64,000 bases of DNA, taken from a candidate division FCPU426 bacterium. Its GTDB lineage: Bacteria > Oederibacteriota > Muellerivitia > Muellerivitales > Muellerivitaceae. Under the pieces are notes generated by a model. It worked only from the letters and a program-made list of their open reading frames with translations. It was not told the DNA's origin and searched no databases. Shown here in pieces: positions 1-64,000 of this stretch. A program made the position numbers and the translations under genes. The stretch covers positions 128,001 to 192,000 of the forward strand of contig CAVTWJ010000009.1 in assembly GCA_963738405.1 (NCBI GenBank), in the 5' to 3' direction. Numbering within the stretch: position 1 is the first letter of the stretch; each line of letters starts with the position of its first letter.

Positions 1-660
1 TTCTATTTTTGTATTATTGTCATACCTATTTAAAGTGCCTTTTACTGCAACGCCGGAACCAGACTCCATCTCTAAATCTATATTCGGTACTGGTGGGGCC
101 ACACCACTAATGTAATCGGATAATAAAAGTAAAACCTGTTTGCCTTGAACTATCATTAATGACGCATTTTCGGCGCTGTGTTTAACTTTATTAATGGCCT
201 CTTCGCATAAATTGTTCGCGCATTTACCAGTAGTTAAATAATAAAGTTGTAATTTATATCCCTTTTTTAATTTCCGCCGCACTTCCCGCAATCTATTTTC
301 CAGATTAGGATCAATTGTTTTTATGTAATTATTAAATTCTTCTTCTGTGCCAGTTAGGTTGTTTGCCAAATCAGCAAATTCGAAAACGTCAGCTCTTTTT
401 TCGCTGCTTTTACTAAAATATTTTCGGTACTTGCCTTGAACGATAATTACTAAATTTAACTTTTCGTCAATTAAAATCGCATCGACGGCTTTATCATTTG
501 TTTTTCCGGTTAATGCCTTAATAGCCGCGTCTTCATCTTCAGTTATAAAAGCTCTCAGAAACCATGTGTTGAATAAGTCGTTGAGAGATAATTTAGGGAA
601 TTTTTCTTTAAAGGATTCCAATTCTTTTTTCAAATCATTTTCATTAAGTAAAGATTCCAC
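1..660 (-). CDS. AIPR-like (abortive infection phage resistance) protein, N-terminal part, runs off the window
   Basis: Not in the ORF track. GTG at 660 after a GAGGA SD; reads MESLLNENDL...TGKTNDKAVDAILID...VQGKY (DxxxDA...QxK motif typical of AIPR N-termini); follows type III Res directly. Confidence 0.65.
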   Translation of the reverse strand, partial: MESLLNENDLKKELESFKEKFPKLSLNDLFNTWFLRAFITEDEDAAIKALTGKTNDKAVDAILIDEKLNLVIIVQGKYRKYFSKSSEKRADVFEFADLANNLTGTEEEFNNYIKTIDPNLENRLREVRRKLKKGYKLQLYYLTTGKCANNLCEEAINKVKHSAENASLMIVQGKQVLLLLSDYISGVAPPVPNIDLEMESGSGVAVKGTLNRYDNNTKIE

Positions 661-670
661 AACATTCCTC

Positions 671-3382
671 CTAATTTGCGATTAAATATTTTAGTGATAA
701 ATGTTGGAATGTGGTTGCGGCGTCAATTCCGGTTTCAGGAATAAGCAAATATGACCAAGGCTTACCCCCGATAGTAGCTTCATATTCACTTGCTCTTTTG
801 CACCACAAAACAGCGGCACGCGTCTTTTCTTCTACGTCTTTGTTTTTTATCTCATCATCATCTTTGACTTCACAAACGTATTTGGCTGAATTAGATTCAA
901 CTATGAAATCCGGCCTATATTGGCTTTCGCCTATTAAATAAATACGAATATCGTGATCGTTAGGCCGGAACCACTTTAATACATCGTTGGGGCCTTCCAA
1001 TATAATTGCAAAACGGCGTTCTGGATCTGAATCGAATTTTTGGTATTGGAAAAGGCATTTTTTAAAACCCGAAAAGACCATAGAACGGATTCGAATCCGG
1101 TCCATAACTGGTATATGAAAATCGACAGGATTTTCTCCGACCGTTCTCGCCATTCCATGACTACTTCGAAAAATATCATGAGCATCATGAACTTCCGCCT
1201 CGAATTGGGTAACGATTTGCTTAAAATGATCCTGCATTTGACCGTGAATCAAATCGACGAGTGGAGATTGGTAATAGGCAAGAACATTCCTGATTTCTTT
1301 TTCATCTTTCAAATAGCTACGCAGATGAACCACCATCTGGCCAGCTAATTTGTAAAGCAGGGCCTGATCCTGATCGTAATTGATATCGTTCTTGTCTATT
1401 AGTCCTCTAACAAGGTGATCCTCAAGCCGCACTTCCGGATGGGTGCCTGTGCCACCAGAAAGGCGTTCTTGATCATTGGTGCGAAGATGCTGAATAAGAA
1501 TATTTTCTTCAACCGGTTGGTAATGAACAGCTGATGGGTCCAGGTCGAAATCTTGAAAACCACTCTCCTTCACATCCTTAGCCGTGATATTAATTTTTGG
1601 AACAACAATAAAACGGTCTAAAAATAATTCAGATACCTTTGCTGCGATCTGTGTAATATCCACCCTAGATTGGGTTACACCAACTAACTCTTCCTGAGTA
1701 GGTCCTAACTGACTTTGGACCCATTGGACAATTTTACTCTGTGTTTCTTTTTCTTTTAATTGGCTTAACCTGTGTAAAGGGACGATTTCCTGAATAGCGG
1801 TCAAAGCAAAATCTGCAACTTTTCGTTCCTCTTCCGTTGAAAAAAGAGCAGGGACTTCATCTGCACCTGGATGAATAATACTTGGATCAGGCCGCCAAAG
1901 CGCTGTCACGGCGTTAGGGGCATCTACCACTTCTTGGCGTTGAATGGAAATATCTTTTCCAATAATGACACCAGTTCGGATAATCGAATCTGGTTTATGG
2001 GCTTCATCGATTATTTCTTGGAATCGGTCATGTGAGACGATAGTCAAACGATCAACGGCCACCACCCCGGTTCGACGCCCATAGGGAAGTCGCAAACCTC
2101 GCCCAATGCTCTGCTCAACTAAAGTTTTAGAATTAGCTGCCCGGAGTGGAACAATCGTATACAAATTAGTGACATCCCAACCTTCTTTGAGCATGTTCAC
2201 ATGGATTACGATTTCAACAGGATTAGTTAAACTTTCAACCGTTAGTAATTTTGCAACGATATGATCTTTTTCTTCTTTACCACGACCCTCACCCGAGTGG
2301 ACTGTGATAATTTTACCTTTATAACTACCTTCAAAAAAAGAATCGCTTTCCATCAAGGTTTGCAAATTTCCAGCATGTTCAATATCGGTTGCTACTACCA
2401 GCATAAAGGGTTTTTTACGGTCCACGCCCTTGTCTCGGGCATAAAGATCCAATTTAACCTTTGTATCTTCATGGACACGGATTCCATCCTCAAGTTTTAA
2501 AAGTTCTAATTCTTCTGGGTTATAACTATCAGTACTAAAATTTTCTCTAGTAGCCACGGCAGGTTCTTTAACAAAACCGTCCTTCATAGCTTCCGATAGG
2601 GGATAACTATAAATAACATTTTTAAATGCAACCTGGGTTCCACCGGTTTCAATATGCGGAGTTGCGGTTAGTTCCAAACCCAAAATCGGATTAAGTTCAT
2701 TTATTGCTTTGAGACCAGCAGCGGCTCTATAACGATGACTTTCATCCATTAATAAAACTAAATCGGGCAAATTACTTAGGTATTCAAAATAGCTCTGTCC
2801 AATGTATTCGCTGAGTCTTTTAATTCGAGGGGCATTTCCTGCACGAACTTCACTTGTAATTTTGCTGATATTGAAAATGTTGATATGAGGTTCACCGCTA
2901 TCCCACATTCGCAATTGTGAACGAGCTTCGTTTCGTACTCCGCGTCCTTGTTCATAGTTATCGCCTGTAATAATTTCGGGAGTATTCGTTACGAAATCGG
3001 CTATTCCAGTAAAAACATATTTAGGGGTGCCTGGTGTGAAATCGGAAATTAGTTTGTTGTAAATTGTTAGGTTAGGAGCCAACACAAAAAAGTGCCGACT
3101 GCGATGGGTTCGGTACAAATAGGCAATAAAGGCACCCATAAGCCGAGTTTTACCCACTCCGGTTGCTAGGGCAAAACAAAGTGATGGGAATTCTCGTTCA
3201 AAATCCTGCACAGTTGAATAGTTAGCCTTAATGGTCTCTAGCGTTGAAATCGAATTTTGCTCTTTATGAAAAGCTACCTTTTCATCTAAGTCGGCTAAAA
3301 TTTCTAGCGAACGTCGCTGTGGTTCCCTAAGTGATAGGCGTTGTGTGATATAGCTGATTTGTTGTGAGTTTAGTGGGTACAT
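671..3382 (-). CDS. res: Type III restriction endonuclease (Res) subunit, SF2 helicase plus PD-(D/E)xK nuclease
   Basis: LATGVGKT Walker A, DESH, LKEGWDV, QSIGRGLR, C-terminal YRPDF...EVK. Confidence 0.9.
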   Translation of the reverse strand: MYPLNSQQISYITQRLSLREPQRRSLEILADLDEKVAFHKEQNSISTLETIKANYSTVQDFEREFPSLCFALATGVGKTRLMGAFIAYLYRTHRSRHFFVLAPNLTIYNKLISDFTPGTPKYVFTGIADFVTNTPEIITGDNYEQGRGVRNEARSQLRMWDSGEPHINIFNISKITSEVRAGNAPRIKRLSEYIGQSYFEYLSNLPDLVLLMDESHRYRAAAGLKAINELNPILGLELTATPHIETGGTQVAFKNVIYSYPLSEAMKDGFVKEPAVATRENFSTDSYNPEELELLKLEDGIRVHEDTKVKLDLYARDKGVDRKKPFMLVVATDIEHAGNLQTLMESDSFFEGSYKGKIITVHSGEGRGKEEKDHIVAKLLTVESLTNPVEIVIHVNMLKEGWDVTNLYTIVPLRAANSKTLVEQSIGRGLRLPYGRRTGVVAVDRLTIVSHDRFQEIIDEAHKPDSIIRTGVIIGKDISIQRQEVVDAPNAVTALWRPDPSIIHPGADEVPALFSTEEERKVADFALTAIQEIVPLHRLSQLKEKETQSKIVQWVQSQLGPTQEELVGVTQSRVDITQIAAKVSELFLDRFIVVPKINITAKDVKESGFQDFDLDPSAVHYQPVEENILIQHLRTNDQERLSGGTGTHPEVRLEDHLVRGLIDKNDINYDQDQALLYKLAGQMVVHLRSYLKDEKEIRNVLAYYQSPLVDLIHGQMQDHFKQIVTQFEAEVHDAHDIFRSSHGMARTVGENPVDFHIPVMDRIRIRSMVFSGFKKCLFQYQKFDSDPERRFAIILEGPNDVLKWFRPNDHDIRIYLIGESQYRPDFIVESNSAKYVCEVKDDDEIKNKDVEEKTRAAVLWCKRASEYEATIGGKPWSYLLIPETGIDAATTFQHLSLKYLIAN

Positions 3383-3385
3383 TCG

Positions 3386-5074
3386 TTATCTCTTCTTTGA
3401 ATTTTGGGATTTATTTTTCTCGTTAAACAAATCAGATTGCCCGGTTGTAACGGATTTGGAAATTTTGTGATTATTTATGTTTTCTTCGATTTCTTCATTC
3501 TCGTCCTCTACCACCGGCAACTGGCTTACTGCCATGCTATAGTCATCTTTATCCCATTCCGCTTTATCCAAAACAGCTTTTGGGATTTTCTTTAGCGACA
3601 AATTGCCCCATTGGGTTAGGTCTTTTGCTCTCCAAGCACCGCAACAAATCAATAAACTGCGTTTAGAACCCACCTCATCACTAATCTTGACCAATTGTTC
3701 AACTGTTAAAGTTTGTGTCGTCACGTATATAAAGTCATTTTCGGTGGACTGACCGTGTCGCCAAAATTCAGTTTCGCTTGGGGAATAAGTAAAGCCTTCT
3801 AATTTGCAAACGGCTTCGGCTACCAACTCGGGATTGAATGTTGGATTAATAACCTCATTCCCCCAAGAATCCTTTTTAATCAGCGAAGGGGCAAGTCTGT
3901 AATATCTAAATCCACCGCCACCTTTCCAACCAATAGATTCGCTAATACCACCTTGGTCAGTCCCATCAATAACTTTTTTAAGTCGAGGAATGATATGGGT
4001 ATGGCAATGTTCTCCCAGTTCTATCATTATCCAACGACGACCCATTTTGTGCGCTACTGCCCCAGTGGTGCCTGAACCAGCAAATGAATCGAGAACAAAA
4101 TCGCCAGGGTTAGTAGAAATTTGTAAAATTCTTTGAATTAAACGTTCTGGTTTCGGTGTAGCGAAAACAGGCGCTGTTGGTAACAAAGTTGCAATTTCTG
4201 CACTCGCTTCTCTTGTTGTACCTGCATCGTCACCTAACCATATGCTTTCGGGAACTCTTCCGTCTTGATCTTCCAAATATATCTTTCTCAAAATCCTTGA
4301 TTCGCCATCTACAAAAGTGATTTCTCCAGTAGAAACCTTTTCATAAAACGTTTCCTTAGACCAGCGCCAACCTTTATCTGGGGGCGCAATTTTATTCCCG
4401 TTTGGTGTTTCAATGACGTATTTTAAATTTTCCCTAAGATTAGGGCTCCGGACATCACCGCTTCTCCACAAGCCGCGCGGATCACTATCAGGGTTTGAAT
4501 AATTAATGTTATTTTCTTCAGTCCTGGGCAGTTTATTACGAATAAATTTATCTGACTTTTGATAAACCAAAATGTAGTTGTGATGTAATGAAAGTTGTTT
4601 CGCGTCGTTTTTGCCTTGAATACTGTGTTGCCAAGTAATAGAACCGAAAAAATTATCCCTGCCGAACATTTCGTCGCATAGGATTTTTAAATAGTGGCAT
4701 TCATTATCGTCGATAATTATCCAAATACTTCCGTCTGGGCTTAACAAGTTTCTCAGTAATTCCAACCGATCCCGCATTAAACTTAACCAAATGGAATGTT
4801 CTACGCCGTCTTTGTAATGTTCAAATGCACTACCTGTATTGTAAGGTGGGTCAATGCAAACACATTTTATTTTTCCAGCGAACTCGTTTTCCAATGCCTT
4901 TAATCCTAATAGGTTGTCTCCGAAAATTAGTCGATTATCAAATTGATCAACATCTCGTCGAGTTTTAGAGTGAAATGAATTTGCGAAGTCGTGGATAAGA
5001 ACCCGCGGTTCAAACTTCGGCCTGTTATCTTTGCCAATCCAAGTAAGTTCAAGTTTTGTTTTTTGCCCGTTCAT
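3386..5074 (-). CDS. mod: Type III R-M Mod subunit, amino (N6-A) DNA methyltransferase
   Basis: DPPY motif, FATPKPERL, DSFAGSGTTG (beta-class order). Confidence 0.9.
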   Translation of the reverse strand: MNGQKTKLELTWIGKDNRPKFEPRVLIHDFANSFHSKTRRDVDQFDNRLIFGDNLLGLKALENEFAGKIKCVCIDPPYNTGSAFEHYKDGVEHSIWLSLMRDRLELLRNLLSPDGSIWIIIDDNECHYLKILCDEMFGRDNFFGSITWQHSIQGKNDAKQLSLHHNYILVYQKSDKFIRNKLPRTEENNINYSNPDSDPRGLWRSGDVRSPNLRENLKYVIETPNGNKIAPPDKGWRWSKETFYEKVSTGEITFVDGESRILRKIYLEDQDGRVPESIWLGDDAGTTREASAEIATLLPTAPVFATPKPERLIQRILQISTNPGDFVLDSFAGSGTTGAVAHKMGRRWIMIELGEHCHTHIIPRLKKVIDGTDQGGISESIGWKGGGGFRYYRLAPSLIKKDSWGNEVINPTFNPELVAEAVCKLEGFTYSPSETEFWRHGQSTENDFIYVTTQTLTVEQLVKISDEVGSKRSLLICCGAWRAKDLTQWGNLSLKKIPKAVLDKAEWDKDDYSMAVSQLPVVEDENEEIEENINNHKISKSVTTGQSDLFNEKNKSQNSKKR

Positions 5075-5117
5075 TTTCGATCCATTTTCGTAGATGTATT
5101 TCTAACGCTTAGTAAAC

Positions 5118-8003
5118 TTATTGAATTGTCCACCGAACGGTGAATAATTCACTTGTCTTCATTTGTCTTCCCATTCTCTCCTGAAGTTCTTGAACTAAAG
5201 ATTGGTGCTTCTCGTCCAATTCATCCTGGGCGGCAAAGATCTGAACTCGTTTTCTCTTCAATTGAACTTGTAACTCCGCGATTTTTTGTTGAATCTCAAC
5301 TTTTTCAGCTAGACTCGGCACTCGTAGGCTTTGTCGGCGGGCTTCTTTGATTTCGCGTTCAATGGAAGTCAACTCGAAATCCAGGCCTTGTTTTTGATCT
5401 TCGTGCCAAAGCTCCAGCTTGTCTAATTCGGTTTCAAAGTAGTTACGATTTCTTTCCTCCATCTGACTTAACAAAATACCGCGTTGATTTTCAGTTTGAG
5501 TTATCAGAATATCTGGGCAAGAGAGATTACATTGAGTCGAACTTAGAACATTAAGTCCTAACAAACGGCGACATTGGTCAGTATCTAACGGTTGGCCATC
5601 TTCTGTGATGCCAGCCCAAATTAAGTATTCCTCAAGTTGCAATGTATGTACTGCAACTTTAGAAAGACTTAACCAGCCAGATTTACCTAGCAAAGTTTGA
5701 ATAGCGGCTATATTTAAACGGGAACCGGTTAAATCAAGGGTTATATCTGCTGAAGGTAATTTACGAAGTTCCCATTGGTCCAATAAACGCTGGGCAAGAG
5801 GATGACCGACTCTAAAAAGGTAAGTATCTTCGACATTACGCCCTGTTCGATAAGGCCCCTCGGGTATTTCCTCACCAACGAATGGATTTTCTTTAAGAAA
5901 AAAATATTTACCTTCTGGTCCTTCTTTAAACTCTGCAAAATCACGTAATGACCAAGCAGCTAAATCCCAAAGCCAACGACTATAACGATCACGGCCTGCA
6001 ATAGCTAAATCGTCACTAAGACGCAATTTTTCTTGAACTTCGACATCGAAATTCTCTAATAATTGTTGGCGTGTTTGATCCAAACGTTCTTGAATGGGAA
6101 TTTCTAATTCCGTTCGTAGTTGTTCAAAGCTTTTGTCGATCTGTTCAGGTGTTCGACAGTGTTGATAAATATCAGCGATTCTTTTTTCGAAGTCTACGCC
6201 GCTTTCTAATGTACTTAGTACTTGGTCACTCGCGCCAAAAACACCTTCGAAAAGCTTGAACTTTTCGTCTAAAAGCTCAAATACGCGTCTATCGACTTCA
6301 TTATCGAGATTTACAAAATTAACCACTACGACGTCATGCTTTTGGCCATAACGATGACAGCGGCCAATTCTTTGTTCTATGCGTTGGGGATTCCATGGCA
6401 GGTCGTAATTAACGACTAAGTTACAAAATTGGAGGTTGATACCTTCTGCGGCTGCCTCTGTCGCAATCATAATCTGGCCATCTTCTCGGAAATAATCGAC
6501 TAAAGCTTGGCGTGTATCCGCTGTTTTTGAGCCACTGATACGAGAAGTGTTAGCATGTTTGGAAAGCCAAGCTTGATACAAAGCTTTTGCTTGGGGGCCG
6601 TTGTTACTGCCGTTGAAAAGTAATATTTTCCCATGCCATTGGCTTTTTTCGAGTAAACCCAATAGGTATTCTTGGGTTCTGGTAGATTCGGTAAAGATAA
6701 CTGCCTTTTCTGGTGCTCCCAACTCTCTTGCTTTATCAAAACCCTTCGCTAAAGCGGTCAATAAAGCTTCGCCTTTAGAATTACTGTTTATGCTTTCCGC
6801 AAGGGCCTGGAATTCACGTAATCGAGCTATTTCTAGGCGCATTTTTCGTTTTTCTTCTTCTGTGTAGACACGAACTGGTTTTGCTTCGCCGTCTTCTGTT
6901 TCCTGTTCCTCATCATCATCCACCCATTCATCTGGTTGGGCTTCACCGCCTTCATAACCTGGCGTGACCGCTTCGATGTCAAGTTCGGGTGGTGCTGGGG
7001 CAGAAGCTTGTTCTTCAAGTTTTTCCGCCAAATGGTGAAGTGTGCCGGAAATAGCAAAACTCGAGCTTGCTAATAGTTTTCGAACAATCATGGTCATCAG
7101 GGCTCGCTGACTTTTTGGCAAAGCAAAGAGCGTATCTTCTTGCAAGTAATCGGATATTAAATCATATAGTTCTTGTTCCTCTGGTTTAGGATGAAACCCT
7201 TCAGTTATAGACAAGCGGTTCGTATAACGAACGTATTCCAAAACCTGGCGTCTAAGTGTTCGTTGGCAAAGAGGTTTAAGTCTTTCCTTTAAAAGACGAA
7301 AAGAAGAGCCTTGAGTTAAGTTGGAAAATTGGGCTTTAAAAGCTTCTAAAGATCCAAACGCATGGTCGTCAACCAAGCTCACCAGCCCATAAAGTTCTAA
7401 TAGGGAATTTTGTAGTGGCGTAGCAGTTAGAAGGATTTTTGGGTGTTGTGCCAATGCTTCTTTGATTATGTTGGCGATTTTCGCAGTGGGTTTATATACA
7501 TTTCGCAAACGATGGGCTTCGTCAATTACTACCAAATCCCAAGAAGTCCCTTTTACGTAGGACGCTTTAGCTTTTGCGAAATGTAGGGAAGTAATAACCA
7601 CTCGATCTGTTTGGTCAAACGGATTAAAGCGCCCCTTTTCAGTTTCGATATTAAAAGTGGCTTTTTCTAATATAAGAGACTTTAAAAAAAACTTTTGTTC
7701 AAGTTCTTCCGCCCATTGTTTTCGAAGGCTAGCGGGGCAAATAACAAGGAGTCTTCGTTTGCGTTCAGCCCATTTTTGTGAAAGAAGGATGCCTGCTTCA
7801 ATGGTTTTTCCTAAACCCACTTCATCAGCGAGGATAGCCCCGCGAGAAAAAGGTGAACGGAAAGCAAAAAGAGCGGCTTCTACTTGATGGGGATTTAAAT
7901 CGACCTGGGCTTCGGACAAGGTTGCGGCTAATTTATCCATGCTGTCGCTAGGACATTTACGTGTAAGTTCGCTGGCAAGGTATTTAGCGTAGTAGTCGTT
8001 CAT
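5118..8003 (-). CDS. SNF2-family helicase with C-terminal coiled coil
   Basis: LADEVGLGKT, DEAH, LTATP, EGINLQ, YDLPWNP, QRIGRCHRYGQ. Confidence 0.9.
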   Translation of the reverse strand: MNDYYAKYLASELTRKCPSDSMDKLAATLSEAQVDLNPHQVEAALFAFRSPFSRGAILADEVGLGKTIEAGILLSQKWAERKRRLLVICPASLRKQWAEELEQKFFLKSLILEKATFNIETEKGRFNPFDQTDRVVITSLHFAKAKASYVKGTSWDLVVIDEAHRLRNVYKPTAKIANIIKEALAQHPKILLTATPLQNSLLELYGLVSLVDDHAFGSLEAFKAQFSNLTQGSSFRLLKERLKPLCQRTLRRQVLEYVRYTNRLSITEGFHPKPEEQELYDLISDYLQEDTLFALPKSQRALMTMIVRKLLASSSFAISGTLHHLAEKLEEQASAPAPPELDIEAVTPGYEGGEAQPDEWVDDDEEQETEDGEAKPVRVYTEEEKRKMRLEIARLREFQALAESINSNSKGEALLTALAKGFDKARELGAPEKAVIFTESTRTQEYLLGLLEKSQWHGKILLFNGSNNGPQAKALYQAWLSKHANTSRISGSKTADTRQALVDYFREDGQIMIATEAAAEGINLQFCNLVVNYDLPWNPQRIEQRIGRCHRYGQKHDVVVVNFVNLDNEVDRRVFELLDEKFKLFEGVFGASDQVLSTLESGVDFEKRIADIYQHCRTPEQIDKSFEQLRTELEIPIQERLDQTRQQLLENFDVEVQEKLRLSDDLAIAGRDRYSRWLWDLAAWSLRDFAEFKEGPEGKYFFLKENPFVGEEIPEGPYRTGRNVEDTYLFRVGHPLAQRLLDQWELRKLPSADITLDLTGSRLNIAAIQTLLGKSGWLSLSKVAVHTLQLEEYLIWAGITEDGQPLDTDQCRRLLGLNVLSSTQCNLSCPDILITQTENQRGILLSQMEERNRNYFETELDKLELWHEDQKQGLDFELTSIEREIKEARRQSLRVPSLAEKVEIQQKIAELQVQLKRKRVQIFAAQDELDEKHQSLVQELQERMGRQMKTSELFTVRWTIQ

Positions 8004-8178
8004 ACACCCTGAATTCCGGAAAAGTGTGTAAAAGTGTCCAAAAAGGCATCAGCGAGCTTAAAAATTCATCTAATTCTAACCTTTCCAAACTAATCGGTCA
8101 CATCCCATTTATTGCTTTAGGAATTGTTAAAAGAGTTGTTAGGGGGAGGGTTTGGGAGGGAAAGGCCCAAAGAATCAC

Positions 8179-8201
8179 AAAAAGTCCCGCTAGGGACTTT
8201 T
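8179..8201 (-). terminator. Probable intrinsic terminator after radC
   Basis: AAAAGTCCC-GCTA-GGGACTTTT hairpin with T tract on the minus strand. Confidence 0.55.
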
Positions 8202-8218
8202 CGGAAATTCCCGAAGAG

Positions 8219-8701
8219 TTATGCGAGAAGTCCGGCTTGGCGGAAGGAAAAGTGGCCTTCGTGAGTTACAATCAGGTGGTCATGAACCGTTAGCCCCATG
8301 GCCCTTGCAGCGGTGACGATTTGGCGGGTTAATTGCCTATCTCCTTCGGAAGCTTCAAGGCTTCCCCCTGGGTGGTTGTGAGAAAGAAGCAACCCTGAGG
8401 CGTTAAGCTCTAAAGCTTTCTTCAAGACTTCCCTGGGATAGACGGCGGTATGGTCAACGGTTCCATCTCCCATGAGTACGCAATCCAAAACATGGTTTCT
8501 GTGGTCAACGTACATGACTAAAAAGGACTCGTTGGCCTTCCCGCCTATGAAATTCCGGAAATATTCCGCCGCATCCGCAGGACCCGAAAGACATGGCCCC
8601 CTTTTGTAATCTGCCCTGGCTTCAGCCCAGCTCACCGGGGGAACCGTAGGGGGAACCTTGAACATTACGTCTAATTTCATCTCCAACTGTTTCTTTCTCA
8701 T
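8219..8701 (-). CDS. radC: RadC-like JAB/MPN domain protein (short mobile-element type)
   Basis: VYPREV...SHNHPGG...SEGD...HDHLI. Confidence 0.9.
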   Translation of the reverse strand: MRKKQLEMKLDVMFKVPPTVPPVSWAEARADYKRGPCLSGPADAAEYFRNFIGGKANESFLVMYVDHRNHVLDCVLMGDGTVDHTAVYPREVLKKALELNASGLLLSHNHPGGSLEASEGDRQLTRQIVTAARAMGLTVHDHLIVTHEGHFSFRQAGLLA

Positions 8702-9095
8702 GTGCCCTGCTCCTTAGTTTGTTAGAGGAGAGAGCACCCTCCGGGTGCGCCCCCTCACAAACGCTTGGGGGCGCAAACGGAGCGATAAGAGGAGTTCGCT
8801 TATGGAAAACCGAATCCGGGGGGAAGTGCGTTGTTCGCTTTTAGCATTATTGGGGGAAACGTCAGGCCATCTGTGCGGACGGAATTACCGAGGAACGAGG
8901 TCCGGCCGGCCTGGCGTTTAGGCGCTGTCCGACCCCAACGGCGAAGCCGCCCCCGGTTCGGTTTTCGACAGGATTTACGTTGCTGGGGGTTCCGGGGTGA
9001 TATTCCAACCGGACTAGGGATGGGAATAGGGAAGGGTCGTTTTCCTTTCCTTGGGGGGCCGGGGGAAACGCCACCCGGACAATTGAAGTTGACGA

Positions 9096-9124
9096 TAGAA
9101 ATCTAAAGAATACTTTTGTATAAT
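9096..9124 (+). promoter_or_regulatory. Sigma70-type promoter for the micro-peptide array, probably leaderless transcript
   Basis: TAGAAA (9096-9101), N17, perfect TATAAT (9119-9124); ATG begins at 9131 after 6 intervening nt. Confidence 0.55.
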
Positions 9125-9130
9125 CGTCGT

Positions 9131-9220
9131 ATGAATCATTTTAAAATGAATTTAAATATGGGCCCAAATCCACCTTCTCCTCCACCAGATGATGATGGTA
9201 TAGGAACTAGAGGTAAGTAA
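9131..9220 (+). CDS. Micro-peptide 1 (29 aa) MNHFKMNLNMGPNPPSPPPDDDGIGTRGK
   Basis: Translated by hand; shares the PxPPxD[DE]DG motif with its neighbours; TAA abuts the next ATG. Confidence 0.6.
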   Translation: MNHFKMNLNMGPNPPSPPPDDDGIGTRGK

Positions 9221-9361
9221 ATGAATAATATTGATGACCCGAAAATTCCAGAGGCGGAAAATAATGATGAACGTTCTGAAACCGTATCAAAATCGGAAGT
9301 GTCTGTTCCAGATCCGCCGGTAGATGAAGATGGAACAATTTGGAATTCCAAAGATGAATGA
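9221..9361 (+). CDS. Micro-peptide 2 (46 aa) MNNIDDPKIPEAENNDERSETVSKSEVSVPDPPVDEDGTIWNSKDE
   Basis: GAGGT SD-like sequence upstream; same motif; stop overlaps next start. Confidence 0.6.
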   Translation: MNNIDDPKIPEAENNDERSETVSKSEVSVPDPPVDEDGTIWNSKDE

Positions 9362-9455
9362 TTTCCAAGAAGATCCTAAACCAGAACCAATTCCAGCGCC
9401 TGTTCCCGAACCGCCAGAGGATGAGGATGGAACTATGCAGGAATCCGAGAGATGA
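9354..9455 (+). CDS. Micro-peptide 3 (33 aa) MNDFQEDPKPEPIPAPVPEPPEDEDGTMQESER
   Basis: 8-nt overlap with peptide 2; same motif; ATGA overlap with peptide 4. Confidence 0.6.
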   Translation: MNDFQEDPKPEPIPAPVPEPPEDEDGTMQESER

Positions 9456-9592
9456 GTTTATTTGAACGGGACCCTAATTTAATTCTCCCGCCTGAACCAC
9501 CGCCTGATGATGATGGGATTCTAGGCGCAAGCCCTATTCAACTTCCAGATCCACCTCCAGATGAAGACGGATATTTCGAAAAGAGCTTATAA
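9452..9592 (+). CDS. Micro-peptide 4 (46 aa) MSLFERDPNLILPPEPPPDDDGILGASPIQLPDPPPDEDGYFEKSL, two motif copies
   Basis: ATGA coupling; motif occurs twice. Confidence 0.6.
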   Translation: MSLFERDPNLILPPEPPPDDDGILGASPIQLPDPPPDEDGYFEKSL

Positions 9593-10111
9593 CAAGCTGA
9601 AAATTAAACTAATCGTCAAAGATATAATTAGCCCTACCAAACTTGAATACGCTGATAAATTTATTAACATCAGTTTAGCATCGTTACTTTGAATGCTTTG
9701 TTTGATTCTATCCTGGTGATAAAAAGTTATATAACCCAACATGACTTTCAGGGAATTTTCGTTACCTTCTAGTGTTGTTTTTTCTAACCACATACTCGGA
9801 TTGCTTCCTAAGGACCCATATTTATAGCTATGTAAAGAGACAACAATGAGAATCAAACTTAAAACAAAAAATGGTATTAACGATACTAGAAAATAAAACA
9901 AGTTCGGATGAGTGGTTTTAACAACGAATGAGGCGGAAATTTCACCAATTAAAAGAGTCAAGTAACCGTTGAATAAAATAAAGGCTTTCTGCTCTATTTG
10001 TTTTTTTGTTTCGATAACATCGGTTAGTTTTTTTTCCGCCTGATTTAAAGCTTCTCTAACAATACTCATGTTTATATGTTTTAAGTTTTTGATAGCTTCT
10101 TTGGTTAACAC
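9587..10111 (-). CDS. Three-TM membrane protein of unknown function
   Basis: GTG after GGGGGAGG SD; N-terminal helix, two TM, soluble loop, C-terminal TM. Confidence 0.75.
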   Translation of the reverse strand: MLTKEAIKNLKHINMSIVREALNQAEKKLTDVIETKKQIEQKAFILFNGYLTLLIGEISASFVVKTTHPNLFYFLVSLIPFFVLSLILIVVSLHSYKYGSLGSNPSMWLEKTTLEGNENSLKVMLGYITFYHQDRIKQSIQSNDAKLMLINLSAYSSLVGLIISLTISLIFSLL

Positions 10112-10175
10112 GACCTCCCCCTGAACAAGGTCACTAAATGTTTAGGGTTATGAAGTTTGGTAGAGTTCAACTTGC

Positions 10176-10820
10176 TCATTTATCAGCACCATGGGCAAGT
10201 TTTTTTAACGCGACTGATAGATCAATTACTTTGTTGTTCACTTTTTTTAAATCGCCAATCAAATGATGAAAATCTTTATATTGGCGTTGAATGATTTGTG
10301 GTGATAGTCCTGGCGATTTGGATCTTTTGTGTTCAAACCAGACTCTGAATTTTGCTTGCCATTCAGTTAGATGTGGTCGTAAGGTGTCATTCAAAAGGGA
10401 AATTAATACTTTTAGTAGTTTTTTTGCATCACCATCATCCGAAAGTTCTTCCACTGGGATAGTAACAATTAGCTCTCTGATTTTTTTAAATAGCTCATAC
10501 CAGGAATTGTAAACTTCAACTATCAAATCATGTTTTTCATCAAATGGTAATGCGGCCTTTCTTGTAACAATTTCTGCCCAAGCTACATGAGCAATTCTGG
10601 AAACTTCCGAGGTTCGTTTAAGTTTAATTTTTGAAGTCCCCAAAGGAACTTCAATCTCTTCAATTTTCCAATGCGAATTACGGTTTAAAAAAAAGTATTT
10701 AATAATCCACATAAGGAAAATTGTTCCCGTGATTAGAAATATCAACGAATTATTTAAATGAAATTTGAATCCATCACTCAGTGTGTAGGAAATGTAAACC
10801 AAATCATCATTAGTATTCAT
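10176..10820 (-). CDS. Hypothetical protein, one N-terminal TM plus helical domain
   Basis: Hydrophobic segment near residues 25-45; ATGA overlap with the Nmad2-like gene. Confidence 0.75.
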   Translation of the reverse strand: MNTNDDLVYISYTLSDGFKFHLNNSLIFLITGTIFLMWIIKYFFLNRNSHWKIEEIEVPLGTSKIKLKRTSEVSRIAHVAWAEIVTRKAALPFDEKHDLIVEVYNSWYELFKKIRELIVTIPVEELSDDGDAKKLLKVLISLLNDTLRPHLTEWQAKFRVWFEHKRSKSPGLSPQIIQRQYKDFHHLIGDLKKVNNKVIDLSVALKKLAHGADK

Positions 10821-11461
10821 TTTATTTCCGAAATGGGAAAAACTTTAGCATTTTTGAACTCTAATGGCATTCCTTTAAAGCCCCATCCGTAACTCACGTC
10901 TATCCATTTGATTATACTCTCTAAGAGTTTTGATGAAGGTTTTCGGTGACCCCTGGCTGAACAACAAATATCTTCTTTTGAAGGACCAAACATTCTAAAA
11001 CGTTTCAAGATTTTAGGGGCGTTCTCGCCGAAATAGACGAATTTATTTGAAACTAAAACACGATTAACGTTAGTGTCGTGCGTAATGTTTTTTCTGTTCG
11101 GTTTCCCTTTCTCTTTACTATGGTGCGAATCTACTTGATGCCATCGATCATTTCTAAAAAAATAAATGTTATCACCATACAGTTGTTTTAAACTCCCATT
11201 TAATTTAGGTCTTTTTGAAAAAAATCTAGGATCACGCCAGTAAGTATTGAAATCAAAAGCTTCTGTGACTTGCATTAAATAAATAATCTTCCCTGCGAAC
11301 CCATACCTGGATTTTGCGCCTGTTCCAATAATCCAATCTCCAATTTGAGCACGTGCTCTTATTTGTGGTTTGCAGGTCGCAAGCGTACACCATCCATAAA
11401 AAGGATTAGGAGCAAATCCATAATCACGGGCAACAATGTAAGAAAAAATATTTAAGGGCAT
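10817..11461 (-). CDS. Nmad2-like (nucleotide modification associated domain 2) protein
   Basis: SYIVARDYGFAPNPFYGWCTLATCKPQIR, GDWIIG, YGDNIY; likely start MPLNIF. Confidence 0.75.
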   Translation of the reverse strand: MPLNIFSYIVARDYGFAPNPFYGWCTLATCKPQIRARAQIGDWIIGTGAKSRYGFAGKIIYLMQVTEAFDFNTYWRDPRFFSKRPKLNGSLKQLYGDNIYFFRNDRWHQVDSHHSKEKGKPNRKNITHDTNVNRVLVSNKFVYFGENAPKILKRFRMFGPSKEDICCSARGHRKPSSKLLESIIKWIDVSYGWGFKGMPLEFKNAKVFPISEIK

Positions 11462-11937
11462 GTGTATCTCTTGATTTGCCATTCAGGATTTCTGTCATTC
11501 CCAGATGCTGGATCTTCCCACTTTTGAGAATTTGTGGAATTTAAAGCATCAACAATCTGTTGACTTTGCCAACCAACAATTGCTGAATCGCCTAACTTTT
11601 GTAGCATATCCGGAATATTTGCTTCAGTTGCACCCTGAGCATAAACACCAATAACTCGTTTACCTTGAGAGATGGCATATTCAATTTCCCAATTAACCCA
11701 CCAGCTAGTATGTGTGTCCTTATCAATTAGAACAACTAGAGCACTAGCCCAATCAATTCTTGGGGCTAATATATTAGTTTTGATGTATTCAGGGTCTTTT
11801 GCTTCGTTAGGTTTTTCGCTATTAATAGAACCATCTCGAACATCCATGCCAGCTTGGCCAATTAAATCTTTAAGCTTAGGTAAAAGCTCGTCATTTTCGT
11901 GTATGTGAGAGATAAATATATTTTTGATATCGGACAT
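11452..11937 (-). CDS. TIR domain protein (ThsB/DUF1863/MTH538-like)
   Basis: IFISH...LVVLI...SWWVNWEIEYA with the catalytic Glu present. Confidence 0.85.
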   Translation of the reverse strand: MSDIKNIFISHIHENDELLPKLKDLIGQAGMDVRDGSINSEKPNEAKDPEYIKTNILAPRIDWASALVVLIDKDTHTSWWVNWEIEYAISQGKRVIGVYAQGATEANIPDMLQKLGDSAIVGWQSQQIVDALNSTNSQKWEDPASGNDRNPEWQIKRYTCP

Positions 11938-12048
11938 ATTTATTAATTCCGAAATAAAAAGTTATTTGAGATCCGTTTATATATTATGCATTTGTATTAA
12001 TTAATTAGCCACGAACTAAATATTAAAATGTAACAAATAATTAGAGAT

Positions 12049-13056
12049 TCAATGAGTTTTTATTACTTTGTTTGTGCGTTTCAACCAATGGAAAAAAAGG
12101 TTTTTAAATACTCCATTTGTACATTTTAAAATTGTTTTATTTGATAATTCTTGCCAACCTCGCCGTCTTGCCGCCTCAGCTGACAAAATGAATAAAATAT
12201 TTTTGTAAGCGATTGGTGCATTTGGCCAGTAGGTAATAGCCTCGTGTTTTCGCTTAGAAAGTTTCTCGCTAATAAATAGATCAATTTTTCTGCCTAACGC
12301 GAAAAATAAATATTCGGATTGTTTTTTATTAACGGAAATGTTATCTGAATTTCTAGGCGGCTTCCCTTTTTTACAAAAAACTTTATCGGCGAGGTACAAG
12401 TGGAGGCTATCGCTGATTTGATTGTAAGAACCTACTTTAAGTTTTAACCAGCCTGCCAATATTTCTTGAAGATAAGTAAATTGTATAAAATCATAAGGAA
12501 GACCGCGAAAAAGATCATTGCTCCTTAATACTTGCAACCATTCGAGTTTACCGTCTCTAACCTTTAATAAAGAAACAATATTACAAGGAACATCTTCATT
12601 TCTTGGAAGCCCTTTTACTTTAGGAAGGTCTAAATTGGAGTCCCAAATTTCTAAAACAACCTGTCGACTTATTGAATTAGATTTTAATGTTTGATAGGCG
12701 TTCTCGAGTTGATCTAGACCATTTCTTTTTCGGAGTCGAAAACCATATGCTCCGTATAAAGTTTTACCTGAGCCTGCAAAACTAGAAAGTTCTCGGTTCC
12801 AATAAGTTAAAAATTTAGAATCATTTCGGCCATTCATTGTCCAGATGACTTCGGCTAAAGCAAAAGCGATATTCAAAGTGGGTTTTCGAGAAAAAATCCA
12901 TCTTTGACGTGGATCTTCAATTACAAAGCCTGAATGAAGTATTTCCTTTGTTGGGCCAATTCTACTTGGGTGTCTTTGATATTTTTTATTATCATTGAAT
13001 TCGTTAAAGGCTTTTCGCCAAACAATATCAGCGGATTTCCCTTGGAATATTTTCAT
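12049..13056 (-). CDS. Thymidylate synthase-fold pyrimidine (hydroxy)methyltransferase with C-terminal helical extension
   Basis: YGAYGFR, SRQVV, DVPC catalytic Cys, RSNDLFRGLPYD, SLHLY. Confidence 0.85.
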   Translation of the reverse strand: MKIFQGKSADIVWRKAFNEFNDNKKYQRHPSRIGPTKEILHSGFVIEDPRQRWIFSRKPTLNIAFALAEVIWTMNGRNDSKFLTYWNRELSSFAGSGKTLYGAYGFRLRKRNGLDQLENAYQTLKSNSISRQVVLEIWDSNLDLPKVKGLPRNEDVPCNIVSLLKVRDGKLEWLQVLRSNDLFRGLPYDFIQFTYLQEILAGWLKLKVGSYNQISDSLHLYLADKVFCKKGKPPRNSDNISVNKKQSEYLFFALGRKIDLFISEKLSKRKHEAITYWPNAPIAYKNILFILSAEAARRRGWQELSNKTILKCTNGVFKNLFFHWLKRTNKVIKTH

Positions 13057-13059
13057 TTA

Positions 13060-14055
13060 TCAAGCACCCTTTAATCCTTTTGAAATTAGATGATTGATTT
13101 TCCATTTAGGTGGATACCAAAAATGGATATTTTCTTTATTCATTTGATAGATCTGTTTAATTCTTTTACGGCCACTAAGTCCTTGGACTTCTGGATGTGC
13201 AACCCGAGAGTATTTATCAACTTCGCAAAATAAATTCTGACAATCAATATTCTTTAAAGGTCTACCCCATAGGGATTTAAAATTGATGTTAAGTCGCTCG
13301 AATTCTTCGTTTTGCACGTCAGTCACATAACGAATGATATCTGACTCGTTGTAATCATTTAAATCTTCAAAGCACTTACGGATACCATCAAGTGCACCTG
13401 GTCCAGGAACGACAAAATCATTTTCATCAAAATTAGTAATACAACTATAGTTAATATCAATCGTGAATTGATAAGCCAAAAAGTTACCAATGGTCGGGTA
13501 ACTTAATAAAATGGAAAATACTTCCTGCATTGATTTTGAGCGAGAAATATTATCAACGACACGCTCCTTCATTAAAAGTTCAATTAGTTTAAGATGATTT
13601 TTGTGTTTCTTAGAATAACCGAAATAACTTTTTCCTGAAGCCATGATATAAGCCCCGGAATATATTTTTTGATCTTCCTTTAGTGCCTTGGACAAAATCT
13701 TTTCATACATTTCGTATTTATAAGATGAAAAGCGAGGTTGTCCCAATTCCTTACAAAACAATTCCCAAGTACTGATTTTGTTAAATAATTTAAAAAGAAT
13801 AATCCTAAAAAAGATTTCTTTTGCATCAACCGGGCCTGAATAAATAACATTTTTAATTAAGTACTGACTAACTCTGTCAGAAGCACGATAGGCGTTAGTG
13901 AATTTATGTTTGGCGATAATTGGGTCGGAGGTCCATGGACTAGGTTCGTTATAAACTTTTTTAAAAAAAATCGACTGTCTTTCAGCCGCAAAAATCCAAT
14001 AAGTGTCAAATACCTTTGTGGGTTTAGGACGACTCTTAGTAGAAAAAGTAATCAT
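13060..14055 (-). CDS. aGPT-Pplase1-like / 5-hmdU DNA kinase helical-domain protein
   Basis: FAAERQ, PWTSDPII...KFTNAYRASDRVSQYLI, FLAYQFTID, PGPGALDG, QNLFCEVDKY. Confidence 0.75.
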   Translation of the reverse strand: MITFSTKSRPKPTKVFDTYWIFAAERQSIFFKKVYNEPSPWTSDPIIAKHKFTNAYRASDRVSQYLIKNVIYSGPVDAKEIFFRIILFKLFNKISTWELFCKELGQPRFSSYKYEMYEKILSKALKEDQKIYSGAYIMASGKSYFGYSKKHKNHLKLIELLMKERVVDNISRSKSMQEVFSILLSYPTIGNFLAYQFTIDINYSCITNFDENDFVVPGPGALDGIRKCFEDLNDYNESDIIRYVTDVQNEEFERLNINFKSLWGRPLKNIDCQNLFCEVDKYSRVAHPEVQGLSGRKRIKQIYQMNKENIHFWYPPKWKINHLISKGLKGA

Positions 14056-14079
14056 TGTTTATGACCTGGAATTTGATGT

Positions 14080-14802
14080 TTACTTGGATGAATTAGTTAT
14101 TTGTTTAGTGAATGGAGTAGCTATCGGTAATGTTATAGAAGGCGTATTAGGCCGAGAAGATTTAGAACTTGTGATCGAATTAACTAATATTTCTGCTAAA
14201 ACTGTAACTGCAAAAACCAGCACGCCGAACCAGAAAAACTTTTTGATAAAATCGATCGTTTCTTCAACTTTAATCAATCGTTTATTTAATGCGGCAGGTG
14301 AAGCAACTTCACCTGCCATTCTCATTACATCTTCACTAGATATTTCCATCTGATCATATTTTTTGCCATCGTATAAATCATTTGTCTTTTGATCTAGCTT
14401 GGAAAACCAGATCAAAAATATTAACTCGCCACGCGTAAGAACAATATCTCCGCTTCCAGCGTTATAGACAGAAAATTTCAGTCTCCCCCTAAATCCTGGA
14501 TCAACGTGAAATCCAGAAACATTAACTAGGCCACGAAACTTTTTGTCGGCTTTGATTGAAATAAAGCCGATCATATCGGCTGGGATGGTTACGATCTCTT
14601 CTGTGAGAAGAAGAGCGAATTGGCCTGGGGGGATAGCAGTTTGCTTACCAATCTCGAGAAATTTCTTAACCTTATCCCCGGAAATATAGACTTCAGGTCC
14701 TAGGGTTAACTCGTATGCACCGCGTTTTATGTTTTTCGAATCAGAGCTACTAATTAGTTTCGGGAGGATTTTTTTAAGACTTTCAGAGCTTAAAAAGGAC
14801 AC
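14080..14802 (-). CDS. dCTP deaminase/dUTPase-fold protein with C-terminal TM helix
   Basis: AYELTLG, IPPGQFALLLTEE, HVDPGFRG; TM FFWFGVLVFAVTVLAEILV; likely GTG start at 14802 after GGAG. Confidence 0.75.
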   Translation of the reverse strand: MSFLSSESLKKILPKLISSSDSKNIKRGAYELTLGPEVYISGDKVKKFLEIGKQTAIPPGQFALLLTEEIVTIPADMIGFISIKADKKFRGLVNVSGFHVDPGFRGRLKFSVYNAGSGDIVLTRGELIFLIWFSKLDQKTNDLYDGKKYDQMEISSEDVMRMAGEVASPAALNKRLIKVEETIDFIKKFFWFGVLVFAVTVLAEILVNSITSSKSSRPNTPSITLPIATPFTKQITNSSK

Positions 14803-14896
14803 TTTGGCTCCCAAGCAATTACGATGAATTAACGCGGCAAGTATAGCAGTTCTTAATATTGGTTAATATGTTGCAGGATTAGGGTTGTATTCGGTT

Positions 14897-15244
14897 TTAT
14901 TGAACCCACAACAGATCTCGATTTCTAATATTATCGAATCCCGTGAAGCTTCCAAATACACCATATTCTCTTTTGCCTCTGGCTTTATGAGCGTAAGAAA
15001 GCCATTTAATCTTTTCTCCAACCTTCAGGGCATAATCAAATCCAATTCGATAAAAGCCGGGTTCCATTCCGCGTGCTAAGTCTGTCCTTATCTCAATATT
15101 TCTGTCGTATCGCATTGAGCATGCAGGGTCGTTGTAATAAATGAAAATGCAATCCATACCATCCATGATTTCGTAATTATGAAAATATTCGTGAGGAAAC
15201 AACATTGGATCAATGGTGGGTAGTGAGGTATTAAAAAAGCCCAT
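14897..15244 (-). CDS. Hypothetical protein, paralog of 15265-15651
   Basis: IFIYY...GMEPGFYRIGFDYA...EYGVFG. Confidence 0.65.
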   Translation of the reverse strand: MGFFNTSLPTIDPMLFPHEYFHNYEIMDGMDCIFIYYNDPACSMRYDRNIEIRTDLARGMEPGFYRIGFDYALKVGEKIKWLSYAHKARGKREYGVFGSFTGFDNIRNRDLLWVQ

Positions 15245-15264
15245 TAAGTGCCTCTGTCAAGAAA

Positions 15265-15651
15265 TTACGCGGACCAGATAATAAGGTGTTTTGGTATTTC
15301 TCTGGGGGCCCTGACCCAAGGATGATTCACTCCCGAAAAAATCCCAAACTCCATTTTATTGTGATCGTGGTAAGCATGCAAAAGCGAATTAGGATCACCA
15401 TTTGATTCAACGGCGTAATCGAAATATGGCAGGTAGAATCCAGGTAACATGCCTAAGCTTAAATTCACTTTGACCTCGATTCTTCGCTTATAGGAAATCT
15501 GACCGAGTGAATCAAAGTCATTACCTTTTCTCGCATAGTCCCGGTAATAAACAAAAATAGTGTCTTCTCCTAAGGGATTTTGGAAACGATTGAAATATCC
15601 AACCGGATTTCCTTTTGGGTGTAACACTAATGAAGTTAGGTTGATTGCCAT
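15265..15651 (-). CDS. Hypothetical protein, paralog of 14897-15244
   Basis: Likely start MAINLT after a G-rich SD; IFVYY...GMLPGFYLPYFDYA...EFGIFS. Confidence 0.65.
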   Translation of the reverse strand: MAINLTSLVLHPKGNPVGYFNRFQNPLGEDTIFVYYRDYARKGNDFDSLGQISYKRRIEVKVNLSLGMLPGFYLPYFDYAVESNGDPNSLLHAYHDHNKMEFGIFSGVNHPWVRAPREIPKHLIIWSA

Positions 15652-15747
15652 TTTTCCCCCCTGGGAACATTCACGAATGAATTTTAAGTTAGCAGGGCAA
15701 AATATACAGCCAAATTTAGTCCAAAGAGTTTGGGACATTGGACCAGG

Positions 15748-15804
15748 TGAAGGGGGTGTGCCGAGGATCGCCGAAGGCAGCCGAGGCCAGGGGGAAGGCT
15801 TTCC
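15748..15804 (+). repeat. Structured intergenic repeat, copy 1
   Basis: TGAAGGGGGTGTGCCGAGGATCGCCGAAGGCAGCCGAGGCCAGGGGGAAGG. Confidence 0.85.
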
Positions 15805-15821
15805 ACCAAGAGACGAGTCTT

Positions 15822-16031
15822 TTAACCGGAACGTCTTCTTTGTCTTGCATGAAGTTTCGCATGTGCGTTTGGGCTCATATTGATGAGATTGTTACGTCTG
15901 AAGTTTTTCGGATTTCCGTCTATATGATGCGTGACTTGATTCCCTTTGGGTTTGGCAACAGTTCTATGAACCAATAACCCGCTATTATTCCAGACAGGAT
16001 ATCCTTTTGGATTGTAATGAAACCTTCCCAT
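15822..16031 (-). CDS. Minimal HNH endonuclease-like protein
   Basis: VHRTVA...HHIDGNPKNFRRNNL...HAKLH; AGGAG SD before MGRFHY. Confidence 0.75.
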   Translation of the reverse strand: MGRFHYNPKGYPVWNNSGLLVHRTVAKPKGNQVTHHIDGNPKNFRRNNLINMSPNAHAKLHARQRRRSG

Positions 16032-16061
16032 GAATTTTCTCCTTTCACCCATGAACTTCGC

Positions 16062-16418
16062 TTACGCACTCAACCTTACATGTAGAAGCCAGACATCGAC
16101 CACCATGTGAAATTCATAATCATCTAAAGGCATTCCATGTCTGAGTTTGGTGGCGATTCGACGGTCAAAATCGGCATGCTCTCCCTTCGCCTCCGGTGAG
16201 GGCTCAACGATCTCGATGGCAAATTTCAACAGATCCCCAGTCAACCGTTCATTGCGAATCAGCTTCCTTTTTATTTGGCCACAGCGCCAGTTTCGGAGTT
16301 TGCGAGCTTCCTCCTTTTCGGGATTCCGAAACGCGCGCATGAAACAATCTTCCATGAACAAATCTTCTGGCCAAACCAATTCGAACGGTTTCTTTGGCTC
16401 ATTTTTCATAGGCTTCAC
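16062..16418 (-). CDS. Hypothetical protein
   Basis: 118-aa ORF co-oriented with neighbours; start uncertain. Confidence 0.55.
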   Translation of the reverse strand: MKPMKNEPKKPFELVWPEDLFMEDCFMRAFRNPEKEEARKLRNWRCGQIKRKLIRNERLTGDLLKFAIEIVEPSPEAKGEHADFDRRIATKLRHGMPLDDYEFHMVVDVWLLHVRLSA

Positions 16419-16540
16419 CTTTCGGGTATTTGAGAATATTTAAACCCTGAGTGGGAGAACAAATAAAAAAATTATGGGTAGAAGTAATCAAAACTGTGCT
16501 GAGTGACACCAAACGGGGTTTTGTTTACATTCCCGTAACA

Positions 16541-16596
16541 TGAAGGGGGAGGTGGGCCGAGGATCACCGAAGGTAGCTGAGGCAAGGGGGAAGACC
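16541..16596 (+). repeat. Structured intergenic repeat, copy 2
   Basis: TGAAGGGGGAGGTGGGCCGAGGATCACCGAAGGTAGCTGAGGCAAGGGGGAAG. Confidence 0.85.
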
Positions 16597-16599
16597 TAT

Positions 16600-16824
16600 T
16601 TACCTTTTTCTTAAGGGGCGATCTCCTCTTCGACGGTCCGCCCATGCGGCCAGGTCCTCAGAAGGGAATCGAAGACATCTGGCTGTGAATTTAACAAACG
16701 GTATTGGATCGGCTTCCCAAGGGGACCTTGAAACCCAATGGTAAAGTGTCCCGGCTTCTACCCCGAGAAAATTAGAAGCCTCTTTGATGTTCAAATATCT
16801 CAAATTGTCCTTCGGATTTTCCAT
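16600..16824 (-). CDS. Excisionase-like HTH DNA-binding protein
   Basis: YLNIKEASNFLGVEAGTLYHWV...IPFVKF...LRF...DLAAW. Confidence 0.8.
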   Translation of the reverse strand: MENPKDNLRYLNIKEASNFLGVEAGTLYHWVSRSPWEADPIPFVKFTARCLRFPSEDLAAWADRRRGDRPLRKR

Positions 16825-16860
16825 TTCATTCCTGATTTAGTGATATATCAGCGTATTGTT

Positions 16861-16911
16861 AGGGTGTGTTGAAATCACCAAAGGCAGCCGAGGACAGGGG
16901 GAAAGCGTTCC
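16861..16911 (+). repeat. Structured intergenic repeat, copy 3 (degenerate)
   Basis: AGGGTGTGTTGAAATCACCAAAGGCAGCCGAGGACAGGGGGAAAG. Confidence 0.75.
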
Positions 16912-16924
16912 CTCCAATTCGCAG

Positions 16925-17908
16925 TTATTTTTCCAATTCGCGTTTAATCTCAGATAGGGAAAGCCGCTTACCTTGCCATTCCCGAATAAGTTTAACCTTT
17001 TCGACAGCCTCTAACGGATACAAGGTGTAACCCGATTCGGTATGGTCCGCCGGTTTCAAGAGCCCTTCTTTGGTCCAATGGCGAATAGTTGCGGTGCTTT
17101 CACGGGTCTTTCGGGCCAGGGCCCCGATCCGAAGCAGGGAAGTAGTATCCTGGGCTTCCTGAGCAGGGCTTTCCCCTTTTGCGGCTTTCAAGTAAATATC
17201 AAGTGACCGATCGATAATCCTGTACATGAGCGCTTCATAGTCTTCGATGCTCCCCCCCAACTGTGCTTTTTCTAACCCGTTTAAATAAGCCAAACGCTCA
17301 CGGGTACGGATGAAGGCCGGGGGATAACCTTTTTGCATTAAAAGCAGGTTCATCAAAAGCCGGGCTGTTCTGCCGTTACCATCGACAAATGGATGGATAC
17401 TCACCAGACGGTAATGCGCTTGAGCCGCCAACTCGGCAGGGTGTAGGTCGGTGGTCGATTTGAGCCAGGATGCGAATTGACTCATGAGTTGGGGAACTTT
17501 TTGGGCATTAGGAAGCACGACCGTGGAACCGGAAATTCTGACCATTAGGGTCCGGTACCTTCCGGCATTGGAATCGTCGATACCCTTAAGAATCATCCCA
17601 TGAAGTTCCAGGATCTCTTTTTCGCCTACAGGGTGCCTTGGACTGGAAACAACCTCTTTTAACCAATCCAAAGCCTTGGCATGGTTGGTGGCTTCCAAGT
17701 GTTCCCGCATCGTCCGGCCACCAACGGTAATCCCTTTTTCCAGGACAATAGCCGTTTCCTGGCGGGTGAGGGTATTGCCCTCAATCGCGTTGCTCGTATA
17801 AGTCAGCTCAACCCGGAACCATTCTTCCAGGTTCAGGATTAATGCGGGTTTAAGCGGACGTAAGGCGTCCAGGCGCTTCTTTTTTGTGTCGAGTTTGTTC
17901 CAGTTCAT
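16925..17908 (-). CDS. Fic-domain protein fused to a C-terminal MerR-type HTH
   Basis: SNAIEGN inhibitory motif, HPFVDGNGRTAR, LRIGALA...TIRHWTKEGLL...SGYTLY. Confidence 0.9.
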   Translation of the reverse strand: MNWNKLDTKKKRLDALRPLKPALILNLEEWFRVELTYTSNAIEGNTLTRQETAIVLEKGITVGGRTMREHLEATNHAKALDWLKEVVSSPRHPVGEKEILELHGMILKGIDDSNAGRYRTLMVRISGSTVVLPNAQKVPQLMSQFASWLKSTTDLHPAELAAQAHYRLVSIHPFVDGNGRTARLLMNLLLMQKGYPPAFIRTRERLAYLNGLEKAQLGGSIEDYEALMYRIIDRSLDIYLKAAKGESPAQEAQDTTSLLRIGALARKTRESTATIRHWTKEGLLKPADHTESGYTLYPLEAVEKVKLIREWQGKRLSLSEIKRELEK

Positions 17909-17915
17909 GACACTA

Positions 17916-17944
17916 AGTATAAAGTGTAACGTTACGGTTTACAA
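17916..17944 (-). promoter_or_regulatory. Promoter of Fic-MerR with an operator palindrome in the spacer
   Basis: TTGTAA-N17-TATACT, 7 nt before ATG; GTAACGTTAC palindrome at 17926-17935. Confidence 0.6.
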
Positions 17945-17952
17945 GATGGTTT

Positions 17953-17990
17953 TACTCAGTCATTGAGTATTTTTACTCAATGACTGAGTA
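17953..17990. repeat. Perfect 17-bp inverted repeat with self-palindromic arms
   Basis: TACTCAGTCATTGAGTA-TTTT-TACTCAATGACTGAGTA. Confidence 0.9.
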
Positions 17991-18144
17991 TTTTCGAAAA
18001 TGGCTTTTAAGGGAGTATTTACAATTTATTCAGCCACCTGAACAAATTGTTTTTGCCGGAATTGCCCTGTCAAGGAAGGCCTTTTTGGCGGTTCGAGACA
18101 AAGGCAAGCCTTTAATAAGCCATTTCGTTATTAAGGATAAGGCA

Positions 18145-18375
18145 TTATCTTTTAATATCTTTGGTCGATGATGTTTCAGGTTTTTGGAATGTTTTATTGA
18201 ATACAGAAAGCCAAATTCGAGGATGTTTTCCCACCTTGACGGAGGGAAGCATCCCCATTTGCCGCCAATATTTAACTGTGTTGACGGGAACCTTAGCGAG
18301 ATCCGCTACTTCTTGTTCTGTCAAAAGGTAATCTTCGTGTTTCAACCGGGGGTCACCCATTACAGTTTTTTTCAT
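18145..18375 (-). CDS. Excisionase-like HTH DNA-binding protein
   Basis: LLTEQEVADLAKVPVNTVKYWRQMGMLPSVKVGKHPRI. Confidence 0.8.
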   Translation of the reverse strand: MKKTVMGDPRLKHEDYLLTEQEVADLAKVPVNTVKYWRQMGMLPSVKVGKHPRIWLSVFNKTFQKPETSSTKDIKR

Positions 18376-18540
18376 GACTGTCTCCTGTTTTTTAAAGTTG
18401 GGAAAACGGCCATTTTAAAGACCCCTTAGTTATTAAGGGTTTTGTGATCCCACGGTGCCTTTCCTCGTGTCATATACGTGTCATTCGGAGTTGTTTTGTA
18501 AGTTTTTAACAGGCCGCCAGAGGTCACCAACGATCAGAAC

Positions 18541-18583
18541 AAAAAAGCCTCTGCTCGTAAAACCATTACGGGCAAAGGCTTTT
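18541..18583 (-). terminator. Long hairpin with T tail just inside the island end
   Basis: Minus strand AAAAGCCTTTGCCCGTAA-TGGTT-TTACGAGCAGAGGCTTTTTT. Confidence 0.7.
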
Positions 18584-18640
18584 AAAAATGTGCTGGGGAC
18601 TGAATTTTTTGCTCGAAGATGTCGGTTGTGGCCTGAAAAA

Positions 18641-18680
18641 ATTTCAAGTCCACTGCCTTACCAATTAGGACTAACCCTCC
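18641..18680 (-). tRNA. 5' half of tRNA-Ser(UGA), interrupted just after the anticodon loop
   Basis: GGAGGGT-TA-GTCCTAATTGGTAAGGC-A-GTGGA-CTTGAAA-T; the expected TCCAC, variable arm and T arm are absent. Confidence 0.8.
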
Positions 18681-18690
18681 AGCCGGGTTG

Positions 18691-18719
18691 ATTGTATCTG
18701 CTTTTCTTCCGCCTGTCAG
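18691..18719 (-). promoter_or_regulatory. tRNA promoter
   Basis: CTGACA-N17-TACAAT, 10 nt upstream of the tRNA 5' end. Confidence 0.7.
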
Positions 18720-18773
18720 GGTTGCTCATTGTACCCAAATTCATTTTTTCAACAACAAATGAATTAAAACGTC

Positions 18774-20606
18774 TTATTTTTCCAGATACCCTTTGAGTTC
18801 CCGGCTTCTGGAGGGATGTCGGAGTTTGCGAAGAGCCTTGGCCTCGATTTGCCGGATTCTTTCCCGCGTGACATTGTAAACACTGCCGACCTCTTCCAAA
18901 GTTTGAGTCCGGCCGTCGTTCAAACCGAAACGCATTCTGAGTATTTCTGCTTCCCTTTCTTTGAGGGTTCCCAGGACCTTGCCGATTTTTTCTTGAAGAA
19001 GCACGAAAGCGGCCGCGTCCGCAGGGGAAACCACCTGTTTGTCCTCGATAAAATCGCCTAGATGGACGTTATTGTCCTCCCCCACCGGGGTTTCCAACGA
19101 TACGGGGGATTGGGCGACTTTTAAAATGGATTGAACCTTTTCGATCGGCAGCTCCAAACGCTCTGCGGCCTCGTCGGCCGTGGGTTCCCGCCCTAATTCC
19201 TGGGCCAGGTCGCGTGACACCTTGATGAACTTATTAATCACCTCATTCATGTGGACGGGAATTCGAATGGTGCGGGCCTGGTCCGAAATGGCCCGGGTGA
19301 TGGCTTGACGCACCCACCATGTGGCGTAGGTGGAAAATTTATAACCACGCCGGTATTCGAATTTTTCTACGGCTTTCATCAGGCCGATATTTCCTTCCTG
19401 GATCAAATCCAAGAAAGAGAGGCCTCGATTGGCGTACTTTTTCGCGATCGAAATCACGAGGCGCAGATTGGCTTCCACCATTTCCATGCCCGCTCGATAG
19501 GATTCTCGTTCACCCTTTCGAATGTTTTTCATCATGGCCTTGATGTCCTCTCGGTCGGCCATGGTTTCTTTTTCGATTTTCTTGATGTTTCGGCGGGCCT
19601 CATCCCAAGCGAGGGCGGCGGCCAGGAAATCCTCCCCTTTGAGCGAACTCTTTTTTTCAATCGGCGCTAACCGGTTGGGGGAGGTTGATTTTAAAAGGCT
19701 GGGGAGCTTGATGTATTCCGCAGGCGAGAGATTCATTCTACTTTCCTGTTTGTGCATCGCGTGTTCTTGGCGGTCGATGTTGTCGCCTTGTTCCTTCATG
19801 CGGTCGATCAGGCGTTCACGCACTTTTTTCTGGAACTGGCAATCTTTCACTAGCCAAATCAGATCAATTAATTGAGTGTCCAATTTTTCGATCAGCTTTT
19901 TTTTCTTTTCAGGCGACAGGGATTTGAGCGTGGTCTGATGCTGCAACGCCTTGATTTGGCGTTCCATGATTTTAAGCTTTCCATGGTTTTTCTTAATCTT
20001 GTCCATGATCTTTTTTTCGGGAATTCCATCGGGAGAATCCGCATAGGGGTTTAAGTCGATGGTTTCCTGAAGGGTTTTTGTTTTTTTGATGATGGATAAA
20101 AAAAGCTCATGCAATTGTAGGAACCCTAAAGCTGAGCCAAGAACTTCTTTTCCTACCATAAATTCACCGGCCTCAATCCGCTTGGAAATGGAAATTTCTT
20201 CCGCCCTGCTGAGAAGAGGAACCCGGCCCATTTGATGAAGGTAGAGTTTGACCGGGTCGCCCATGCGCGATTCCGCACCGGATTCGACGAAGGATTCTGC
20301 CGGTTCGTCATCCTCATCTTCGTTTTTGGTCAGGGTGGCGGAGTTATCGGAGTCGGATTCAGATGCGTCATCAGTTGAAACGGCGGCTTTTTCCGCCCGG
20401 TTAACGACCTCAATGTCGTTTTCCCCCAGGGCGAGAAGCAGATGGTCGATCTCTTTCAGCGACACCACTTCCTCGGGAAGAATGTCGTTCACCTGTTTGT
20501 GGGTGACATAACCCTTTTCTTTTCCCGCCGCCAGGATTTTTACCAGATAAGGTGATTTTTTTTTCGTGTCAGGTTTGATGGGGATGGTCCTTTTTTCATT
20601 GATCAC
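18774..20606 (-). CDS. rpoD: RNA polymerase sigma-70 factor, group 1 type
   Basis: Region 1.1, [56 protein letters not shown]. Confidence 0.93.
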
Positions 20607-20947
20607 TTCACGGGGAAATTAAAAACGATACCCAACTCAGGCCAAACGAAAGAATCCTTGGCCTTGGCCCCTACCGTACTTCTTTTTTATGGGTACCTAG
20701 GAGGTCTTTTCTCCGCAATTCAGACCCCTAGGGGGGTCTCATCCTATAGAGGTTTGGCAAAACGTGTTGAAAAATCGAACTAGAAAGGGGGGTATCGGTC
20801 CATCTAGCAAGGTTTTCGTAGGGAAATTAGCCCTGTCGATTCAACTCGGATTGAAATTTAGGTATGTTTTGATCCAGTTCAAAGGGGTAAAGGGCACAAA
20901 AATGATGTCTCAAAAGGCCCAATTTAAGGCTTGCCCAAGGTGTTTAC

Positions 20948-21490
20948 TTAGGGTTTCAAGGGTTTGATTTGAGCCACAATGATGCGTAATTTTTTGGCCG
21001 CGTCAAAGATGCGGTCGTCCCGGTAAAACTCACCGTAATAAATAGATTTGATACCGGCATTGGCTACCATCTTGAAACAATTCCAGCAAGGAGACGCGGT
21101 GACATAGATATCAGCTCCGTCCACCCTTACCCCGTTGCGGGCCGCTTGGATGATAGCGTTGGCTTCCGCGTGAATCGTGGCCACGCAGTGATTGTCCTCC
21201 ATCATATGGCCAGCGTCGTCGCAATGGGGAAGGCCACGGACGCTTCCGTTGTATCCCGTGGAAAGAATGGTTTTGTCGCGGACTATCACTGCCCCGACAT
21301 GTTTACGGTCACAGGTAGAACGGGTGGCCACTTCGGTGGCGATATTCATGAAATATTGGTGCCAATCTACCCGGATTCGATGGGAAGGTTTGGATTGTTG
21401 AGTCTGTTTCATTTGAAGTGGGGAGGTGTTTCTCTTCCTTAAACGTTGGACCGATTTTTTTTTGAACTTCATGCGGATTTTTTGAGCCAT
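20948..21490 (-). CDS. dCMP deaminase / ComEB family
   Basis: RSTC, STGYNG, HAEANA, SPCWNC. Confidence 0.88.
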   Translation of the reverse strand: MAQKIRMKFKKKSVQRLRKRNTSPLQMKQTQQSKPSHRIRVDWHQYFMNIATEVATRSTCDRKHVGAVIVRDKTILSTGYNGSVRGLPHCDDAGHMMEDNHCVATIHAEANAIIQAARNGVRVDGADIYVTASPCWNCFKMVANAGIKSIYYGEFYRDDRIFDAAKKLRIIVAQIKPLKP

Positions 21491-21550
21491 AACCCCCTCC
21501 GAGTCAAAAGCTAAACTAATTTACCAAAATTTATTGGTTTTCGATCCTTT

Positions 21551-22462
21551 TTATAAAGGGTCAACCGCGAATAGGGCTAACTTTTTAACAGGATGCCAAT
21601 GATCCTTTGATTCGGCCAGCCGCGGCAAACCCTCGGCGTCGCCCGTGTTTACAAAAGAATAGCCTTCCAACTGCCTGCAAAGGGTTGAAAAAATATAAGC
21701 TGGAAGGCCCTTTATATGAAGATCGGTTACCTCCAAGAAAATGCCAAAAGTTTCCTTGTTCAATGGCGCTCCGGCGGTATAAGCGGCCAAGCGATTTTCC
21801 AATAACACGACCCAAGCGGACATGCCCCAGCTATCACCCTGCAAAAGAGTTCGCAAATGCGCCTTTTGGGCGGAATGAATCATTTTTTCTCCCATCTGGC
21901 CTTGAAGATTCGGAAGACGTTGTGATTTCCAGGTTTCGAACAGTTCACCGCAAGATTTAAGATCGGAAGATCGATAGGGTCGAAACAAAACCCTTTCCTC
22001 ACGCAAAAGGTGATTTGCCAGCGATCTTTGGGATCGATAGGAGTCACCTTGTAGTTCGGCTATTCGGGTACGTTCGTAACAATATTCGGTAAGGGTTGGA
22101 TGGACCGGATAGGGAGGGATATTTTGCAGATCCGTTTCGGTAAAACCTTCGACTCGGGAAACGCCCGCTCCGGGGCCGTTCACTTGAGCCATGTATTGAA
22201 AGGCCAAAGCCAACGACTCTTTTGTTAAGGGTTGGGGAGGAACGGGAAAATAAACGTTGGTTCCATAATAGGCTAGGATGAAATGGGTGTTTTTTTTAAC
22301 CGCCCAGGCATAGGCAAAGTCATCCTGCCACATAAGAAAGGAAGGCAGAGATGAACTCAGGGATGAAGCCGATCCAAAAAAGATTCCAGCCGAGTCCAAG
22401 GCGGAATCTAATGGCTCAATTCTGTCAAAAAAATCGGCTAGGGGTAATTGCAAAGAGGACAA
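21551..22462 (-). CDS. DUF2156-like GNAT protein (MprF C-terminal-like)
   Basis: EYCY...ELQG...R, VNTGDAEGLPRLAESKDHWHP. Confidence 0.7.
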   Translation of the reverse strand: MSSLQLPLADFFDRIEPLDSALDSAGIFFGSASSLSSSLPSFLMWQDDFAYAWAVKKNTHFILAYYGTNVYFPVPPQPLTKESLALAFQYMAQVNGPGAGVSRVEGFTETDLQNIPPYPVHPTLTEYCYERTRIAELQGDSYRSQRSLANHLLREERVLFRPYRSSDLKSCGELFETWKSQRLPNLQGQMGEKMIHSAQKAHLRTLLQGDSWGMSAWVVLLENRLAAYTAGAPLNKETFGIFLEVTDLHIKGLPAYIFSTLCRQLEGYSFVNTGDAEGLPRLAESKDHWHPVKKLALFAVDPL

Positions 22463-22477
22463 ATGGGCCTCGAAAAT

Positions 22478-22509
22478 AAAAAAAGCCCCGGAATTTCCGG
22501 GGCTTTTTT
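22478..22509. terminator. Bidirectional intrinsic terminator
   Basis: AAAAAAAGCCCCGGAATTTCCGGGGCTTTTTT. Confidence 0.8.
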
Positions 22510-22511
22510 GC

Positions 22512-23264
22512 CTACTTGCCTGTTAAGACTCGCGCGATTTCACGCCTCAAGCCGTAACTCAATCGGTGAGCTCTTGAAGGAGGACGGTAATTGGTCAAGT
22601 ACTGTGGAAGATTCGGCAATTCCACTACACCATGATCATGACTGACCACCGCCGAAGCGTCTCCCTGGGGATGGGCAAAGACCACCACGCCCTGAATCCA
22701 AATTTGGGAACATTCCTGGGCCCAGCGGGGAGGCAGGTTGGCCTCCAAATGGCTTCGTAAATGATAAATCTGGGTGGCGACCTGCTTTAGGGGGTTATAG
22801 AAGCCTCTCTTGTACCGTGACCGAGTCTTGCGGGCTCTCTTATGAAGAGTCCATTCACGATCCAGAACCTCCCCGGCGATACGGCCACGCAGATATTTGG
22901 TTTCGATCACAAACATGACGTTGTTGGTGATTAGAAGATGATCCAGCTCCCGGGCCTTGTCGCCCGATTGAAACTGCACCGAGTGAAGAACTTTCGCGTC
23001 CATTTGAAGGCCGTCAAGGACCTTGGCCGTCATGGCCTCCCCCTCGCTGCCTTCTCCCACGATCCGGCTGCGGTGTTGGGCGACCGTAAAACTCCATACG
23101 GCGAAACATAAAAAGGTAAGACCCAAAATAACTTTTAACCAAACCCAAGGCAAAAAGAAGAACGAAGCGAAACTCAACGCAAAGAGACTAATCGAAATCC
23201 ATCTCCAACGAGTCACCCAGCGCATCGCGCGGGGGGGTTGGAGCGCCCGCAATGTGGCGACCAT
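22512..23264 (-). CDS. NERD nuclease-related domain protein with two N-terminal TM
   Basis: GSEGE, ELDHLL...FVIETK, NPLKQ. Confidence 0.85.
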   Translation of the reverse strand: MVATLRALQPPRAMRWVTRWRWISISLFALSFASFFFLPWVWLKVILGLTFLCFAVWSFTVAQHRSRIVGEGSEGEAMTAKVLDGLQMDAKVLHSVQFQSGDKARELDHLLITNNVMFVIETKYLRGRIAGEVLDREWTLHKRARKTRSRYKRGFYNPLKQVATQIYHLRSHLEANLPPRWAQECSQIWIQGVVVFAHPQGDASAVVSHDHGVVELPNLPQYLTNYRPPSRAHRLSYGLRREIARVLTGK

Positions 23265-23268
23265 AAAT

Positions 23269-23793
23269 TTATGCCTTTCCCAGCGACAACTCCCGCACTT
23301 CCACCACCTCTTCCTGGTAAATACTAATGAACTGAGGATGTTTGAGGATCAGGGAGGATAGATCGGTGCTTTCCAAGTATCGCTGTATCCAATTCAAGTA
23401 ATTTTGAAGCTTCGCGGACACTTCGCTCCGCGACAGGGCCGGACATTTCGTATCAGCCCCTAACAAAACAGTCCGCTGGTCTTTGCTTTTCATCACCACC
23501 GCGGGGTACATCGAGCAATCCAAGGGACGGGCCTCGTAAATCTGGCACGTGTGATCCCCAGGATTAAAAAATGAGCATGCAAAACCATGCCCGCACTTTA
23601 CCAACTCCGCCTTGGAGGAAAGGCCCTCGGCCTTTTCGCGAAACGAGCCGCCTGATGGCGTTAACTCTACAGTCTGCCGCTCGACCGGGAAAAAAAAGGG
23701 AGACAAATCGGCTTTTTTTTCGGGAAACCTGCAACAGACAGGACACTCCAGGCAAATCTCACTTGGCACCAACTGAGGAGGCTGGGGAAACAT
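23269..23793 (-). CDS. YkgJ-family cysteine cluster protein
   Basis: CLECPVCC, CSFF, CQIYEARPLDCSMYP. Confidence 0.85.
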   Translation of the reverse strand: MFPQPPQLVPSEICLECPVCCRFPEKKADLSPFFFPVERQTVELTPSGGSFREKAEGLSSKAELVKCGHGFACSFFNPGDHTCQIYEARPLDCSMYPAVVMKSKDQRTVLLGADTKCPALSRSEVSAKLQNYLNWIQRYLESTDLSSLILKHPQFISIYQEEVVEVRELSLGKA

Positions 23794-23805
23794 GAAAACC
23801 TTGTT

Positions 23806-24015
23806 TTAAAGATTATATATGCCGATCCCGATGGTGATCAGCCCCCCGATAATCAATACCGGAGCCAAAGTCATGGAGCCCGTAGCCAAAAACATGTAAC
23901 CGGCGACTAAAACACCCACGCCCACTCCCAACGTTAACTTACCTGCACTTGACATACGGGGTTGAATGGCATTCATGGGCTTCATGTTTTTTTCCGGCAT
24001 GCGGTCTTCCTCCAA
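23806..24015 (-). CDS. Small two-TM membrane protein
   Basis: Two hydrophobic helices, TLAPVLII. Confidence 0.6.
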   Translation of the reverse strand: MEEDRMPEKNMKPMNAIQPRMSSAGKLTLGVGVGVLVAGYMFLATGSMTLAPVLIIGGLITIGIGIYNL

Positions 24016-24113
24016 TGGCGTAAAGCGAGAGCATTGTACCAGAACCTCTCGATGGAATTAGGGGTTTCTGGAACCTACGGAAACGTGGATGGCTCTCTGC
24101 CTTAAGGTCATTC

Positions 24114-24917
24114 TTATTTTTTTAACCCTAGCTGGTGCTCTTCTGATGGAGAAATTTGTCTATGTTTCTCAAAAGTTGGCCCTTTTAGCCATTTTTCGAC
24201 TTGAAAGGCCCATACAATCCCAATCAGAAGGCTTGTTTCCAATAAGGCTTTGGCCACAATCTTTAAAGAGGCGCCTTTCGCTTTTCCGCCGGTCCTTTCG
24301 TGGTAAACGGACGGGATTTCAATAGGACAGCTCCCTTGAACCCCCAACTTAGCGCAAATCTCGCTTTCAATGAGTGAACTGTTAAGTTTTAGGTTGAGAG
24401 CCAGTAATTCCTCGCGTTTGTAAACTTTTACCCAATTGACGTCCCGCAAACGGATGCCTAAGAACCACCAGTTGACCATCCTGTTCATTCGAGAAAGGAG
24501 AATTCTAAAAAGGCTGTAACCCTGCTGTTTTTTTCGACAGAAGGACAGAAAGGTTTTAGGCCTCAATCGGGGGCGTGAAATCAGCTCGGCTAAATTAAAT
24601 TGTCCATCCGCGGGAACCACACAGACGTTTTCAAAACGGGAATGAAAGTATCCGCTTCGAAGGGCCGCGCCAATGCCCATGTTTTGAGGATGGAAAACCG
24701 CCCGGACGTTTGAATGCATTTTTTTAAACTCTCGGATGATTTTGGGCGACGCGTCGGAGCTTCCGTCGTCCACGATTAGGATTTCGTTTTTGCCTGGGGA
24801 TATTTTATTCAAAACCCTCAGGGCTTGATTGCCGACACGAAGAATCGAATTTTCTTCGTTGTAACACATGATGACGATGGACCATGTTTGGGAAGATTTT
24901 GCCTTGAGGGGATTCAA
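24114..24917 (-). CDS. GT2 glycosyltransferase
   Basis: CYNEE, VDDGSSD, ADGQF. Confidence 0.88.
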   Translation of the reverse strand: MNPLKAKSSQTWSIVIMCYNEENSILRVGNQALRVLNKISPGKNEILIVDDGSSDASPKIIREFKKMHSNVRAVFHPQNMGIGAALRSGYFHSRFENVCVVPADGQFNLAELISRPRLRPKTFLSFCRKKQQGYSLFRILLSRMNRMVNWWFLGIRLRDVNWVKVYKREELLALNLKLNSSLIESEICAKLGVQGSCPIEIPSVYHERTGGKAKGASLKIVAKALLETSLLIGIVWAFQVEKWLKGPTFEKHRQISPSEEHQLGLKK

Positions 24918-24935
24918 TTTAATTCGATGGAATCA

Positions 24936-26042
24936 TTAATGAATTTCCGCCAGGCCTTTTCGAACCGCCACAGCCACCTCTTGGACCTGGGATGGTTTTA
25001 GTTCCGGGTAAAGAGGCAGGGAGAGGACCCTTCGGCATAGAGATTCGGCGACAGGGAAATCGCCGGAATGATAGCCGAGATCCGAATAGGCTTTTTGTAG
25101 GTGAACGGGAATGGGGTAATGGATGTTGGTTTGAATTTCTTGTTTGACCAGGAAATCGATCAGTTTTTCCCTCTGGTCGGTCTGGATGGCATAGACATGG
25201 TACACATGGCGATTGGGATAGGAAGCGCCCTTGATATGAAGTGTGCTTCCCTTGAATTCGGCATCGTATAGTTGTGCCAAGACACGCCGTGCTTTCGTCC
25301 ATTTTTCCAAATGGCGCAATTTCACCTTCAGGACGGCGCCTTGGAGACTTTCCATACGGTAGTTATAGCCCTTTAAATCATGGTGATATTTATGCTCGGC
25401 GCCCCAATCCCGGAGTATCTTGACGGTTTTGGCCAGGGAAGATTCATAAGTCGTGATGGCTCCCCCCTCCCCGAAAGCCCCCAGATTTTTTCCGGGATAA
25501 AAGCTAAAGCAACTGATGACTCCCATGCTGCCTGCACGGCGCCCTTTGTACTCCGCCCCGTGAGCCTGTGCCGAGTCCTCTATGACTTTAAGTCCGTGTT
25601 TTTGGGCGATCCCAAGAATAGGATCCATATCAGCGCATTGGCCGTACAGATGAACGGGAATAATGGCGCGGGTTTTGGGAGTAATGACTTTTTCGATTTT
25701 GTGAGGATTCAGGTTGAGGGTATCGGAATCGACGTCAACCAATACCGGCTTGGCGCCGGCGTATAGAATGGCGGCTACGGTCGCGATAAAGGTCAAGGGC
25801 GTGGTAATCACTTCGTCGCCGGGTTGAATCCCAATCGCCAGCAGGGCCAAATGCAGAGCGCTGGTTCCGGTATTAACCCCGACCGCATGCGGAACTTGGC
25901 AATACGCGGCGAATTGCTCCTCGAAAGCCGCTACTTCCTTGCCCAAGACATATTGACCACTTTCCAAAACGGAGAGGACAGCCGAATCCAGTTCAGGTTT
26001 CAAACTCTGATATTGGGCCTTTAAATCAAGATAGGGAATCAT
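24936..26042 (-). CDS. DegT/DnrJ/EryC1/StrS sugar aminotransferase
   Basis: IEDSAQAHGA, SFYPGKNLGAFGEGG. Confidence 0.92.
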   Translation of the reverse strand: MIPYLDLKAQYQSLKPELDSAVLSVLESGQYVLGKEVAAFEEQFAAYCQVPHAVGVNTGTSALHLALLAIGIQPGDEVITTPLTFIATVAAILYAGAKPVLVDVDSDTLNLNPHKIEKVITPKTRAIIPVHLYGQCADMDPILGIAQKHGLKVIEDSAQAHGAEYKGRRAGSMGVISCFSFYPGKNLGAFGEGGAITTYESSLAKTVKILRDWGAEHKYHHDLKGYNYRMESLQGAVLKVKLRHLEKWTKARRVLAQLYDAEFKGSTLHIKGASYPNRHVYHVYAIQTDQREKLIDFLVKQEIQTNIHYPIPVHLQKAYSDLGYHSGDFPVAESLCRRVLSLPLYPELKPSQVQEVAVAVRKGLAEIH

Positions 26043-27066
26043 TAGGAATATTCGTCCCAGTCCAAGGAAACGGGAAGGCCCTTTTGAGCGATGGATTGGG
26101 AGGCTTTTTCAAGAATATGAACGACATCTAATCCAGCCTGGCCATCCGAAAGGGGCTTTTTACCTTTTTGGATACTTTCTAAAAAATAAGAAGCTTCAGT
26201 TTTCAACGCCTCCGTCGTGTCCAAGTGAGGAGTCCAAATATCACCCGCACGGTAATCCACCATCATTTTATAAAACTTTTCGGGCTGGTCCGAAATGACG
26301 ATTCCCTTGTCGTAAACTTTTATTTTTTCTGTCACTTCCACGTCGTCATATACGATCATTTTTTTATCGCCGCCGATGAGGGTTTGCCGAATTTTCACTG
26401 GTGCGAGCCAATTCGCATGGATATGGCCGATCAGGTTTTCCTCAAAAAAACAGGTCAGATAGGCGATATTTTCCGGAGCGCCGGACACATGGGAAATTCC
26501 CGTTGCCGCTACGGAAATGGGTTTTTTTCCAAGAACGAAGTTCATGATGGCCAAATCGTGCACCGCCAAATCCCACAGAACATTGACGTCATGTTGGAAG
26601 AGACCCAGATTGACCCGGATGGAATCATAGTAATAAATCCGTCCCAATTGATTTGTCCCAACCAGTTCCTTGATTTTGCGAACGGCCCCGGTGTAGATGA
26701 AGGTATGGTCCACGAATAAAACTTTTTTCTTTTTTCGGCTTCTTCAATTAACCGCAAAACCTGCTGACTGTTAGCGGCAAGAGGTTTTTCAACGAAAACA
26801 TGTTTTCCTGTTTCGAAGGCTTTCATGCACAGTTCAAAATGAGAAGCCACGGGTGTCGCGATGGCGACGGCATCAATTTTTGGGTTTTGAAATAGGTCAT
26901 GAGCATGAAGTGTGGTTTGAAGCGAGGGATACCGCCGCTTGGCTTTTTCCAGATTGGATTGCTTCAGATCGGACACCATCAGGACTTGGGCTCCCTCCGC
27001 CTCAGAAAAATTCCGGAGGAGATTAGGCCCCCAATAGCCGTATCCAATTATTCCAATATTAATCAT
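26042..27066 (-). pseudogene. Gfo/Idh/MocA oxidoreductase split by a -1 frameshift at ~26722-26728
   Basis: N-half MINIGIIGYGYWG...VEKPLA; C-half VDHTFIY...WDLAVHD in another frame; joined by one extra A. Confidence 0.8.
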
Positions 27067-27184
27067 TTTGGGATTCGCTTTCCCCCTGTCATGGTTTAGA
27101 AATCGCAACAAATTTAAGTATATTAAATCTAGGGCCAGGACCTTTAGAAATCATCTTTCCCCTGCCGTGAATGAAAATGAAGTC

Positions 27185-28462
27185 TTATTTGGAGGCTGGA
27201 TGGAGGGCTTCAACGCCATCTAAGTAGGGCCGTAATACCTCGGGGATTACTACCGAACCGTCCTTCTGCTGGTAATTTTCAAGTACGGCCAGCCAGGTTC
27301 TGCCTACCGCCAAACCCGAACCATTCAAGGTGTGAACCAGTTCGGGCTTACCCCCGCTTGCCCGCTTCACCTTGATGGCACCCCTTCGAGCCTGGAAATC
27401 GGTGCAGTTGGAACAGCTGGAGATTTCACGGAAGGCGTTTTGGCTAGGGAGCCAAACTTCCAAGTCGTAAGTTTTGGTAGAGCTGAAGCTTTTATCACCG
27501 GTGGCCAATACCATAACCCGGTAGGGAAGACCTAACGCCTTTAATACGTCCTCCGCGTCAGAGGTTAACTGTTCCAGAGCCTCCATGCTCTTGTCGGGTT
27601 CCACGAATTGAAACAACTCCACCTTGTTGAACTGATGCAATCGGATAAGCCCTTTGGTGTCCTTGCCGTAGCTTCCCGCTTCCCTTCGGTAGCAGGGGGT
27701 ATGGGACATGTACTTTTTAGGTAACGCACCGGCAGAAAAGGTTTCTCCCCGGTGCAGATTGGCGAGGGAGACCTCGGCCGTGGGGATTAGGTAGTAGCCG
27801 TCCTTCTCTACGGCGAATGCCTGCTCAATGAATTTGGGGAATTGGCCGGACATTTCCATAGACTGGTAATTCACCAGGTGTGGAACCACCATTTCCTGGT
27901 AGCCCTTTTGGGTATGCAGGTCGAGCATGAAATGGGCAAGTGCCCGCTCCAGTTTGGCGCCCAACCCGGAAAGGATAAAGAAGCGGGCTCCGGAAATCTT
28001 GGCGGCCCGTTCAAAATCGAGGATGCCGAGGTTTGTCCCTATTTCATCGTGGCTTTGTGGTTTGAAGTCGAAGGTGCGGGGATTACCCACCTTTCGGATT
28101 TCCTGGTTACACTCCTCACCCCCGACGGGGACGGAGGGATGGGGTAGGTTGCAGACCTGAAGCTCGATCTCGTGAAAATCCTTTTCGACCGAGGCGATCT
28201 CGCCGTCCATCTGCTTGATCTCGTCAGAAAGTTCCTTGAGTTTGGCCTGAAAGGGGGAGATATCTTTCCCTTCCTTTTTCAATTTTCCCATCTCTTCGGA
28301 AGCCTGGTTCAACCGGGCCTTTCGCTTGTCGACGGAAACCATTAAGTCCCGGCGACGGCGCTCCAGGTCCAAGTAAAGGGAAAGGTCGACTTTGGATTTG
28401 CAGTCTTCAAGGGCCTTGCGGACCTCGGCTTCGTGTTCGCGGACATATTTCGGATCAAGCAT
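27185..28462 (-). CDS. serS: Seryl-tRNA synthetase
   Basis: YLIPTAEV, RREAGSYG, LHQFNKVE, EISSCSNC, HTLNGSGLAVGR. Confidence 0.97.
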   Translation of the reverse strand: MLDPKYVREHEAEVRKALEDCKSKVDLSLYLDLERRRRDLMVSVDKRKARLNQASEEMGKLKKEGKDISPFQAKLKELSDEIKQMDGEIASVEKDFHEIELQVCNLPHPSVPVGGEECNQEIRKVGNPRTFDFKPQSHDEIGTNLGILDFERAAKISGARFFILSGLGAKLERALAHFMLDLHTQKGYQEMVVPHLVNYQSMEMSGQFPKFIEQAFAVEKDGYYLIPTAEVSLANLHRGETFSAGALPKKYMSHTPCYRREAGSYGKDTKGLIRLHQFNKVELFQFVEPDKSMEALEQLTSDAEDVLKALGLPYRVMVLATGDKSFSSTKTYDLEVWLPSQNAFREISSCSNCTDFQARRGAIKVKRASGGKPELVHTLNGSGLAVGRTWLAVLENYQQKDGSVVIPEVLRPYLDGVEALHPASK

Positions 28463-28771
28463 GGGTTCTCCCGGTGAAATGGAGGGGTTATTGTAAACAG
28501 GAGGGATGGGGAAAGAAATTTTTTTTTAACCCGGCGGGATCCGATGGAAACCAGCGAACAAAGGAAAACATAGTGTTTGGTATCCATTTATTCGTGATTT
28601 AATGATTTATGAGTGAAAACAAATTGGGAAAGAGAAGACGGTATACTGTTTTGATCGAGCTTCCCAATATATAAGGGTTATGGAGGATGGATGAAATAAC
28701 TGTGAAGATAAGTGGTATGCTTCGAACCCGGCAGTTTAATATCCATTGGTTTGAACAAAGAGAAAGAGTCT

Positions 28772-29239
28772 ATGCCAATATCAGAAACCGTAAAATTAGG
28801 AAAGAATGTTTCCATACCTCAACCTGGCTTGGTCAATCTATACGGCTGTGATATCGGAGACTATACGAAAATTGGAGCTTTTGTTGAGATTCAAAAGGGG
28901 GTAAGGGTAGGTCGGTTATGCAAGATTAGCAGTCATAGTTTTCTTTGTGAAGGCGTTACCCTGGAAGAACGGGTGTTTGTAGGACATGGAGTTATGTTTA
29001 TCAATGATCGTTATCCCCGTTCTGCGGTAGGGATTAGACTGCAAACTGAAGAGGATTGGAAAATGATTCCAACACTTGTCAAAGAAGGGGCCTCTTTGGG
29101 AAGTGGTGTCATTGTTCTTTGCGGGATCACCATCGGCAAAGATTCGATGATTGGGGCGGGTGCGGTAGTTACTCGCGATGTTCCGGATTTCGCAATCGTT
29201 CGAGGGGTTCCAGGCCGGATTTTCGGAAGCGTAAGATAA
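28772..29239 (+). CDS. Hexapeptide-repeat sugar N-acetyltransferase (WbpD/FdtC-like)
   Basis: KIGAFVEIQ, VMFINDRYPR, IGAGAVVTRDVP; likely start MPISETV. Confidence 0.85.
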   Translation: MPISETVKLGKNVSIPQPGLVNLYGCDIGDYTKIGAFVEIQKGVRVGRLCKISSHSFLCEGVTLEERVFVGHGVMFINDRYPRSAVGIRLQTEEDWKMIPTLVKEGASLGSGVIVLCGITIGKDSMIGAGAVVTRDVPDFAIVRGVPGRIFGSVR

Positions 29240-29435
29240 ATTGCATAAACTTATATGAAATCAAAAACACCAATTCGTCTTTTTTCAGGGGAAACAGCCC
29301 CGGGCAGAAGTTCAAAACTTTACATCCTGCTTAGACCTCATATAGAATTTAAAATGGCAAGGGCCTGTTATCTGGAATTTTCGATTTAAAAGACTTATCA
29401 ATTCAGTTTAATTTTCTTCCTAAACGAAAGGTTTT

Positions 29436-32126
29436 ATGCCTTCCAATCGCCCCCCAAAACGCAAAGCGACTCTAAAGGATCAACCTTCTGAAAACGAAAG
29501 CAAGATTGAAGTTTCCAACCCTGACTTAGATAGGGGTTTAAAGCCAGCTCCCAATAAATGGATCGTATTATCCTTGATCCTTTTGGCGATTTTACTGGTT
29601 GGGAAGGGCCGGCTATTATTCGGCGAAGTCATTATGGGAGCCGTCGTTTTATTTTTAATATTTCCCTTACGCTTACCGAGTATGGCGAAACGGAAAGAAC
29701 AGCTTCCCTCATCCCCTGGATTGACCTGGCTTCCAATCTTTTGTTTGGCATTATTTTGGCTCGGATTTGCACTTGAATTGGCGAGTTTCCCCAATCATCT
29801 ATGGATGTTCCCGTCCATTCCTCAGTTTCCCTTCCCCCAATCTCAAGCCTTACTTTTAACCTGTTTCGTCGGAATGATTTTTTCCATGAAATATTTAAAT
29901 CCGATCGCGAAGATGGAAGATATGCCAGTCAAGCTGGCTTGGGTCTTTTTGTTTGTTTTTATGGTCTGCGGGTCGTTTCTCCAGCTTTATCAGTGGCAAA
30001 CACCTTTTGGCTCGTATTGGAATGATCAAACGATGGAAATTGCCGCGGCAAGGAGTGTTTTTGATTTAGATGATTATCGATCCGCTTTTGTCCTCCATTC
30101 GGGTCATGGAATTTCAACAGCTCCAATATGGTCGATGGTCTTTTTATGGCACTTATTTCCCAATGCCAATGGGTTCTTAATACAAAGGCTCGTGACCACT
30201 TTGGTTGATTTGTTGGGTATGTTTATTCTTTATATGTTAGGCAAAGAACTAGGCGGGAGGCGAATAGGTGTTTTCGCCGTTGGATTAGCCGCGGTGAGTA
30301 AGCCCCTCATCATAAAATCTTTGGGAAACATACAATCCGTCGAAATGCCGATGGTGGAAGCGTTGGTGTTATGGTTATTGTTGCGTGCAATTAGGAAACC
30401 AACTTTAGTCAATTTTGTTTTTTGGGGGTTATCAGTTTCATTAGGGGTGTATGTTTATTCGGTTTTCAGACCTTTTGTCCTCTTTTTCTTCATCGCGGGA
30501 GCGGTCCTTATTTGGTTTGAGCATCCAGAAGAACGAAAATTCGATAAGTCGATCGGAATTTGGATCGGAAGCACATTCTTTTTCTTTATAACTTATCTTT
30601 TGTATATGAATGGTTTATTTGTTGTTGATAATTGGTTATCTCGAATCATTGACGTTTCGGGTTCCTGGCTTCCGTGTATGGTCATGGCTCTCCTATTGAT
30701 GTACCTATCGGTGAATAGGTTGAAAATGAAAAAATTATCAGCTCATCCATCTTGGATGGGTTGGACTGCAGCTGCCTGGATCTGTATTTTTCTGACTTTT
30801 CCAGTTTTTTCCGAACCTTTTTTGCGAGACCAGCTTTTGGAGACGAATTCGGTCGGAGCCCATGGGTTTAATGTTATTTTTGATCCATTCCAAACCCTAA
30901 GAGATTTAGTGCTGAGCATGCAAGATTCGGCTGCTTACAATATCCCGGGTGATTCCTTTTTTAGTTATTTAGAAATTGTTGTTGGGGTTCTTGGAATCGC
31001 TTGGGTGATAGCTAGGCCCAATTTGATAAATCTTTTTCTTCTCGCGTCCTTTTTGGCTGGAATCGCGCCCTATCTCTTTGCGGCCAAACCAACCCACAGT
31101 TTAAAATTGATGAATTGCCTCCCGCCCTTATTGTTGATGAGCGGATTGGCCTTGGATCAGGTATGGGGATTTTTTTCAAAAAGCTCTTTTCGACGGATGA
31201 TTCAAATTGGACTAGGGATTCTATTCCTGGCTTTTTGGGCCTGGTCGGGCCAAAAGGTTTTCGACAGGATTTACCGCCAATGGTCAATTCAATGGGTTGG
31301 GTACGATACCTTAGATTTCTTGGAGGCCCGCAAAGCCCAACAAAAAGGCGATCGAGTTTTTGTGGCGGGTTACCATTCTGATAGCAGCAGTCCCTATGTG
31401 TTGTTTGAAAGGAATCCCGTTTACACGCTTCATCCAAGCAACACCCTTTATATGGGGCCGCATGATCCACCCCAAAATTTGGAGATAATCCTTTGGCCGA
31501 CCGATTTGGAAATGAAGAAAAAAATTCAATCCATTTTCCCCTCGGTTGCCTGGGAAAATATTTACAACAATCCTAACCACGAACCAAATGTTGAGACCGC
31601 CGATAATTTCATTGTTTCTCATTGCGAAATTCCTTTCGATCTTCTCGCAAAGTCCCCTCAAACACTTTTTGCAGTGCAAACGACATCGGAGCCAAATTGG
31701 ACCAGGGAATTTTCGGTCGGTAGTTTTGGTTTGAGTATGGCGGTCATCGACTGGGAGGATAAAACCCCGTTTGCCCAGGACCCGATTCCTCCCCAAGTTG
31801 ATTTAACGGATGAGCTGGTACGTTATTCGGCAACGATCAATATCACACGGGAAGGGGACTATGAGATTACAGGAACCACTTCCAACAGGACGCGAATGAG
31901 CCTAGATGAGCATCCATTTATCGATCTTCGATTTTCTAGGACCAGCAATTATTCTTATCAAGGGCCGGATAAAGTGCAGTCGAAAAGGGTTTACCTCCAC
32001 GCGGGCCCCCACACCGTGGAGGTGACAACTCTTTTTCAAAGGTCGAAGGCCCCTCCTGCGGTCTCGATACATCTCAAGGGCGACCCGAGCCCTCCCCGTT
32101 CATTGTGGTCTGGCTTTGTTTTTTAG
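29436..32126 (+). CDS. ArnT/PMT (GT39-like) membrane glycosyltransferase with C-terminal PA14-like domain
   Basis: Multi-TM; YWND, LGKELGG, LGVYVYSVFR; C-terminal GDYEI...LHAGPHTVEV. Confidence 0.7.
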   Translation: MPSNRPPKRKATLKDQPSENESKIEVSNPDLDRGLKPAPNKWIVLSLILLAILLVGKGRLLFGEVIMGAVVLFLIFPLRLPSMAKRKEQLPSSPGLTWLPIFCLALFWLGFALELASFPNHLWMFPSIPQFPFPQSQALLLTCFVGMIFSMKYLNPIAKMEDMPVKLAWVFLFVFMVCGSFLQLYQWQTPFGSYWNDQTMEIAAARSVFDLDDYRSAFVLHSGHGISTAPIWSMVFLWHLFPNANGFLIQRLVTTLVDLLGMFILYMLGKELGGRRIGVFAVGLAAVSKPLIIKSLGNIQSVEMPMVEALVLWLLLRAIRKPTLVNFVFWGLSVSLGVYVYSVFRPFVLFFFIAGAVLIWFEHPEERKFDKSIGIWIGSTFFFFITYLLYMNGLFVVDNWLSRIIDVSGSWLPCMVMALLLMYLSVNRLKMKKLSAHPSWMGWTAAAWICIFLTFPVFSEPFLRDQLLETNSVGAHGFNVIFDPFQTLRDLVLSMQDSAAYNIPGDSFFSYLEIVVGVLGIAWVIARPNLINLFLLASFLAGIAPYLFAAKPTHSLKLMNCLPPLLLMSGLALDQVWGFFSKSSFRRMIQIGLGILFLAFWAWSGQKVFDRIYRQWSIQWVGYDTLDFLEARKAQQKGDRVFVAGYHSDSSSPYVLFERNPVYTLHPSNTLYMGPHDPPQNLEIILWPTDLEMKKKIQSIFPSVAWENIYNNPNHEPNVETADNFIVSHCEIPFDLLAKSPQTLFAVQTTSEPNWTREFSVGSFGLSMAVIDWEDKTPFAQDPIPPQVDLTDELVRYSATINITREGDYEITGTTSNRTRMSLDEHPFIDLRFSRTSNYSYQGPDKVQSKRVYLHAGPHTVEVTTLFQRSKAPPAVSIHLKGDPSPPRSLWSGFVF

Positions 32127-32211
32127 AAATGGACAGATCCAAGCGACAGATAAATTTTCTGGAATGGGCGGTATCTTCATTGAAATATAACGGTTTAAAT
32201 TTTAATAAGAA

Positions 32212-33291
32212 TCAATTTTGGAAATCGACCTTACCCTTGGAAAAAAAAAGAGGTTTGGGATCAAACTGGTTCCTGAAAGGGAACCGAGCTTTTTTTAGAT
32301 AATCGATGGCGAAGATTTGGTTGCCATAGGGCCAAATTATCTTGCCTAAGATCTTTCCATCCCCAAGCCTTACCGCCACCACACCGCACCGACTTTTTTG
32401 ATGGCTTAGTCCCGGGGCATAGGCATGGAATCTGGGAAGAACACGGGAAATCCCGACGAAGAGGACATCCTCAATGAAGCAAAGACCCCGGGTCCACCCC
32501 TCCAGTTGAACCAGCGGATGAAAAAAGCCCTCCTTGATCCGACCGACCTGTCCGTACCCGCTGTTATCCACCCACAATTCCTTGCCGTGAAGACGGGCCG
32601 AGTGAGGACGGGTTAACCCGAAGGCCATGGGCTCACGCGATTTTCCTGAAAAAATGACGCCGGTTCCATCGACGGGAAAATCCGGGTCCCCAGGGACCTT
32701 CGTGAGCATGCGGTCACTGGAGGCGGAAAAGAAGGAATCGGACAACGTTTTTCCTGCGGCGATGGAATTTAATTGCAGGTGGTTTTGATGAAAAACAGGT
32801 TTGGTTTTTTCAATGCATCGGGGCCACCAAACCCTCTGGGCCTCCCGGTCATAACCCAAACGGACAACTGCATTGTGGCCCACCGCGTTTCCATATAGAT
32901 CTTCTTGGATCAGGGCCAAATCATGCAAATAAAGCGATCCTGGCAGCACCTTGATTCGAGAGGGAAAAAGTGTTTCGCCCTTCAGTTCCATCAAAAGGTT
33001 GGGATTCCGGGTGCAGGCGATATGAACCGTATGCCGTTTCCAGTCCACCGCGAGCCCAGAAGGATGGGGGAGAGGGAGCCAGGAAGTTTCTTTTGGGCCC
33101 AGGGCAAGGACCAAATGCTCGTATTCACGGGTAACCAAAAGGGTGACATCCAACCTTTTAAGGGTTTCTTTCCAGCCCCGATCCGCTTTGGATTCAAGGA
33201 CTTTGGGGTTAGTGTCTAGCCCAGTCCATAAACCGAAGGCCTGGGCTGGTTCCCGAAAAAGGGAATTCTGTATTTTGTGAAGGGTACTCAT
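32212..33291 (-). CDS. TIGR03032/DUF4915 family beta-propeller protein
   Basis: GLTRPHSAR, LWVDNSGYG, GWTRGL; start MSTLHK overlaps the upstream stop (ATGA). Confidence 0.75.
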   Translation of the reverse strand: MSTLHKIQNSLFREPAQAFGLWTGLDTNPKVLESKADRGWKETLKRLDVTLLVTREYEHLVLALGPKETSWLPLPHPSGLAVDWKRHTVHIACTRNPNLLMELKGETLFPSRIKVLPGSLYLHDLALIQEDLYGNAVGHNAVVRLGYDREAQRVWWPRCIEKTKPVFHQNHLQLNSIAAGKTLSDSFFSASSDRMLTKVPGDPDFPVDGTGVIFSGKSREPMAFGLTRPHSARLHGKELWVDNSGYGQVGRIKEGFFHPLVQLEGWTRGLCFIEDVLFVGISRVLPRFHAYAPGLSHQKSRCGVVAVRLGDGKILGKIIWPYGNQIFAIDYLKKARFPFRNQFDPKPLFFSKGKVDFQN

Positions 33292-33965
33292 TTCATGACC
33301 CCGCGAAGCTGAAAGGCGCCTTGGTACATTCGCAATGCGCTCTTGAAGCCGGTGGTGGATTTGCCCCCGTGGCGGCTCCAGCCGGTCTGGGGAAGTTCGA
33401 GGATGGGTATCTTTAACCTCGCGCAATGGGCTAAAAGCTCGGCGTCCATTAAATCTCCTGGCGAAATCAATTCGATCTGTTTTAGAAGCTGGCGGGAAAA
33501 CATTTTGGGAGTACCGTTCACGTCATGACAGGTCACGCCGAATAAGAGCCTGCATTCCAGGTTGTAAAGGGCGGAGCCCATCTCTCTCAAAAAATGGTGG
33601 CGTTCATACCGAGAAACCTTAGCCAATCCCCCGGCATTTTTTTTTAACAGATTAAATAGGAGGGGAAGGGTCGTTGGATCGGTTCGCGCCGAATTGGCAT
33701 ATGAAACAAATTTCCCCCGGCAGGCCTTTAAGCCCACCCGTACCGAAAGGCCCCAGCCTCCCGGAGGATTTTCCACTACCCGGACGGATTTGTGCTTTTT
33801 CGCGATGAATTGGCAGATGCGGGGGGAATTGTCCGTGCAGGCGTTGGGAACCAGGATGTATTCCCATTTCCGGCCCTTTAATTGGGCAAGATAGTTTTGA
33901 ACGACGCCGCCGATATGATCCGCCTGATTCCTCACGGGAAGCACGACGGATAATTCAGGGACCAT
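33288..33965 (-). CDS. GT2 glycosyltransferase (divergent)
   Basis: LSVVLPVRNQ, GWGLSVRVG, DVNGTPK. Confidence 0.8.
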   Translation of the reverse strand: MVPELSVVLPVRNQADHIGGVVQNYLAQLKGRKWEYILVPNACTDNSPRICQFIAKKHKSVRVVENPPGGWGLSVRVGLKACRGKFVSYANSARTDPTTLPLLFNLLKKNAGGLAKVSRYERHHFLREMGSALYNLECRLLFGVTCHDVNGTPKMFSRQLLKQIELISPGDLMDAELLAHCARLKIPILELPQTGWSRHGGKSTTGFKSALRMYQGAFQLRGVMK

Positions 33966-33967
33966 AC

Positions 33968-34879
33968 TTAGTTTTTGCCCAGAAGGGATCGAATTTCGTC
34001 CTCAAGTGCCACGGGTCCAATCCCAGCGTGATCGCACATAAACCGGCGGGAACCGGTCACTCCCAGCGGAATGGTCCGAACGGCCATGGATTTAAAGACC
34101 GCGGGATGACCGGAGGCCGCCAGGGTCTCGGCAATCAAGGAACCCAATCCACCTTGGGCATAGTGTTCCTCAATCGAAATCACGGCTTTGAAATTCTTAA
34201 TCAATTGAAGGAGGGATCCGGTGGGCGCTGGATTGAGTGTTGAAACGATCCCAACCGTTCCCTTTTTGAGTCTTGTGGATACTTCCACAACCTCCGGAGC
34301 CAGGGAGCCCGTCGTCAACAAAAGAACTTCTTCGCCCTGGCCGATGGTTTCGACCGTTGCAAATGAAAATCTTCCGTTCAATCCCGGGACCTCGGCGTCT
34401 CCGCCCTTGCCGATCCGGTAATAAACAGGTCCCATGTGGTCAAATGTCGCTCGGATCGCCGTCCGGGTTTGGGCGGGATCGGCCGGGGCGATGACGACCA
34501 GACCTGGCTGGGTTCGCATGATGGAAAAATCCTCCAGGGCGTAGTGGGTAATTCCCGCATGTCCATAGGCGAAGCCCCCGCCGATGCCAATGACACGGAC
34601 CGGAAGCCGGTGCAGACTGGGTCCATTGCGAATCTGTTCGTAACCGCGCATGGAGGCGAAGGTGGCGATGGAATATACATAGGGGATCCAGCCTTCGCAG
34701 GCCAAACCGGTGGCTAGTCCGATCATATTGGCTTCCGCCACACCCACGTTGATGAACCGATTGGGGAAAGTTTTCGCAAATTTTTCCAATACCGTAAAGC
34801 CCAGATCCCCCGTGAGAAGACAGATCCTCTTATCTTTCTCGGCTAGTTCCATGAGGGTTTCGATGAAGGCGGTTCTCAC
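33968..34879 (-). CDS. Transketolase-like protein, C-terminal subunit
   Basis: NVGVAEANM, GITHYALED, IEEHYAQGGLGS. Confidence 0.9.
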   Translation of the reverse strand: MRTAFIETLMELAEKDKRICLLTGDLGFTVLEKFAKTFPNRFINVGVAEANMIGLATGLACEGWIPYVYSIATFASMRGYEQIRNGPSLHRLPVRVIGIGGGFAYGHAGITHYALEDFSIMRTQPGLVVIAPADPAQTRTAIRATFDHMGPVYYRIGKGGDAEVPGLNGRFSFATVETIGQGEEVLLLTTGSLAPEVVEVSTRLKKGTVGIVSTLNPAPTGSLLQLIKNFKAVISIEEHYAQGGLGSLIAETLAASGHPAVFKSMAVRTIPLGVTGSRRFMCDHAGIGPVALEDEIRSLLGKN

Positions 34880-35649
34880 GCTTGTTTCTCCAATTCAGAC
34901 AGGGCCTGGCGTGTTTGTTCAGAAGTGAGGGGGAAATAATGCCATTCCAGCTTGCCTTCCATAAAGGAAACGCCTTTACCGGCCACGGTGCGGGCCACGA
35001 TGGCCAAGGGCTTGTCCCCGTGAAAAGTTAGGGCCTCTTCCAAGGCTCGGAGGTCATGCCCATCTACTGTCCGGGCGTCCCACCCAAAAGCCTTCAACCG
35101 GTTCTCCAGGGGTTGCAGATCGAGGATGTCCCGGGTCGGCCCCATGGCCTGCATGCCGTTATCATCAATAATCATGATGAGATTGGTCAGCTTGTGTTGG
35201 GCCGCGAACATGACCGCTTCCCAGATGGAACCCTCGTTGCATTCGGCGTCGCTGACGAGCACATAGACTTTCCAGGCCGATCCCCGCTTTTGAGACGAAA
35301 GCGCCATGCCCGCACCCACCGACAAACCCATTCCCAGAGATCCGGTCGAGATTTCAATGCCGGGGGTCCCAAATTCGGGATGGACCCCGAGGGCCGAGCC
35401 CTCCTTGCAGAATGTTTCCAATTCTTCCTGTGTGATCAGCCCTTTTATTCGAAGTGCCGCATACTGGGCCAGGGCGGCATGGCCTTTGGAAAGAATAAAG
35501 CGGTCGCGGTCAGGCCCGGGAAAGTTTTGGAGAATTTTGCCGTAGAGAAGAGAAAGGATATCGCAAATGCAGAGAGCCGAAGAAATATGGCCCACTTTTG
35601 CCAACAGGGAAGTCTCGATTACGATTCGACGCAGATCGTTTCCGGTCAT
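34876..35649 (-). CDS. Transketolase-like protein, N-terminal subunit
   Basis: DRFILSKGH, STGSLGMG, SDAECNEGSIWEA. Confidence 0.9.
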   Translation of the reverse strand: MTGNDLRRIVIETSLLAKVGHISSALCICDILSLLYGKILQNFPGPDRDRFILSKGHAALAQYAALRIKGLITQEELETFCKEGSALGVHPEFGTPGIEISTGSLGMGLSVGAGMALSSQKRGSAWKVYVLVSDAECNEGSIWEAVMFAAQHKLTNLIMIIDDNGMQAMGPTRDILDLQPLENRLKAFGWDARTVDGHDLRALEEALTFHGDKPLAIVARTVAGKGVSFMEGKLEWHYFPLTSEQTRQALSELEKQA

Positions 35650-35692
35650 GCCCGCCGCCTCGTCTGAATTTGATTTGAATCAGGAAAGACCG

Positions 35693-36622
35693 TTACCGCC
35701 AAAAGTTTTCATAATTCAATATTTGAAGCCAGGGGCCGGCCCGCTGGGCCACCTCCGCGCGCTCACTTTCAGTTAATTCTTTGGCCGTGGCGAGATTGGC
35801 CTCAGGGGTAGGGGTGCGGATCGTGCCCCAGGGATAGACGGTCGTGAGAGGTTGGCTGTTCCAAGTGGGTTTGGCTAGTGTTGGCGAAGGTTTCAATCCA
35901 ACCTTTTGGCAGAATTCGCCGAGGACTTTTTCAGGGTCCTGAATGATGTCCTCGAACCGGAGGACATGAACCCGTTTGGGTTCGCGGTCCCTCCACATCA
36001 GGGCGTAATACTGGCAAAGGGTCCAGCCGATCATGTAGTGCTCAAGAGAAAGAGGAACTGCGCGCTTTTTGGTGTCGGCAAAGGCGGACCAGGGATTACG
36101 GACGATGTGGAGCATATGGCCATCCGGCAGGTCGGCCATGATCTTGGCCGCATCCACAACAAGAATCGGACTGTAGCCTAGGAAAGCCTGAGGATCGGAG
36201 GGCTTCTTGTAATCTTTCCAAGCTTCAAAGGTTGCCTTGAAAAAGGTCTCGACCAGATTTCCCCTTGTGCGGGGCATTTTGGACATTAAATCGATAAAGA
36301 TTTTTTTCCGTTCTTCATCATCCAACTGCATGGGCGTGTCGCGGAATTTGCTCGATTGCGGGGTGCGATATCGAACCTTTCCCTCTTCATCAATGATGGC
36401 GTGATAATCCCCGGACAGGGAGGCGCTTAAATCAAATACTGGCCAGCGATATTTTTGAGGAAAAGTGGTCTCAAAATGATCCCGAACCAGCTTGGACCCT
36501 AATTGGGATTCGAAAGGATAAACATACAATTGAGGATGGCCGTCCAACAACCGATGGGTGGTGTTTCCACCATTTTCATACATGGCGGAAATCATGATGA
36601 GTTTCAGTTTTTGATTATCCAT
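35693..36622 (-). CDS. Sulfotransferase-fold protein
   Basis: LLDGHP, LHIVRNP, LRFEDIIQDPE. Confidence 0.7.
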   Translation of the reverse strand: MDNQKLKLIMISAMYENGGNTTHRLLDGHPQLYVYPFESQLGSKLVRDHFETTFPQKYRWPVFDLSASLSGDYHAIIDEEGKVRYRTPQSSKFRDTPMQLDDEERKKIFIDLMSKMPRTRGNLVETFFKATFEAWKDYKKPSDPQAFLGYSPILVVDAAKIMADLPDGHMLHIVRNPWSAFADTKKRAVPLSLEHYMIGWTLCQYYALMWRDREPKRVHVLRFEDIIQDPEKVLGEFCQKVGLKPSPTLAKPTWNSQPLTTVYPWGTIRTPTPEANLATAKELTESERAEVAQRAGPWLQILNYENFWR

Positions 36623-36671
36623 AAAGTTGTGTTGAACTTTATCAATGGTTCAGAATGCTGTCAACCTGGAA

Positions 36672-38180
36672 CTAAATCTTGCTCGGTATGAAGAACTTAA
36701 GTCGTTGCGATATCCGAAGTAGAGCGCCAGCGAGTCGGGTGTGGGGCTTGCCTGTCCAGAGATCTTTTAAAAGTCTCCAAATTCGAAAGGGCCTGATTAA
36801 AAAGCTGGCAGAAAAGAAAACAACGATACCAATTCCCCTAAAAAAGAAGAGGGACCAGGTAGGGATGAATTCTGAAAAGGAACGGGTGTTGGTTAAGAGC
36901 CTATAAAAGTAGGGATCGTTTAATGAAACCTTGTTTTCTTTCTGAAGTCTTTCGAACAGGGCTGAACCAGGGTAGGGTGAAAAAGGGAAAAAGGATAGTT
37001 CGTGCAGGCCTGCAAAGGCCAATTGAAGAGAGAACCCGTAACTGGCGAACACATCCACGATCCTTTCATCGGGAAACCCTACAATAAAATTGGCTTTGGT
37101 GACGATCCCCACTTCGACGGCTTGTCGGACTGAATCCGCCATTTTACCCTTATGAATTTTCTTTTTGATGAGTTGAAGCATCCGCGCCGACCCGCTTTCC
37201 GGGGCGTAGATGATGTGGCGGCATCCGGATTTGTATAGAAGCTTAGAAACCTCCCCATCCAGAATTTCCGAGCGCGTTCCAGAGGGAAGCTGCCATGTGA
37301 TAGGAAGACCGCTGTCAATTATGATTTTGGCCATCTTAAGAATCCAGTCGCGTTGAACGATCATAGTCAAATCGTAAATGTCGAAGTTTGTCACCTTGTA
37401 TTTTTCAAAGTAACCCTTCATCTCGGCTAGAACCAGGGCCGGATCCCGGGCTTTCCAAATATTTCCCCACATCTGGGGATTGGAACAAAAAGTGCATTGA
37501 AAGGGGCAGCCGCGACTTGCCAACATCGGGATTGTCCGGCCCAGATCCACGCCGGCCATGGCTTTGCTATCAAGATATTTATTGATAGGAAAAAGGTCCC
37601 AGGCAGGAACGGGGATTTGATCAATCTCCCGCACCCTATCCCGACGAGGATTGCGTTGAACCTCTCCCTCGGTATTGCGAAAAGCGATGCCTTGGACTTG
37701 GCTTATGTCCGACCCTGATGAAAGGGTATTGGCCAAATCGACCATGGTTTGCTCCCCCTCTCCCAAGGCGCAATAATCCAATGCGAGGCAAGTTTTTAAA
37801 ACAAATTCCGAGCAGGAGGTAATGTGTTCACCGCCGGCCAAGAGGGTCGCTTTTGGAAAACTTTTCCGAATTCGGTTAATAAGCAAGCGTACTTGGGGCC
37901 ATTCGGTTGAGAACATGCAAGAAAACCCGATAAGGTCACAGTCGGGTGGCAATTGAGTTGCGATTTCATCGTCCGATATACCCAACCGCAGGATTTTGGG
38001 AAACTCAGGAATCGGACTAACTCTAGTCAAGCCTTCTCCCACGGCGTCCACGACTAACACTTCATGTCCAGCCGCTAAGAGGGAACCGGCGATGTAGGCC
38101 AGGCCTAAAGGAGGTACGGCATTTGGTCGGATTTCTAATTTACTAAAAATGGTGGGTGGGCGAAGTAGAGCAATTTTCAT
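36672..38180 (-). CDS. B12-binding radical SAM protein (class B methyltransferase-like)
   Basis: PPLGLAYIA, GGEH, GEGE, SRGCPFQCTFC. Confidence 0.9.
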   Translation of the reverse strand: MKIALLRPPTIFSKLEIRPNAVPPLGLAYIAGSLLAAGHEVLVVDAVGEGLTRVSPIPEFPKILRLGISDDEIATQLPPDCDLIGFSCMFSTEWPQVRLLINRIRKSFPKATLLAGGEHITSCSEFVLKTCLALDYCALGEGEQTMVDLANTLSSGSDISQVQGIAFRNTEGEVQRNPRRDRVREIDQIPVPAWDLFPINKYLDSKAMAGVDLGRTIPMLASRGCPFQCTFCSNPQMWGNIWKARDPALVLAEMKGYFEKYKVTNFDIYDLTMIVQRDWILKMAKIIIDSGLPITWQLPSGTRSEILDGEVSKLLYKSGCRHIIYAPESGSARMLQLIKKKIHKGKMADSVRQAVEVGIVTKANFIVGFPDERIVDVFASYGFSLQLAFAGLHELSFFPFSPYPGSALFERLQKENKVSLNDPYFYRLLTNTRSFSEFIPTWSLFFFRGIGIVVFFSASFLIRPFRIWRLLKDLWTGKPHTRLAGALLRISQRLKFFIPSKI

Positions 38181-38541
38181 AATTGAATTGTCAGATAATC
38201 CCACTAAAAAAGTAAGTGGTCAACCCAGAGGGTGTATTGAAATTAAAATCTATTCGATTGACGCTTATTCTTTTTACTTAGTAACATGCGATTTTGATGG
38301 ATTGTCATAATTCTGACTGATTAATTGCATTTTAATTTAGTTGTTTCCCAAAAATGAATCCTTGAGGATCATTTATTAAGGAGCTGAATTCTCTTTCCAA
38401 CATTTGAAATGACTTTGGGATAAAGATGTAAGGTTTTAAATCTGGTATATATTTTAAATTACCGTCAGGGTTGAAGTTGAAAGCAGGTTGTTTCGTAATT
38501 TAGGCAAAATCGACCTAATAACAACTTCTTGAAGGATAGGT

Positions 38542-41265
38542 ATGGCGCGAAAAACTCGATTGTCGAAAAAAAATCTTCCCCCTGGTAGTAAGGAAGCGTC
38601 TTTTAATTCCACACCCGATCGACAACCTCCCGTCGAAAAATCATTCGCGCTTAAATATCTCAGCATGGCCTCCATGTTTTTGCTCATTATTGCCCTTTTT
38701 TGTTTTATGCAAAACACAATGTCATTAGGGGTGGTTTTAGTTGGATTGGCTTGTATCGCACAAGTTTCGAGTGTTCTTTTTGAAAACCGGCCTCCCTGGC
38801 TTTCTCGTATCCTAACCTTCTTCATTCCCGTGAAGGGCGTCGGACTTCTTTTTTTTATAATTGCTATCGTGGCTTTTGGCGGGTATCTCCTGACTTTCGA
38901 GAATTTTACCTGGTTGGCCCCGCCTAAAATTTTGACCCTGCCCTTTCAACAATCATTTGTAATTCTTTTGATTTGTTTTCTCGCGCTCGTCGGTTCATTC
39001 CGCCTAATGCCCCAAGAGCAGACAAAAGATTTTTCTTCTTGGACCGCACGGTTTTGGCTTTTTGTGGCCCTTGGGATAACCGCAGTTCTAGGACTTCATC
39101 ATGCCGATTGGCCAGTTGGAAGCTATTGGGAAGACATGGTGGACGCGGAAGTGGGTTTGGTCCGGAGAGTCGCCCAGTTGCACGATTACCGTGGAGCGTT
39201 CATTTTCGGTGGGATTGTAGAGCCCTTTTATGATTATTTCGAAATATTCATGTTCAGGTTATTTCCCGATGCCTCATCGCTCTTTATACAAAGGCTGTCC
39301 TGCGTTCTGATGGATATGGGGACTGTCTGGGTTTGTTACCTCTTGGGAAAGGAGCTTGTGGACCGGAAAACGGGAGTTTTTGCCGCTGCCGCTATCGCGG
39401 TCAGCAAACCTTTACTTTTCAAAATATTTTGGGGTATTCGATTCATCTGTTTGCCCCTGGGAACCGCCTTAGCGCTTTTATTTTTCTTTCGGGTCTTGAA
39501 GAAACCTTCCCTCAAACATTTTCTTCAGTGGGGAGTGATGTTGGCTTTAGGAGCCTACACCTATTCAACCTTTCGCCCCTTCGTGCCCTTTTTTATTTTC
39601 TTAACCTTTGGATGGGTGTTGCTGAATGATTGGAAAAATAATCTTCGCTGGATCGAATGGGGTTACGTGGGCATTAACGCCTTCGTTTTGCTCACATTCT
39701 TGCTTTACACAAATAACTTCATGCCGAGCGATAACTTTATTTCTCGTTGGCTAGATGCTTCCGGAGCTTTTCTCCCCAGCGTTGTGTTGTGCGGACTCTT
39801 TCTGCTAACCCTGAAGGTTTATCCGAAAATGATTGAGGATGAGGGTAAGCAAAGGTTAACGGCTTGGATAGCGGGGTCTTGGGTGTGTATTTTATTGTGT
39901 TACCCGGTCATGGCCAGTTCCGAAATTATTGAACGAATGCGCAATATGGAACATATCCAGGATTTCTCGACCTTTTTTGACCGAACTCTTTTAAATTTGC
40001 GGTGGACCCTTCAAGGGCTCTTCTTTAACGGCGCTGATCGGTCGGACATGAATATCAACCAAGACGCCTTTTTCAGTTATTCCGAGGATTTGTTAGCCGC
40101 CATCGGATTGGCCTACGCCTTGGCCCGGCCTAATCTTTGGAAAGGCATTCTTATTTTATCGGCATTTGTGGGCATCGCGCCTCATTTCGCCTCGGCGGGC
40201 GCCCACAGCGGCAGGGAGCTGCCTTGTATCGTGCCCTTATTCATTTTAGGAGCAGCTGGTCTCACCTATGTATGGGACCAGACCCTCGCGCTAACCCACC
40301 GGAAGTTTTTGGGGTCCTTGTTAGCTTCAGTGCTTTTGATTTGTTTTTGGCTATGGAGTGCGGGAGTCACCTTTGACCGTTCTTACGATCAATGGGCTGA
40401 GAAATATTTAAACGCGCATATCACTGTCCGGAAATCGGTTTTGCCGGACGAAGAACAAGGGAACCGGGTTTATCTGGAATCCAGCATGCTGGCCGTGGCT
40501 TCAGTTATCTATGAGGGTCACCCGGTCTTTCGATTTTTAGAAAACAAAAACCGAATTTATTTGGATGAAACCGAGAAAACGCCAACGGGTGTCGTCATTT
40601 ACACAAGCGGTGATTCGACCGTTTTGAAGAACAAGCTTCAGCTCGTATTTCCCCAAGCGCAATGGAAGAGCATCTTTATGACGGGCTTTCACTCGGATAA
40701 TCCGGTGGCCTATCGCTGCGCCCTCCCCTTTTCAGCCGTCAAAGATTATTCCGATCAATACCAAATCAAATTAGCCCATAACCCGAAATTAGAGCAAACG
40801 CAGCCTCCCCTTTTCGAGGTTGTCAAGGTATCGAAACCCTACTGGGATCGACTTCTTTCCCCCGGCTATCGGGGCATGACGTGGGGTTGGTTAGCGGATT
40901 GGGACAAGGTCAATCAGGGTGATGCCCCTTTTCGCCCGGACCTTGATTTGGATCAAATGTGCGTGCGGTATTTAGGCTCGATTCATGTGAATTCAAATGG
41001 ACGCTACGATTTGCTATGGGCTTTGGATAACCGTACTTGGGTCAAATTGGATGGGAAACGGGTTCTCGATATTTCGTTCCCGATGACGGATAAATTTATT
41101 TCCCCTCCAGCGAAAGGGAAGGTAGGCCTAACCTTAACCCCGGGTTACCATTCAGTAGAAGTTGATACTTGCTTTCAATTTTCCCGAGGTGCACCCGACT
41201 TGGCATTGTTAAAGAAGGGTGGCTCAGGAAAAGGGCAATCGCTTTGGAGTAGCTTTGAGTTTTAG
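38542..41265 (+). CDS. ArnT/PMT (GT39-like) glycosyltransferase with PA14-like domain, paralog of 29436-32126
   Basis: GSYWED, LGKELVD, AVSKPL, LGAYTYSTFR, LTPGYHSVEV; similar C-terminus (SLWSSFEF vs SLWSGFVF). Confidence 0.7.
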   Translation: MARKTRLSKKNLPPGSKEASFNSTPDRQPPVEKSFALKYLSMASMFLLIIALFCFMQNTMSLGVVLVGLACIAQVSSVLFENRPPWLSRILTFFIPVKGVGLLFFIIAIVAFGGYLLTFENFTWLAPPKILTLPFQQSFVILLICFLALVGSFRLMPQEQTKDFSSWTARFWLFVALGITAVLGLHHADWPVGSYWEDMVDAEVGLVRRVAQLHDYRGAFIFGGIVEPFYDYFEIFMFRLFPDASSLFIQRLSCVLMDMGTVWVCYLLGKELVDRKTGVFAAAAIAVSKPLLFKIFWGIRFICLPLGTALALLFFFRVLKKPSLKHFLQWGVMLALGAYTYSTFRPFVPFFIFLTFGWVLLNDWKNNLRWIEWGYVGINAFVLLTFLLYTNNFMPSDNFISRWLDASGAFLPSVVLCGLFLLTLKVYPKMIEDEGKQRLTAWIAGSWVCILLCYPVMASSEIIERMRNMEHIQDFSTFFDRTLLNLRWTLQGLFFNGADRSDMNINQDAFFSYSEDLLAAIGLAYALARPNLWKGILILSAFVGIAPHFASAGAHSGRELPCIVPLFILGAAGLTYVWDQTLALTHRKFLGSLLASVLLICFWLWSAGVTFDRSYDQWAEKYLNAHITVRKSVLPDEEQGNRVYLESSMLAVASVIYEGHPVFRFLENKNRIYLDETEKTPTGVVIYTSGDSTVLKNKLQLVFPQAQWKSIFMTGFHSDNPVAYRCALPFSAVKDYSDQYQIKLAHNPKLEQTQPPLFEVVKVSKPYWDRLLSPGYRGMTWGWLADWDKVNQGDAPFRPDLDLDQMCVRYLGSIHVNSNGRYDLLWALDNRTWVKLDGKRVLDISFPMTDKFISPPAKGKVGLTLTPGYHSVEVDTCFQFSRGAPDLALLKKGGSGKGQSLWSSFEF

Positions 41266-41375
41266 CCGAGTTGAATATTCATAATCGGTTTTTTCCTTTT
41301 TTTGTGATTCGCTCTCACTTATGTGAAGAATCAACTGATTTGAATTTCGAACGATCCTGAAACAGGGAGGCGATT

Positions 41376-42056
41376 ATGTTTTCAATTTTTTTAAAAGGAT
41401 GCTTGGGATTGATCCTAATGTCTGCAACCGCTTTGTTAGCCCGGGAACGAACCGGCGAGCTTGCTCCCGTGGAGGTTCAAAAGACTCAGCAAGAGGTTAT
41501 GAAGGCCCTTAAAGAGGGTAATGAGTTTCACATGGCCCACCTAGTTCGAAAATCAGGACTCCCCAAGGTGATGGTGGTCAGTTGCGCTGACTCCCGGGTG
41601 CCTCCTGAAGTGGTTTTTCACATGAAGCCGGGCGAGCTTTACACCAACCGAGCATTCGGCAATATTGTGGATAAAGTGATCTTGGGCAGCCTGGAGTATG
41701 GAGCCGATCGGTTGCATTGTTCCGTACTAGTGGTTTTAGGCCACACCGATTGCACGGCCCTTCAAGAGGCTATAAAAGAACATGATCATCCCAAAGCCAG
41801 TAAGGAACTTTGGCGCTCTCTTAACTTGGAAGACTTAAATGACCGGCTTCAGCCGGCCGTAGAGGCCGTCACCGAAACAAGCCTCACCGAGGAACAACGT
41901 TTGGACGCGACGGTGCGCACCAACGTGATCAATACCATGCGCACCATCCGCGAGCAAAGCCCGACTCTTTGGCAATTGGAGCAGGGAGACCTTCTGAAAA
42001 TTGTGGGCTGTGTTTACCATATCGATGGGGGCCGGGTGGAATGGATCAAGGAGTAA
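41376..42056 (+). CDS. Exported beta-carbonic anhydrase
   Basis: Signal peptide; SCADSRV, GSLEYG, GHTDC. Confidence 0.88.
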   Translation: MFSIFLKGCLGLILMSATALLARERTGELAPVEVQKTQQEVMKALKEGNEFHMAHLVRKSGLPKVMVVSCADSRVPPEVVFHMKPGELYTNRAFGNIVDKVILGSLEYGADRLHCSVLVVLGHTDCTALQEAIKEHDHPKASKELWRSLNLEDLNDRLQPAVEAVTETSLTEEQRLDATVRTNVINTMRTIREQSPTLWQLEQGDLLKIVGCVYHIDGGRVEWIKE

Positions 42057-42176
42057 AGGGCGGTCAATAATTCCGAACAGCATGGATCAAACGATTTTTT
42101 CTGTCGGGGCCATTTTTTCCTGAGAACATTTAATATAAACTCCGAATATCTCTCCCTAATTAAAGAAGGATTTTAA

Positions 42177-42890
42177 TTGCCTACCGTTTTTTTTAGCGTC
42201 AGTTCCACCCTGCTTCTTTTTTTCATCCTGACTTTGGTCTTGGGTTTCGGCCATTTCCTGCCGATACCCCTTCATGCCTTGTGGGGGCTATTCCTCGGGC
42301 TGGTCCTTGTGCTTCTTCAATGTTTGGTTTTTGGTTTCTTTATTGGAAGCGGCAAGACGATCAAAAAAAAGGTAAAAGAAGCGGCTCTAAGCGGGGATTG
42401 GGTCGAAAAGACCAAGGATTACAAAAACCGGGCCTATCCGAGCTTGATGCTTGCCATTGTTCTTCTGGTAGCGGCGGTGGCCGCCGGAGGGGCGGTTTCG
42501 GTTGGCCTTTTGCCTCCCTGGATTCACGGAGGATTGATGTTATTAGCGCTGGTGGTGAATGGACGGTCCCTATGGATTTCCTATCGAACGATATCTGAAA
42601 ATGTCCAAGCGATACACCAAATCAACCGGCAAATAGAAACCAGGGAGTTGGCTAACGGGGACCAGCCCCCCCTATCTGATATTTCAATTGAACAAGCCAA
42701 AACTGCGGTTGTTCTCAAGCTGTCTGCCCCCAACCTGTATTTTTTGGCCTTCGCCATTTGGGTTCCCTATATGTATATGAGATGGTCTTTGGGTGACCGG
42801 GCCATTTCTTTTTGGCCCTTTCTGATCGGGAGTTTGGGGTTGGGAATCGTCGGTTTTTTGTTTTCTTTCGGCAAAACTAACAAAAGTTGA
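42177..42890 (+). CDS. Multi-pass membrane protein
   Basis: About six hydrophobic helices. Confidence 0.65.
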   Translation: MPTVFFSVSSTLLLFFILTLVLGFGHFLPIPLHALWGLFLGLVLVLLQCLVFGFFIGSGKTIKKKVKEAALSGDWVEKTKDYKNRAYPSLMLAIVLLVAAVAAGGAVSVGLLPPWIHGGLMLLALVVNGRSLWISYRTISENVQAIHQINRQIETRELANGDQPPLSDISIEQAKTAVVLKLSAPNLYFLAFAIWVPYMYMRWSLGDRAISFWPFLIGSLGLGIVGFLFSFGKTNKS

Positions 42891-43041
42891 CACCTGCCAT
42901 AGGTTGAATGCGTCCAAAGAGGGACATCTTTTTAATCGGCTTTTCAGGGAAATCAGCTACAATGTCGCCCTTGTTCCAAACCTGAAGGCAACCGGCCTTA
43001 AGTCACATGAATTTTGAGTATTCTCGAGGATTTTAACAGGC

Positions 43042-43803
43042 ATGAAATTTAACTTTTTTGCTCTCGTGGGTGTTTTAGCCTCCATCCTCACGGCGGGCCC
43101 CCTTTTTGCGGATAATCCAAACGATCTGGTTCATTCCCGTACCTATATCGGGGTTGTGGGAACCTCCATTAGCGTCAGCAATAGCGGTGAATTTTCCGGC
43201 ACCCATTACGCCCGCACCGACACACCGGCTTATGAAGTCTTTTTATTGCCGTCCTTACAGCAAAATTTCGGTTATGGGTTTCTTCTGGGCCACCGGGAGG
43301 ACGCTTACGCGGTGGAAGTCAGTTATTGGGCCTCCAATCACACCGCCCTATTCGGCCCCACGGCCGTTAATTCCAACAACTATCCCGCCCTCGTCAACCT
43401 GCCTCAATATCAGGACACCGCCACTTACCAATCGATCAATGTGGATTTTAAAAGATATTTTTTTACCGAGCAAAACATCCAGCCTTTCGTCAATCTAGGA
43501 GTGGGTTTCCCCTGGATCACTGTCAATAATGCGGATATGAATTCATCTCCAATCCCAGGGGCTATGGGTTCCATTGGCTCGGTAACTCTCTCCGGGTTGG
43601 CTTTTGATTTGGGATTGGGTGTTGAATACTATTTTGATGAGCATTTCGCGGTCCAAATTGGCGCTATTGACCGTTTTGCCAGTTTTGACCAATTCAAAGG
43701 TTTCACTGGCCAATACAATTCCTTGGCGCAGTACACACCCTCTTCGAGCGACGATGGAAGCGGCCTATTGTTTTCAATCGGCACTTCCATTGGGTTTGAG
43801 TAA
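43042..43803 (+). CDS. Small outer-membrane beta-barrel protein
   Basis: Signal peptide; QPFVNLGVG, LGLGVEYYF; C-terminal IGFE. Confidence 0.75.
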   Translation: MKFNFFALVGVLASILTAGPLFADNPNDLVHSRTYIGVVGTSISVSNSGEFSGTHYARTDTPAYEVFLLPSLQQNFGYGFLLGHREDAYAVEVSYWASNHTALFGPTAVNSNNYPALVNLPQYQDTATYQSINVDFKRYFFTEQNIQPFVNLGVGFPWITVNNADMNSSPIPGAMGSIGSVTLSGLAFDLGLGVEYYFDEHFAVQIGAIDRFASFDQFKGFTGQYNSLAQYTPSSSDDGSGLLFSIGTSIGFE

Positions 43804-43809
43804 ATCACC

Positions 43810-44862
43810 ATGACCAGGAGCAAGTCTTCCGTGAAAAAAGTTCTTCTATTCCTTCTTTTAACGGTTTTGGGCGCGACCGCGATGGTCATTGGGCTGGCTT
43901 GTTCCGCCAACCCGACGGGCGCCAATTTTCAGGCTCCCATTCAGACCGTTCAAGCGGGGAACCCTACCCTCACCCCCACTTTTACTCCTACCTTTACGAT
44001 GACGTTTACGATCACCCCGACACCGACCAGTACGGTTACCCCGCTACCTCAATTGACGGTCTCGTGGGGAACTGGATTCGGCTCGTATTCATTTAAAAAC
44101 CCTTCAGGAATAGCGGTTCAAAATTCACCCTCGGTTTATGTTTATGTGGCGGATACGGGCAACAACCGGGTCGAGAAGTTCACGAACACTGGAAGCCTGG
44201 TGACATCATGGGGTGCTGGCGGCAAGGGCAAGGGAACAATCAATATCCCAAGTCCCGAGGCGGTCGCGATCAATTCTAATGGAACAACCCTTTACGTTGC
44301 TGAGTCGACTGGGATTGGGGTATTTGACCTCAACGGCAATTACCTCACTACCTTTACAAACCCTGGGACGGGTACCTTCAGCAATCCCCAAGCCTTGGCT
44401 TTGGATGGCACAGGTGACTTATTTGTTGGAGATACGGGAAATCACCGCATTGTTGAATTATCTTTTAACGGTTCCGCCCTATCTTATGGGTCGGCTGGCG
44501 GGATAACCATCACAGGCCCCAATGTCACGGGGTTGGTGGTGGATTCTTCCGACAACGTTTATGCCGCTCTCAGCAACAATACAATTGAAGGATTTACCTC
44601 CGGGGGAGTTTCCTTTTCCACGGTTCTAGGTTTCAACAATCCGAATGGTCTTGCCATGGATGCATCGAGCGATCTGTTTGTGGCGGATACAGGCAACAAG
44701 AGTATTGAGGAATTTCCAAGCCCAGCTCCCTACCAATCTCCAACAGTTTTCATCAATCCCAACTCAACACTCAACTCGCCCAAAGGCGTCGCGGTGGATG
44801 CTTCGGGGGAAATTTACGTGGTCGATTCGGCCAATAACACTGTTTATAACTTCGCGCCATGA
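43810..44862 (+). CDS. NHL-repeat lipoprotein with Thr/Pro linker
   Basis: Lipobox GLAC; TPTFTPTFT; repeated P.G.A.D...YVADTGN. Confidence 0.85.
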   Translation: MTRSKSSVKKVLLFLLLTVLGATAMVIGLACSANPTGANFQAPIQTVQAGNPTLTPTFTPTFTMTFTITPTPTSTVTPLPQLTVSWGTGFGSYSFKNPSGIAVQNSPSVYVYVADTGNNRVEKFTNTGSLVTSWGAGGKGKGTINIPSPEAVAINSNGTTLYVAESTGIGVFDLNGNYLTTFTNPGTGTFSNPQALALDGTGDLFVGDTGNHRIVELSFNGSALSYGSAGGITITGPNVTGLVVDSSDNVYAALSNNTIEGFTSGGVSFSTVLGFNNPNGLAMDASSDLFVADTGNKSIEEFPSPAPYQSPTVFINPNSTLNSPKGVAVDASGEIYVVDSANNTVYNFAP

Positions 44863-44882
44863 TGGGCTTTAGAGGATTTGAA

Positions 44883-46121
44883 ATGAAAAAATGGTTATTA
44901 TTGTTTTTGGTTGTGGGAGTCCTGGCCTTTCCTTGGGCCTGTGGCAACTCGCCCACCAGCCCCGTCGCCACCCCTACCTTTACACCCACAGCAACCAATT
45001 GGAACAATTTAACCTCGACCAACACCATGACGCAAACCATGACAGCAACACCTACCGTGACGGCTACAAGTACCCCTACAAACCAAAACGGTACACCAAC
45101 AGTTACTTTTAGCCCTTCAGCAACATTCACACCTTATTCCTACACTCCCACCCCCACTACCACAAACACAATTACCTTTACGAATACTATTGCTTGGACA
45201 AACACGCTAACACCTACGAACACCCCCGTTCCAACCAGCACTCCTATTTCGGGAAGCACCCCGGCCCCCGCTTTCTCGGCGCAAGTGACGACTGGGATTC
45301 AGTATCCAAACGGAGTGGCTGTGAGCGGGGCCACTCTCTATGTGGCGGAAGGAAACCCCTCTGTTGGAGTTGCAAAGGTTCAAGTGTTCACGATTTCAGG
45401 AACTGCGCTTTCACCTGTTACGACATGGACGGCTTTCGGCTCCACCAACTTTGTGGAACCCTATGGCGTGGCAGCCGCGGGATCTACTATTTTCGTTTTG
45501 GATAACGGCGGGGGATCCAACGGCACGGGCGTCCTTTATGCTTTTGATTCGGCTGGAACAACCTTGGGTTCCATTGATAATTACTCTTCCGCTTCTTTCT
45601 CATTTCCTGAAGGTGTTGCTGTCGATTCAACAGGAACCACGGTTTATGTTTCGGATACAGAAAATAACAAGGTGGATCAATTCACTTTTAACGGGACTGT
45701 TTTTACCCCTCAAAATCAATGGTCCGGCGGAACCCTAAACTTTTTGGAACCTAGCGGAATCGCCGTCAATGCATCCGGAACCGTTTACGTGGCCGATTCG
45801 GGCAATGAAGTCATCCAATCCTACAGCGGTAGTTGGACAACCTTCGCTTCCACCAATAATTTCACTTCCAACATTTCGGATGTTTATGGGGTTGGGGTGG
45901 ATTCGAGAGGCTATGTTTACGCTTGTGACGTGGCCAACAGCGTCGTTCAACAGTTTGATAATAACGGTAATTACCTGTCCTATAGCTCGGGCGGTTCAGG
46001 CAATGCGGTTTTTGAAAGCCCCGACGGAGTTGTTTATACGGGTTCCTATTTAATTGTTTCTGACTATGAAAACGGCGCCGGACCCGCCTACACAGGTTCC
46101 TTAGAGTTCTTATCGCCCTAA
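44883..46121 (+). CDS. NHL-repeat lipoprotein with long Thr/Pro linker
   Basis: MKKWLL...PWAC; ~100-aa TPT-rich region; NHL repeats. Confidence 0.85.
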   Translation: MKKWLLLFLVVGVLAFPWACGNSPTSPVATPTFTPTATNWNNLTSTNTMTQTMTATPTVTATSTPTNQNGTPTVTFSPSATFTPYSYTPTPTTTNTITFTNTIAWTNTLTPTNTPVPTSTPISGSTPAPAFSAQVTTGIQYPNGVAVSGATLYVAEGNPSVGVAKVQVFTISGTALSPVTTWTAFGSTNFVEPYGVAAAGSTIFVLDNGGGSNGTGVLYAFDSAGTTLGSIDNYSSASFSFPEGVAVDSTGTTVYVSDTENNKVDQFTFNGTVFTPQNQWSGGTLNFLEPSGIAVNASGTVYVADSGNEVIQSYSGSWTTFASTNNFTSNISDVYGVGVDSRGYVYACDVANSVVQQFDNNGNYLSYSSGGSGNAVFESPDGVVYTGSYLIVSDYENGAGPAYTGSLEFLSP

Positions 46122-46269
46122 GAACAATCCTAAAAAGTCTTCCTAAAACACCCTTTTCCTAAGATTTCCTACTATTTCCCAATAAGCTTGAGTTACAATA
46201 AATGCCAGAAAGCTTGGCAAAGATACACTTTGCCGACAATCCACAGGTTCAGGGAGGGACTGAAAGCGG

Positions 46270-47046
46270 ATGAGTCAAAAAACACTACTTTTTACAATGC
46301 TCGCTTTGATTTTGTCCGTAGGGGTCGTTCAAAAGATTTTCGCCCAAGATGATGATGCAAGATCGGCGGATTTCATCAAAAGCCGTACTTACATTGGTCT
46401 TTTGGGTACTTCCGCCACGCTTGATCAATGGGGCAATTTAAACGGAGGTTATCATTTTTCTTACGGCCCGGCGACGGTGGTTAGTGGGGCTCCTGTCACT
46501 GAAGTCGATTTGATTCCATCCATCACAAGAGAATTTGGATTTGGCGTTCTGGTAGGCCACCGGGAAGGTCCTTGGTCCGGAGAAATCAGTTTTTGGCGAA
46601 GCGATCATACCGCGACCTATGTAAATTCCTCTGCCGTGACTTTCACCAACCCTGCCAGCCTACAAGCGATTAATATCGACTTTAAGAGATATTTTCTGAC
46701 CCAACTACCCACACAGCCCTTTGTCAGCCTGGGGATGTCTTTTCCCTGGCTTTGGGTTCGTGGATTTTCATTGGTTCAAGACGGCTCCGGAAACACGTTA
46801 TATAGCGACGATGAAACCCTTTCAGGAATTGGTTTTAACCTGGGCGCGGGACTGGAAATTTACTTCGATAATAATATTTCCATATTGGGGGGCCTTTACC
46901 AGCGTTGGACCGGTTTTAATCAAATCAACGGAGCTTTTAAAATTCCCTCAAATAAACTTTACCTTGATGGCAACTCTAATGATGTGGGCGCCCTTGAAGG
47001 GGACGGCCTGAATATGTACGTCGGTACGACAGTCGGATTCGAATAA
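46270..47046 (+). CDS. Small outer-membrane beta-barrel protein, paralog of 43042-43803
   Basis: Shared SRTYIG, GHRE, INxDFKRYF, QPFV, GFE terminus. Confidence 0.75.
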   Translation: MSQKTLLFTMLALILSVGVVQKIFAQDDDARSADFIKSRTYIGLLGTSATLDQWGNLNGGYHFSYGPATVVSGAPVTEVDLIPSITREFGFGVLVGHREGPWSGEISFWRSDHTATYVNSSAVTFTNPASLQAINIDFKRYFLTQLPTQPFVSLGMSFPWLWVRGFSLVQDGSGNTLYSDDETLSGIGFNLGAGLEIYFDNNISILGGLYQRWTGFNQINGAFKIPSNKLYLDGNSNDVGALEGDGLNMYVGTTVGFE

Positions 47047-47177
47047 CTTAAAGTTCTCTTTTTTATTTCGCGGACCAGTTTAGGGTTGGGAATAGATTTT
47101 CACCCTAACTCCCCAAAATCGTAAAAGTTGGGTAAAATTAGTTTAATGTTTATCGATAAAAGAGGGGTGAGGCGAGA

Positions 47178-48368
47178 ATGAAAAAATCTTTGTTCTTTGC
47201 CATTTTGTTGCTTGTGAGTTTATTTATTCCCTGGGCCTGTAGCGACAACAACAATAACCCTACCAAACCCCCCAACGCGATCGGAGGGGCCACGAACACC
47301 CCGACGCCTCTTTCAGGCAGTACGCCTGCGGGAACGCCTTTACCCATTACGCTTACCCCCACTCCGACTTTCGTGAACAACTACGGCACTTCCGCGTCGC
47401 CAAATGGAATGTATTACGATGGGCTTGGAAATCTTCAAGTTATGGAAGGTGTGCCCGGAGTAACAAATTGGGCGACCTATAATGTCAATGCCGGCACGGG
47501 TACCCTTACTCGAATCGGGTTGGGAAATTTGATAGCCGTCGGGGTACCCACTCCCAATGCGACTCCGGGACCTTGGGTGGCGCCGGTTACCAATGTTTTG
47601 CAATTGCCCCAGGGTTTTGCTTACACTCCCGTGGGGAATGGTGGGGCTGGGTGGTACGGAATTTTGGATTCTTCCCCATCTGGTTCCGCAATTTTCTATG
47701 AAGGGAACAATTGGCCGACCTTTGGTTTCGACGTCCCGAATTACACAGTCGGATATGCATCTATCACTTTTTCTTCCCCTAGAGCCGTGGTCGGGGATTT
47801 GCTGACTGAAAACTTCTATATCGCGGACACAGGTAACGGTTATGTCGACGAAATGGGAGGGGCAAGCTTCGCGAACGGGGGCCTTGTTGACATTAACTGG
47901 CCTCACCGTTGGAACGGCTCTACGTCCAATTTTCAATTCAAAAAACCTGTTGTTCTGGCGATTGATGCGAACGACAACCTTTTTGTCGGTGATCAAGGCT
48001 ACAATCCGTCGGTGGTAGAGGAATACGCCCAGCAAGGAACCTATCTCGAAGGTCAATGGGTATTGACCGCGGGTTGTTCCATCGTTGGGTTGGCTGTGGA
48101 TAGCCTTACACCCGAGGATATTTATGTCTCGGATGCTGCCAACGGAGGCCAAGTGGAGGAATACCAAATCACAGGATACAATACCGTCTCACTCGTGAGA
48201 ACTTGGAATATTCCAGTCAATACGATTTCACTCAACGGGTATCATGAATACAATCCCTTCAGTCCCTCTTGCATTGCCCTGATCCAAGCGGGATTGGCCG
48301 CCGTTCCGCCAACGCAAATTGTTGTGGGTGACGTGAACAATAACCTCATAGATGTTTTTGGCCCTTAG
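47178..48368 (+). CDS. NHL-like beta-propeller lipoprotein with Thr/Pro linker
   Basis: PWAC lipobox; TNTPTP; YIADTGNG. Confidence 0.8.
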   Translation: MKKSLFFAILLLVSLFIPWACSDNNNNPTKPPNAIGGATNTPTPLSGSTPAGTPLPITLTPTPTFVNNYGTSASPNGMYYDGLGNLQVMEGVPGVTNWATYNVNAGTGTLTRIGLGNLIAVGVPTPNATPGPWVAPVTNVLQLPQGFAYTPVGNGGAGWYGILDSSPSGSAIFYEGNNWPTFGFDVPNYTVGYASITFSSPRAVVGDLLTENFYIADTGNGYVDEMGGASFANGGLVDINWPHRWNGSTSNFQFKKPVVLAIDANDNLFVGDQGYNPSVVEEYAQQGTYLEGQWVLTAGCSIVGLAVDSLTPEDIYVSDAANGGQVEEYQITGYNTVSLVRTWNIPVNTISLNGYHEYNPFSPSCIALIQAGLAAVPPTQIVVGDVNNNLIDVFGP

Positions 48369-48417
48369 CTTCCTCATTTTCAACAAGCCAATCAGCTTGG
48401 CTTGAGTCGTCTTCCCG

Positions 48418-48445
48418 AAAGCCCGAGGATTCCCTCGGGCTTTTT
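48418..48445 (+). terminator. Intrinsic terminator
   Basis: AAAGCCCGAGG-ATTC-CCTCGGGCTTTTT. Confidence 0.8.
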
Positions 48446-48558
48446 ATTTAAACCCTGGCATATGTCAAAGCGCCCAACCCGCACTTGGCCTTAAAAAGTC
48501 CGTTTTTTGTGTTAGGCTGTGCCGCCCTGAAAACTCTTCTTTTTCATTGAGGTTGAGC

Positions 48559-49182
48559 ATGCTTCAAGCCATCAAAGCCTTCGCCCTCTTAGGGGGGGAA
48601 TGGGTTCTTTTTATTCTTTTGGGGCTCTCCCTTTGGTCCATCGCTGTGATGGTTCAAAAGATCCTCGAGTTCAGGGCCCGATCCCAGGGCGTGGGCGATC
48701 TTGAATCCAAGGTGCCGCGGCTTTTGGCCCAAGGCGAATTCAAACAGGCGGAAATACTGGCCCTCGCTTCCCCTTCCGCCGAAGGGGCTGTTTTAAGCAT
48801 AGGGTTGGCCAATTTGAACTTGGACCCGGAAGCCCTGGAACAGGTTATGGAAAGTCAGCGACTCCAGGAACGCCTCCTGATGGAAAAAAATATTTTGGTT
48901 TTGGGCACGCTTGGCAACAACGCGCCCTTTATCGGGCTTTTCGGGACGGTTTTAGGAATCATCAAGGCTTTCAACGACTTGGCCATCGCTGGAACCTCTG
49001 GCCCCACCATCGTCATGCGGGGGGTTTCAGAAGCCTTGGTGGCGACGGCCGTGGGGCTTCTTATCGCCATTCCCGCCGTGGCGGCTTACAACTACTTCCA
49101 AAGCCGTATCAAAAGATCCCTCGCTTCCGCCGACCGTTTTGCCCGGCTTCTCCTCGCCTACTCGGGCAAGAAAAAGCGGTAG
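48559..49182 (+). CDS. exbB: MotA/TolQ/ExbB proton channel
   Basis: APFIGLFGTVLGII, EALVATAVGL. Confidence 0.9.
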   Translation: MLQAIKAFALLGGEWVLFILLGLSLWSIAVMVQKILEFRARSQGVGDLESKVPRLLAQGEFKQAEILALASPSAEGAVLSIGLANLNLDPEALEQVMESQRLQERLLMEKNILVLGTLGNNAPFIGLFGTVLGIIKAFNDLAIAGTSGPTIVMRGVSEALVATAVGLLIAIPAVAAYNYFQSRIKRSLASADRFARLLLAYSGKKKR

Positions 49183-49185
49183 GCC

Positions 49186-49590
49186 ATGGCCCATATCAGC
49201 CCCGATTCGGACGAGGCCATCACCCAAATCAATGTGGTGCCCTTGGTAGATATCATGCTGGTGCTGTTGATCATCTTCATGCTGACCGCCAGTTTTATCT
49301 CCACTCCCTCGATTCCGGTGAAGGTTCCCAAGGCCCTAACCTCCAACCCCACCGCTCCCGCCAGCCAGGCGCTTGTCCTGACGATCAAGGGAGATATTTA
49401 CTACCAGAACCACAAAACCGACAAGACGGCCCTCGCCCAGGCGCTTTACGAGGCCGCATTGCTTAATCCTAATCTTCGCCTGGTCCTGTCGGCGGACGCC
49501 CAGGTCACCCACGGCAAGGTGGTGGAACTGTTGGACTTGGCCCGGCAGGCGGGGGTAACCCAAATCGCGCTGGGAGTGACAACTCCTTGA
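49186..49590 (+). CDS. exbD: ExbD/TolR
   Basis: INVVPLVDIMLVLLIIFM. Confidence 0.9.
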   Translation: MAHISPDSDEAITQINVVPLVDIMLVLLIIFMLTASFISTPSIPVKVPKALTSNPTAPASQALVLTIKGDIYYQNHKTDKTALAQALYEAALLNPNLRLVLSADAQVTHGKVVELLDLARQAGVTQIALGVTTP

Positions 49591-50189
49591 GGCCTCGTGA
49601 TTTTATGGCCGCGCCCCTCGGGCCCTGGGGAGTTTCCCTTGGCTTGCACCTTCTTTTGATTGGGATCCTTCTCTTCTTGGGCCGGCAACAGACCTTGGAT
49701 TTAAGTCTTTTCGATCTAGATATTTCCGGAACCAATTCACCGGTCGCTATCGCTCCCCCCGCCCCGGAAGATGAACTTTGGCAGAAACCTTTTTTAAAAC
49801 ATCGGCCTCCCCCTTCCAAGACCGTTGAAAAAAAAGCGGAACCGCCTGCGGCCCTTTCCACGGGCCCGGCAGAATCTTCCGGCAATGGAACTGGTTCCTA
49901 TCGTTCCCTCGCGGAAGTCAGCCAGCTTCCCCATTTCATCACCCAGGTGAAGGCCCTCTACCCTGACGCCGCGAAAAGGGCCAATATCGAGGGTATGGTG
50001 ATTTTACAAGTGGACATCGACGCCACCGGTGCGGTTAAAATGGTGAAATTGATCCAGGGATTGGGTTGCGGCTGTGATGAGGCCGCCATGTCGGCCGCCC
50101 AGCAATCGGTTTTCTCGCCCGCTTACGCGGGGGATGAACCGGTTCCGGTCCGCCTCCGAATCCCCTATCGTTTCAAGTTTGACCAATAA
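49587..50189 (+). CDS. tonB: TonB-family energy transducer
   Basis: TM with SxxxH, Pro-rich spacer, YPDAAKRANIEG. Confidence 0.88.
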   Translation: MRPRDFMAAPLGPWGVSLGLHLLLIGILLFLGRQQTLDLSLFDLDISGTNSPVAIAPPAPEDELWQKPFLKHRPPPSKTVEKKAEPPAALSTGPAESSGNGTGSYRSLAEVSQLPHFITQVKALYPDAAKRANIEGMVILQVDIDATGAVKMVKLIQGLGCGCDEAAMSAAQQSVFSPAYAGDEPVPVRLRIPYRFKFDQ

Positions 50190-50216
50190 AAACTTATTCT
50201 GAAGGAGAAAGACCCC

Positions 50217-50945
50217 ATGCGACAGGCCTTCCAAGCGTTTTGGATATTGGTATTGTTGGGTGCAGCCCTAGGCCCCATTCAGGTTCGGGCCGATCAAGAG
50301 GTTTACCTTTCCCAATCGCCCAACGGCCAATTCCGGGTCGTGGTGGATCAGGTCATCGACCGCAGGGTCGGAGATCAGATCTTTTTCCGTTATCCCATCA
50401 GTCTGGTCGACTCCAAAACCCTGAGGCATTTCGAGATCCGGGAAGGTGTCCCGCCCCTCATCCAGGAAACCGACCGGGGTACCTTCACCGCCCACTGGGA
50501 CCCTAAGGATTTCCATTGGGGCCCCGACAGCCAGAAACTTATCTTCAATATGGAAATTCAGGAAGGGTCCTGGCGGACTTATTTCGTGGATGTGAAGCTG
50601 GGGAAAACCCTGGACGTGACCTCCGACCTGGAAGGCAAACTCTACGACCGTATCCAATCCCACGGCTGGGCCTACCAAAGCGCGACCGTGGACCTGGTGG
50701 AATGGGTCAAGCCCCACCTGGCTTTCCTGAAAATCACCACCGATTGCGGAAAGAAGAAAAATCAGGAAAACGCCAAGCTGTTCGAGGTGACCGATTCGGT
50801 GCTTTACGACACGGTGAAGCAGGCCGTCGTTTCCGATTGTTCGGACTGCAAGGACCCGGATTCCGAGAAAAAGTTCGAGAAGTTCTTTGAAAAGTCGCAA
50901 GTCACGCCCACCCCGACGCCGGACGAGACCCCCACGGCCCAATAG
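50217..50945 (+). CDS. Exported hypothetical protein with TPTPTP tail
   Basis: Signal peptide; AGGAG SD. Confidence 0.7.
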   Translation: MRQAFQAFWILVLLGAALGPIQVRADQEVYLSQSPNGQFRVVVDQVIDRRVGDQIFFRYPISLVDSKTLRHFEIREGVPPLIQETDRGTFTAHWDPKDFHWGPDSQKLIFNMEIQEGSWRTYFVDVKLGKTLDVTSDLEGKLYDRIQSHGWAYQSATVDLVEWVKPHLAFLKITTDCGKKKNQENAKLFEVTDSVLYDTVKQAVVSDCSDCKDPDSEKKFEKFFEKSQVTPTPTPDETPTAQ

Positions 50946-51081
50946 CACTAGACCCTTTCTGTGGGGCCGAGGGAATTTCCGGGTTCCTCCACCCGGAGTT
51001 CCAACGTGAATAGGCCAAATACTAAGGTCCGAAATTCCGAAAAACCTTTGATACGGTCCGAATGGCTTTTAAACTAGGTCC

Positions 51082-52986
51082 ATGGCTTTTTTGGGCAATA
51101 AAAATTCTCTCATTCTCTTCCTGATTTTTTCGGCCCTTTCTATCCTCATGGCTTTGCCCCGAATCTTGGGTGATTCCTTGACGGCGGATGAGCCCACCGA
51201 CATCGTGAATGGCTACTATTACCTTACTCAAGGCGACACCCTCCACAACCCCAACCACCCTCCCCTGGCGGGGGCGTTGACTTCCTGGCCCCTTCTTTTC
51301 ATGAACTTGAAAACACAGCCCTTTGAGTTTGGGGGTTCTCCAGCCCAATCGGCACTCACCAGCGATGGCCATCGGTTGAATCGGCCAGATCAAGTTCCCG
51401 ATTCTCTTAAAGAATCGGGATACCCAAGTCTCGGGCCTCGGCTTGTGGCCTCGGCCCAGGGGGTCAGTTCTAATATGGAACAGACACGCCTAAACAGAGA
51501 ACCTCGACCTGTGGTCTCGGTTCAAGGCGACTTCTGGGATCGGGCGCATCTGTTTCTGTTTAACTGGAATCTCGACCGATTAAATGAAATGACCCTTTGG
51601 ACCCGGCTTACCAGTTTGGGAATGGGGTTAGGGGTGGGTTTCCTGATTTTTTGGACCTTTAAAAAAGAACCCCTTTGGCTTTTGGGGGCCCTAGGGCTCT
51701 GGGCATTCGACCCCCTGATGGGGGCCCTGTCGAGCCTGGCCAAAACGGACATCGCCCCAGCTTTTTTTTACCTATGGGCGGTTCTGGCTTTCCAGCGGGC
51801 CCTGGGTAAAACATCATGGGAAGCTCCCGTTACGGCAGGGGTTCTTTCCGCATTCATGGTGGGTTGCAAGTTTTACGGGTTAGTTCTCATCCCCCTTTTC
51901 ATTATTCTCGAATGGTTAAATGAAAGGGAACGGTTCAAGCCCCGCGCCTTTACCTGGAAGGTGGCCCGGGGGATGTTCCTGCGCTGGGGACTGGGAACGG
52001 CGGGGTTTTGCCTTATGCTTTTTCTATTATTTCTTCCCGGCACCCTCTCCCAGCCCGGGCATCCCATGCCCTGGAATCTGATCCTTGAGAAACTGGGCGA
52101 GGATTTCGCTTACGCCCCCCAGGCCCGGCCGGTTTTCTTTTTCGGGCAAGCGGGCCTCATCAGCCATTGGTACTATTTGCCCTGCGCTTTTGTTTTGAAG
52201 GAGCCCATCCCTTTTCTGGTCCTTCTGGTCTTAATTCTGCTTCTCATATTAAGAAAAAGGGTCATAGTCCCAGCTTGGCAATGGGCGCCCCCCTTGATTT
52301 TTACTCTGACGCTATTAAAAGCTCCCAACTTGGGGGTTCGGTACCTGCTTCCGGTTTTTCCATTTCTTTACCTTTTAGGGGGAAGGGCCTGGGCGTGGAT
52401 GGTTCAAGCGGAGCATGGAAACGACCAAAGGGCCTGGCGTCTGGCGGCTTTCGGGCTCTTGGCTTGGCAGGCTTTGAGCGTGGGGCTTCAATCCCCAAGG
52501 GCGATCAGCTATTTCAACGACTGGGTTCCGGACGACCAAAAGATTTTCCTATTGGGTGATTCCAACCTGGATTGGGGACAGGATTTAAAAAGGCTGGCCG
52601 CCGAAAGCGGGATAAGGAAGTGGGGAAGGGTCAAACTGGCCCTTTATGGCGCGGTCGATCCCAAGGTCTATGGCTTGGATTGGGAACCCTGGACAACCGA
52701 GGATTTAAAGGGGCCCCAAGCCGGGTTTGCCTACGCTGTGAACGCTTCGTTTCTGCAAATCGGCCCCATCGCCTATCCCCCCACCCGGGAAATTGCCCAG
52801 AGTTGGATTCGAAACCTTCCGCCCTCGGGCCGCGTGGGGGAAACCTTTTATTATTTTGAGATTCCAGGGAAAAAGAAAACCGAACATGCCAGGTTGGGAA
52901 TGAAGGGGTCCGGTGATTTTCTTCTCTCGGCACCCTATCTGCAAATCCGGGGTTATGCCGACCCCGCTTTCAATGTGATTCCCTAG
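51082..52986 (+). CDS. ArnT/GT39-like glycosyltransferase with an apparent in-frame insertion
   Basis: TADEP, NHPPL, AKTD, RYLLP, DSNLDWGQDL. Confidence 0.8.
   Translation: MAFLGNKNSLILFLIFSALSILMALPRILGDSLTADEPTDIVNGYYYLTQGDTLHNPNHPPLAGALTSWPLLFMNLKTQPFEFGGSPAQSALTSDGHRLNRPDQVPDSLKESGYPSLGPRLVASAQGVSSNMEQTRLNREPRPVVSVQGDFWDRAHLFLFNWNLDRLNEMTLWTRLTSLGMGLGVGFLIFWTFKKEPLWLLGALGLWAFDPLMGALSSLAKTDIAPAFFYLWAVLAFQRALGKTSWEAPVTAGVLSAFMVGCKFYGLVLIPLFIILEWLNERERFKPRAFTWKVARGMFLRWGLGTAGFCLMLFLLFLPGTLSQPGHPMPWNLILEKLGEDFAYAPQARPVFFFGQAGLISHWYYLPCAFVLKEPIPFLVLLVLILLLILRKRVIVPAWQWAPPLIFTLTLLKAPNLGVRYLLPVFPFLYLLGGRAWAWMVQAEHGNDQRAWRLAAFGLLAWQALSVGLQSPRAISYFNDWVPDDQKIFLLGDSNLDWGQDLKRLAAESGIRKWGRVKLALYGAVDPKVYGLDWEPWTTEDLKGPQAGFAYAVNASFLQIGPIAYPPTREIAQSWIRNLPPSGRVGETFYYFEIPGKKKTEHARLGMKGSGDFLLSAPYLQIRGYADPAFNVIP
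51331..51523 (-). repeat. Multi-hairpin palindromic element inserted in frame
   Basis: Closing GGTTCTC/GAGAACC stem, TCCCGATTCT-N5-AGAATCGGGA, two tandem-GA hairpins. Confidence 0.6.
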
Positions 52987-53846
52987 GGGTTCCGTTCCTT
53001 GTGCCAGAGGTTGGACCAGCTGAATTGCCCCCGAGCCCCTAAAAATGGCTGTTTTAAAAGTTCGGTGAGGGATTGATCCTGGGGGGCGCGGTGGTAGTCC
53101 AATCCTAAAATCAAACCTTCCTGCCCCTTGTTCGAGTCGGCCCGATAGGTCATCAACACTCGATCCCAAAAACTCAAAATGAAGCCGAAGTTTGAATTGG
53201 TTTCCTTAGGTTCGCGAGAATGGTGGACCCGGTGCATGTCCGGCGTCACGACCAAGAGCCGTACCCATGGCTCCAAATGGTTGGGCAGGCGGGCGTTGGT
53301 ATGGTTAAACAAGTTCGCCGTCAAGCGAAGGGCCTCGTAGGCCAGAACGCCCAATAGGGGAGCGCCCAGACCCAAAATGAAAAGCCCCTTCCAAAGAGAG
53401 GTCATCAGTTCCTCCAGGGGATGAAACCTTACGCCCGTGGAGGTTTCCACCTCCATGTCCGTGTGGTGCACGCGGTGAATGTTCCAGAGGAAAGGAATGG
53501 CGTGGTACATCCGGTGAAGGTAATAGGTCATCCAATCGAGAACGACCACGGTGAATGGCAGGGAGAAGAGGATCGGCATTTCCATCCAGTTGAAGAGTCC
53601 CCAATGGAGCCGAGCGCCCAAAGCGGCGGCCCATAGAAACGGCATTGAAAAAATCAGGCGAAGGACCAACAAATCGATAAAAGCCAGCCCCAAGTGGTTC
53701 TTCCATCTTTCCTTAAGGGAGGCCGGGGGCTTTCGGAATCCCCGTTTGTACTGCCAAAGGGCCATCAAGCCAAAGCTCAGGAGAAAAACCAGGAGCAGGA
53801 AGAGAGAAGTGTTTCCCAAACGATACATCAGGACATTGTCGTTCAT
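52983..53846 (-). CDS. Sterol desaturase / fatty acid hydroxylase family
   Basis: HRMYH, HRVHH, RFHP, FNHTN, HRVHH, SNFG. Confidence 0.9.
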   Translation of the reverse strand: MNDNVLMYRLGNTSLFLLLVFLLSFGLMALWQYKRGFRKPPASLKERWKNHLGLAFIDLLVLRLIFSMPFLWAAALGARLHWGLFNWMEMPILFSLPFTVVVLDWMTYYLHRMYHAIPFLWNIHRVHHTDMEVETSTGVRFHPLEELMTSLWKGLFILGLGAPLLGVLAYEALRLTANLFNHTNARLPNHLEPWVRLLVVTPDMHRVHHSREPKETNSNFGFILSFWDRVLMTYRADSNKGQEGLILGLDYHRAPQDQSLTELLKQPFLGARGQFSWSNLWHKERNP

Positions 53847-54022
53847 CGGTTTTTCTCCTTGATAGGCGCGGAATGTGGGGAATAGCGAAGAAACTGTTTA
53901 TGAATCTTATAAAAGTATATTCCCCCTTTTTAAGATGAAAAGGAATCTCGTTGGCTTAATGATTAGGACGGGCGAAAATTAGAAAAACCCCTAAAATATA
54001 AAGTGTTCCAGGAGGGAACCTC

Positions 54023-55900
54023 TTGCCTCAACCCGTCCCCCGATTACTCCTGTCTGACACCCCAAAACCCACCAGACCCCTCATGGTTTATGACGGGGAC
54101 TGCGGTTTTTGCCGTCTTTGGATCAAGCGCTGGGGTTTTTTATCAGGGAATCAGGTGGAATACCGGCCCTATCAGGAGGCGGCCTCCCAATATCCTGAAA
54201 TTTCCCTGGACCAATTTAAGGCTTCAGTCCAATTGATCGAACCCGATGGAAAGGTCACCTCGGGGGCCTTGGCGGTTTTCAAAAGCCTTTCCTTCCGGAA
54301 AGGCTTGGGATGGATTTCTAAAACCTATGAAGGGGTCCCGTTACTGGCGGGGATCAGCGAAAGCGCCTATCAGTTCGTCGCGAACCATCGGAGGTGGTTT
54401 TCCATGGCGGGTTCCTGTGGAACGGCTCCTGCGGATGAAAAACCCCGCTACCGCATTTCCCGCTGGCTGTTCATCAAGATGCTGGCCTTGGGGTTCTTGG
54501 CCGCCTTTTTATCCCTGGGTTCCCAAGTGGACGGCCTGATCGGAAGCTCGGGCCTACTGCCCGTCTCGAATTTTCTAAACGAAGTCCATCGTCAAGCGGG
54601 CGCCGTGGGTTTTTACGAGGTGCCGACCCTTTGCTGGCTGAGCGACAGCGACGGTTTTTTGCATTTTCTTTGCGGGGCGGGGGCGGTACTTTCGGTCTTC
54701 CTTCTCCTGGATATTGCTCCGGCCCTCTGCCTTTTTCTTCTCTGGCTTTTTTACTTGTCCTTGGTAAAAGCGGGCCAGGATTTCATGAGCTTTCAGTGGG
54801 ACAGCCTCCTATTGGAAGCGGGCTTTCTGGCCCTCTTGGCGTCCCCCCTAGCCATAAAGCCCGGATCGACGGCCAAGGCCGATCCGCCCGCTCTATTGCT
54901 TTTCCTGTTCCAGTGGCTTTTGTTCCGCCTCATCTTTTGCGCCGGGGTCGTGAAGCTTTCCAGCGGCGACCCCTCTTGGCAGAACCTGACCGCCCTTTGC
55001 TTCCATTACCACACCCAACCCCTGCCCACTCTCTTGTCTTGGTATTTCGACGGCCTTCCGGTTTGGTTTCAAAAATTTTCCTGTCTTTTCATGTTTTTTA
55101 CGGAGCTGGGGGTTCCCTTCGCCCTTTGGGGCCCCCGAAAACTTAAGCCCTATGCTTTCGGTTTTTGGCTGGCGCTTCAAATCTTGATCGCCCTGACTGG
55201 GAATTACTGTTTTTTTAACTGGCTAGCGGCGGGACTAGGTCTTTTCTTTTTGGAGGACGCGGCCTGGCCGGGCGTCGTTAGGCGCATTTTTTATCCTGTT
55301 GGAGCTAAAGAAACGCCTCCAGGTGCTGGGACCTGGCACAAGTGGATCCAACGGGCCTATCTGGTTCTGGTTTTAATCCTCAGCTCTATGCAAATGACCT
55401 TCTCCTTTAAGGTCCCGATGGCCTGGCCCGCGCCTTTGGCCCTGCTTTATGACGCGGCGGGTCCTTTTGAAACCGTCAACAGCTATGGTCTGTTTGCCAT
55501 TATGACGACTAACCGCGATGAAATTGTATTGGAGGGCAGCGAGGACGGCAAACTGTGGAAACCCTATGGCTTCAAGAACAAACCGGGCGATCTTCAAAAG
55601 GCTCCTTCCTGGTCAGCGCCCCATCAACCCCGCTTGGATTGGCAGATGTGGTTCGCGGCTTTGGGGGATTATCGGGACAACCCCTGGTTTCTTTCCCTGG
55701 AAGCGGCTTTACTGCGAGGGAATGAGGAAGTTTTAAACTTATTGGGCTCGAATCCTTTTCCTGACAGGCCGCCACGCTTTTTAAGGGCACGGTTTTATGA
55801 GTATCGTTTTACGACCCGTCAAGAAAAGGCCGCGACGGGAGCCTGGTGGTCGAGGGAAGAAAAAGGATTTTACGGCCCTACCCTTTCCTTGAGGGAATAG
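54023..55900 (+). CDS. DCC1-like thiol-disulfide domain fused to lipase maturation factor (LMF)
   Basis: YDGDCGFC; FQWDSLLLEAGF, HYHTQPLP, NSYGLFA, HQPRLDWQMWFAAL. Confidence 0.88.
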   Translation: MPQPVPRLLLSDTPKPTRPLMVYDGDCGFCRLWIKRWGFLSGNQVEYRPYQEAASQYPEISLDQFKASVQLIEPDGKVTSGALAVFKSLSFRKGLGWISKTYEGVPLLAGISESAYQFVANHRRWFSMAGSCGTAPADEKPRYRISRWLFIKMLALGFLAAFLSLGSQVDGLIGSSGLLPVSNFLNEVHRQAGAVGFYEVPTLCWLSDSDGFLHFLCGAGAVLSVFLLLDIAPALCLFLLWLFYLSLVKAGQDFMSFQWDSLLLEAGFLALLASPLAIKPGSTAKADPPALLLFLFQWLLFRLIFCAGVVKLSSGDPSWQNLTALCFHYHTQPLPTLLSWYFDGLPVWFQKFSCLFMFFTELGVPFALWGPRKLKPYAFGFWLALQILIALTGNYCFFNWLAAGLGLFFLEDAAWPGVVRRIFYPVGAKETPPGAGTWHKWIQRAYLVLVLILSSMQMTFSFKVPMAWPAPLALLYDAAGPFETVNSYGLFAIMTTNRDEIVLEGSEDGKLWKPYGFKNKPGDLQKAPSWSAPHQPRLDWQMWFAALGDYRDNPWFLSLEAALLRGNEEVLNLLGSNPFPDRPPRFLRARFYEYRFTTRQEKAATGAWWSREEKGFYGPTLSLRE

Positions 55901-56081
55901 AGGGGGGACGGTATTTTGGAGGAATCGATAATGAAATTTGGAAGAATGACGGGGTTTTTCCTCGCGGCGGAGGTATTATTTATCTATGGCCTGATGGTCA
56001 ACCTCCCCGTGTGGGGTTTTGGCTGGCCTGTGGCTGGCGGTATTTGGATGATCTTCGAGAAATAAGGGAGAATCGCCTTAA

Positions 56082-56882
56082 ATGAAATGTCCGAGCTGTG
56101 GATTTGAGCAGCCAGATACCCGTGTTGATTGCGAGTACTGCGGCCTGGTTTTCGCCAAGTGGAGGGCGAAACAGGAGGCAGTCCAAAAGGCATTGGAACC
56201 CAAGCCGCCGGAGGTCCAGGAAAAAGCCTTGGAAGCACAAAGCGATCTTAAGGACAAACCCCTTTCTGAAAAAGTGGAGACGTCTTCAGGGTCCTTTCCC
56301 AATCCCCAAAGGATATTTGAACTCTTGGGGGCGCTCTATCTTCAGCGTAATGCCGAAGGAGACTGGTTTTATTTCCCCTGGGGCGCCTTTGGGCACGGAT
56401 TCTCCGTGAGCGATCCCGCCCTACTTCGACAGGTTCAAAGGTTGGAAACGATCTTCAGCCTTTTTCAGGCCTCCTGTTTTTCTACTTTGGTCCTTGCCAC
56501 CCTTTCCACATATTTTTACCAGCCTGAAGGAGCAAATCCCTGGATTTGGTTCTTAATGGCTTACTTGGTGTTTGCCTACGGTTTATACGCTTATCATTCG
56601 GGTAATTTGAAAAGGGATTTACCTCTTGCGCGCAGGAAGTTCGATCAGCAACAGTACATGCGAAAGTTGGGTTCTTGTTTCGCTCCCGTTTCCCTTTTGA
56701 GTCCAGAATCGATCACTCTGTTGTCGACCCTGGGCGCAATCCTAGCCATGAATTCCACAAAATTGTTGTTTTTGGTTGGGGAGTCGGCTGAGTTTGTGGG
56801 ATGGCTTTGGATGAGCCTTTCCCTCGTAGGCTTTATCCTTTTTTCTTATCTCTTTTATTTTGAAAAACCCAGCCGCCCGTGA
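56082..56882 (+). CDS. Zinc-ribbon membrane protein
   Basis: MKCPSCG...CEYCG; four TM. Confidence 0.7.
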   Translation: MKCPSCGFEQPDTRVDCEYCGLVFAKWRAKQEAVQKALEPKPPEVQEKALEAQSDLKDKPLSEKVETSSGSFPNPQRIFELLGALYLQRNAEGDWFYFPWGAFGHGFSVSDPALLRQVQRLETIFSLFQASCFSTLVLATLSTYFYQPEGANPWIWFLMAYLVFAYGLYAYHSGNLKRDLPLARRKFDQQQYMRKLGSCFAPVSLLSPESITLLSTLGAILAMNSTKLLFLVGESAEFVGWLWMSLSLVGFILFSYLFYFEKPSRP

Positions 56883-57535
56883 GCCAAGGCTTGTTTCAAA
56901 AGGAATATTGGGAAAGAAAATCCCTGGAAGAAAGACGCCCCCCCGACCACCCCGTGGTTCGGCATTACGCCCTCTCCAAGGTCCACGAGATCCAAAAAAA
57001 TCTCCGGCTTCCTGCCAACCCCAAAATTCTTGATCTTGGCTGCGGGAATGGTTTTTTCTCCCTTCCATTCAGCGAATTTGGCGTAACGGTGGGGGTGGAC
57101 TACTCCAGCCGGATGCTTCAAGCCAATGCCTTGGAACGGAAGGCTGAAATGGATGCCAACCATCTGGCCTTCCAAGACATGGCCTTTGATGTGGTTTTTT
57201 GCCACGCGCTTTTGCACCATGTGGAGGACCCAGCGAGGGTCCTTTCGGAGATGCGCAGGGTCAGTTCCAAATATGTGGTGGTCATGGAACCCAACCGCAA
57301 TAATCCTCTGATGTGGCTTTTTTCCGCGCTGGTACCGGAGGAGAGGAGAGCCCTAAAGTTTTCTCTTACCTATTTGAGGGGACTACTGGAACAAAACCAA
57401 CTAAGGGTGGTGGAGGCCTTTTCCCATGGACTTACGGTGCCCAACAAGACCCCCGGGTTCTTATTGCCCCTTGTGAAGCCTTTGGATTTCCGCTATCCCT
57501 TGGGCATGACGAATATTTTGATTGCCGAACGCTAA
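56879..57535 (+). CDS. Class I SAM-dependent methyltransferase
   Basis: ILDLGCGNG, FDVVF, LLHH. Confidence 0.88.
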   Translation: MSQGLFQKEYWERKSLEERRPPDHPVVRHYALSKVHEIQKNLRLPANPKILDLGCGNGFFSLPFSEFGVTVGVDYSSRMLQANALERKAEMDANHLAFQDMAFDVVFCHALLHHVEDPARVLSEMRRVSSKYVVVMEPNRNNPLMWLFSALVPEERRALKFSLTYLRGLLEQNQLRVVEAFSHGLTVPNKTPGFLLPLVKPLDFRYPLGMTNILIAER

Positions 57536-57540
57536 CCTCT

Positions 57541-58212
57541 TTAAACACCGGCTTTTCCTTTTTTCACCCGATCCAAAAGTTCCGCGAGAGATAAGTTGGA
57601 CATGGATTCAATGCGCTCATCCGCGTGGGCCAGATCCAGCCGGATTGTGACCGAGTTCGGCACCGCCACGCAAAAAAGTCCCGCGGCCCGGGCGGCCCGG
57701 ATGCCGTTGGGGGAATCCTCAAAAGCCAGGCCCTCTTCGGGCCGCGCGCCCAGGGCCTCCAGGGCGGATAGATAAAGCTCCGGATCGGGCTTCACCTTTT
57801 TCACGTGATCGGCGGTGCGGATCACCTGGAAATATTCCCTTAATCTCAGCCGGTCCAAGTGGCCTTCCACCCAATCCCGGTGGGAACTGGAGGCCACCGC
57901 GAGGGAAAGGTTTTTCCGGCGGGCTTCCACCAGGTAATCCAAAACCCCCGGGCGTGGTTTCATGTCTTTCAACAGTTCTTGATACCGGGTTTGGTGGCGC
58001 TGTTTGATCTCTTCACGGGGAAGGGGCTTGCCGGCTTTTTTTTCCAGGTCGGTATAAACGTCAAAAGCATGGTGAGAGGTGCCGATACAGGAAGCCCAAT
58101 CGGAAAGAAACAGTTTCCCCCCATAGGAGTCGTAGATTTCTTCCCAAGCCTGGAAAATCACCGTTTCGGTGTCCAGGATGAGGCCGTCGAAGTCGAAAAT
58201 GAGTGCTTTCAT
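57541..58212 (-). CDS. HAD-family phosphatase
   Basis: DFDGLILDT, KPDP, FEDSPNG. Confidence 0.9.
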   Translation of the reverse strand: MKALIFDFDGLILDTETVIFQAWEEIYDSYGGKLFLSDWASCIGTSHHAFDVYTDLEKKAGKPLPREEIKQRHQTRYQELLKDMKPRPGVLDYLVEARRKNLSLAVASSSHRDWVEGHLDRLRLREYFQVIRTADHVKKVKPDPELYLSALEALGARPEEGLAFEDSPNGIRAARAAGLFCVAVPNSVTIRLDLAHADERIESMSNLSLAELLDRVKKGKAGV

Positions 58213-58340
58213 GCGGCGGGATTTTACCAGCGGTGGGGTGAATGTCCAGCCTTTCCCCGGCGGATTTTCAACGCCCTAGGGGCAGACAAAAAAATCTCTT
58301 GGGATAAACTAAGGCCATCCATTTCGGAAGCGGAGTTTAC

Positions 58341-59129
58341 TTGAATCAGAAACCAAACGGCGGGGAAGCGGTCTTAGAGGTAGATAACATCACTCTGGCC
58401 TTCGGCGGCCTGGTGGCGGTGGATCATTTTTCCCTCACTCTCCATGAGGGGGAACTGGCCGGTCTTATCGGGCCCAACGGCGCGGGTAAGACGACCGTCT
58501 TTAACTTGTTATCTGGCATCTACCGGCCTGCGGAGGGAGAAATCCGCTTGAAGCGACAATCCCTTCTGGGCCTCAAACCCAACCGGATCACTCATTTGGG
58601 GCTGGTCCGGACCTTTCAGAACATCCGCCTTTTCAAAGATCTTACCGTTGAAGCCAATATCCAAGTGGCCTTCCACCACCAAAACCCCTACGGCCTTTCC
58701 GCCGCGCTTCTTCACACCAAAAGATTCCTGGACGCCGAAGAACGTTTCGCTGGTGAAACCTGGAAACTCATGGAGGTTATGGACTTAACCCATCGGGCGG
58801 GAACCCTGGCGGGGGCCCTTCCTTATGGCGACCAGAAAAAGCTGGAAATCGCCCGGGCTTTGGCGACGGGGGCGAGGGTATTGCTTTTGGATGAGCCGGC
58901 GGCGGGCATGAACCCCCAGGAGACCCTTTGGCTGACCCAGGTCATCCGCAGGATTCGGGAGGAATTCAAACTATCGATTCTTTTGATCGAGCACGACATG
59001 AGGGTGGTGATGGGCATTTGCGAGAGAATCCACGTAATGGACTACGGGGTCAAGATAGCGGAAGGAAGCCCCAAGGATATTCAAAACGACCCCAAAGTCA
59101 TCGAAGCTTACTTGGGAAAAAAGAAATGA
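58341..59129 (+). CDS. livG: Branched-chain amino acid ABC ATPase
   Basis: GPNGAGKT, RTFQNIRLF, LPYG, DEPAAG. Confidence 0.9.
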   Translation: MNQKPNGGEAVLEVDNITLAFGGLVAVDHFSLTLHEGELAGLIGPNGAGKTTVFNLLSGIYRPAEGEIRLKRQSLLGLKPNRITHLGLVRTFQNIRLFKDLTVEANIQVAFHHQNPYGLSAALLHTKRFLDAEERFAGETWKLMEVMDLTHRAGTLAGALPYGDQKKLEIARALATGARVLLLDEPAAGMNPQETLWLTQVIRRIREEFKLSILLIEHDMRVVMGICERIHVMDYGVKIAEGSPKDIQNDPKVIEAYLGKKK

Positions 59130-59872
59130 CGCCACCATTGCTTGACATCCAAAACCTGGGCGTTTATTACGAGGCTGTTCAAGCGCTTCGAGGAGTAAGT
59201 CTTCATGTAGATAAGGGTTCCATCGTTAGTTTAATTGGCGCCAACGGGGCGGGTAAGTCGACCGTGTTGAGGTCTGTTTCTGGCTTGAAGCGTCCTTCCA
59301 CGGGCGAAATTGTCTTTAATGGAGAAAACACCTCAAAAATACAGCCCCATGAGCTGGTTCAAAAGGGAATCGTGCAATGTCCGGAGGGAAGGGGAATCTT
59401 TCCCAACCTAACCGTCCTAGAAAATTTGGACCTGGGAGCTTTTGTAAGGAAAGAAAAGCTGGAAATCCGAAGGGATTTGGAGCATATCTATTCCCTTTTC
59501 CCAAGGCTTCACGAAAGAAAAGGTCAGTCAGCCGGAACCCTCTCCGGCGGGGAACAACAGATGCTGGCCATCGGGCGGGGCCTCATGGCCCGTCCCCAAT
59601 TACTGCTTCTGGACGAACCCTCGCTGGGCTTGGCGCCACAGGTAATTGAGCTGATTTTTGAGATCATCAGAAAAATTAATGACGAAGGAACCACTATCCT
59701 ATTGGTGGAGCAAAACGCCCAGTTGGCGCTCGAAATTTCCAATTACGCCTATGTTTTGGAAACGGGTTCCACTCTTTTAGAGGGGCCAGCCGATCAAGTC
59801 TTGGCGAATCCCAAGGTAAAAGAAGCTTATTTAGGTGAAACGGTCCTGGATGGCTCCGCCCAACCCCGTTGA
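59126..59872 (+). CDS. livF: Branched-chain amino acid ABC ATPase
   Basis: ATGA overlap start MTPPLL; GANGAGKS, PEGR, LSGGEQQM, DEPSLGLAP. Confidence 0.9.
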   Translation: MTPPLLDIQNLGVYYEAVQALRGVSLHVDKGSIVSLIGANGAGKSTVLRSVSGLKRPSTGEIVFNGENTSKIQPHELVQKGIVQCPEGRGIFPNLTVLENLDLGAFVRKEKLEIRRDLEHIYSLFPRLHERKGQSAGTLSGGEQQMLAIGRGLMARPQLLLLDEPSLGLAPQVIELIFEIIRKINDEGTTILLVEQNAQLALEISNYAYVLETGSTLLEGPADQVLANPKVKEAYLGETVLDGSAQPR

Positions 59873-60051
59873 CCCTTAGGTTCCAAAAATAATCCTGATT
59901 TAGCACCTGTTTTATTGATGATATAATCCATTTGCTTTCTGGCTGGGATTGAAGTCCCTGGCGTACCGGCATGAATTTGAACCTGAGGCCTTCGCTGAAA
60001 CGGGGGAGCGGGCTTTCGTTTGATGAATTATTATTTTTATGGAGGATTTTC

Positions 60052-61008
60052 ATGAAACGCCTGCTGAGCCTATTCATTTTTCTCGCGTTGTTAGCCGTCT
60101 CGCTCCCCGCCGCCAGCCAAACCGCCAATGCCGCCGCCTATTACAATTACGGCAACCAGCTTTACGCGGCCAAAGATTACGCGAAGGCGGTTTCTTATTA
60201 CAAATACGCGACCCAGCTGGATCCGACCAACGCGGCGGCTTTCCAGGGATTGGGCAACGCCTATTACCAGTCGGGTGACAAATCAAACGCCTTGGCGGCT
60301 TATCAACAAGCCAAGACCTTGAACCCCTCCAACACCCAATTGGATCCAGTCATCAATTACCTTCAAACCCAGGTGAGCGCGACTCCCCCCATGCCCGCCA
60401 CTACAACCGAGGGCAATAGCCAACTTTCGAATAAAAACGCAGACAAGAAATTGGATGTGGACGTCCACGCCGGGTTTGGACTGGGGACCAACAGCGGATA
60501 TGGATTCGGATTTGGCGGTGGCGCGGGTGCTTTCTACATGCTGGATAAGAGCTTGGGGCTGGGAGCCGACGCGGGTTTTTACACTTTCGGCCTTGGTTCG
60601 GCGAGCGGAAGCTCGGGAGGAACCACGGTATCAGTTAGCGCAAGCCAAAGTTTCTTTGAAATCGCAGCTTGCGGGAAATACGTCATGGAGGGCGATAGCC
60701 TTCGCCCCTTCCTTTTCGGCGGAGTTGGAATAGCGGATGCAATTTCCTCCGTCTCCGGTTCCGCATCCGGCTCTGTCACTGGTTCCGGATCCGAATCTTC
60801 CTCCGAAGTGGACCCACTGATTGTCTTAGGCGGCGGGTTTAACATTCCGGCGGGACAAAACATGGACTTCTTTGCCCGTGTCAAGGTCAGCATTGTGATG
60901 GTCCCGGGAGTCGCGGTGACGAATGCTTACAGCGGGGGCACTACGACGGTGGGCGGCGGAACCGTCATGTATATACCCGTTGAAGGCGGGTTGGCGTTCA
61001 ATATGTAA
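60052..61008 (+). CDS. TPR protein fused to a C-terminal outer-membrane beta-barrel
   Basis: GGAGG SD, MKRLL signal peptide, two TPR, Gly/aromatic beta strands. Confidence 0.75.
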   Translation: MKRLLSLFIFLALLAVSLPAASQTANAAAYYNYGNQLYAAKDYAKAVSYYKYATQLDPTNAAAFQGLGNAYYQSGDKSNALAAYQQAKTLNPSNTQLDPVINYLQTQVSATPPMPATTTEGNSQLSNKNADKKLDVDVHAGFGLGTNSGYGFGFGGGAGAFYMLDKSLGLGADAGFYTFGLGSASGSSGGTTVSVSASQSFFEIAACGKYVMEGDSLRPFLFGGVGIADAISSVSGSASGSVTGSGSESSSEVDPLIVLGGGFNIPAGQNMDFFARVKVSIVMVPGVAVTNAYSGGTTTVGGGTVMYIPVEGGLAFNM

Positions 61009-61018
61009 AGTTTGGGGA

Positions 61019-61063
61019 TTTCCCGCCCTTTTTCCCCGGGGAGAGGGGCGGGAAAACTTTTTT
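61019..61063 (+). terminator. Intrinsic terminator
   Basis: TTTCCCGCCC...GGGCGGGAAA followed by T tract. Confidence 0.7.
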
Positions 61064-61097
61064 AAATTTGATCCTCCTCTTGTAGGGTAAATCCACT

Positions 61098-61496
61098 ATG
61101 AAAATCTCCGTTTTCTTTCTCATGCTATTCTTGATTTTAGTATTTCAAAATCCGGGTACAGTCTGGGCGCAGGAACACGCTCCTGATTTTCTGCGGTTGG
61201 GCACCCAGGCCTTTCGCAATAAGCAGTACGACATGGCCATTTCCTACTACAATTCAGCTATTGATGAGGACACGAATTATTGGCCCGCCTATCAAGCCCT
61301 TGGAACCCTTTACTACATAAAAAAAAACTACAAGGAAGCCCTGAAAAATTTCCAAAAAGCCTTCGATCTGAATCCCGATAGCGAACCCTTAAGAAAGTTC
61401 GTGAGTTATCTGAGAGTGAAACAGGGCCAATCACCCCTGCCGATGGCGACTCCCACGCCGGTTTTTAAGATGCCCCAGGCCGTTCCGGCCCAGTAG
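61098..61496 (+). CDS. Exported TPR protein
   Basis: Signal peptide; AYQALG...A...FQKAFDLNP. Confidence 0.8.
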   Translation: MKISVFFLMLFLILVFQNPGTVWAQEHAPDFLRLGTQAFRNKQYDMAISYYNSAIDEDTNYWPAYQALGTLYYIKKNYKEALKNFQKAFDLNPDSEPLRKFVSYLRVKQGQSPLPMATPTPVFKMPQAVPAQ

Positions 61497-61571
61497 GGAA
61501 TTCCCAAAAACCTTGTTTTGACCCCATACGCCTCGTAAGATAGCCCCCGTTTGTCTTCCGGAGGCCCGTAG

Positions 61572-62987
61572 TTGCGCAATACATTCAAAAATATCTTCAA
61601 GTTTCTTTCTTCCCTCAAGCTGGCGGTTCCCCTTCTCTTCATCCTGGTGGTTCTGTTGGCGACAGGAACCATCGTGGAATCAAGATCCTCCACCTGGGCG
61701 GCCAAGCATTACGTCTATTCCACATGGTGGTTTGGGTCTTTTTTGTTCCTCTTAGGAACCAACGTGTTTTGTTCCGCCCTCTCCCGATACCCCTGGAAAA
61801 AACACCAGACTGGTTTTGTCATTACCCACTCGGGGATTTTGCTCGTCCTATTCGGCTCCATGGTGACCCAGCAGTGGGGAAATGACGGCCAGATCGCCCT
61901 GTCCGAGGGCGAGTCCGGGCATATCTTTCAAGAAGACAAGCCCACCTTTTACACCCAGGACGGGGACGACGCTCCCCAGACCTTTTCCGCCCAGTTCACC
62001 TTTGGGACGCCCGACCCCGACCATCCCAAAACCTGGAAACTGGATAAGGGCGGGCTGGCTATCGTGAACCAATATTATTTCAACGCCCAAAAGAAGATAT
62101 TGGCCCAGGCCCCGGAAGAAGGAAAAAAAGGCGTCCCGGCGGTGCGTTTGGTTTTGGCCAGTTCCTTCGTGAACCAGGACCAATGGCTATTCCTGGGGGA
62201 TAAGGATTACAGCCAGATCGATTTGGGCCCCGCTTCGGTTTATTTCATGACTCCTTCCGCCTGGAAGGCGAAGGTCAAACAATTGGGCGGCAATCTTCCC
62301 CCGAACGCCTTGGTCCTTCTCTCCGGCCCCCAGGGTGACATCCATTACCAGACCCGGCACCGGGGTGAATGGACTCCGCTACAACCCCTGACATTGGGGG
62401 CGGATAATTCCACCGGCTGGATGGACATGCAGTTTAAGGTCACGGATCAAAGGGCCCAGGCGGTGCCTGAAGAAGAATTCGACGCCCAGCCCCTGCCCGA
62501 ACAGAAGGACCCCGAACCGGCCCTGCATTACGAGGTCTTAAGGGGAGCCGAAAGGCATGAAAGCTGGATCGGCTACCAAAGCCAGCAAAGTTTCACCTTA
62601 GGGGGCAAAACCTTCGCGGTGGCCTTCGGCCCCCGGCAGATTCCCCTGCCTTTTGGCATCCAACTGGTCAAGTTCAAGCTGGGGCTCGATCCCGGCACCG
62701 ACAAACCCGCCTCCTACGCCAGCGACGTCAACGTGCTCGACCCGGAAAATGAAACCCAGGTTCCCACCCAGATCTTCATGAACCATCCCCTGCACCGGGA
62801 CGGCTATACCCTCTTTCAGGCCAGCTATTCCAAGGACCCGGACGGGAAATATATCTCGGTTTTTGCGGTGGGGAAGGACCCGGGCATTGTCTATAAATAT
62901 GGCGGGGCACTGGTTATGATCTTTGGAATCATCTTAATGTTCTGGTTCAAGAATCCCGCCTTAAAAAAAGGGGAAGCGAATGCCTAA
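61572..62987 (+). CDS. resB: Cytochrome c biogenesis ResB/Ccs1-like protein
   Basis: LSSLKLAV, GTIVES, YSTWWF, ITHSG, MNHPL...FQASY, DPG. Confidence 0.85.
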   Translation: MRNTFKNIFKFLSSLKLAVPLLFILVVLLATGTIVESRSSTWAAKHYVYSTWWFGSFLFLLGTNVFCSALSRYPWKKHQTGFVITHSGILLVLFGSMVTQQWGNDGQIALSEGESGHIFQEDKPTFYTQDGDDAPQTFSAQFTFGTPDPDHPKTWKLDKGGLAIVNQYYFNAQKKILAQAPEEGKKGVPAVRLVLASSFVNQDQWLFLGDKDYSQIDLGPASVYFMTPSAWKAKVKQLGGNLPPNALVLLSGPQGDIHYQTRHRGEWTPLQPLTLGADNSTGWMDMQFKVTDQRAQAVPEEEFDAQPLPEQKDPEPALHYEVLRGAERHESWIGYQSQQSFTLGGKTFAVAFGPRQIPLPFGIQLVKFKLGLDPGTDKPASYASDVNVLDPENETQVPTQIFMNHPLHRDGYTLFQASYSKDPDGKYISVFAVGKDPGIVYKYGGALVMIFGIILMFWFKNPALKKGEANA

Positions 62988-64000
62988 AGAAACGACAAGA
63001 GATTTACCACCAAGGCACCAAGGCACCAAGAACGACCTAAAAGTTTTGGATAAAAACAACAAACCTGAATTTTTTTCGAGTTTAAAGCTGTTAAAAAATT
63101 TTTTGTCTTTCTTGGTGTCTTGGTGTCTTGGTGGTTCAATTGCCGTTTTGTTGTTGTTGGTTTCTCCGGTTTTCGCGGACGGATTGGATTTTTCCGCTCT
63201 GGCGAAGATCCCCATCCAGGATGGTGGCCGGGTGAAACCTTTGGATACCTTCGCTCGGGAAAGCGTGCGTATGGTGACGGGCCGGGAGCAATTTGAGGGG
63301 CGCAATTCCCTCGATACCCTCATGCAATGGCTGGCCCAGCCGGGCCCCTGGGACACGAAAGAATGTATTCTCATTGAGAACCTGGGATTGAAAGACATGC
63401 TGGGAATCCCCAAGGATCAGAAAAGGGCCATGCCGGTTTCCCTCATCCACAACGAAGGTTTCATCGCTTACGCCAACTCCAGTTTCAACAAACAGCAGAA
63501 AAAAATGACTCTGGACCCGACGGCCAAGGAAGCTTTGGCGGTTTTTGGAAGGCTCCAAAGGCTGGAAGATATTGAATCGGGCGCGGCCATGAACGTGATT
63601 CCCCTGCCGGACCCGACCACCCAGAAATGGGCCTCGCTGGACGATTTCCGCCAGGCCTATGAGCGGGACGGTTCCAAAATGCCCGACGCCGCCAGAACTA
63701 TTTTGGCAACCTTTGGCCACCTCATGGAAGCCTACAAGGCTGGCGATGCCGCTAATTTCACCACGGCTTGCGAAAACTTCGACCAGATTTTGCGCGAGGT
63801 CGGGGCCAAGGATTACCCGGACCCGGGAAAGTTATCCTTGGAAATCCAATACAACTCGGTCAAACCCTTCCGCTGGGCCTGGATCATCCAGCTCACCGCC
63901 TTTCTCTTGATGGGTCTATCGACCATGCTGGGAATACGCGCCCTCTATTGGCCGGGCTTCGGGCTATTCGTCGGGGGAATTCTCATTAGCGTCTACGGGT
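62980..64000 (+). CDS. ccsA: Cytochrome c biogenesis CcsA, N-terminal part, runs off the window
   Basis: Not in the ORF track; open frame from ATG 62980 with IPIQDGGRVKPLDTFARE and LEIQYNSVKPF; follows resB. Confidence 0.8.
   Translation, partial: MPKETTRDLPPRHQGTKNDLKVLDKNNKPEFFSSLKLLKNFLSFLVSWCLGGSIAVLLLLVSPVFADGLDFSALAKIPIQDGGRVKPLDTFARESVRMVTGREQFEGRNSLDTLMQWLAQPGPWDTKECILIENLGLKDMLGIPKDQKRAMPVSLIHNEGFIAYANSSFNKQQKKMTLDPTAKEALAVFGRLQRLEDIESGAAMNVIPLPDPTTQKWASLDDFRQAYERDGSKMPDAARTILATFGHLMEAYKAGDAANFTTACENFDQILREVGAKDYPDPGKLSLEIQYNSVKPFRWAWIIQLTAFLLMGLSTMLGIRALYWPGFGLFVGGILISVYG
63006..63135. repeat. Inverted-repeat element with 8-bp internal periodicity inside the ccsA 5' end
   Basis: ACCACCAAGGCACCAAGGCACCAAGAA ... 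TTCTTGGTGTCTTGGTGTCTTGGTGGT (25/27 complementary). Confidence 0.85.

Follow-up and report, generated by a model that had tools for sequence, protein, structure and literature searches.

A putative DS-4-kind anti-phage system with a predicted TIR–Nmad2 core in a candidate division FCPU426 bacterium

Genes of the block and their surroundings

The ORF listing for the window, i.e., the whole 64,000-nucleotide stretch that was analysed, places seven minus-strand, low-GC genes, all co-oriented, and four convergent small open reading frames at 9131–14814. GC3 is 0.17–0.34 in each gene of the block, as against 0.55–0.58 for Fic and RpoD a few kilobases away, so that an earlier description made from the DNA alone, of seven co-oriented AT-rich genes converging on a peptide array, is borne out in both position and composition. 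The surroundings form a defence island, with type III restriction-modification (R-M) genes, a Fic protein of the SoFic-like sort and a helicase resembling DrmD, and the block was not found in 40 relatives.

The outermost gene (14080–14814, 244 aa; Pfam DCD, 3.9e-12) appears to encode a membrane-anchored protein of the dCTP-deaminase/dUTPase fold, which we call Dcd-TM. It has a C-terminal hydrophobic, transmembrane (TM) helix at about residues 192–217, a feature shared by homologues in three related loci (L061, L043 and L064). In alignment to 1xs1, a serine replaces the catalytic Glu138 of E. coli Dcd (‘lkfSvyn’ vs. ‘ivlEfyn’), and the protein scores 66.9 bits, below the NCBIfam dCTP_deam cut-off of 92.8.

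The next gene (13060–14055, 331 aa) matches PF18723 (HMUDK_hel; 2.5e-110) over residues 13–291, and matches to other Pfam families are absent. We rejected the name 5-hmdU kinase for this protein, which is a helical partner or domain only, without a P-loop kinase domain. Its homologue in phage PaMx11 is gp50 (BLASTP, 1e-21) and not the P-loop kinase gp49, which lies one gene before gp50 and is listed as a 5-hmdU DNA kinase (PMC8989533). A homologue in a ViI-type phage carries the annotation ‘aGPT-Pplase clade 1’, and relatives of the protein adjoin, or are fused to, a thymidylate-kinase-like domain.

The third gene (12049–13056, 335 aa; Pfam Thymidylat_synt, 2.2e-19; phrog_5131, 4.4e-57) would, judging from its sequence, specify a pyrimidine-nucleotide hydroxymethylase of the thymidylate-synthase (TS) fold. 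Among solved structures MilA, a CMP 5-hydroxymethylase, comes closest (5.2e-28; ordinary TS, 1e-10), and alignment shows that the catalytic Cys158 is retained. At the base-specifying position (Asn177 in E. coli TS, Asp179 in T4 gp42) the enzyme has Asp189, which was found in no other of the 10 bacterial homologues aligned, whereas PaMx11 gp51 and all nine homologues from related loci have Asn. This suggests that the substrate of the window copy is dCMP, and that of its Asn-bearing relatives dUMP; Asp189 could also be an assembly error, being one transition away from an Asn codon. The closest phage homologues of both this protein and the PF18723 protein come from PaMx11-type phages, which hypermodify thymidine.

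Beyond a gap of 111 nt, which we confirmed, lie the genes for a TIR protein (11452–11937, 161 aa; Pfam ThsB_TIR, 2.4e-21; PADLOC ThsB PDLC00418, 6.2e-54) and for Nmad2 (Pfam, 2.1e-68). The latter is listed as 10817–11482 (221 aa), but since its database form has 214 aa, its start is probably at 11461 (10817–11461). The TIR gene overlaps the start of Nmad2, and Nmad2 is translationally coupled to it. The sixth gene (10176–10820, 214 aa) encodes a protein with one TM helix (1-TM) and the seventh (9587–10111, 174 aa) a protein with several (3-TM), both without a family match.

The TIR–Nmad2 core and its company in related loci

Complex models predict that TIR and Nmad2 bind each other and that the C-terminal tail of TIR (residues 148–160) grips Nmad2. 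The pair reached an ipSAE of 0.85, compared with 0.01 for the best of three controls. Of 157 solved complexes, 116 attained the mark used, as did 2 of 215 mismatched pairs, counts that hold only roughly with our own alignments. At least 92% of contacts were common to separate runs, and partner pLDDT was at least 88. On the TIR side, Trp83-Glu84 is invariant, Glu84 being kept in 29 of 29 sequences. The Nmad2 model (pLDDT 74) has a predicted fold that likely resembles PUA-like modified-base readers of the YTH/ASCH/EVE type, the match being a middling one: the best 21 hits of the VIA wide search were mostly YTH, ASCH, McrB-N, VcaM4I and THYN1 structures at Z = 5.1–7.9, and a Z below 8 may, by the tool’s own guide, reflect just a common arrangement. 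Foldseek returned nothing at E ≤0.001 for this model (best E = 0.015).

Nmad2 has 1044 homologues. The 80 loci compared here are the ones closest to the window’s Nmad2; since these are related to each other, the counts that follow are not independent. In 78 of the 80, the gene directly upstream of Nmad2 is TIR. PF18723 occurs in 50 loci, TS in 15, the 1-TM family in 20 and the Dcd-TM family in three, and a nucleotide-modifying partner accompanies the core in 56 of the 64 loci with full flanks. PF18723 accompanies TS in 15 of 15 loci, while TS never occurs together with MazG-MazG_C (43 loci), nor PF18723 with UDG (14 loci). Two loci of different lineages, L061 and L064, repeat the six-gene set found here, so the combination is more than chance.

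The unit consists of two sub-operons, one of modification genes and one of 1-TM, TIR and Nmad2, whose order differs among genomes. The 111-nt gap ahead of the TIR gene had been regarded as a possible border between adjacent modules; because the order of the sub-operons changes between genomes, it is instead a joint within one system.

The 1-TM protein has an N-terminal hairpin, a TM helix at residues 24–47 and a four-helix bundle at 71–210 (model pLDDT 91.3), for which fold matches were generic only. Its family of 121 homologues is unnamed and without a Pfam domain, and most members lack the TM helix. In sister systems, a TIR-SLOG protein lies directly upstream. Among the 80 loci, 20 have only the 1-TM family, 44 only TIR-SLOG and none both, and the 1-TM family thus seems to occupy the place of the TIR-SLOG protein of relatives. 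Signalling from TIR to a membrane effector is plausible for the 1-TM family only.

Relation to known systems

The nearest counterpart is DS-4 (‘NTTI’), an E. coli system of five genes (TS, dNMP kinase, PF18723, TIR and Nmad2) which was recently validated as an anti-phage system and is mechanistically unexplained (DeWeirdt, Mahoney & Laub, DefensePredictor, Science 2026, PMC13092281). In the row found there, which covers one phage, the effect is weak: plating of lambda is down about ten-fold, with small plaques. In Table S8, DS-4C is assigned to PF18723, and the authors’ HHpred search matches the kinase to T4 gp1 (1DEK). DS-4 shares four of its five families with the block (TS fold, PF18723 HMUDK_hel, a TIR annotated as Thoeris ThsB and PF18753 Nmad2), with proteins of 361, 340, 163 and 220 aa vs. 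335, 331, 161 and 214 aa, the likeness being judged by families and sizes; its coordinates also show TIR overlapping the Nmad2 start. The block differs in having no dNMP kinase, in the reversed order of PF18723 and TS, in two additional genes for membrane-anchored proteins (Dcd-TM and the four-helix 1-TM), and in Asp189, where DS-4A, read by eye only, apparently has Asn.

Two other groups of systems share parts of this arrangement. As in Thoeris, there is a TIR of the ThsB_TIR family that keeps its catalytic Glu, and the upstream TIR-SLOG of sister systems recalls a SLOG-sensing effector; but there is no ThsA (SIR2-SLOG or Macro-TM) among the window’s neighbouring genes, and the TIR is predicted to be bound to Nmad2 and stands together with nucleotide-modifying enzymes, which are missing from Thoeris. 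As in the thymidine hypermodification clusters of phages M6, ViI and PaMx11 (PMC8989533), a TS-fold hydroxymethylase adjoins PF18723 (cf. PaMx11 gp51/gp50). In contrast to those clusters, the block is cellular, has TIR and Nmad2 added, and lacks both the P-loop 5-hmdU DNA kinase and, by Pfam, the clade-2 aGPT-Pplase (amino acid:DNA transferase).

The hydroxymethylcytosine pathway of T4 comprises gp56 (dCTPase/dUTPase), gp42 (dCMP hydroxymethylase) and gp1 (dNMP kinase). The block recalls it in having a protein of the dUTPase superfamily that lacks the deaminase Glu and a TS-fold Asp corresponding to Asp179 of gp42, a likeness that does not go beyond residues and fold (the alignment with gp42 gives 23% identity). 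Glucosyltransferases are absent, and the function would be host defence and not the protection of a phage.

A proposed mechanism and its alternatives

We consider it probable, at roughly 70%, that 10176–14814 came in by horizontal transfer and is a single DS-4-kind anti-phage system with a TIR–Nmad2 heterodimer as its core, for which we infer the following mechanism. The core would join a ThsB-type TIR enzyme to an Nmad2 protein of modified-base-reader fold, and two sets of genes would stand around it: a pyrimidine-modification module (the Dcd-fold protein, the TS-fold hydroxymethylase and PF18723, the phage companion of 5-hmdU DNA kinases) and, where relatives carry TIR-SLOG, the membrane-anchored four-helix protein. 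The Dcd-fold protein would supply dCMP or dUMP; the TS-fold enzyme would hydroxymethylate dCMP (Asp189), or dUMP in relatives with Asn; cellular kinases would convert the product to its triphosphate, for which relatives would use a dedicated Tmk-like kinase; and the triphosphate would be built into rapidly replicating, mainly phage, DNA. PF18723 would then act on the hydroxymethyl base, Nmad2 would read the modified base or nucleotide and turn on the TIR active site (Glu84), and infection would be halted either by NAD+ breakdown or by a signal that TIR makes and that acts through the four-helix protein. A consideration against this explanation is that constitutive hydroxymethyl nucleotides would mark host DNA as well.

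Alternatively, the system might destroy nucleotides and not mark DNA, a possibility that we consider rather unlikely. The Dcd-fold and TS-fold proteins would turn pyrimidine dNTPs into hydroxymethyl dNMPs, and the TIR-like protein would cleave these as an N-glycosidase of the MilB type, starving phage replication, with Nmad2 as its subunit for regulation or substrate binding. Deaminases that deplete dCTP are already known as a means of defence, and the affinity of the TS-fold enzyme to MilA points the same way. The authors’ HHpred search, as given in Table S8, matches the DS-4 TIR to 4JEM at a probability of 0.99 (PMC13092281), which is MilB, a CMP/hydroxymethyl-CMP hydrolase, and MilA and MilB (hydroxymethyl-CMP N-glycosidase) together form the mildiomycin-synthesis pair. 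The HMMER profile of the window’s own TIR family, however, recovers ThsB-type TIRs (8wcf, 8fz9, and the ThsB structures 9b7d and 6lhy) but, up to E = 10, not 4JEM, and the mildiomycin pathway is one of secondary metabolism, without Nmad2 or PF18723. Nucleotide destruction also leaves PF18723 and the UDG-family proteins of sister systems without a role. UDG-family enzymes excise bases from DNA. The phage paralogues of PF18723 likewise act on DNA, according to passages of PMC8989533.

A second question is how far the system extends. The sequence-only reading had joined the seven genes with the peptide array in one composite unit, in which the TIR signal would act through 3-TM as a further membrane effector. 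The four coupled small ORFs for proline-rich peptides (9131–9592, plus strand; 29, 46, 33 and 46 aa) hold five copies of the motif P-P-x-D-[DE]-D-G, and the last of them shares 6 nt with the 3′ end of the 3-TM gene. They are preceded by the best promoter-like site of the region (9096–9124, plus strand; TAGAAA, 17 nt, TATAAT), a consensus match only (10 of 12 positions), whose −10 box ends 6 nt ahead of the first peptide ATG. The 1-TM and 3-TM genes lie on the same strand, 64 nt apart, with equally low GC3, and a language-model search for look-alikes, which gives a lead only, puts 3-TM close to a cluster of proteins, 14% of which carry PycTM, a Pycsar membrane effector family. Against a single unit, the 3-TM gene and peptides occur in 0 of the 80 Nmad2-relative loci; the 3-TM family, without a Pfam match in the window protein, has 233 members of its own; and a Pfam scan of 41 of them listed no SLATT or PycTM. 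On one metagenome contig (L093), a 3-TM homologue is paired with a convergent ORF for a proline-rich peptide, and there is no TIR or Nmad2 on the contig’s short length of 1659 nt. A search of 35,446 open segments for the two-motif pattern gave just 2 hits, each of which converges on a gene of the 3-TM family. Because the pair recurs together, the 3-TM gene and peptides are a separate adjacent module, outside the TIR–Nmad2 system. The claim of one unit, which was to be judged by co-occurrence across genomes, stands for the six genes (L061, L064 and the DS-4 families) and is not supported for 3-TM and the peptides; a seven-gene system is quite improbable.

It is similarly doubtful that the six genes are an inactive remnant, in which the kinase has been lost and the substitution in the TS-fold enzyme changes specificity or is damaging. 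None of the seven proteins has a Pfam kinase match, yet a thymidylate-kinase-like kinase is fused in L002, L034 and L069 and adjacent in L064, and as DS-4 and most TS-type relatives have such a dNMP or Tmk-like kinase, the window copy could be incomplete; the uniqueness of Asp189 might be taken in the same sense. But none of the six frames is broken, their lengths are typical of their families, L061 has the same six genes and is likewise without a kinase, and TS Cys158 and TIR Glu84 are both retained. The block is least of all a phage-derived DNA self-modification cassette (counter-defence, as in M6, ViI and PaMx11) left by a decayed prophage, which we think very unlikely: despite the low GC, the PaMx11-type affinities and the homologues of PF18723 in 470 phage records and of the TS-fold protein in 1374, Nmad2 is present in 0 of 50,697 phage records and on only eight IMG/VR contigs, neither it nor either TM protein matches a PHROG, phage structural and replication genes are absent near the block, the P-loop kinase and clade-2 transferase are lacking, and the chromosomal loci of relatives adjoin type I R-M genes.

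For a DS-4-kind system centred on TIR and Nmad2, several features are new here: the gene taken for a 5-hmdU kinase is recognized as a helical partner without a P-loop, the Dcd-like protein is missing the deaminase glutamate, and the TS-fold enzyme has a cytosine-type Asp where its relatives have Asn. To these can be added the probable likeness of the predicted Nmad2 fold to modified-base readers and the predicted binding of TIR to Nmad2.

The AT-rich block and its surroundings

Seven open reading frames occupy 9587-14814 on the minus strand, at successive spacings of 24, 3 and 111 nt, two overlaps and 64 nt, and five of them fall into Pfam families: a Dcd-TM protein (14080-14814, 244 aa; DCD, 3.9e-12), a PF18723 protein (13060-14055, 331 aa; HMUDK_hel, 2.5e-110), a protein of thymidylate synthase (TS) fold (12049-13056, 335 aa; Thymidylat_synt, 2.2e-19), a TIR protein (11452-11937, 161 aa; ThsB_TIR, 2.4e-21) and Nmad2 (10817-11482 as a 221-aa ORF, the start probably being at 11461; 2.1e-68). 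The remaining two, a 214-aa protein with one TM helix (10176-10820) and a 174-aa protein with three (9587-10111), have no Pfam match. The only PADLOC match within these seven genes is that of the TIR protein to ThsB (PDLC00418, 6.2e-54, full length), and PHROGs match the Dcd-TM, PF18723, TS-fold and TIR proteins and none of the other three. Four small ORFs on the plus strand (9131-9592), which together encode five P-P-x-D-[DE]-D-G motifs, converge on the seven. GC3 is 0.17-0.34 in all block genes, peptide ORFs included, as against 0.55-0.58 in the nearby Fic and RpoD genes. ORF calls, Pfam and GC3 all bear out the layout described by the sequence-only reading, i.e., seven co-oriented AT-rich genes and a convergent peptide array.

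The surroundings of the block are a defence island. On the upstream side of the window lie minus-strand genes for type III restriction (671-3382; PADLOC, 1.5e-206) and modification (3386-5074; PADLOC, 7.9e-208), a DrmD-like SNF2 helicase (5118-8003; 2.5e-204) and RadC (8219-8701); on the downstream side are an HNH protein, an HTH_17 gene (16600-16824) and a gene that joins a Fic domain to a MerR-type HTH (16925-17908), which matches the PADLOC SoFic and PDC-S04 models. Low GC3 extends to the type III restriction-modification and SNF2 helicase genes. Directly upstream of Dcd-TM, at 14897-15738, a pair of neighbouring paralogous ORFs (115 and 157 aa) lacks any match to Pfam, PADLOC, NCBIfam or PHROG families and occurs in none of the 80 related loci considered below.

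Apart from short GC-rich matches at the edges, none of the 40 related genomes searched contained the 6-kb block. GC-rich short repeats flank it at 9000-9081 and 15767-16911; copies of the former, 81-87% identical, occur in two related genomes, one of which has three, and the latter includes a 38-nt element present three times (15767, 16563 and 16874). Such repeats could represent REP-like elements or hot spots for insertion. No Rfam family was found over 1-22000 at E 0.1 or better, nor any tRNA gene in 1-30000, and a search of sequencing runs for the block listed no RNA run and one soil DNA run, with 0.11 of the words.

Recurrence around Nmad2 and relation to DS-4

The protein collection contains 1044 Nmad2 homologues (E 0.001 or better), with about 60% identity retained across phyla, and the distribution of Nmad2 is cellular rather than phage: it occurs in none of 50,697 phage records, on 8 IMG/VR contigs and on 17 plasmids. 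A scan of one genome per species returned at least 562 relatives, of which the best 80 loci were taken with flanks of up to 10 kb, searched by tBLASTn with the window proteins and supplemented by clustering of 1201 neighbouring ORFs. Because these 80 loci are those closest to the window Nmad2 and are mutually related, the counts that follow describe rather than test the association.

The architecture is recurrent. By tBLASTn, the TIR gene is present in 78 of the 80 loci, each time directly upstream of Nmad2, and PF18723 in 50, TS in 15 and Dcd-TM in 3; the family of the 214-aa protein is in 8 loci by tBLASTn and in 20 after ORF clustering. Pfam searches with cluster representatives placed a protein with TIR_2 and SLOG-cluster-2 domains directly upstream of TIR in 44 loci, and MazG with MazG_C directly downstream of Nmad2 in 43. 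Other usual partners are a second ThsB-type TIR, UDG-family proteins (14/80) and radical SAM enzymes (5/80), and type I restriction-modification often adjoins (HsdS-, HsdM- and HsdR-type clusters in 15, 13 and 11 loci). Several of these partners behave as alternatives: no locus is shared between the 214-aa family (20) and TIR-SLOG (44; 16 loci have neither), between TS (15) and MazG-MazG_C (43), or between UDG (14) and PF18723 (50). PF18723 accompanies TS in all 15 TS loci, and at least one nucleotide-modifying partner is found in 56 of the 64 loci that have at least 5 kb on both sides.

Among side features of these loci, the TIR-Nmad2 pair of L010, L013, L022, L026, L031, L052 and others adjoins HsdM/HsdS/HsdR and a Schlafen/AlbA_2 protein. 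In TS-type loci L034, L035, L039, L046 and L052 (at about 3700-5400), the region upstream of the kinase-PF18723 fusion contains, in divergent orientation, a gene with HTH and Peptidase_M78 (ImmA/IrrE-like) domains and a PIN-like gene, a pair that may form a regulatory switch.

The sequence-only reading had offered co-occurrence across genomes as the check on whether the genes form one unit, and with that comparison made, six of them do recur together. One locus (L061) contains Dcd-TM, TS, PF18723, the 1-TM protein, TIR and Nmad2, and a second (L064) contains the 1-TM protein, TIR, Nmad2, Dcd-TM, a Tmk-like kinase, PF18723 and TS. Since the same six families are present in both, the six genes are one unit, which consists of two sub-operons of variable order.

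To our knowledge, few validated defence systems include DNA-base-modification enzymes; DS-4 ('NTTI'), a five-gene anti-phage system of E. coli, is among them. The Nmad2 and modification-associated domains were reportedly defined by Burroughs in 2015 and Iyer in 2013. In the library searched in full text, the one paper relevant to the Nmad2 domain was that on DefensePredictor, in which DS-4 appears (PMC13092281). According to its Table S8, DS-4 encodes a 361-aa thymidylate synthase, a 185-aa dNMP kinase (HHpred 1DEK), a 340-aa PF18723 protein, a 163-aa TIR protein (ThsB by DefenseFinder) and a 220-aa PF18753 Nmad2, the gene for the last overlapping the TIR gene at its start (PMC13092281). In the one row of Table S7 available, its -log EOP against lambda is 0.93, with small plaques; within the parts of the paper available, the name DS-4 does not appear in the main text, and the sections give its domains with no further analysis (PMC13092281). 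Compared by family assignment and description, four window genes (TS, PF18723, TIR and Nmad2) share their Pfam families with DS-4 and therefore belong to DS-4 families, whereas the dNMP kinase is absent from the window block and three window genes are additional. The DNA of the window TIR-Nmad2 pair has no blastn match in complete E. coli genomes. The kind of system is already known, and the window copy is a variant of it; we put the probability that the block is a DS-4-type defence unit of six genes at roughly 70%.

The 3-TM gene and the proline-rich peptides

The sequence-only reading had also included the 3-TM gene and the peptide array in the unit, and here it is not supported: by tBLASTn, neither the 174-aa protein nor any of the four peptides occurs in the 80 loci, and the 3-TM gene has a pairing of its own elsewhere. 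A search of 1.84 billion representatives places 233 proteins in its family (E 0.001 or better), which is too diverse in alignment for a pattern scan, and no Pfam family was consistent across 41 relatives. The protein is missing from the other 98 genomes of its phylum and has no match in plasmids, phages or IMG/VR; its ten best homologues are all from metagenome contigs, and a metagenome scan returned a single true relative with DNA (L093, 39% identity). On that contig, a convergent 48-aa ORF with two P-P-P-D-x-G-G-type motifs follows the 3-TM homologue, the two 3' ends overlapping by 6 nt, and it equals the window's last peptide in size, position, orientation and two-motif layout. The L093 module (279-947) adjoins a transposase-like ORF.

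A six-frame translation of all fetched DNA (1.64 Mb) gave 35,446 open segments with a minimum length of 25 aa, of which only the window and L093 peptides had a pair of such motifs within 40 residues, the motif having been defined after both were seen. The link between the two peptides rests on motif, length, position and orientation; their BLASTP alignment is not significant (E 11), and the window's last peptide has no homologue among proteins of 25-81 aa. We conclude that, beside the TIR-Nmad2 system, the 3-TM gene makes up a module of its own with the proline-rich peptides, and the pairing of a 3-TM gene with a convergent P-P-x-D-x-x-G peptide is possibly a new two-part module.

Within the window array, the stop codon of each peptide ORF touches or overlaps the start codon of the next, and the final ORF runs 6 nt into the 3' end of the 174-aa gene. 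The best promoter-like site nearby has its -10 box ending 6 nt upstream of the first peptide's ATG, so that this peptide may be translated from a leaderless mRNA. Proline-rich motifs of this kind are known to stall ribosomes that lack EF-P, which suggests, speculatively, a role for the peptides in sensing translation.

Candidate workings of the six-gene unit

The best solved relative of the TS-fold enzyme is MilA, a CMP 5-hydroxymethylase (5.2e-28, against 1e-10 for ordinary thymidylate synthases), and its closest phage homologues are of PaMx11 type, some of them annotated as deoxyuridylate hydroxymethyltransferase. Its catalytic residues are conserved: Cys158 and the R-S-x-D motif are invariant in the TS alignment (A3). 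Eight residues past the Asp of that motif, position 189 (codon 12490-12492) is Asp in the window and in T4 gp42, a dCMP hydroxymethylase, and Asn in PaMx11 gp51 and all nine related-locus homologues in A3. The residue at this position sets the preference for uracil or cytosine, and the window copy may therefore hydroxymethylate dCMP. Asp and Asn codons are one G/A change apart, so Asp189 may also be an assembly error.

The Dcd-like protein has Ser at the position of the catalytic Glu138 of E. coli Dcd ('lkfSvyn' against 'ivlEfyn' in 1xs1) and scores under the NCBIfam cut-off for dCTP deaminase. The C-terminal TM helix is retained by its homologues in the three related loci, and Ser or Ala takes the Glu138 position in the three where that stretch is present. 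Activity as a pyrophosphatase, or nucleotide binding, is more probable for this protein than deamination.

In the PF18723 protein, the Pfam match covers residues 13-291 of 331, i.e., the helical domain only, with no Pfam kinase family. Among TS-type relatives, a thymidylate-kinase-like domain is fused to PF18723 in L002, L034 and L069 and precedes it in L064; neither the window nor L061 has one at PF18723. A homologue in a ViI-type phage is annotated 'aGPT-Pplase clade 1', which explains the aGPT-Pplase label that the window gene had been given. The protein is also homologous to PaMx11 gp50 (1e-21, 23% identity), the gene directly after gp49, a P-loop enzyme listed as a 5-hmdU DNA kinase (PMC8989533). 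As described there, M6 gp54 and gp51 are enough for the transfer reaction and gp55, which we infer to be the PF18723 gene of M6, is dispensable (PMC8989533).

In its confident model (pLDDT 91.3), the 214-aa protein consists of a hairpin, a TM helix at 24-47 and a four-helix bundle; Arg87, Ser106, Phe111 and Arg115 are conserved in its family, most members of which lack the TM helix. Its fold matches are only generic helical bundles (ClyA at Z 9.0, MakA/B and YaxB); as these fall under the Z level of about 13 for helical proteins, a pore-former reading is unsupported. The language-model look-alike, DUF6650, is a lead with a score of only 0.77. SLOG cluster 2 had no match in the protein's own genome, where the control likewise had none.

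A family profile groups the window TIR with ThsB-type TIRs, the matches being 8wcf (1.8e-12), 8fz9 and the ThsB structures 9b7d and 6lhy (1.7e-9), and its Trp83-Glu84 is invariant in 29 sequences. For the Nmad2 model (pLDDT 74), Foldseek returned nothing at E 0.001 or better, the best matches being ASCH, McrB-N and YTH. In an exhaustive alignment to 48,161 chains, the first 21 matches are dominated by YTH (9) and ASCH (3, including ASC-1 and TRIP4) domains, VcaM4I, THYN1, the N-terminal m5C readers of McrB and the N-terminus of DrmA; the others come from structural genomics, and we take them to be EVE/ASCH-like. The Z scores (4.5-7.9 over 109-141 residues) are at a level that is in itself no proof; it is the uniformity of the list that points to a PUA-like reader fold.

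The TIR protein is predicted to bind Nmad2. Three runs of their complex model score 0.85 and the best of three controls 0.01, with at least 92% of contacts common to the runs and partner pLDDT of at least 88. Among solved complexes, 116 of 157 attain the mark for such models, as do 2 of 215 mismatched pairs, counts that hold only roughly here because our own alignments were used. The modelled interface joins the C-terminal tail of TIR (148-160) to Nmad2 and includes the invariant Ser112-His113-His114-Ser115.

One way in which these parts could work together is that the Dcd-fold and TS-fold enzymes would make a 5-hydroxymethyl pyrimidine dNMP, which kinases would raise to the triphosphate for entry into replicating DNA; PF18723 would then act on the hydroxymethyl base in DNA, and Nmad2 would read the modified base and switch on the TIR protein. 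Output would go to TIR-SLOG in the sister systems and here perhaps to the four-helix membrane protein. As a whole this chain is tentative. The main mechanistic rival is that a MilA/MilB-like pair destroys pyrimidine nucleotides, as might be expected from the kinship of the TS-fold enzyme to MilA and from the HHpred match of the DS-4 TIR to 4JEM, a CMP/hmCMP hydrolase (PMC13092281); MilB/NDT is, however, absent from the HMMER profile matches of the window TIR at E up to 10.

Returning to the hydroxymethyl chain, an extended and rather unlikely version would have the nucleotide made at the membrane and incorporated mainly into fast-replicating phage DNA, where a heterodimer in which the YTH/EVE-like Nmad2 gates the TIR enzyme would detect the mark and respond with NAD+ breakdown or a signal, one TS residue (Asn or Asp) switching between hmU and hmC. 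If true, such 'mark and sense' immunity would be the first case of an immune sensor reading a host-written mark on an invader.

The comparison gives DS-4 an anatomy: a near-invariant TIR-Nmad2 pair with predicted binding and a reader-like Nmad2 fold, interchangeable nucleotide modules (TS with kinase and PF18723, MazG-MazG_C, UDG or radical SAM) and interchangeable upstream partners (TIR-SLOG or the four-helix protein). To this the window copy adds a natural variant that is kinase-less and has two membrane anchors and a cytosine-type TS residue. A system so far unexplained is thereby opened to direct tests, and if the reader-gated TIR is true, it would link the recognition of modified bases by YTH/EVE-type domains to TIR immunity.

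Follow-up and report, generated by a model that had tools for sequence, protein, structure and literature searches.

The micro-gene array

Between positions 9131 and 9592 of the window (the whole 64,000-nucleotide stretch of DNA analysed here), the plus strand is tiled by four ATG-started ORFs of 29, 46, 33 and 46 aa, which probably form a real array of coding micro-genes. ORF1, ORF2 and ORF4 lie in one genomic frame and ORF3 is shifted. The junctions are, in order, TAA/ATG, an 8-nt overlap (ATGAATGA) and ATGA, as given in an earlier note on this DNA. The features of the array and of the genes next to it are as follows.

9096..9124, plus strand: promoter-like TAGAAA-N17-TATAAT, 10/12 matches
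9131..9220, plus strand: ORF1, 29 aa, MNHFKMNLNMGPNPPSPPPDDDGIGTRGK, near neutral, without a Shine-Dalgarno sequence
9173-9199, plus strand: motif PSPPPDDDG, copy 1 of five
9221..9361, plus strand: ORF2, 46 aa, net charge about -10; its ATG abuts the TAA of ORF1
9308-9334, plus strand: motif PDPPVDEDG, copy 2 of five
9354..9455, plus strand: ORF3, 33 aa, net charge about -9.5; it starts within ORF2, the two sharing 8 nt
9405-9431, plus strand: motif PEPPEDEDG, copy 3 of five, in ORF3's own frame
9452..9592, plus strand: ORF4, 46 aa, net charge about -9.5, two motif copies; ATGA overlap with the ORF3 stop
9491-9517, plus strand: motif PEPPPDDDG, copy 4 of five
9545-9571, plus strand: motif PDPPPDEDG, copy 5 of five
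9587..10111, minus strand: 174-aa basic membrane protein, two TM-like segments, pI 9.2
10176..14814, minus strand: low-GC DS-4-like operon, with Pfam and PADLOC matches

The repeat unit consists of a start codon, the sequence M-[NS]-x-[FI]-x-x-D-P-[KN], a variable spacer, the motif P.PP.D[DE]DG, a tail of 6-8 residues and a stop; the N-termini of the array peptides align with one another. In all six frames of the 64 kb the motif occurs five times, always within the array span 9173..9571, and it was found in none of 200 shuffles of the window and none of 2000 shuffles of the region. The five copies claimed earlier are thereby confirmed, as the only ones in the window, and the motif is indeed kept across the change of frame, the ORF3 copy lying in ORF3's own frame. 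The ORFs stop 6, 8, 7 and 6 residues past the last motif Gly; the tails had been described as 5-8 aa beyond the residue that follows the Gly, but the lengths so counted are 5, 7, 6 and 5. A second in-frame ATG for ORF3 lies upstream at 9324 and would give 43 aa, but 9354 is preferred as the start because ATGAAT.ATTT opens ORF1, ORF2 and ORF3 alike. Every cistron has stop/start coupling or a ribosome-binding context, or, in the case of ORF1, may be leaderless. This is the only coupled chain of four short ORFs in the window, and such a chain was seen in 1 of 100 window shuffles.

The four peptides are 31-58% Asp, Glu and Pro, where long frames have a median of 15%. As many as 9 in a run of 10 residues are of these three kinds, and the stretches rich in them fall among the first 40 codons of each ORF. 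Cys and hydrophobic segments are absent, and Ser and Thr are few. The AlphaFold2 model of ORF4 has no secondary structure (pTM 0.15, mean pLDDT 67.6), and the array products are predicted to have no fold.

Evidence for coding and common origin

Among the motif copies, pairwise identity at the first, second and third codon positions is 0.89, 0.88 and 0.38, so that synonymous sites are near saturation and positions 1 and 2 have been held; third positions account for 8 of the 12 variable motif columns (P = 1.6e-3). As originally put, the argument from synonymous variation was partly circular where it used conserved residues, but less biased versions of it hold. DNA repeat families defined without any frame information have one codon phase in all their copies, and their variable columns by codon position are 6/14, 4/14 and 11/14 in the first family and 2/11, 3/11 and 9/10 in the second. 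The phase of lowest GC is the third codon position in all four ORFs, the frame-shifted ORF3 included: GC1/2/3 is 0.47/0.43/0.17 in ORF1, and GC3 is 0.26 in ORF2 and 0.32 in ORF3 in its own frame, the range over the four (0.17-0.32) resembling that of the adjoining low-GC island. Third-position variation and ORF-phased GC3 both support the peptide-level selection that had been proposed; the sole source of this selection signal is the set of paralogs inside this one locus. In our judgement the four micro-genes are paralogous, having come from old tandem duplication of one unit, and the array has been kept under selection on peptide sequence as a translationally coupled operon.

Two other accounts of these reading frames have been weighed. 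The first is that they are what remains of an acidic, proline-rich repeat protein of about 150 aa, interrupted by a nonsense mutation plus two frameshifts that compensate each other, unless the interruptions are assembly errors. Since ORF1, ORF2 and ORF4 are in frame, the shifts around ORF3 cancel (133 + 98 = 231 nt), the open stretches overlap at both frame shifts, a recent pseudogene would keep its codon-phase signals and a gene finder called only one of the four ORFs, such a history can be drawn up; but the next unit's ATG lies within 8 nt of all three breaks, three units have the ATG-containing start in common, the stops come regularly at 6-8 residues past the motif, the TAA between ORF1 and ORF2 cannot come from an indel error, and a coupled chain arises by chance only about once in 100 times per 64 kb. 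Together with the search for longer relatives given below, these points make a broken gene distinctly improbable.

The second account, to which we give equally little credence, is that the array has no present function and is either a DNA repeat that has diverged or a group of young proto-genes, open in one frame by chance; the repeats may then serve as DNA or RNA, for instance in the 3' untranslated region of the minus-strand operon, in whose 3' flank the array does lie. Third-position saturation with conserved positions 1 and 2 is unexpected in a non-coding repeat, however, and the GC phase tracks the frame of each ORF in 4 of 4 cases. The minus-strand frames across the array, moreover, are short and featureless.

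Searches for relatives

The array was an orphan in every search, which fits a locus of no present function. Word-indexed protein searches with ORF4 and with a profile of the four peptides matched only the window's own ORF2 (P0004), the only one of the four ORFs present in the predicted-protein collection. An HMMER search of 1.84 billion representatives, whatever their length, had 0 matches to ORF4 at E <= 0.001, and so no intact longer relative. ORF4 and ORF2 had no match, or matches at E >= 2 only, by tblastn against phages and plasmids, and the ESM Atlas held no usable match for the array peptides. With no conservation of the ORFs in other genomes by protein, phage or plasmid searches, cross-genome conservation, the strongest test of function, is missing. 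A PDB match, PEPPPDTDG in a P450 (E 0.38), is put down to chance.

A genome-wide DNA scan with CCNGANCCNCCNNNNGAYGANGAYGG returned at least 120 matches, mostly in high-GC genomes (median locus GC 0.68). Among the matches listed, from which the window's own locus is absent, the copies are single except in L080, where a tandem GPDPPPDDE linker in a 381-codon Streptomyces frame was judged unrelated; so far as the matches listed go, the scan says little about the distribution of the motif. Seven of the 18 plasmid matches for Nmad2 or the 214-aa protein (see below) were inspected, these loci carrying distant homologs of the array's neighbouring genes, and none of the seven has even a loose form of the motif. 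The comparable peptide arrays expected beside homologs of the neighbours thus did not appear at these loci, nor was there a relative among predicted proteins. Likenesses of the motif to EF-hand, thrombospondin-type-3, SSB-tail and EVH1-ligand sequences were dropped, the residue positions fitting inconsistently.

Promoter and RNA signals

The promoter-like site at 9096-9124 would, by arithmetic, place +1 at 7 nt past the -10 box, on the A of the ORF1 ATG (9131), and if used it would make the first cistron leaderless. The site and its spacing to the ATG are as the earlier note had them, but no enrichment stands behind them (2 such sites here against 2.7 expected in shuffles), and because such sites are no commoner than in shuffles the promoter is suggestive only. 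That it is not significant agrees with an array of no present function. GAGG lies about 7 nt upstream of the ORF2 ATG, and SD-like GAGG/AGGA sequences precede both ORF2 and ORF4. Rfam gave no match for the array, and a search of both strands between 8600 and 10300 turned up no terminator-like site. The structure of the plus-strand array RNA is not above that of shuffles (z +0.97), and therefore no attenuator-like switch is visible.

These signals bear on a cis-acting translation sensor, in which ribosome events on the micro-ORFs, not their products, would matter, by a logic like that of MgtL. Ribosomes would pause or fall off at the polyproline and acidic/proline stretches, depending on EF-P, Mg2+ or prolyl-tRNA, and this would set either how far the plus-strand transcript reaches as antisense RNA into the defence operon facing it or the strength of collision between the transcription units. 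In two reports, the risk of intrinsic ribosome destabilisation (IRD) is highest near N-termini, and MgtL regulates by IRD with Rho (10.1101/2021.02.02.429294; PMC12856214). The position of the Asp/Glu/Pro-rich stretches within the first 40 residues is in keeping with such a sensor, as is the regulatory use of IRD in MgtL; the motif, 6-8 residues from each stop, would be inside the exit tunnel at termination, ORF stops overlap the next starts, and the array meets the operon tail to tail with no terminator-like site between 8600 and 10300. We nevertheless think a sensor rather unlikely: a downstream gene on the same strand is absent, the long ORFs from 9587 to 28462 being all on the minus strand, the RNA has the ordinary z value just given, and four leader ORFs with an exact nine-residue motif and an invariant Gly exceed what composition-driven stalling needs.

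Neighbouring genes and the defence island

The array is transcribed towards the DS-4-like operon, with stop codons overlapping. The 174-aa gene is the last of that defence operon and is convergent with ORF4. The two genes share 6 nt tail to tail, the final codon and stop of ORF4 running over the stop of the 174-aa gene. The 174-aa product has only two relatives, of 69% and 41% identity, with no family match and no tblastn match in plasmids or phages. The operon itself encodes dCTP-deaminase-like (DCD-like), 5-hmdU DNA kinase, thymidylate-synthase-like, ThsB-type TIR and Nmad2 proteins and a membrane-anchored 214-aa protein (single-sequence model pLDDT 57), the DCD-like gene at 14080-14814 standing in place of a dNMP kinase. 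Several island proteins are strongly basic (thymidylate-synthase-like +27, Nmad2 +18, 5-hmdU kinase +14, plus two basic membrane proteins). No plus-strand gene lies between 9592 and 28712, and the operon DNA had no match to E. coli genomes. On the other flank of the array are Type III R-M, a DrmD-like helicase and RadC, and the defence-island setting described earlier is borne out on both sides. Segment 9096-9130 has 26% GC straight after a spacer of 59% GC, which puts the GC break at about 9096; codon use and GC3 of the array match the adjoining low-GC island, and on its base composition we take the array to be part of the DS-4-like nucleotide-modification defence island.

This setting suggests a further possibility, that the peptides are trans-acting cargo of a mobile island and have nothing to do with the DS-4-like operon, for instance acidic peptides that counter restriction or resemble DNA mimics, or that inhibit another host factor, and so aid establishment of the island beside the Type III R-M and DrmD-like genes. 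Small acidic proteins and a 26-residue phage peptide act on restriction enzymes, the array peptides carry a net charge of about -10 in 33-46 residues, and the array has the restriction/helicase/RadC block on one side and an island of foreign composition on the other. No anti-restriction family was matched in Pfam, NCBIfam or PHROGs, however (in PADLOC the search was with the neighbours), DNA mimics of known kinds have a fold where the array peptides are predicted to be unstructured, and the marks of a mobile element -- an integrase, a tRNA gene or a flanking direct repeat -- are all absent at the island. Such cargo is accordingly improbable, if a shade less so than a remnant or a functionless repeat.

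Much the least probable reading, and one hardly to be credited, is that of the RiPP-like precursors suggested at first: a library in which a maturation enzyme would act on peptides with a constant recognition motif and a variable core or tail. There are several paralogous short ORFs that could be precursors, with a constant motif and variable tails, and a B12-radical SAM gene does occur in the window at 36672-38204, but it is 27 kb off and on the other strand. No YcaO, lanthipeptide synthetase, exporter or peptidase is encoded in the island, nor any maturation enzyme in 8219-16418, and the peptides have no Cys, tails poor in Ser/Thr, and no leader-family match.

A possible role as peptide ligands

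The array has no known relatives, and the functions proposed for it, among them the antitoxins, decoys or baits of the earlier note, are guesses. Tentatively, and with the balance of probability on the other side, we suggest that its products are disordered acidic ligands or inhibitors that act in trans and whose supply is tied to the state of translation. The shared motif would be a short linear docking site, and the most likely partner a strongly basic island protein (thymidylate-synthase-like, Nmad2, 5-hmdU kinase, or a basic membrane protein), which the docked peptides would hold in check or regulate. Were translation disturbed, as by phage take-over, the supply of peptide would drop fast and the partner be released; it would be quick to fall because polyproline and acidic/proline sequences are poorly translated by ribosomes. 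Translation aborts on acidic sequences interspersed with prolines when these lie near N-termini, according to the same two reports (10.1101/2021.02.02.429294; PMC12856214).

The strongly basic neighbours favour the ligand reading, as does the resemblance of the operon to a defence system validated in E. coli. Against it, array and operon are on opposite strands, an uncommon arrangement for protein antitoxins; E. coli DS-4 as listed has five genes, without such peptides; the motif occurs at 0 of the 7 plasmid loci with Nmad2 or 214-aa homologs; no search gave a peptide relative; the promoter is without statistical support; and only ORF2 was called as a gene in the protein collection. A narrower form of the proposal, a 'translation-gated inhibitor' in which hard-to-translate, unstable motif peptides silence the DS-4-like system or its membrane effectors, is quite unlikely. 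Here a phage that upsets EF-P, Mg2+, tRNA or ribosome stability would make the peptides collapse and the system fire, and if true this would be the first example of such an inhibitor in a defence island.

If expressed, the array would represent a family of sub-50-residue proteins of a kind largely missed by gene finders. DS-4, the nucleotide-modification defence that the neighbouring operon resembles, has recently been validated; if the peptides regulate such a system, as ligands or through the act of their translation, ribosome stalling would be linked to phage defence. If confined to one genome, the array would be a well-documented curiosity, useful for testing small-ORF annotation.

Comparison with known systems

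As the earlier note had stated, no described system of this form was found: the array peptides have no family match in Pfam, NCBIfam or PHROGs, no relevant paper came up with the motif strings (the sole match was irrelevant), and nothing in the literature searched joins small ORFs, translational coupling, a defence island and polyproline. Several known systems are nonetheless alike in part.

Prochlorosins are RiPP precursor paralogs with a conserved recognition part and variable cores, and the array paralogs also pair a constant segment with a variable one, but a nearby maturation enzyme, a Cys/Ser/Thr-rich core and a leader-family match are all missing here. The staphylococcal psm-alpha operon and tandem type I toxin genes, which encode amphipathic or hydrophobic peptides that act on membranes, are likewise very short paralogous genes set head to tail in one transcription unit; the array peptides differ in being rich in proline and acidic residues, and they have neither a hydrophobic segment nor a predicted helix. 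Labile acidic antitoxins are lost once translation is shut off and so set free a toxic partner, with which they are usually co-transcribed; they belong to known families. To these may be added T4 Stp, a small peptide modulator of defence enzymes, to which the array peptides can be likened. The array peptides resemble both in being small, acidic, predicted to be disordered and located in a defence island, but the array is convergent with the operon, not co-transcribed, and no homology was found.

With MgtL and IRD sequences, as described in the reports cited above, the array has in common very short ORFs with acidic residues and intermittent prolines near the N-terminus; ribosomes pause or abort on such sequences, an effect that cells put to use in sensing. 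MgtL, however, is a single ORF upstream of a same-strand target and works via an RNA switch and Rho, whereas the array has four coupled ORFs, no same-strand target, ordinary RNA structure and a fixed nine-residue motif.

For the neighbouring operon, the comparison system is DS-4 ('NTTI') of DefensePredictor (PMC13092281, Table S8). The thymidylate-synthase-like, 5-hmdU DNA kinase, ThsB/NDT-type TIR and Nmad2 genes of DS-4 are all in the operon, which differs in having a dCTP-deaminase-like gene with no dNMP kinase match, a changed gene order, two extra membrane proteins and, convergent with it, the peptide array.

Organization of the array

Four ATG-started ORFs of 29, 46, 33 and 46 codons (ORF1-ORF4) occupy positions 9131-9592 of the + strand without gaps: the ATG of ORF2 immediately follows the TAA of ORF1, ORF2 and ORF3 overlap by 8 nt (ATGAATGA), and ORF3 and ORF4 are joined by ATGA. 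ORF1, ORF2 and ORF4 share one genomic frame, with ORF3 offset by one base and having an alternative possible ATG at 9324. Five copies of the motif P.PP.D[DE]DG, starting at 9173, 9308, 9405, 9491 and 9545, and none elsewhere in the 64-kb window, were found by six-frame regular-expression scan; the ORF3 copy lies in that ORF's own frame. The motif appeared in none of 200 window shuffles and none of 2000 region shuffles. Since ORFs, frames and motif copies were all recovered in this way, the hidden operon of four coupled micro-ORFs and five motif copies that the earlier note described is correct. Its short tails before the stops are also present, with their length corrected to 6-8 residues after the Gly.

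The promoter proposed in that note, TAGAAA-N17-TATAAT, lies at 9096-9124, with a spacing that would set +1 on the first ATG; pattern and spacing hold, but such patterns are not commoner in the region than chance (2 found vs 2.7 expected from shuffles). The last codon and stop of ORF4 (9587-9592) overlap the stop of a 174-aa gene on the opposite strand, and no terminator-like site was found around the array on either strand.

Genomic surroundings

The array is flanked as follows:

671-8701, - strand: Type III restriction enzyme and methylase, DrmD-like SNF2 helicase (961 aa) and RadC-like JAB gene; a defence block abutting the island
8702-9095: GC-rich spacer (59% GC) between RadC and the array
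14814 down to 9587, - strand: low-GC operon encoding, in order, dCTP-deaminase-like, 5-hmdU DNA kinase, thymidylate-synthase-like (TS-like), ThsB-type TIR, Nmad2, 214-aa and 174-aa proteins

GC content falls sharply at about 9096, and the array shares its codon preferences and GC3 with the DS-4-like operon, or island, which places it with the island and not with the RadC side; its transcription is directed towards that operon. Most proteins of the island carry a strong positive charge (TS-like +27, Nmad2 +18, kinase +14); the 214-aa protein is membrane-anchored, with no function assigned, and the 174-aa protein is a membrane protein.

On the - strand, the region 8702-9130 has far stronger predicted folding than its shuffles (z -3.77, MFE -154.3 kcal/mol, matched by 0 of 100 shuffles); the + strand shows a weaker excess (z -2.14). 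Rfam gave no match, and the region may represent a structured leader of RadC or an RNA not yet described. An exact 19-nt repeat links 8960-8978, in the GC-rich spacer, to a distant site at 31256-31274 (E 9e-5 within the window). Further along the - strand lie a Fic domain fused to a MerR-type HTH (16925-17908), matching PADLOC candidates PDC-S04 and SoFic, and, at 20948-23264, a ComEB/dCMP-deaminase-like gene and a protein-kinase-like ORF, with weak matches to the anti-phage dCTP deaminase model and to MADS6/PglW, respectively, both far below the curated cut-offs.

Evidence for coding

The array is a real and statistically unusual feature and is probably coding; the case for coding is built on four largely independent lines of evidence internal to the sequence. 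A repeat finder, which works at the DNA level and is blind to reading frames, detected two repeat families (42 and 32 nt) in which the first base of every copy falls in the same codon phase within its own ORF. Third positions hold most of the variable columns: at codon positions 1, 2 and 3, these number 6, 4 and 11 of 14 each in one family and 2/11, 3/11 and 9/10 in the other. Over the nine codons of the motif, pairwise identity averages 0.89, 0.88 and 0.38 at the three positions, and third positions make up 8 of the 12 variable motif columns (P = 1.6e-3); a version of the test confined to conserved codons gives 0/14 vs 6/7, a figure that is partly circular because the codons counted were picked as conserved. 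By these comparisons synonymous sites are near saturation and the amino acids are held, which makes the copies old and constrained; the earlier note had taken the synonymous codon changes and the motif kept across a change of frame as pointing to selection on the peptide. The third position is the GC-poorest phase in all four ORFs, the frame-shifted ORF3 included (GC1 0.47-0.71, GC2 0.36-0.43, GC3 0.17-0.32), and the array's GC3 is the same as in the adjoining island genes (0.26-0.34). A coupled chain of this kind -- four ORFs of 25-60 aa, each start <=8 nt from the preceding stop -- occurs only once in the window, both strands considered, and 1 in 100 shuffled versions of the 64 kb contained one.

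The frames would also fit descent from one ORF of about 150 codons, disrupted, as a pseudogene or by assembly error, by a nonsense mutation and two shifts that compensate each other. This reading is improbable: there is an ATG at every break, ORF1-3 begin with an identical 12-nt start (ATGAAT.ATTT), the N-termini can be aligned as M-[NS]-x-[FI]-x-x-D-P-[KN], the stops come 6, 8, 7 and 6 residues past the last motif of each ORF, GAGG/AGGA precedes ORF2 and ORF4, and the TAA is not explicable as an indel artefact. HMMER with ORF4 likewise gave no match at E <= 0.001 among 1.84 billion representative proteins, whatever their length.

Relatives of the array and its neighbors

Searched against 5.8 billion predicted proteins, ORF4 and a four-peptide profile found only the window's own ORF2. 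Tblastn against phages and plasmids gave no match below E = 2; Pfam, NCBIfam and PHROGs hold no family for the peptides, the Atlas no leads, and the PDB only a chance nonapeptide match. The 174-aa gene has two relatives only, none of them in plasmids or phages, while plasmids yielded 16 matches to Nmad2 (34-50% identity) and 2 to the 214-aa protein. The earlier note had proposed looking for similar arrays beside homologs of the neighboring genes; in the 7 plasmid loci examined of these 18 matches, even the loosest form of the motif was absent. As far as searched, the array appears to be a single instance.

Among the matches listed in a genome-collection scan, which do not include the window's own locus and so carry no weight for or against relatives, the motif pattern is too common in high-GC genomes. 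One such locus, in Streptomyces sp. NPDC005202, has tandem GPDPPPDDE repeats at 9920-10027 in a 381-codon frame; this low-complexity linker matches by composition, so that in high-GC genomes a motif match by itself is not diagnostic. For the 214-aa protein, plasmids offer one good homolog (36.7% identity), on the Aureispira sp. CCB-E plasmid; it stands last in a series made up of four TIR-domain genes and one nucleoside 2-deoxyribosyltransferase-like gene (3433-8594), which suggests that this family is a TIR-associated component. In the Atlas, the protein falls in an unnamed cluster of 140 members, at 0.96.

Possible functions

The peptides are very rich in D, E and P (31-58% of residues, vs a median of 15% in the window's long frames, and as many as 9 in a stretch of 10), and three of the four have a net charge near -10. 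None has Cys, a hydrophobic segment or a signal-like start, and the AlphaFold2 model of ORF4 is without secondary structure (pTM 0.15); a cytoplasmic location and an extended, disordered state are expected for them. The RiPP-like precursors also suggested in the earlier note are unlikely, since there is no nearby enzyme and no Cys.

The copies may be constrained through their product or through translation as such. The reading favored, tentatively, is that the products are putative disordered acidic ligands acting through the peptide itself: each would expose its docking motif, in one or two copies, to a partner, most economically one of the basic island proteins, which it would inhibit or regulate. 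Its main rival, a somewhat weaker candidate, holds the product irrelevant: ribosomes that pause on the micro-ORFs or fall off them would control antisense transcription running into the convergent operon. Several observations oppose this rival: there is no same-strand target gene, the RNA structure is not unusual (z +0.97), and the nine-residue motif is precise, with an invariant Gly.

EF-P is needed by D/E-P-P-x motifs. According to two reports, elongation is aborted at acidic stretches interspersed with prolines close to the N-terminus, an effect that MgtL exploits (10.1101/2021.02.02.429294; PMC12856214), and by that account the array peptides are of a sequence type known to be hard to translate. 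The ligand and translation ideas can therefore be joined: the supply of peptides would track the state of translation. The bolder reading, a translation-gated peptide inhibitor of a DS-4-like defence system, is quite unlikely.

Comparison with known systems

The array touches two known kinds, tandem micro-protein genes and D/E/P-rich short ORFs; nothing comparable was found in the literature, in agreement with the earlier note, which had recognized no described system of this form. The core of the operon matches DS-4, the "NTTI" system of five genes (TS, dNMP kinase, 5-hmU kinase, TIR/NDT-like and Nmad2) whose anti-phage activity in E. coli was validated by the DefensePredictor study (PMC13092281). 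Compared with DS-4 as set out in that source, the window has a dCTP-deaminase-like gene and no match to the dNMP kinase, its gene order differs, and it carries in addition the peptide array and two basic membrane proteins (174 and 214 aa) almost without relatives.

Follow-up and report, generated by a model that had tools for sequence, protein, structure and literature searches.

The window, which denotes the whole 64,000-nt stretch of DNA that was analysed, carries three minus-strand genes encoding a Dcd-fold protein (14080-14802), an HMUDK_hel/aGPT-Pplase1 protein (13060-14055, hereafter HEL) and a TS-fold protein (12049-13056). The first-pass annotation had proposed these three identities, and they were borne out by matches to Pfam PF22769, PF18723 and PF00303, respectively. 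The short gaps that it reported were also confirmed on reading the sequence, with 24 nt between the Dcd-like gene and HEL (14056-14079) and 3 nt between HEL and the TS-like gene (13057-13059). Its coordinates for the three genes were correct but covered only half of the functional unit, and the linked TIR-Nmad2-ORF214 module was missed. The larger unit consists of module A (Dcd-like, HMUDK_hel, TS-like) and module B (TIR, Nmad2, ORF214), with 111 nt from the TS stop to the TIR start.

The first gene of module A encodes a Dcd/dUTPase-fold protein (PF22769, E = 3.9e-12 in Pfam). The protein is 240 aa long if translated from GTG at 14802 and 244 aa from TTG at 14814. GTG is the better start because translation from it gives MSFLS..., as at the N-terminus of the homologues, and because GGGAG lies upstream. 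A beta-barrel domain is joined through a helical linker to a single C-terminal TM helix (residues 187-205), and the protein ends in a low-complexity tail. The protein scored 66.9 bits against TIGR02274, under the cut-off of 92.8. In the PDB, the family profile matched 9ln0/8y1w (4e-25), 4xjc (1.9e-16) and E. coli Dcd (2.5e-11). In the aligned family ('FSVYN'/'FAVYN', alignment A5), Ser or Ala replaces the deaminase Glu in 'ITLELFN' of 4xjc. The catalytic Glu of dCTP deaminase is Glu138 in E. coli; judging from the alignment, this residue is missing from the Dcd-like protein.

The second gene encodes HEL, a 331-aa protein matching PF18723 (2.5e-110) over profile positions 1-280 of 281. This family is labelled 'alpha-glutamyl/putrescinyl thymine pyrophosphorylase clade 1' in JGI and in one phage record. 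Pfam detected no P-loop kinase domain in the 331-aa protein. HEL has at least 8000 homologues that are 56-71% identical, also across phyla, and many of them are fused to Thymidylate_kin. The Cys277-Glu278 pair was invariant in 16/16 sequences. The AF2 model (pLDDT 91.5) predicts an all-alpha protein with a helix-hairpin-helix-glycosylase-like fold. In a structural search of 48,161 chains, the top match was the 5-PmdU glycinyltransferase gp46/PUGT of PaMx11 (8z2m_A; Z 10.5, rmsd 4.1, 226 residues aligned), followed by QNG1 (Z 10.1), a nucleotide N-glycosidase, and then by HhH DNA glycosylases. Foldseek paired HEL with gp46/PUGT at a probability of 0.72 but an E-value of 0.6; at E<=1e-3 it returned no match for the HEL or Nmad2 models. 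Phage LuckyBarnes encodes a HEL homologue side by side with a TS and two glycosyltransferases.

The third gene encodes a TS-fold pyrimidine C5 one-carbon transferase (PF00303, 2.2e-19) of 335 aa, extended at its C-terminus by about 110 family-specific residues. Its motifs comprise the invariant Cys158 nucleophile, Arg178-Ser179-Asp181 and Asp189 in 'LPYD' (alignment A4). The best NCBIfam TS model gave 57.9 bits against a cut-off of 174.55. In the PDB, the best match was the CMP 5-hydroxymethylase MilA (5.2e-28), whereas the best ThyA reached 1.4e-10. Asp189 occupies the position of ThyA Asn177 (E. coli numbering), the uracil-specifying Asn. Among the best 120 homologues, this position held Asp in 14 and Asn in 104, and the motif was unmatched in 2; the corresponding counts in the metagenome loci were 9 Asp, 70 Asn and 1 undetermined, and all 24 locus homologues of the TS-like protein carried Asn. 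With a Cys nucleophile, an Asp for cytosine and a closer resemblance to the hydroxymethylase MilA than to TS, the protein is predicted to be of the cytosine-nucleotide hydroxymethylase type. Because Asp replaces the ThyA Asn177 equivalent, its substrate is most likely a cytosine nucleotide.

Module B, also on the minus strand, begins with a ThsB-type TIR protein (11452-11937; PF08937, 2.4e-21; PADLOC ThsB PDLC00418, 6.2e-54). This protein of 161 aa has an invariant C-terminal Cys160 (alignment A2). Glu84, which we take to be the catalytic position, was invariant in 20/20 sequences and aligned with the Glu in 'YEIE' of 8wcf. The family profile matched 8wcf (1.4e-13), 8fz9 (1.2e-11), ThsB1 9b7d (1.7e-9) and 6lhy (1.8e-9) in the PDB, with no MilB or nucleoside deoxyribosyltransferase listed at E<=1. 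The TIR gene overlaps by 31 nt with the second gene, which encodes the 221-aa Nmad2 (10817-11482; PF18753, 2.1e-68). Nmad2 has a conserved pocket formed by Asp20, Cys32, Cys37, Lys38, His121 and Asp136. In the VIA comparison of its AF2 model (pLDDT 83.3), all 17 rows with Z of at least 5 were YTH, ASCH, EVE, the DrmA N-terminus, VcaM4I or McrB-N, at Z values of 7.5-5.2, a range (7.5 or less) that can reflect a common arrangement; the best Foldseek E-value was 0.034. As modelled, Nmad2 resembles the PUA-like (YTH/ASCH/EVE) modified-base readers. The predicted TIR-Nmad2 complex scored 0.82, compared with 0.01 for the best control; the mark for this score was reached by 116/157 solved complexes and 2/215 mismatched pairs. 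The runs agreed in at least 91% of contacts, and the partner pLDDT was at least 87. In addition, 4 of 15 hand-picked long Nmad2 proteins carried a TIR fusion. Nmad2 is predicted from these models to bind TIR.

The last gene of module B, ORF214 (10176-10820, minus strand), shares 4 nt with Nmad2. Its product, a member of an unnamed family termed 'c11', has a TM helix at the N-terminus (residues 22-40) and a soluble helical domain. No Pfam family was assigned to ORF214, and its family gave 0/13 matches at E<=1 against Pfam, DUF6650/ThsG included. An atlas lead to DUF6650 was weak (score 0.77), and PADLOC returned no ThsA match. Homologues in two related loci, L142 (39% identity, 3e-38) and L123 (37.5%, 2e-37), lie directly upstream of TIR-Nmad2-DCD-HEL-TS, and weaker c11 matches were found in L114 (6.5e-9) and L078 (8.7e-5) (alignment A7). 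ORF174 (9587-10111, same strand, 31% GC), a protein with two hydrophobic segments predicted as TMs, begins 64 nt downstream of ORF214 and is possibly the last gene of the operon, although this assignment is uncertain. Pfam, NCBIfam, PHROGs and PADLOC assigned it to no family; blastp found no match to it in the 80 genome loci, and no ORF in the 80 metagenome loci was so labelled.

The cassette is part of an integrative island of low GC content, with 31-40% GC in the cassette genes versus about 47-55% in the host part. Besides defence genes, the island encodes an integrase, a TraG-like coupling protein and an AlpA-type HTH. This agrees with the non-phage setting proposed at first pass. The claimed absence of phage structural and replication genes also held, as none occurred among the Pfam-scanned ORFs of the whole window. 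The 20-kb left flank contained no such gene either, and neither this flank nor the window yielded any packaging or lysis genes. The neighbours of the cassette include a type III R-M system, a DrmD-like SNF2 helicase, AIPR and an Abi-alpha-like gene. PF18723 was found in 0/40 related genomes searched.

We then considered which genes accompany HEL in its relatives. The counts refer to the best 80 of 546 confirmed HEL relatives, within 7 kb; these loci are the closest relatives of HEL and no random sample. Dcd-like homologues were found in 30/80 loci. TS was present in 29/80 and MazG plus MazG_C in 42/80, with either in 68 and both in 3. A kinase, fused or adjacent, occurred in 32/80; TS was accompanied by it in 25 loci and stood without it in 4. 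Nmad2 occurred in 25/80 loci, 24 of which also had TIR, and the kinase was absent from 16 of these 25. The full set of Dcd, HEL, TS, TIR and Nmad2 was found in 3/80 loci (L072, L076 and L078). Genes of the c11/ORF214 type or encoding TIR-SLOG lay within 3 kb of Nmad2 in 15/25 Nmad2 loci (TIR-SLOG in 7/25) and in 0/55 Nmad2-free loci, so that ORF214-type partners occur almost only beside TIR-Nmad2. The relatives are widespread in bacteria, and the parts stay linked across phyla. An XRE/ImmA-type switch was found in 46/80 relatives; the copy studied here has none.

A published relative, DS-4 (working id NTTI), had been overlooked in the first-pass annotation. DS-4 is an E. coli anti-phage system from the DefensePredictor study (Science 2026, PMC13092281). 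In the accessible part of that paper, Table S8 lists a TS (361 aa), a dNMP kinase (185 aa), an HMUDK_hel (340 aa), a TIR/'NDT' protein (163 aa) and an Nmad2 (220 aa) and marks the system as replicated, and Table S7 records smaller plaques and a -log EOP of 0.93 for lambda. The recorded phenotype is weak (one phage, <10-fold EOP and small plaques), and the mechanism is not dissected in this part of the paper (PMC13092281). The literature searched held no mechanism for DS-4-type cassettes.

Given these results, we propose that the three genes are probably module A of a two-module, horizontally acquired DS-4-family anti-phage cassette, with the kinase missing and a cytosine-type TS-like enzyme. 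A role in defence is quite likely. Its involvement in phage conflict is supported indirectly, by analogy, because DS-4, with which it has 4/5 families in common, protected E. coli and because the locus adjoins defence genes. That module A makes a C5-modified pyrimidine nucleotide is also reasonably probable; an action on phage DNA, beyond the pool alone, is suggested more tentatively and is somewhat doubtful. Candidate chemistries are pool poisoning, DNA marking and signalling; the first-pass annotation had put forward dNTP-pool poisoning and self-marking of host DNA. The substrates, products and step order of the enzymes given below are what we infer. Module A would act on pyrimidine deoxynucleotides. 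The membrane-tethered Dcd-like protein would most likely bind dCTP/dUTP or hydrolyse it to the monophosphate, and the TS-fold enzyme would modify C5 with a one-carbon group, most likely hydroxymethyl. HEL would then act on the C5-substituted pyrimidine, most likely within newly replicated (phage) DNA. The net outcome would be that canonical dNTPs are drained and replicating phage DNA is marked or damaged. Module B may form a Thoeris-like arm composed of a reader, a signal generator and an effector. In the predicted complex, Nmad2 holds TIR via the conserved C-terminal Cys tail of TIR, and ORF214 may fill the place held by the TIR-SLOG protein in other copies. Three points weigh against this scheme. 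This copy lacks the kinase that is absent from only 4/29 TS loci, so the pathway here may be incomplete or end at the monophosphate. It also lacks the XRE/ImmA-type switch of 46/80 relatives. Furthermore, with MazG instead of TS in 42/80 relatives, the conserved HEL cannot depend on self-made hydroxymethyl everywhere.

A more specific form of this proposal, 'mark-then-read' immunity, would combine a self-manufactured non-self label with Nmad2 sensing and TIR signalling. We offer it as speculation and consider it rather unlikely in full. Upon infection, module A would turn the dCTP pool into a 5-hydroxymethyl-cytosine-type nucleotide, which would enter only actively replicating (phage) DNA or the pool and be processed by HEL. 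The Nmad2 pocket would sense the modified pyrimidine and free the TIR Cys tail, and TIR would signal to ORF214. The Asn/Asp switch in TS would decide between an hmU and an hmC label.

Two alternatives place the same enzymes in other roles, and both appear improbable. First, a modified pyrimidine in host DNA may serve as a 'self' label, with the SNF2 helicase and type III Mod/Res restricting unmarked DNA. The Dpd 7-deazaguanine system provides an analogy. In support of this, the same strand encodes a DrmD/DpdE-like SNF2 helicase and the type III proteins Mod and Res 1.6 kb downstream, and the HEL family modifies bases within DNA in phages. A similar arrangement exists in L078, from another phylum, where SNF2 (51% identical) and Mod (57%) lie just downstream of the cassette, and in L113 Mod adjoins an Asp-type TS. 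However, SNF2 was found in only 4/80 and Mod in only 3/80 genome loci; a RadC gene of differing GC content (52%) and a gap of 885 nt set the two units apart here, and the type III pair comes with a methyltransferase of its own. The XRE/ImmA switch of many relatives suits an induced response better than constant marking, genome-wide replacement of C or T would need exclusion of the canonical dNTP, and DS-4 worked as a five-gene unit without such neighbours.

The second alternative, equally unlikely, is a chemical defence or antimetabolite in which the TS-like protein and a TIR-fold N-glycosidase act at the nucleotide level as a MilA/MilB-like pair and leave DNA unmodified. Free 5-hydroxymethyl-pyrimidine would be released, or pyrimidine nucleotides would be sunk. 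This reading fits the closeness of the TS-like protein to MilA with its cytosine-type Asp, the lack of a kinase to re-phosphorylate a modified dNMP here and in 16/25 Nmad2 loci, and the rank of QNG1 as second-best structural match of HEL. In the accessible part of the DS-4 paper, the authors' HHpred search also matched the DS-4 TIR protein to MilB 4JEM_B, a CMP/hmCMP hydrolase, with a probability of 0.99 (PMC13092281). The TIR profile here nevertheless recovered ThsB-type TIRs and not MilB, the TIR-SLOG partners point to signalling, and TS co-occurs with a kinase in 25/29 loci.

The genes may also hypermodify a phage's own DNA as a counter-defence and merely lie in a degraded prophage, which we consider very unlikely. 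HEL relatives occur in 470 phage records, PHROGs, searched with 11 island ORFs, holds both families (phrog_2396, 3.8e-59; phrog_5131, 4.4e-57), and LuckyBarnes has the arrangement described above. Yet the best phage match is 34.7% identical, far below the bacterial chromosomal homologues, the island carries an integrase and a TraG-like coupling protein and no phage genes were found in the window or left flank, and the TIR-Nmad2 linkage and XRE/ImmA switches are features of bacterial defence. Ordinary metabolism, with the TS-like and Dcd-like genes as spare copies of thyA and dcd, can practically be discounted: the 3.18-Mb assembly (90.7% complete) contains no PF00303 match other than the TS-like gene, and Pfam/TIGRFAM recognise both folds, but dTMP in the host is made by ThyX, present as a 539-aa tandem ORF, both proteins score under all curated TS and dCTP-deaminase cut-offs, the deaminase Glu is missing, the Dcd-like protein has a TM anchor, and the genes are of low GC with a HEL family absent from the 40 relatives. 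The TS-like protein is unlikely merely to complement thyA because of the host ThyX, the sub-cut-off scores, MilA as closest match and the Asp at the Asn177 position.

Few validated defence systems are built on enzymes that modify nucleotides, and the DS-4-type cassettes belong to this small group. HEL is widespread (546 confirmed genome stretches in one scan, at least 8000 proteins) and unusually conserved across phyla, so solving one copy would explain many. The present compact copy, free of the kinase and the repressor switch and with a predicted cytosine-type TS, is a minimal form that lends itself to biochemical work. Concrete starting points for tests are the Asp/Asn dimorphism of the TS-like enzymes, the heterodimer predicted for TIR and Nmad2, in which the Cys tail of TIR occupies the Nmad2 pocket, and the ORF214 and TIR-SLOG partners specific to Nmad2. 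If true, phage DNA marked or poisoned with a self-made modified base would represent a principle of defence so far undescribed in bacteria, and the cassette enzymes would then be of use in DNA-modification chemistry.

Four known systems can be compared with the cassette. In phages M6, ViI and PaMx11, thymidine is hypermodified by a 5-hmdU DNA kinase and aGPT-Pplase2, an amino-acid:DNA transferase, as described in the accessible parts of two reports (PMC8989533, PMC11472151). HEL is a clade 1 relative of these clade 2 enzymes, with PaMx11 gp46 as its best structural match, and adjoins a TS-fold gene of the dUMP-hydroxymethylase-like kind. According to the same parts, clade 2 enzymes require both a Cys and the Glu next to it (PMC8989533), the essential Cys of gp46 being Cys247 (PMC11472151), and clade 1 activity was not established at the time of the former report. 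The HEL Cys-Glu pair is a candidate equivalent of this pair. In contrast to the phage enzymes, HEL belongs to clade 1, is bacterial, chromosomal and TIR-linked, with at most 35% identity to phage homologues, and there is no 5-hmdU DNA kinase, PLP enzyme, radical-SAM or FAD partner here.

The mildiomycin enzymes MilA (CMP 5-hydroxymethylase) and MilB (CMP/hmCMP N-glycosidase) provide a second comparison. Among solved structures, MilA is the one most closely related to the TS-like protein, the two share Asp at the position that specifies the base, and a TIR/NDT-fold protein is encoded nearby. However, only about 200/335 residues align with MilA, the C-terminal 110 being family-specific; the partner here profiles as a ThsB-type TIR, and antibiotic-pathway genes are absent. 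In phage T4, gp42 is a dCMP hydroxymethylase.

Thoeris resembles module B in its ThsB-type TIR with a conserved Glu and in the small partner, with an optional N-terminal TM helix, in the effector place, where related loci have TIR-SLOG. The difference is that TIR is coupled to Nmad2 here, a name with 0 occurrences in the accessible text of the survey of Thoeris types I-XI (Yirmiya et al., bioRxiv 2025, doi 10.64898/2025.12.03.692087).

DS-4 shares 4/5 domain families with the cassette (TS-fold, HMUDK_hel, ThsB-type TIR and Nmad2). In both, TIR is about 160 aa and Nmad2 about 220 aa, all genes lie on one strand, and tightly packed enzyme genes are followed by a gap and an overlapping TIR-Nmad2 pair, the gap being 111 nt here and, from the published coordinates accessible, 93 nt in DS-4. 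By eye only, the Cys-Glu-x-Asp-Lys motif of HEL and FAPNPF...C-x4-CK of Nmad2 are also shared. Unlike DS-4, the cassette is without the dNMP kinase (T4 gp1-like). No kinase gene can lie between Dcd and HEL because only 24 nt separate them, and the PF02223 matches in the genome are all on contigs other than that of the cassette. The gene order is Dcd-HEL-TS here and TS-kinase-HEL in DS-4, and the TS has Asp where that of DS-4, by eye, appears to have Asn. A membrane-anchored Dcd-like gene and an ORF214-type membrane gene have been added here. The cassette is an intact DS-4-type variant with added parts.

On the best reading, this locus is an intact defence cassette of the family of DS-4, an anti-phage system of E. 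coli, made up of two co-transferred modules. The three genes of the first-pass annotation, encoding Dcd-fold, aGPT-Pplase1-like and thymidylate synthase (TS)-like proteins, were present as described on the minus strand, as judged by open reading frames and Pfam, and reading of the sequence confirmed the gaps of 24 nt and 3 nt between them. The Dcd-fold gene (DCD PF22769, 3.9e-12) lies at 14080-14802 with a GTG start, or ends at 14814; the HMUDK_hel gene, hereafter HEL, lies at 13060-14055 (PF18723, 2.5e-110, full length) and the TS-like gene at 12049-13056 (Thymidylat_synt PF00303, 2.2e-19). The GTG at 14802, the end coordinate of the first-pass annotation, is the likelier Dcd-like start because its N-terminus, MSFLS, is common to homologues and GGGAG stands upstream. 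PF18723 is labelled 'alpha-glutamyl/putrescinyl thymine pyrophosphorylase clade 1' by JGI and in one phage record. The functional unit extends beyond these three genes (module A). A ThsB-type TIR gene (11452-11937; PF08937 2.4e-21; PADLOC ThsB 6.2e-54) follows 111 nt from the TS stop, then an Nmad2 gene (10817-11482; PF18753 2.1e-68) that overlaps the TIR gene by 31 nt, and ORF214 (10176-10820), with a 4-nt overlap with the Nmad2 gene; these three form module B. Promoter and terminator sites were fewer than in shuffled sequences, with no clear signal in the 111-nt gap. Among public sequencing data no RNA run was listed for the locus, and the one run that was listed was soil-metagenome DNA, with a 0.06 share of words. 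PADLOC recognised only the TIR, helicase and R-M genes; the TS, HEL, Dcd and Nmad2 genes are not covered by its models. A two-TM protein, ORF174, is encoded 64 nt after ORF214, and two adjacent paralogous ORFs, at 14897-15244 (115 aa) and 15265-15738 (157 aa), immediately precede the cassette, on its own strand. ORF157, ORF115 and ORF174 had no family in Pfam, NCBIfam, PHROGs or PADLOC and no blastp match in 80 genome loci of relatives, and no ORF of a separate set of 80 metagenome loci was labelled with any of them. ORF157 and ORF115 are not counted among the genes of the system.

The best solved relative of the TS-like protein was MilA, a CMP 5-hydroxymethylase (5.2e-28); the best ThyA match was at 1.4e-10, and the protein fell below every NCBIfam TS cut-off. 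The Cys nucleophile and the Arg-Ser-x-Asp motif were invariant in the alignment. In TS and T4 dCMP hydroxymethylase, an Asn-to-Asp exchange at the Asn177 position swaps the dUMP/dCMP preference. At the aligned position, which we take to be Asn177 of E. coli ThyA, the protein of the window has Asp, as does MilA in the alignment. All 24 locus homologues carried Asn. Among the best 120 database homologues, 104 had Asn and 14 had Asp (including the query and its closest relative, 63% identical), with the motif unmatched in 2; in a metagenome scan started from the Asp-type alignment, the 80 loci recovered comprised 70 with Asn, 9 with Asp and 1 undetermined. Given these 14 homologues and 9 metagenome loci, Asp is a recurrent minority state and not an error, and it predicts a cytosine-nucleotide substrate for this copy. 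No link of the Asp type to one context was seen among the 9 metagenome loci, since it occurred both with a fused kinase (L143, L159) and without a kinase (L130). The TS-like gene was the sole PF00303 match in the 90.7%-complete assembly. The only other thymidylate synthase of the host was ThyX, with two Thy1 domains in one 539-aa tandem ORF (contig C21, 60506-61918). The host can do without the TS-like gene for its dTMP. Elsewhere in the assembly, two adjacent thymidylate-kinase-like paralogues of 231 and 266 aa adjoin a Ppx/GppA phosphatase gene (L086; contig C17, 10958-12084), and the canonical tmk lies apart from this pair on contig C22.

The Dcd-like family profile matched small 'dCTP deaminase' structures (9ln0/8y1w, 4e-25; 4xjc, 1.9e-16) and E. 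coli Dcd (2.5e-11), and matched dUTPases weakly. The Glu of 'ITLELFN' in 4xjc is replaced by Ser or Ala in the family; the deaminase residue of E. coli Dcd is Glu138. The Asp of 'VDPGF' was invariant. A hydrophobic stretch follows a helical linker in members of the family alignment (A5), and a C-terminal TM helix was computed at residues 187-205 of the protein of the window. We read the Dcd-like protein as a putative membrane-tethered dNTP-binding or pyrophosphatase module, not a deaminase.

For the HEL protein, searches of PDB sequences with the single sequence and with a profile gave nothing useful, and fold comparison alone was informative. The AF2 model (pLDDT 91.5) was compared with structure representatives, and the top match was the 5-PmdU glycinyltransferase gp46 of PaMx11 (Z 10.5, 226 residues), followed by the queuine-salvage enzyme QNG1 (Z 10.1), with HhH DNA glycosylases next; each of the 23 structural-alignment rows at Z>=5 shared the gp46/QNG1/HhH-glycosylase fold. 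In Foldseek searches of PDB, neither the HEL nor the Nmad2 model had a match at E<=1e-3. Cys277-Glu278 was invariant in the HEL family. In clade 2 enzymes, a conserved Cys and a neighbouring Glu are essential, and the Cys attacks pyrimidine C6 (PMC8989533); the gp46 Cys is Cys247 (PMC11472151). Phage homologues of HEL were at most 34.7% identical. In phage LuckyBarnes the homologue comes after a TS gene and two glycosyltransferases, and in an Ackermannviridae phage it is preceded by an NTP pyrophosphohydrolase. HEL would be an HhH-fold Cys-Glu enzyme whose targets are C5-substituted pyrimidines, plausibly those of replicating phage DNA. Module A as a whole would most likely convert pyrimidine dNTPs to the monophosphate and then to a C5-hydroxymethylated nucleotide, here of cytosine, all of its substrates and products being predicted.

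Module B looks like a Thoeris-like arm that would comprise a reader, a TIR protein and an effector. The TIR family profile matched bacterial TIR structures in the PDB, including ThsB (1.4e-13 to 1.8e-9); MilB-type proteins were absent from its matches at E<=1. Two TIR residues, Glu84 and the C-terminal Cys160, were invariant. The Nmad2 profile gave chance rows alone against PDB sequences. The Nmad2 model (pLDDT 83.3) matched YTH, ASCH and EVE readers, the DrmA N-terminus, VcaM4I and McrB-N in 17 of 17 rows with Z>=5 (best Z 7.5), and Foldseek agreed weakly with these reader-fold matches. The median score of the predicted TIR-Nmad2 complex was 0.82, and the highest-scoring of 3 controls was at 0.01. 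Among solved complexes 116 of 157 attained this mark, as did 2 of 215 mismatches, counts that apply only roughly here since own alignments were used. At least 91% of contacts agreed between runs, with partner pLDDT of at least 87. The predicted interface sets TIR residues 148-160 against Nmad2 residues 19, 21, 28-30, 37, 119-124 and 135-136, which adjoin the invariant Asp20, Cys37, His121 and Asp136. A library-wide Nmad2 profile search yielded 3063 cluster representatives. Among 15 long, hand-chosen Nmad2 proteins, 4 were fused to TIR and 5 to nothing further; MazG+MazG_C, NOV_C, Nmad3, Macro (weak), pentapeptide repeats and a zinc ribbon occurred as single fusions. Clear homologues of ORF214 stand directly upstream of TIR-Nmad2-Dcd-HEL-TS in the related loci L142 (3e-38) and L123 (2e-37), and weaker links lead to an unnamed family of about 160 aa (c11). 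The c11 family or TIR-SLOG lay within 3 kb of Nmad2 in 15 of the 25 Nmad2 loci of the genome set and in none of the 55 others; in the metagenome set, one or the other was near Nmad2 in 6 of 14 such loci, with 2 family members in non-Nmad2 loci. Type VI Thoeris pairs TIR with ThsG/DUF6650, and N-terminal TM helices are present in some cases (Yirmiya et al.). HMMER was negative for DUF6650 in ORF214 and 12 relatives (13 of 13), and a search of 99 genomes of the phylum turned up no DUF6650.

HEL homologues number at least 8000; those listed were 59-71% identical, and many were fused to Thymidylate_kin. A genome scan confirmed 546 of 599 stretches as HEL relatives. The best 80 of these, at 56-62% identity, came from Bacteroidota, Cyanobacteria, Chloroflexota, Acidobacteriota, Planctomycetota and Proteobacteria. 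Linkage was counted within 7 kb of the HEL gene in these 80 loci, a set made up of the closest relatives rather than sampled at random. TS was present in 29 loci and MazG+MazG_C in 42, either in 68 and both in 3. A kinase occurred in 32 loci (fused in 25), Dcd-like in 30 and Nmad2 in 25, 24 of these also with TIR. TS stood with a kinase in 25 loci and without in 4; MazG stood without a kinase in 33 and with one in 9. ImmA/IrrE-type peptidase (46), XRE HTH (42), the unknown 'c1' (46) and the small ACP-like 'c5' (41) were also frequent, and the peptidase switch and Nmad2 were seldom together (both 6, switch only 40, Nmad2 only 19). The full set of Dcd, HEL, TS, TIR and Nmad2 was found in L072, L076 and L078, of which L076 is kinase-less like the window. 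Without a kinase, this copy would rely on host kinases or stop at monophosphate-level chemistry. Because the kinase is missing, a MilA/MilB-like alternative, with chemistry at the nucleotide level, stays alive beside the C5-hydroxymethylation reading. In many relatives, XRE, the ImmA/IrrE peptidase, an unknown 270-aa protein and a small ACP-like protein (PP-binding, 0.0036) are encoded upstream of HEL (for example L025 7394-8227, L067 6628-6918 and L069 7592-7993); none of these genes is in the window. A 4'-phosphopantetheinyl transferase was found in 11 of the 80 loci; together with the ACP-like protein, it hints at carrier-protein chemistry in the versions that have the ACP-like gene.

The first-pass annotation had placed module A in a non-phage island, and this held: scans of the window and its 20-kb left flank (L168; contig C9, 108001-128000) detected no phage structural, packaging, lysis or replication gene. 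The window had no tRNA gene, and PF18723 was found in none of 40 related genomes searched. The cassette genes have 31-40% GC against about 47-55% in the host part, and the other 44 kb of the window hold ordinary envelope and metabolic genes. To the right of the cassette lie an AlpA-type HTH gene (16600-16824), a Fic-MerR gene and then rpoD. On its left side are RadC, an SNF2 helicase resembling DrmD, type III Mod and Res and a gene of the Abi-alpha-like kind. At its left end (13534-19985 of L168), the island encodes the abortive-infection protein AIPR together with a tyrosine integrase and a TraG/TraD-like coupling protein. The genes at this end and the AlpA-type HTH suggest that a mobilisable integrative element, about 25 kb long, has inserted next to rpoD. 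The island is an integrative defence island, not a prophage, and is probably mobilisable. The Fic-MerR protein (16925-17908; 327 aa) has a Fic domain and a C-terminal MerR-type HTH; given its matches to the PADLOC candidate families PDC-S04 and SoFic, it is likely a further defence or toxin-type gene of the island. A 38-nt G+C-rich repeat occurs three times (15767-15804, 16563-16600 and 16874-16911; 76-100% identity, 0 chance matches expected), each copy just past the stop of a minus-strand ORF (HNH fragment, HTH_17 and Fic-MerR). At the island's right end, this repeat could mark a cassette boundary or be REP-like. Downstream of the cassette, RadC, SNF2 (PADLOC 2.5e-204), Mod (7.9e-208) and Res (1.5e-206) occupy 671-8701. 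In the Vicinamibacterales locus L078 (7180-11797), the same SNF2 (51% identity) and Mod (57%) lie just downstream of its own cassette, so the cassette and the SNF2/Mod unit may travel together. Because the same neighbours recur there, self-marking with the SNF2/type III genes is possible; it is weakly supported, as 4 of the 80 genome loci had SNF2 and 3 had Mod.

Systems of this kind were reportedly predicted earlier by comparative genomics. The kind is already known, and one member was validated in 2026. The DefensePredictor paper (PMC13092281, Science 2026) lists a 5-hydroxymethyluracil kinase domain and thymidylate synthase among newly validated defence domains, and its Table S8 places both in one unit, DS-4 (working id NTTI). 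The DS-4 proteins are a TS of 361 aa, a dNMP kinase of 185 aa, an HMUDK_hel of 340 aa, a TIR of 163 aa, labelled 'NDT' (HHpred MilB 0.99), and an Nmad2 of 220 aa (PMC13092281). The sole phenotype row for DS-4 in Table S7 is smaller plaques of phage lambda with a -log EOP of 0.93; the main text does not discuss DS-4 by name, and the legend of Fig. 6F gives aGPT-Pplase, MazG, MazG-C, dUTPase and NMAD domains in predicted, unvalidated systems (PMC13092281). No mechanistic study of Nmad2 or clade 1 proteins was found in the literature searched. The window shares four of the five DS-4 families and the same two-block layout; the kinase is absent, and the Dcd-like gene and ORF214 are additional. What differs in this copy is the kinase-less, Dcd-plus, ORF214-plus architecture, the Asp-type TS and the predicted TIR-Nmad2 interface.
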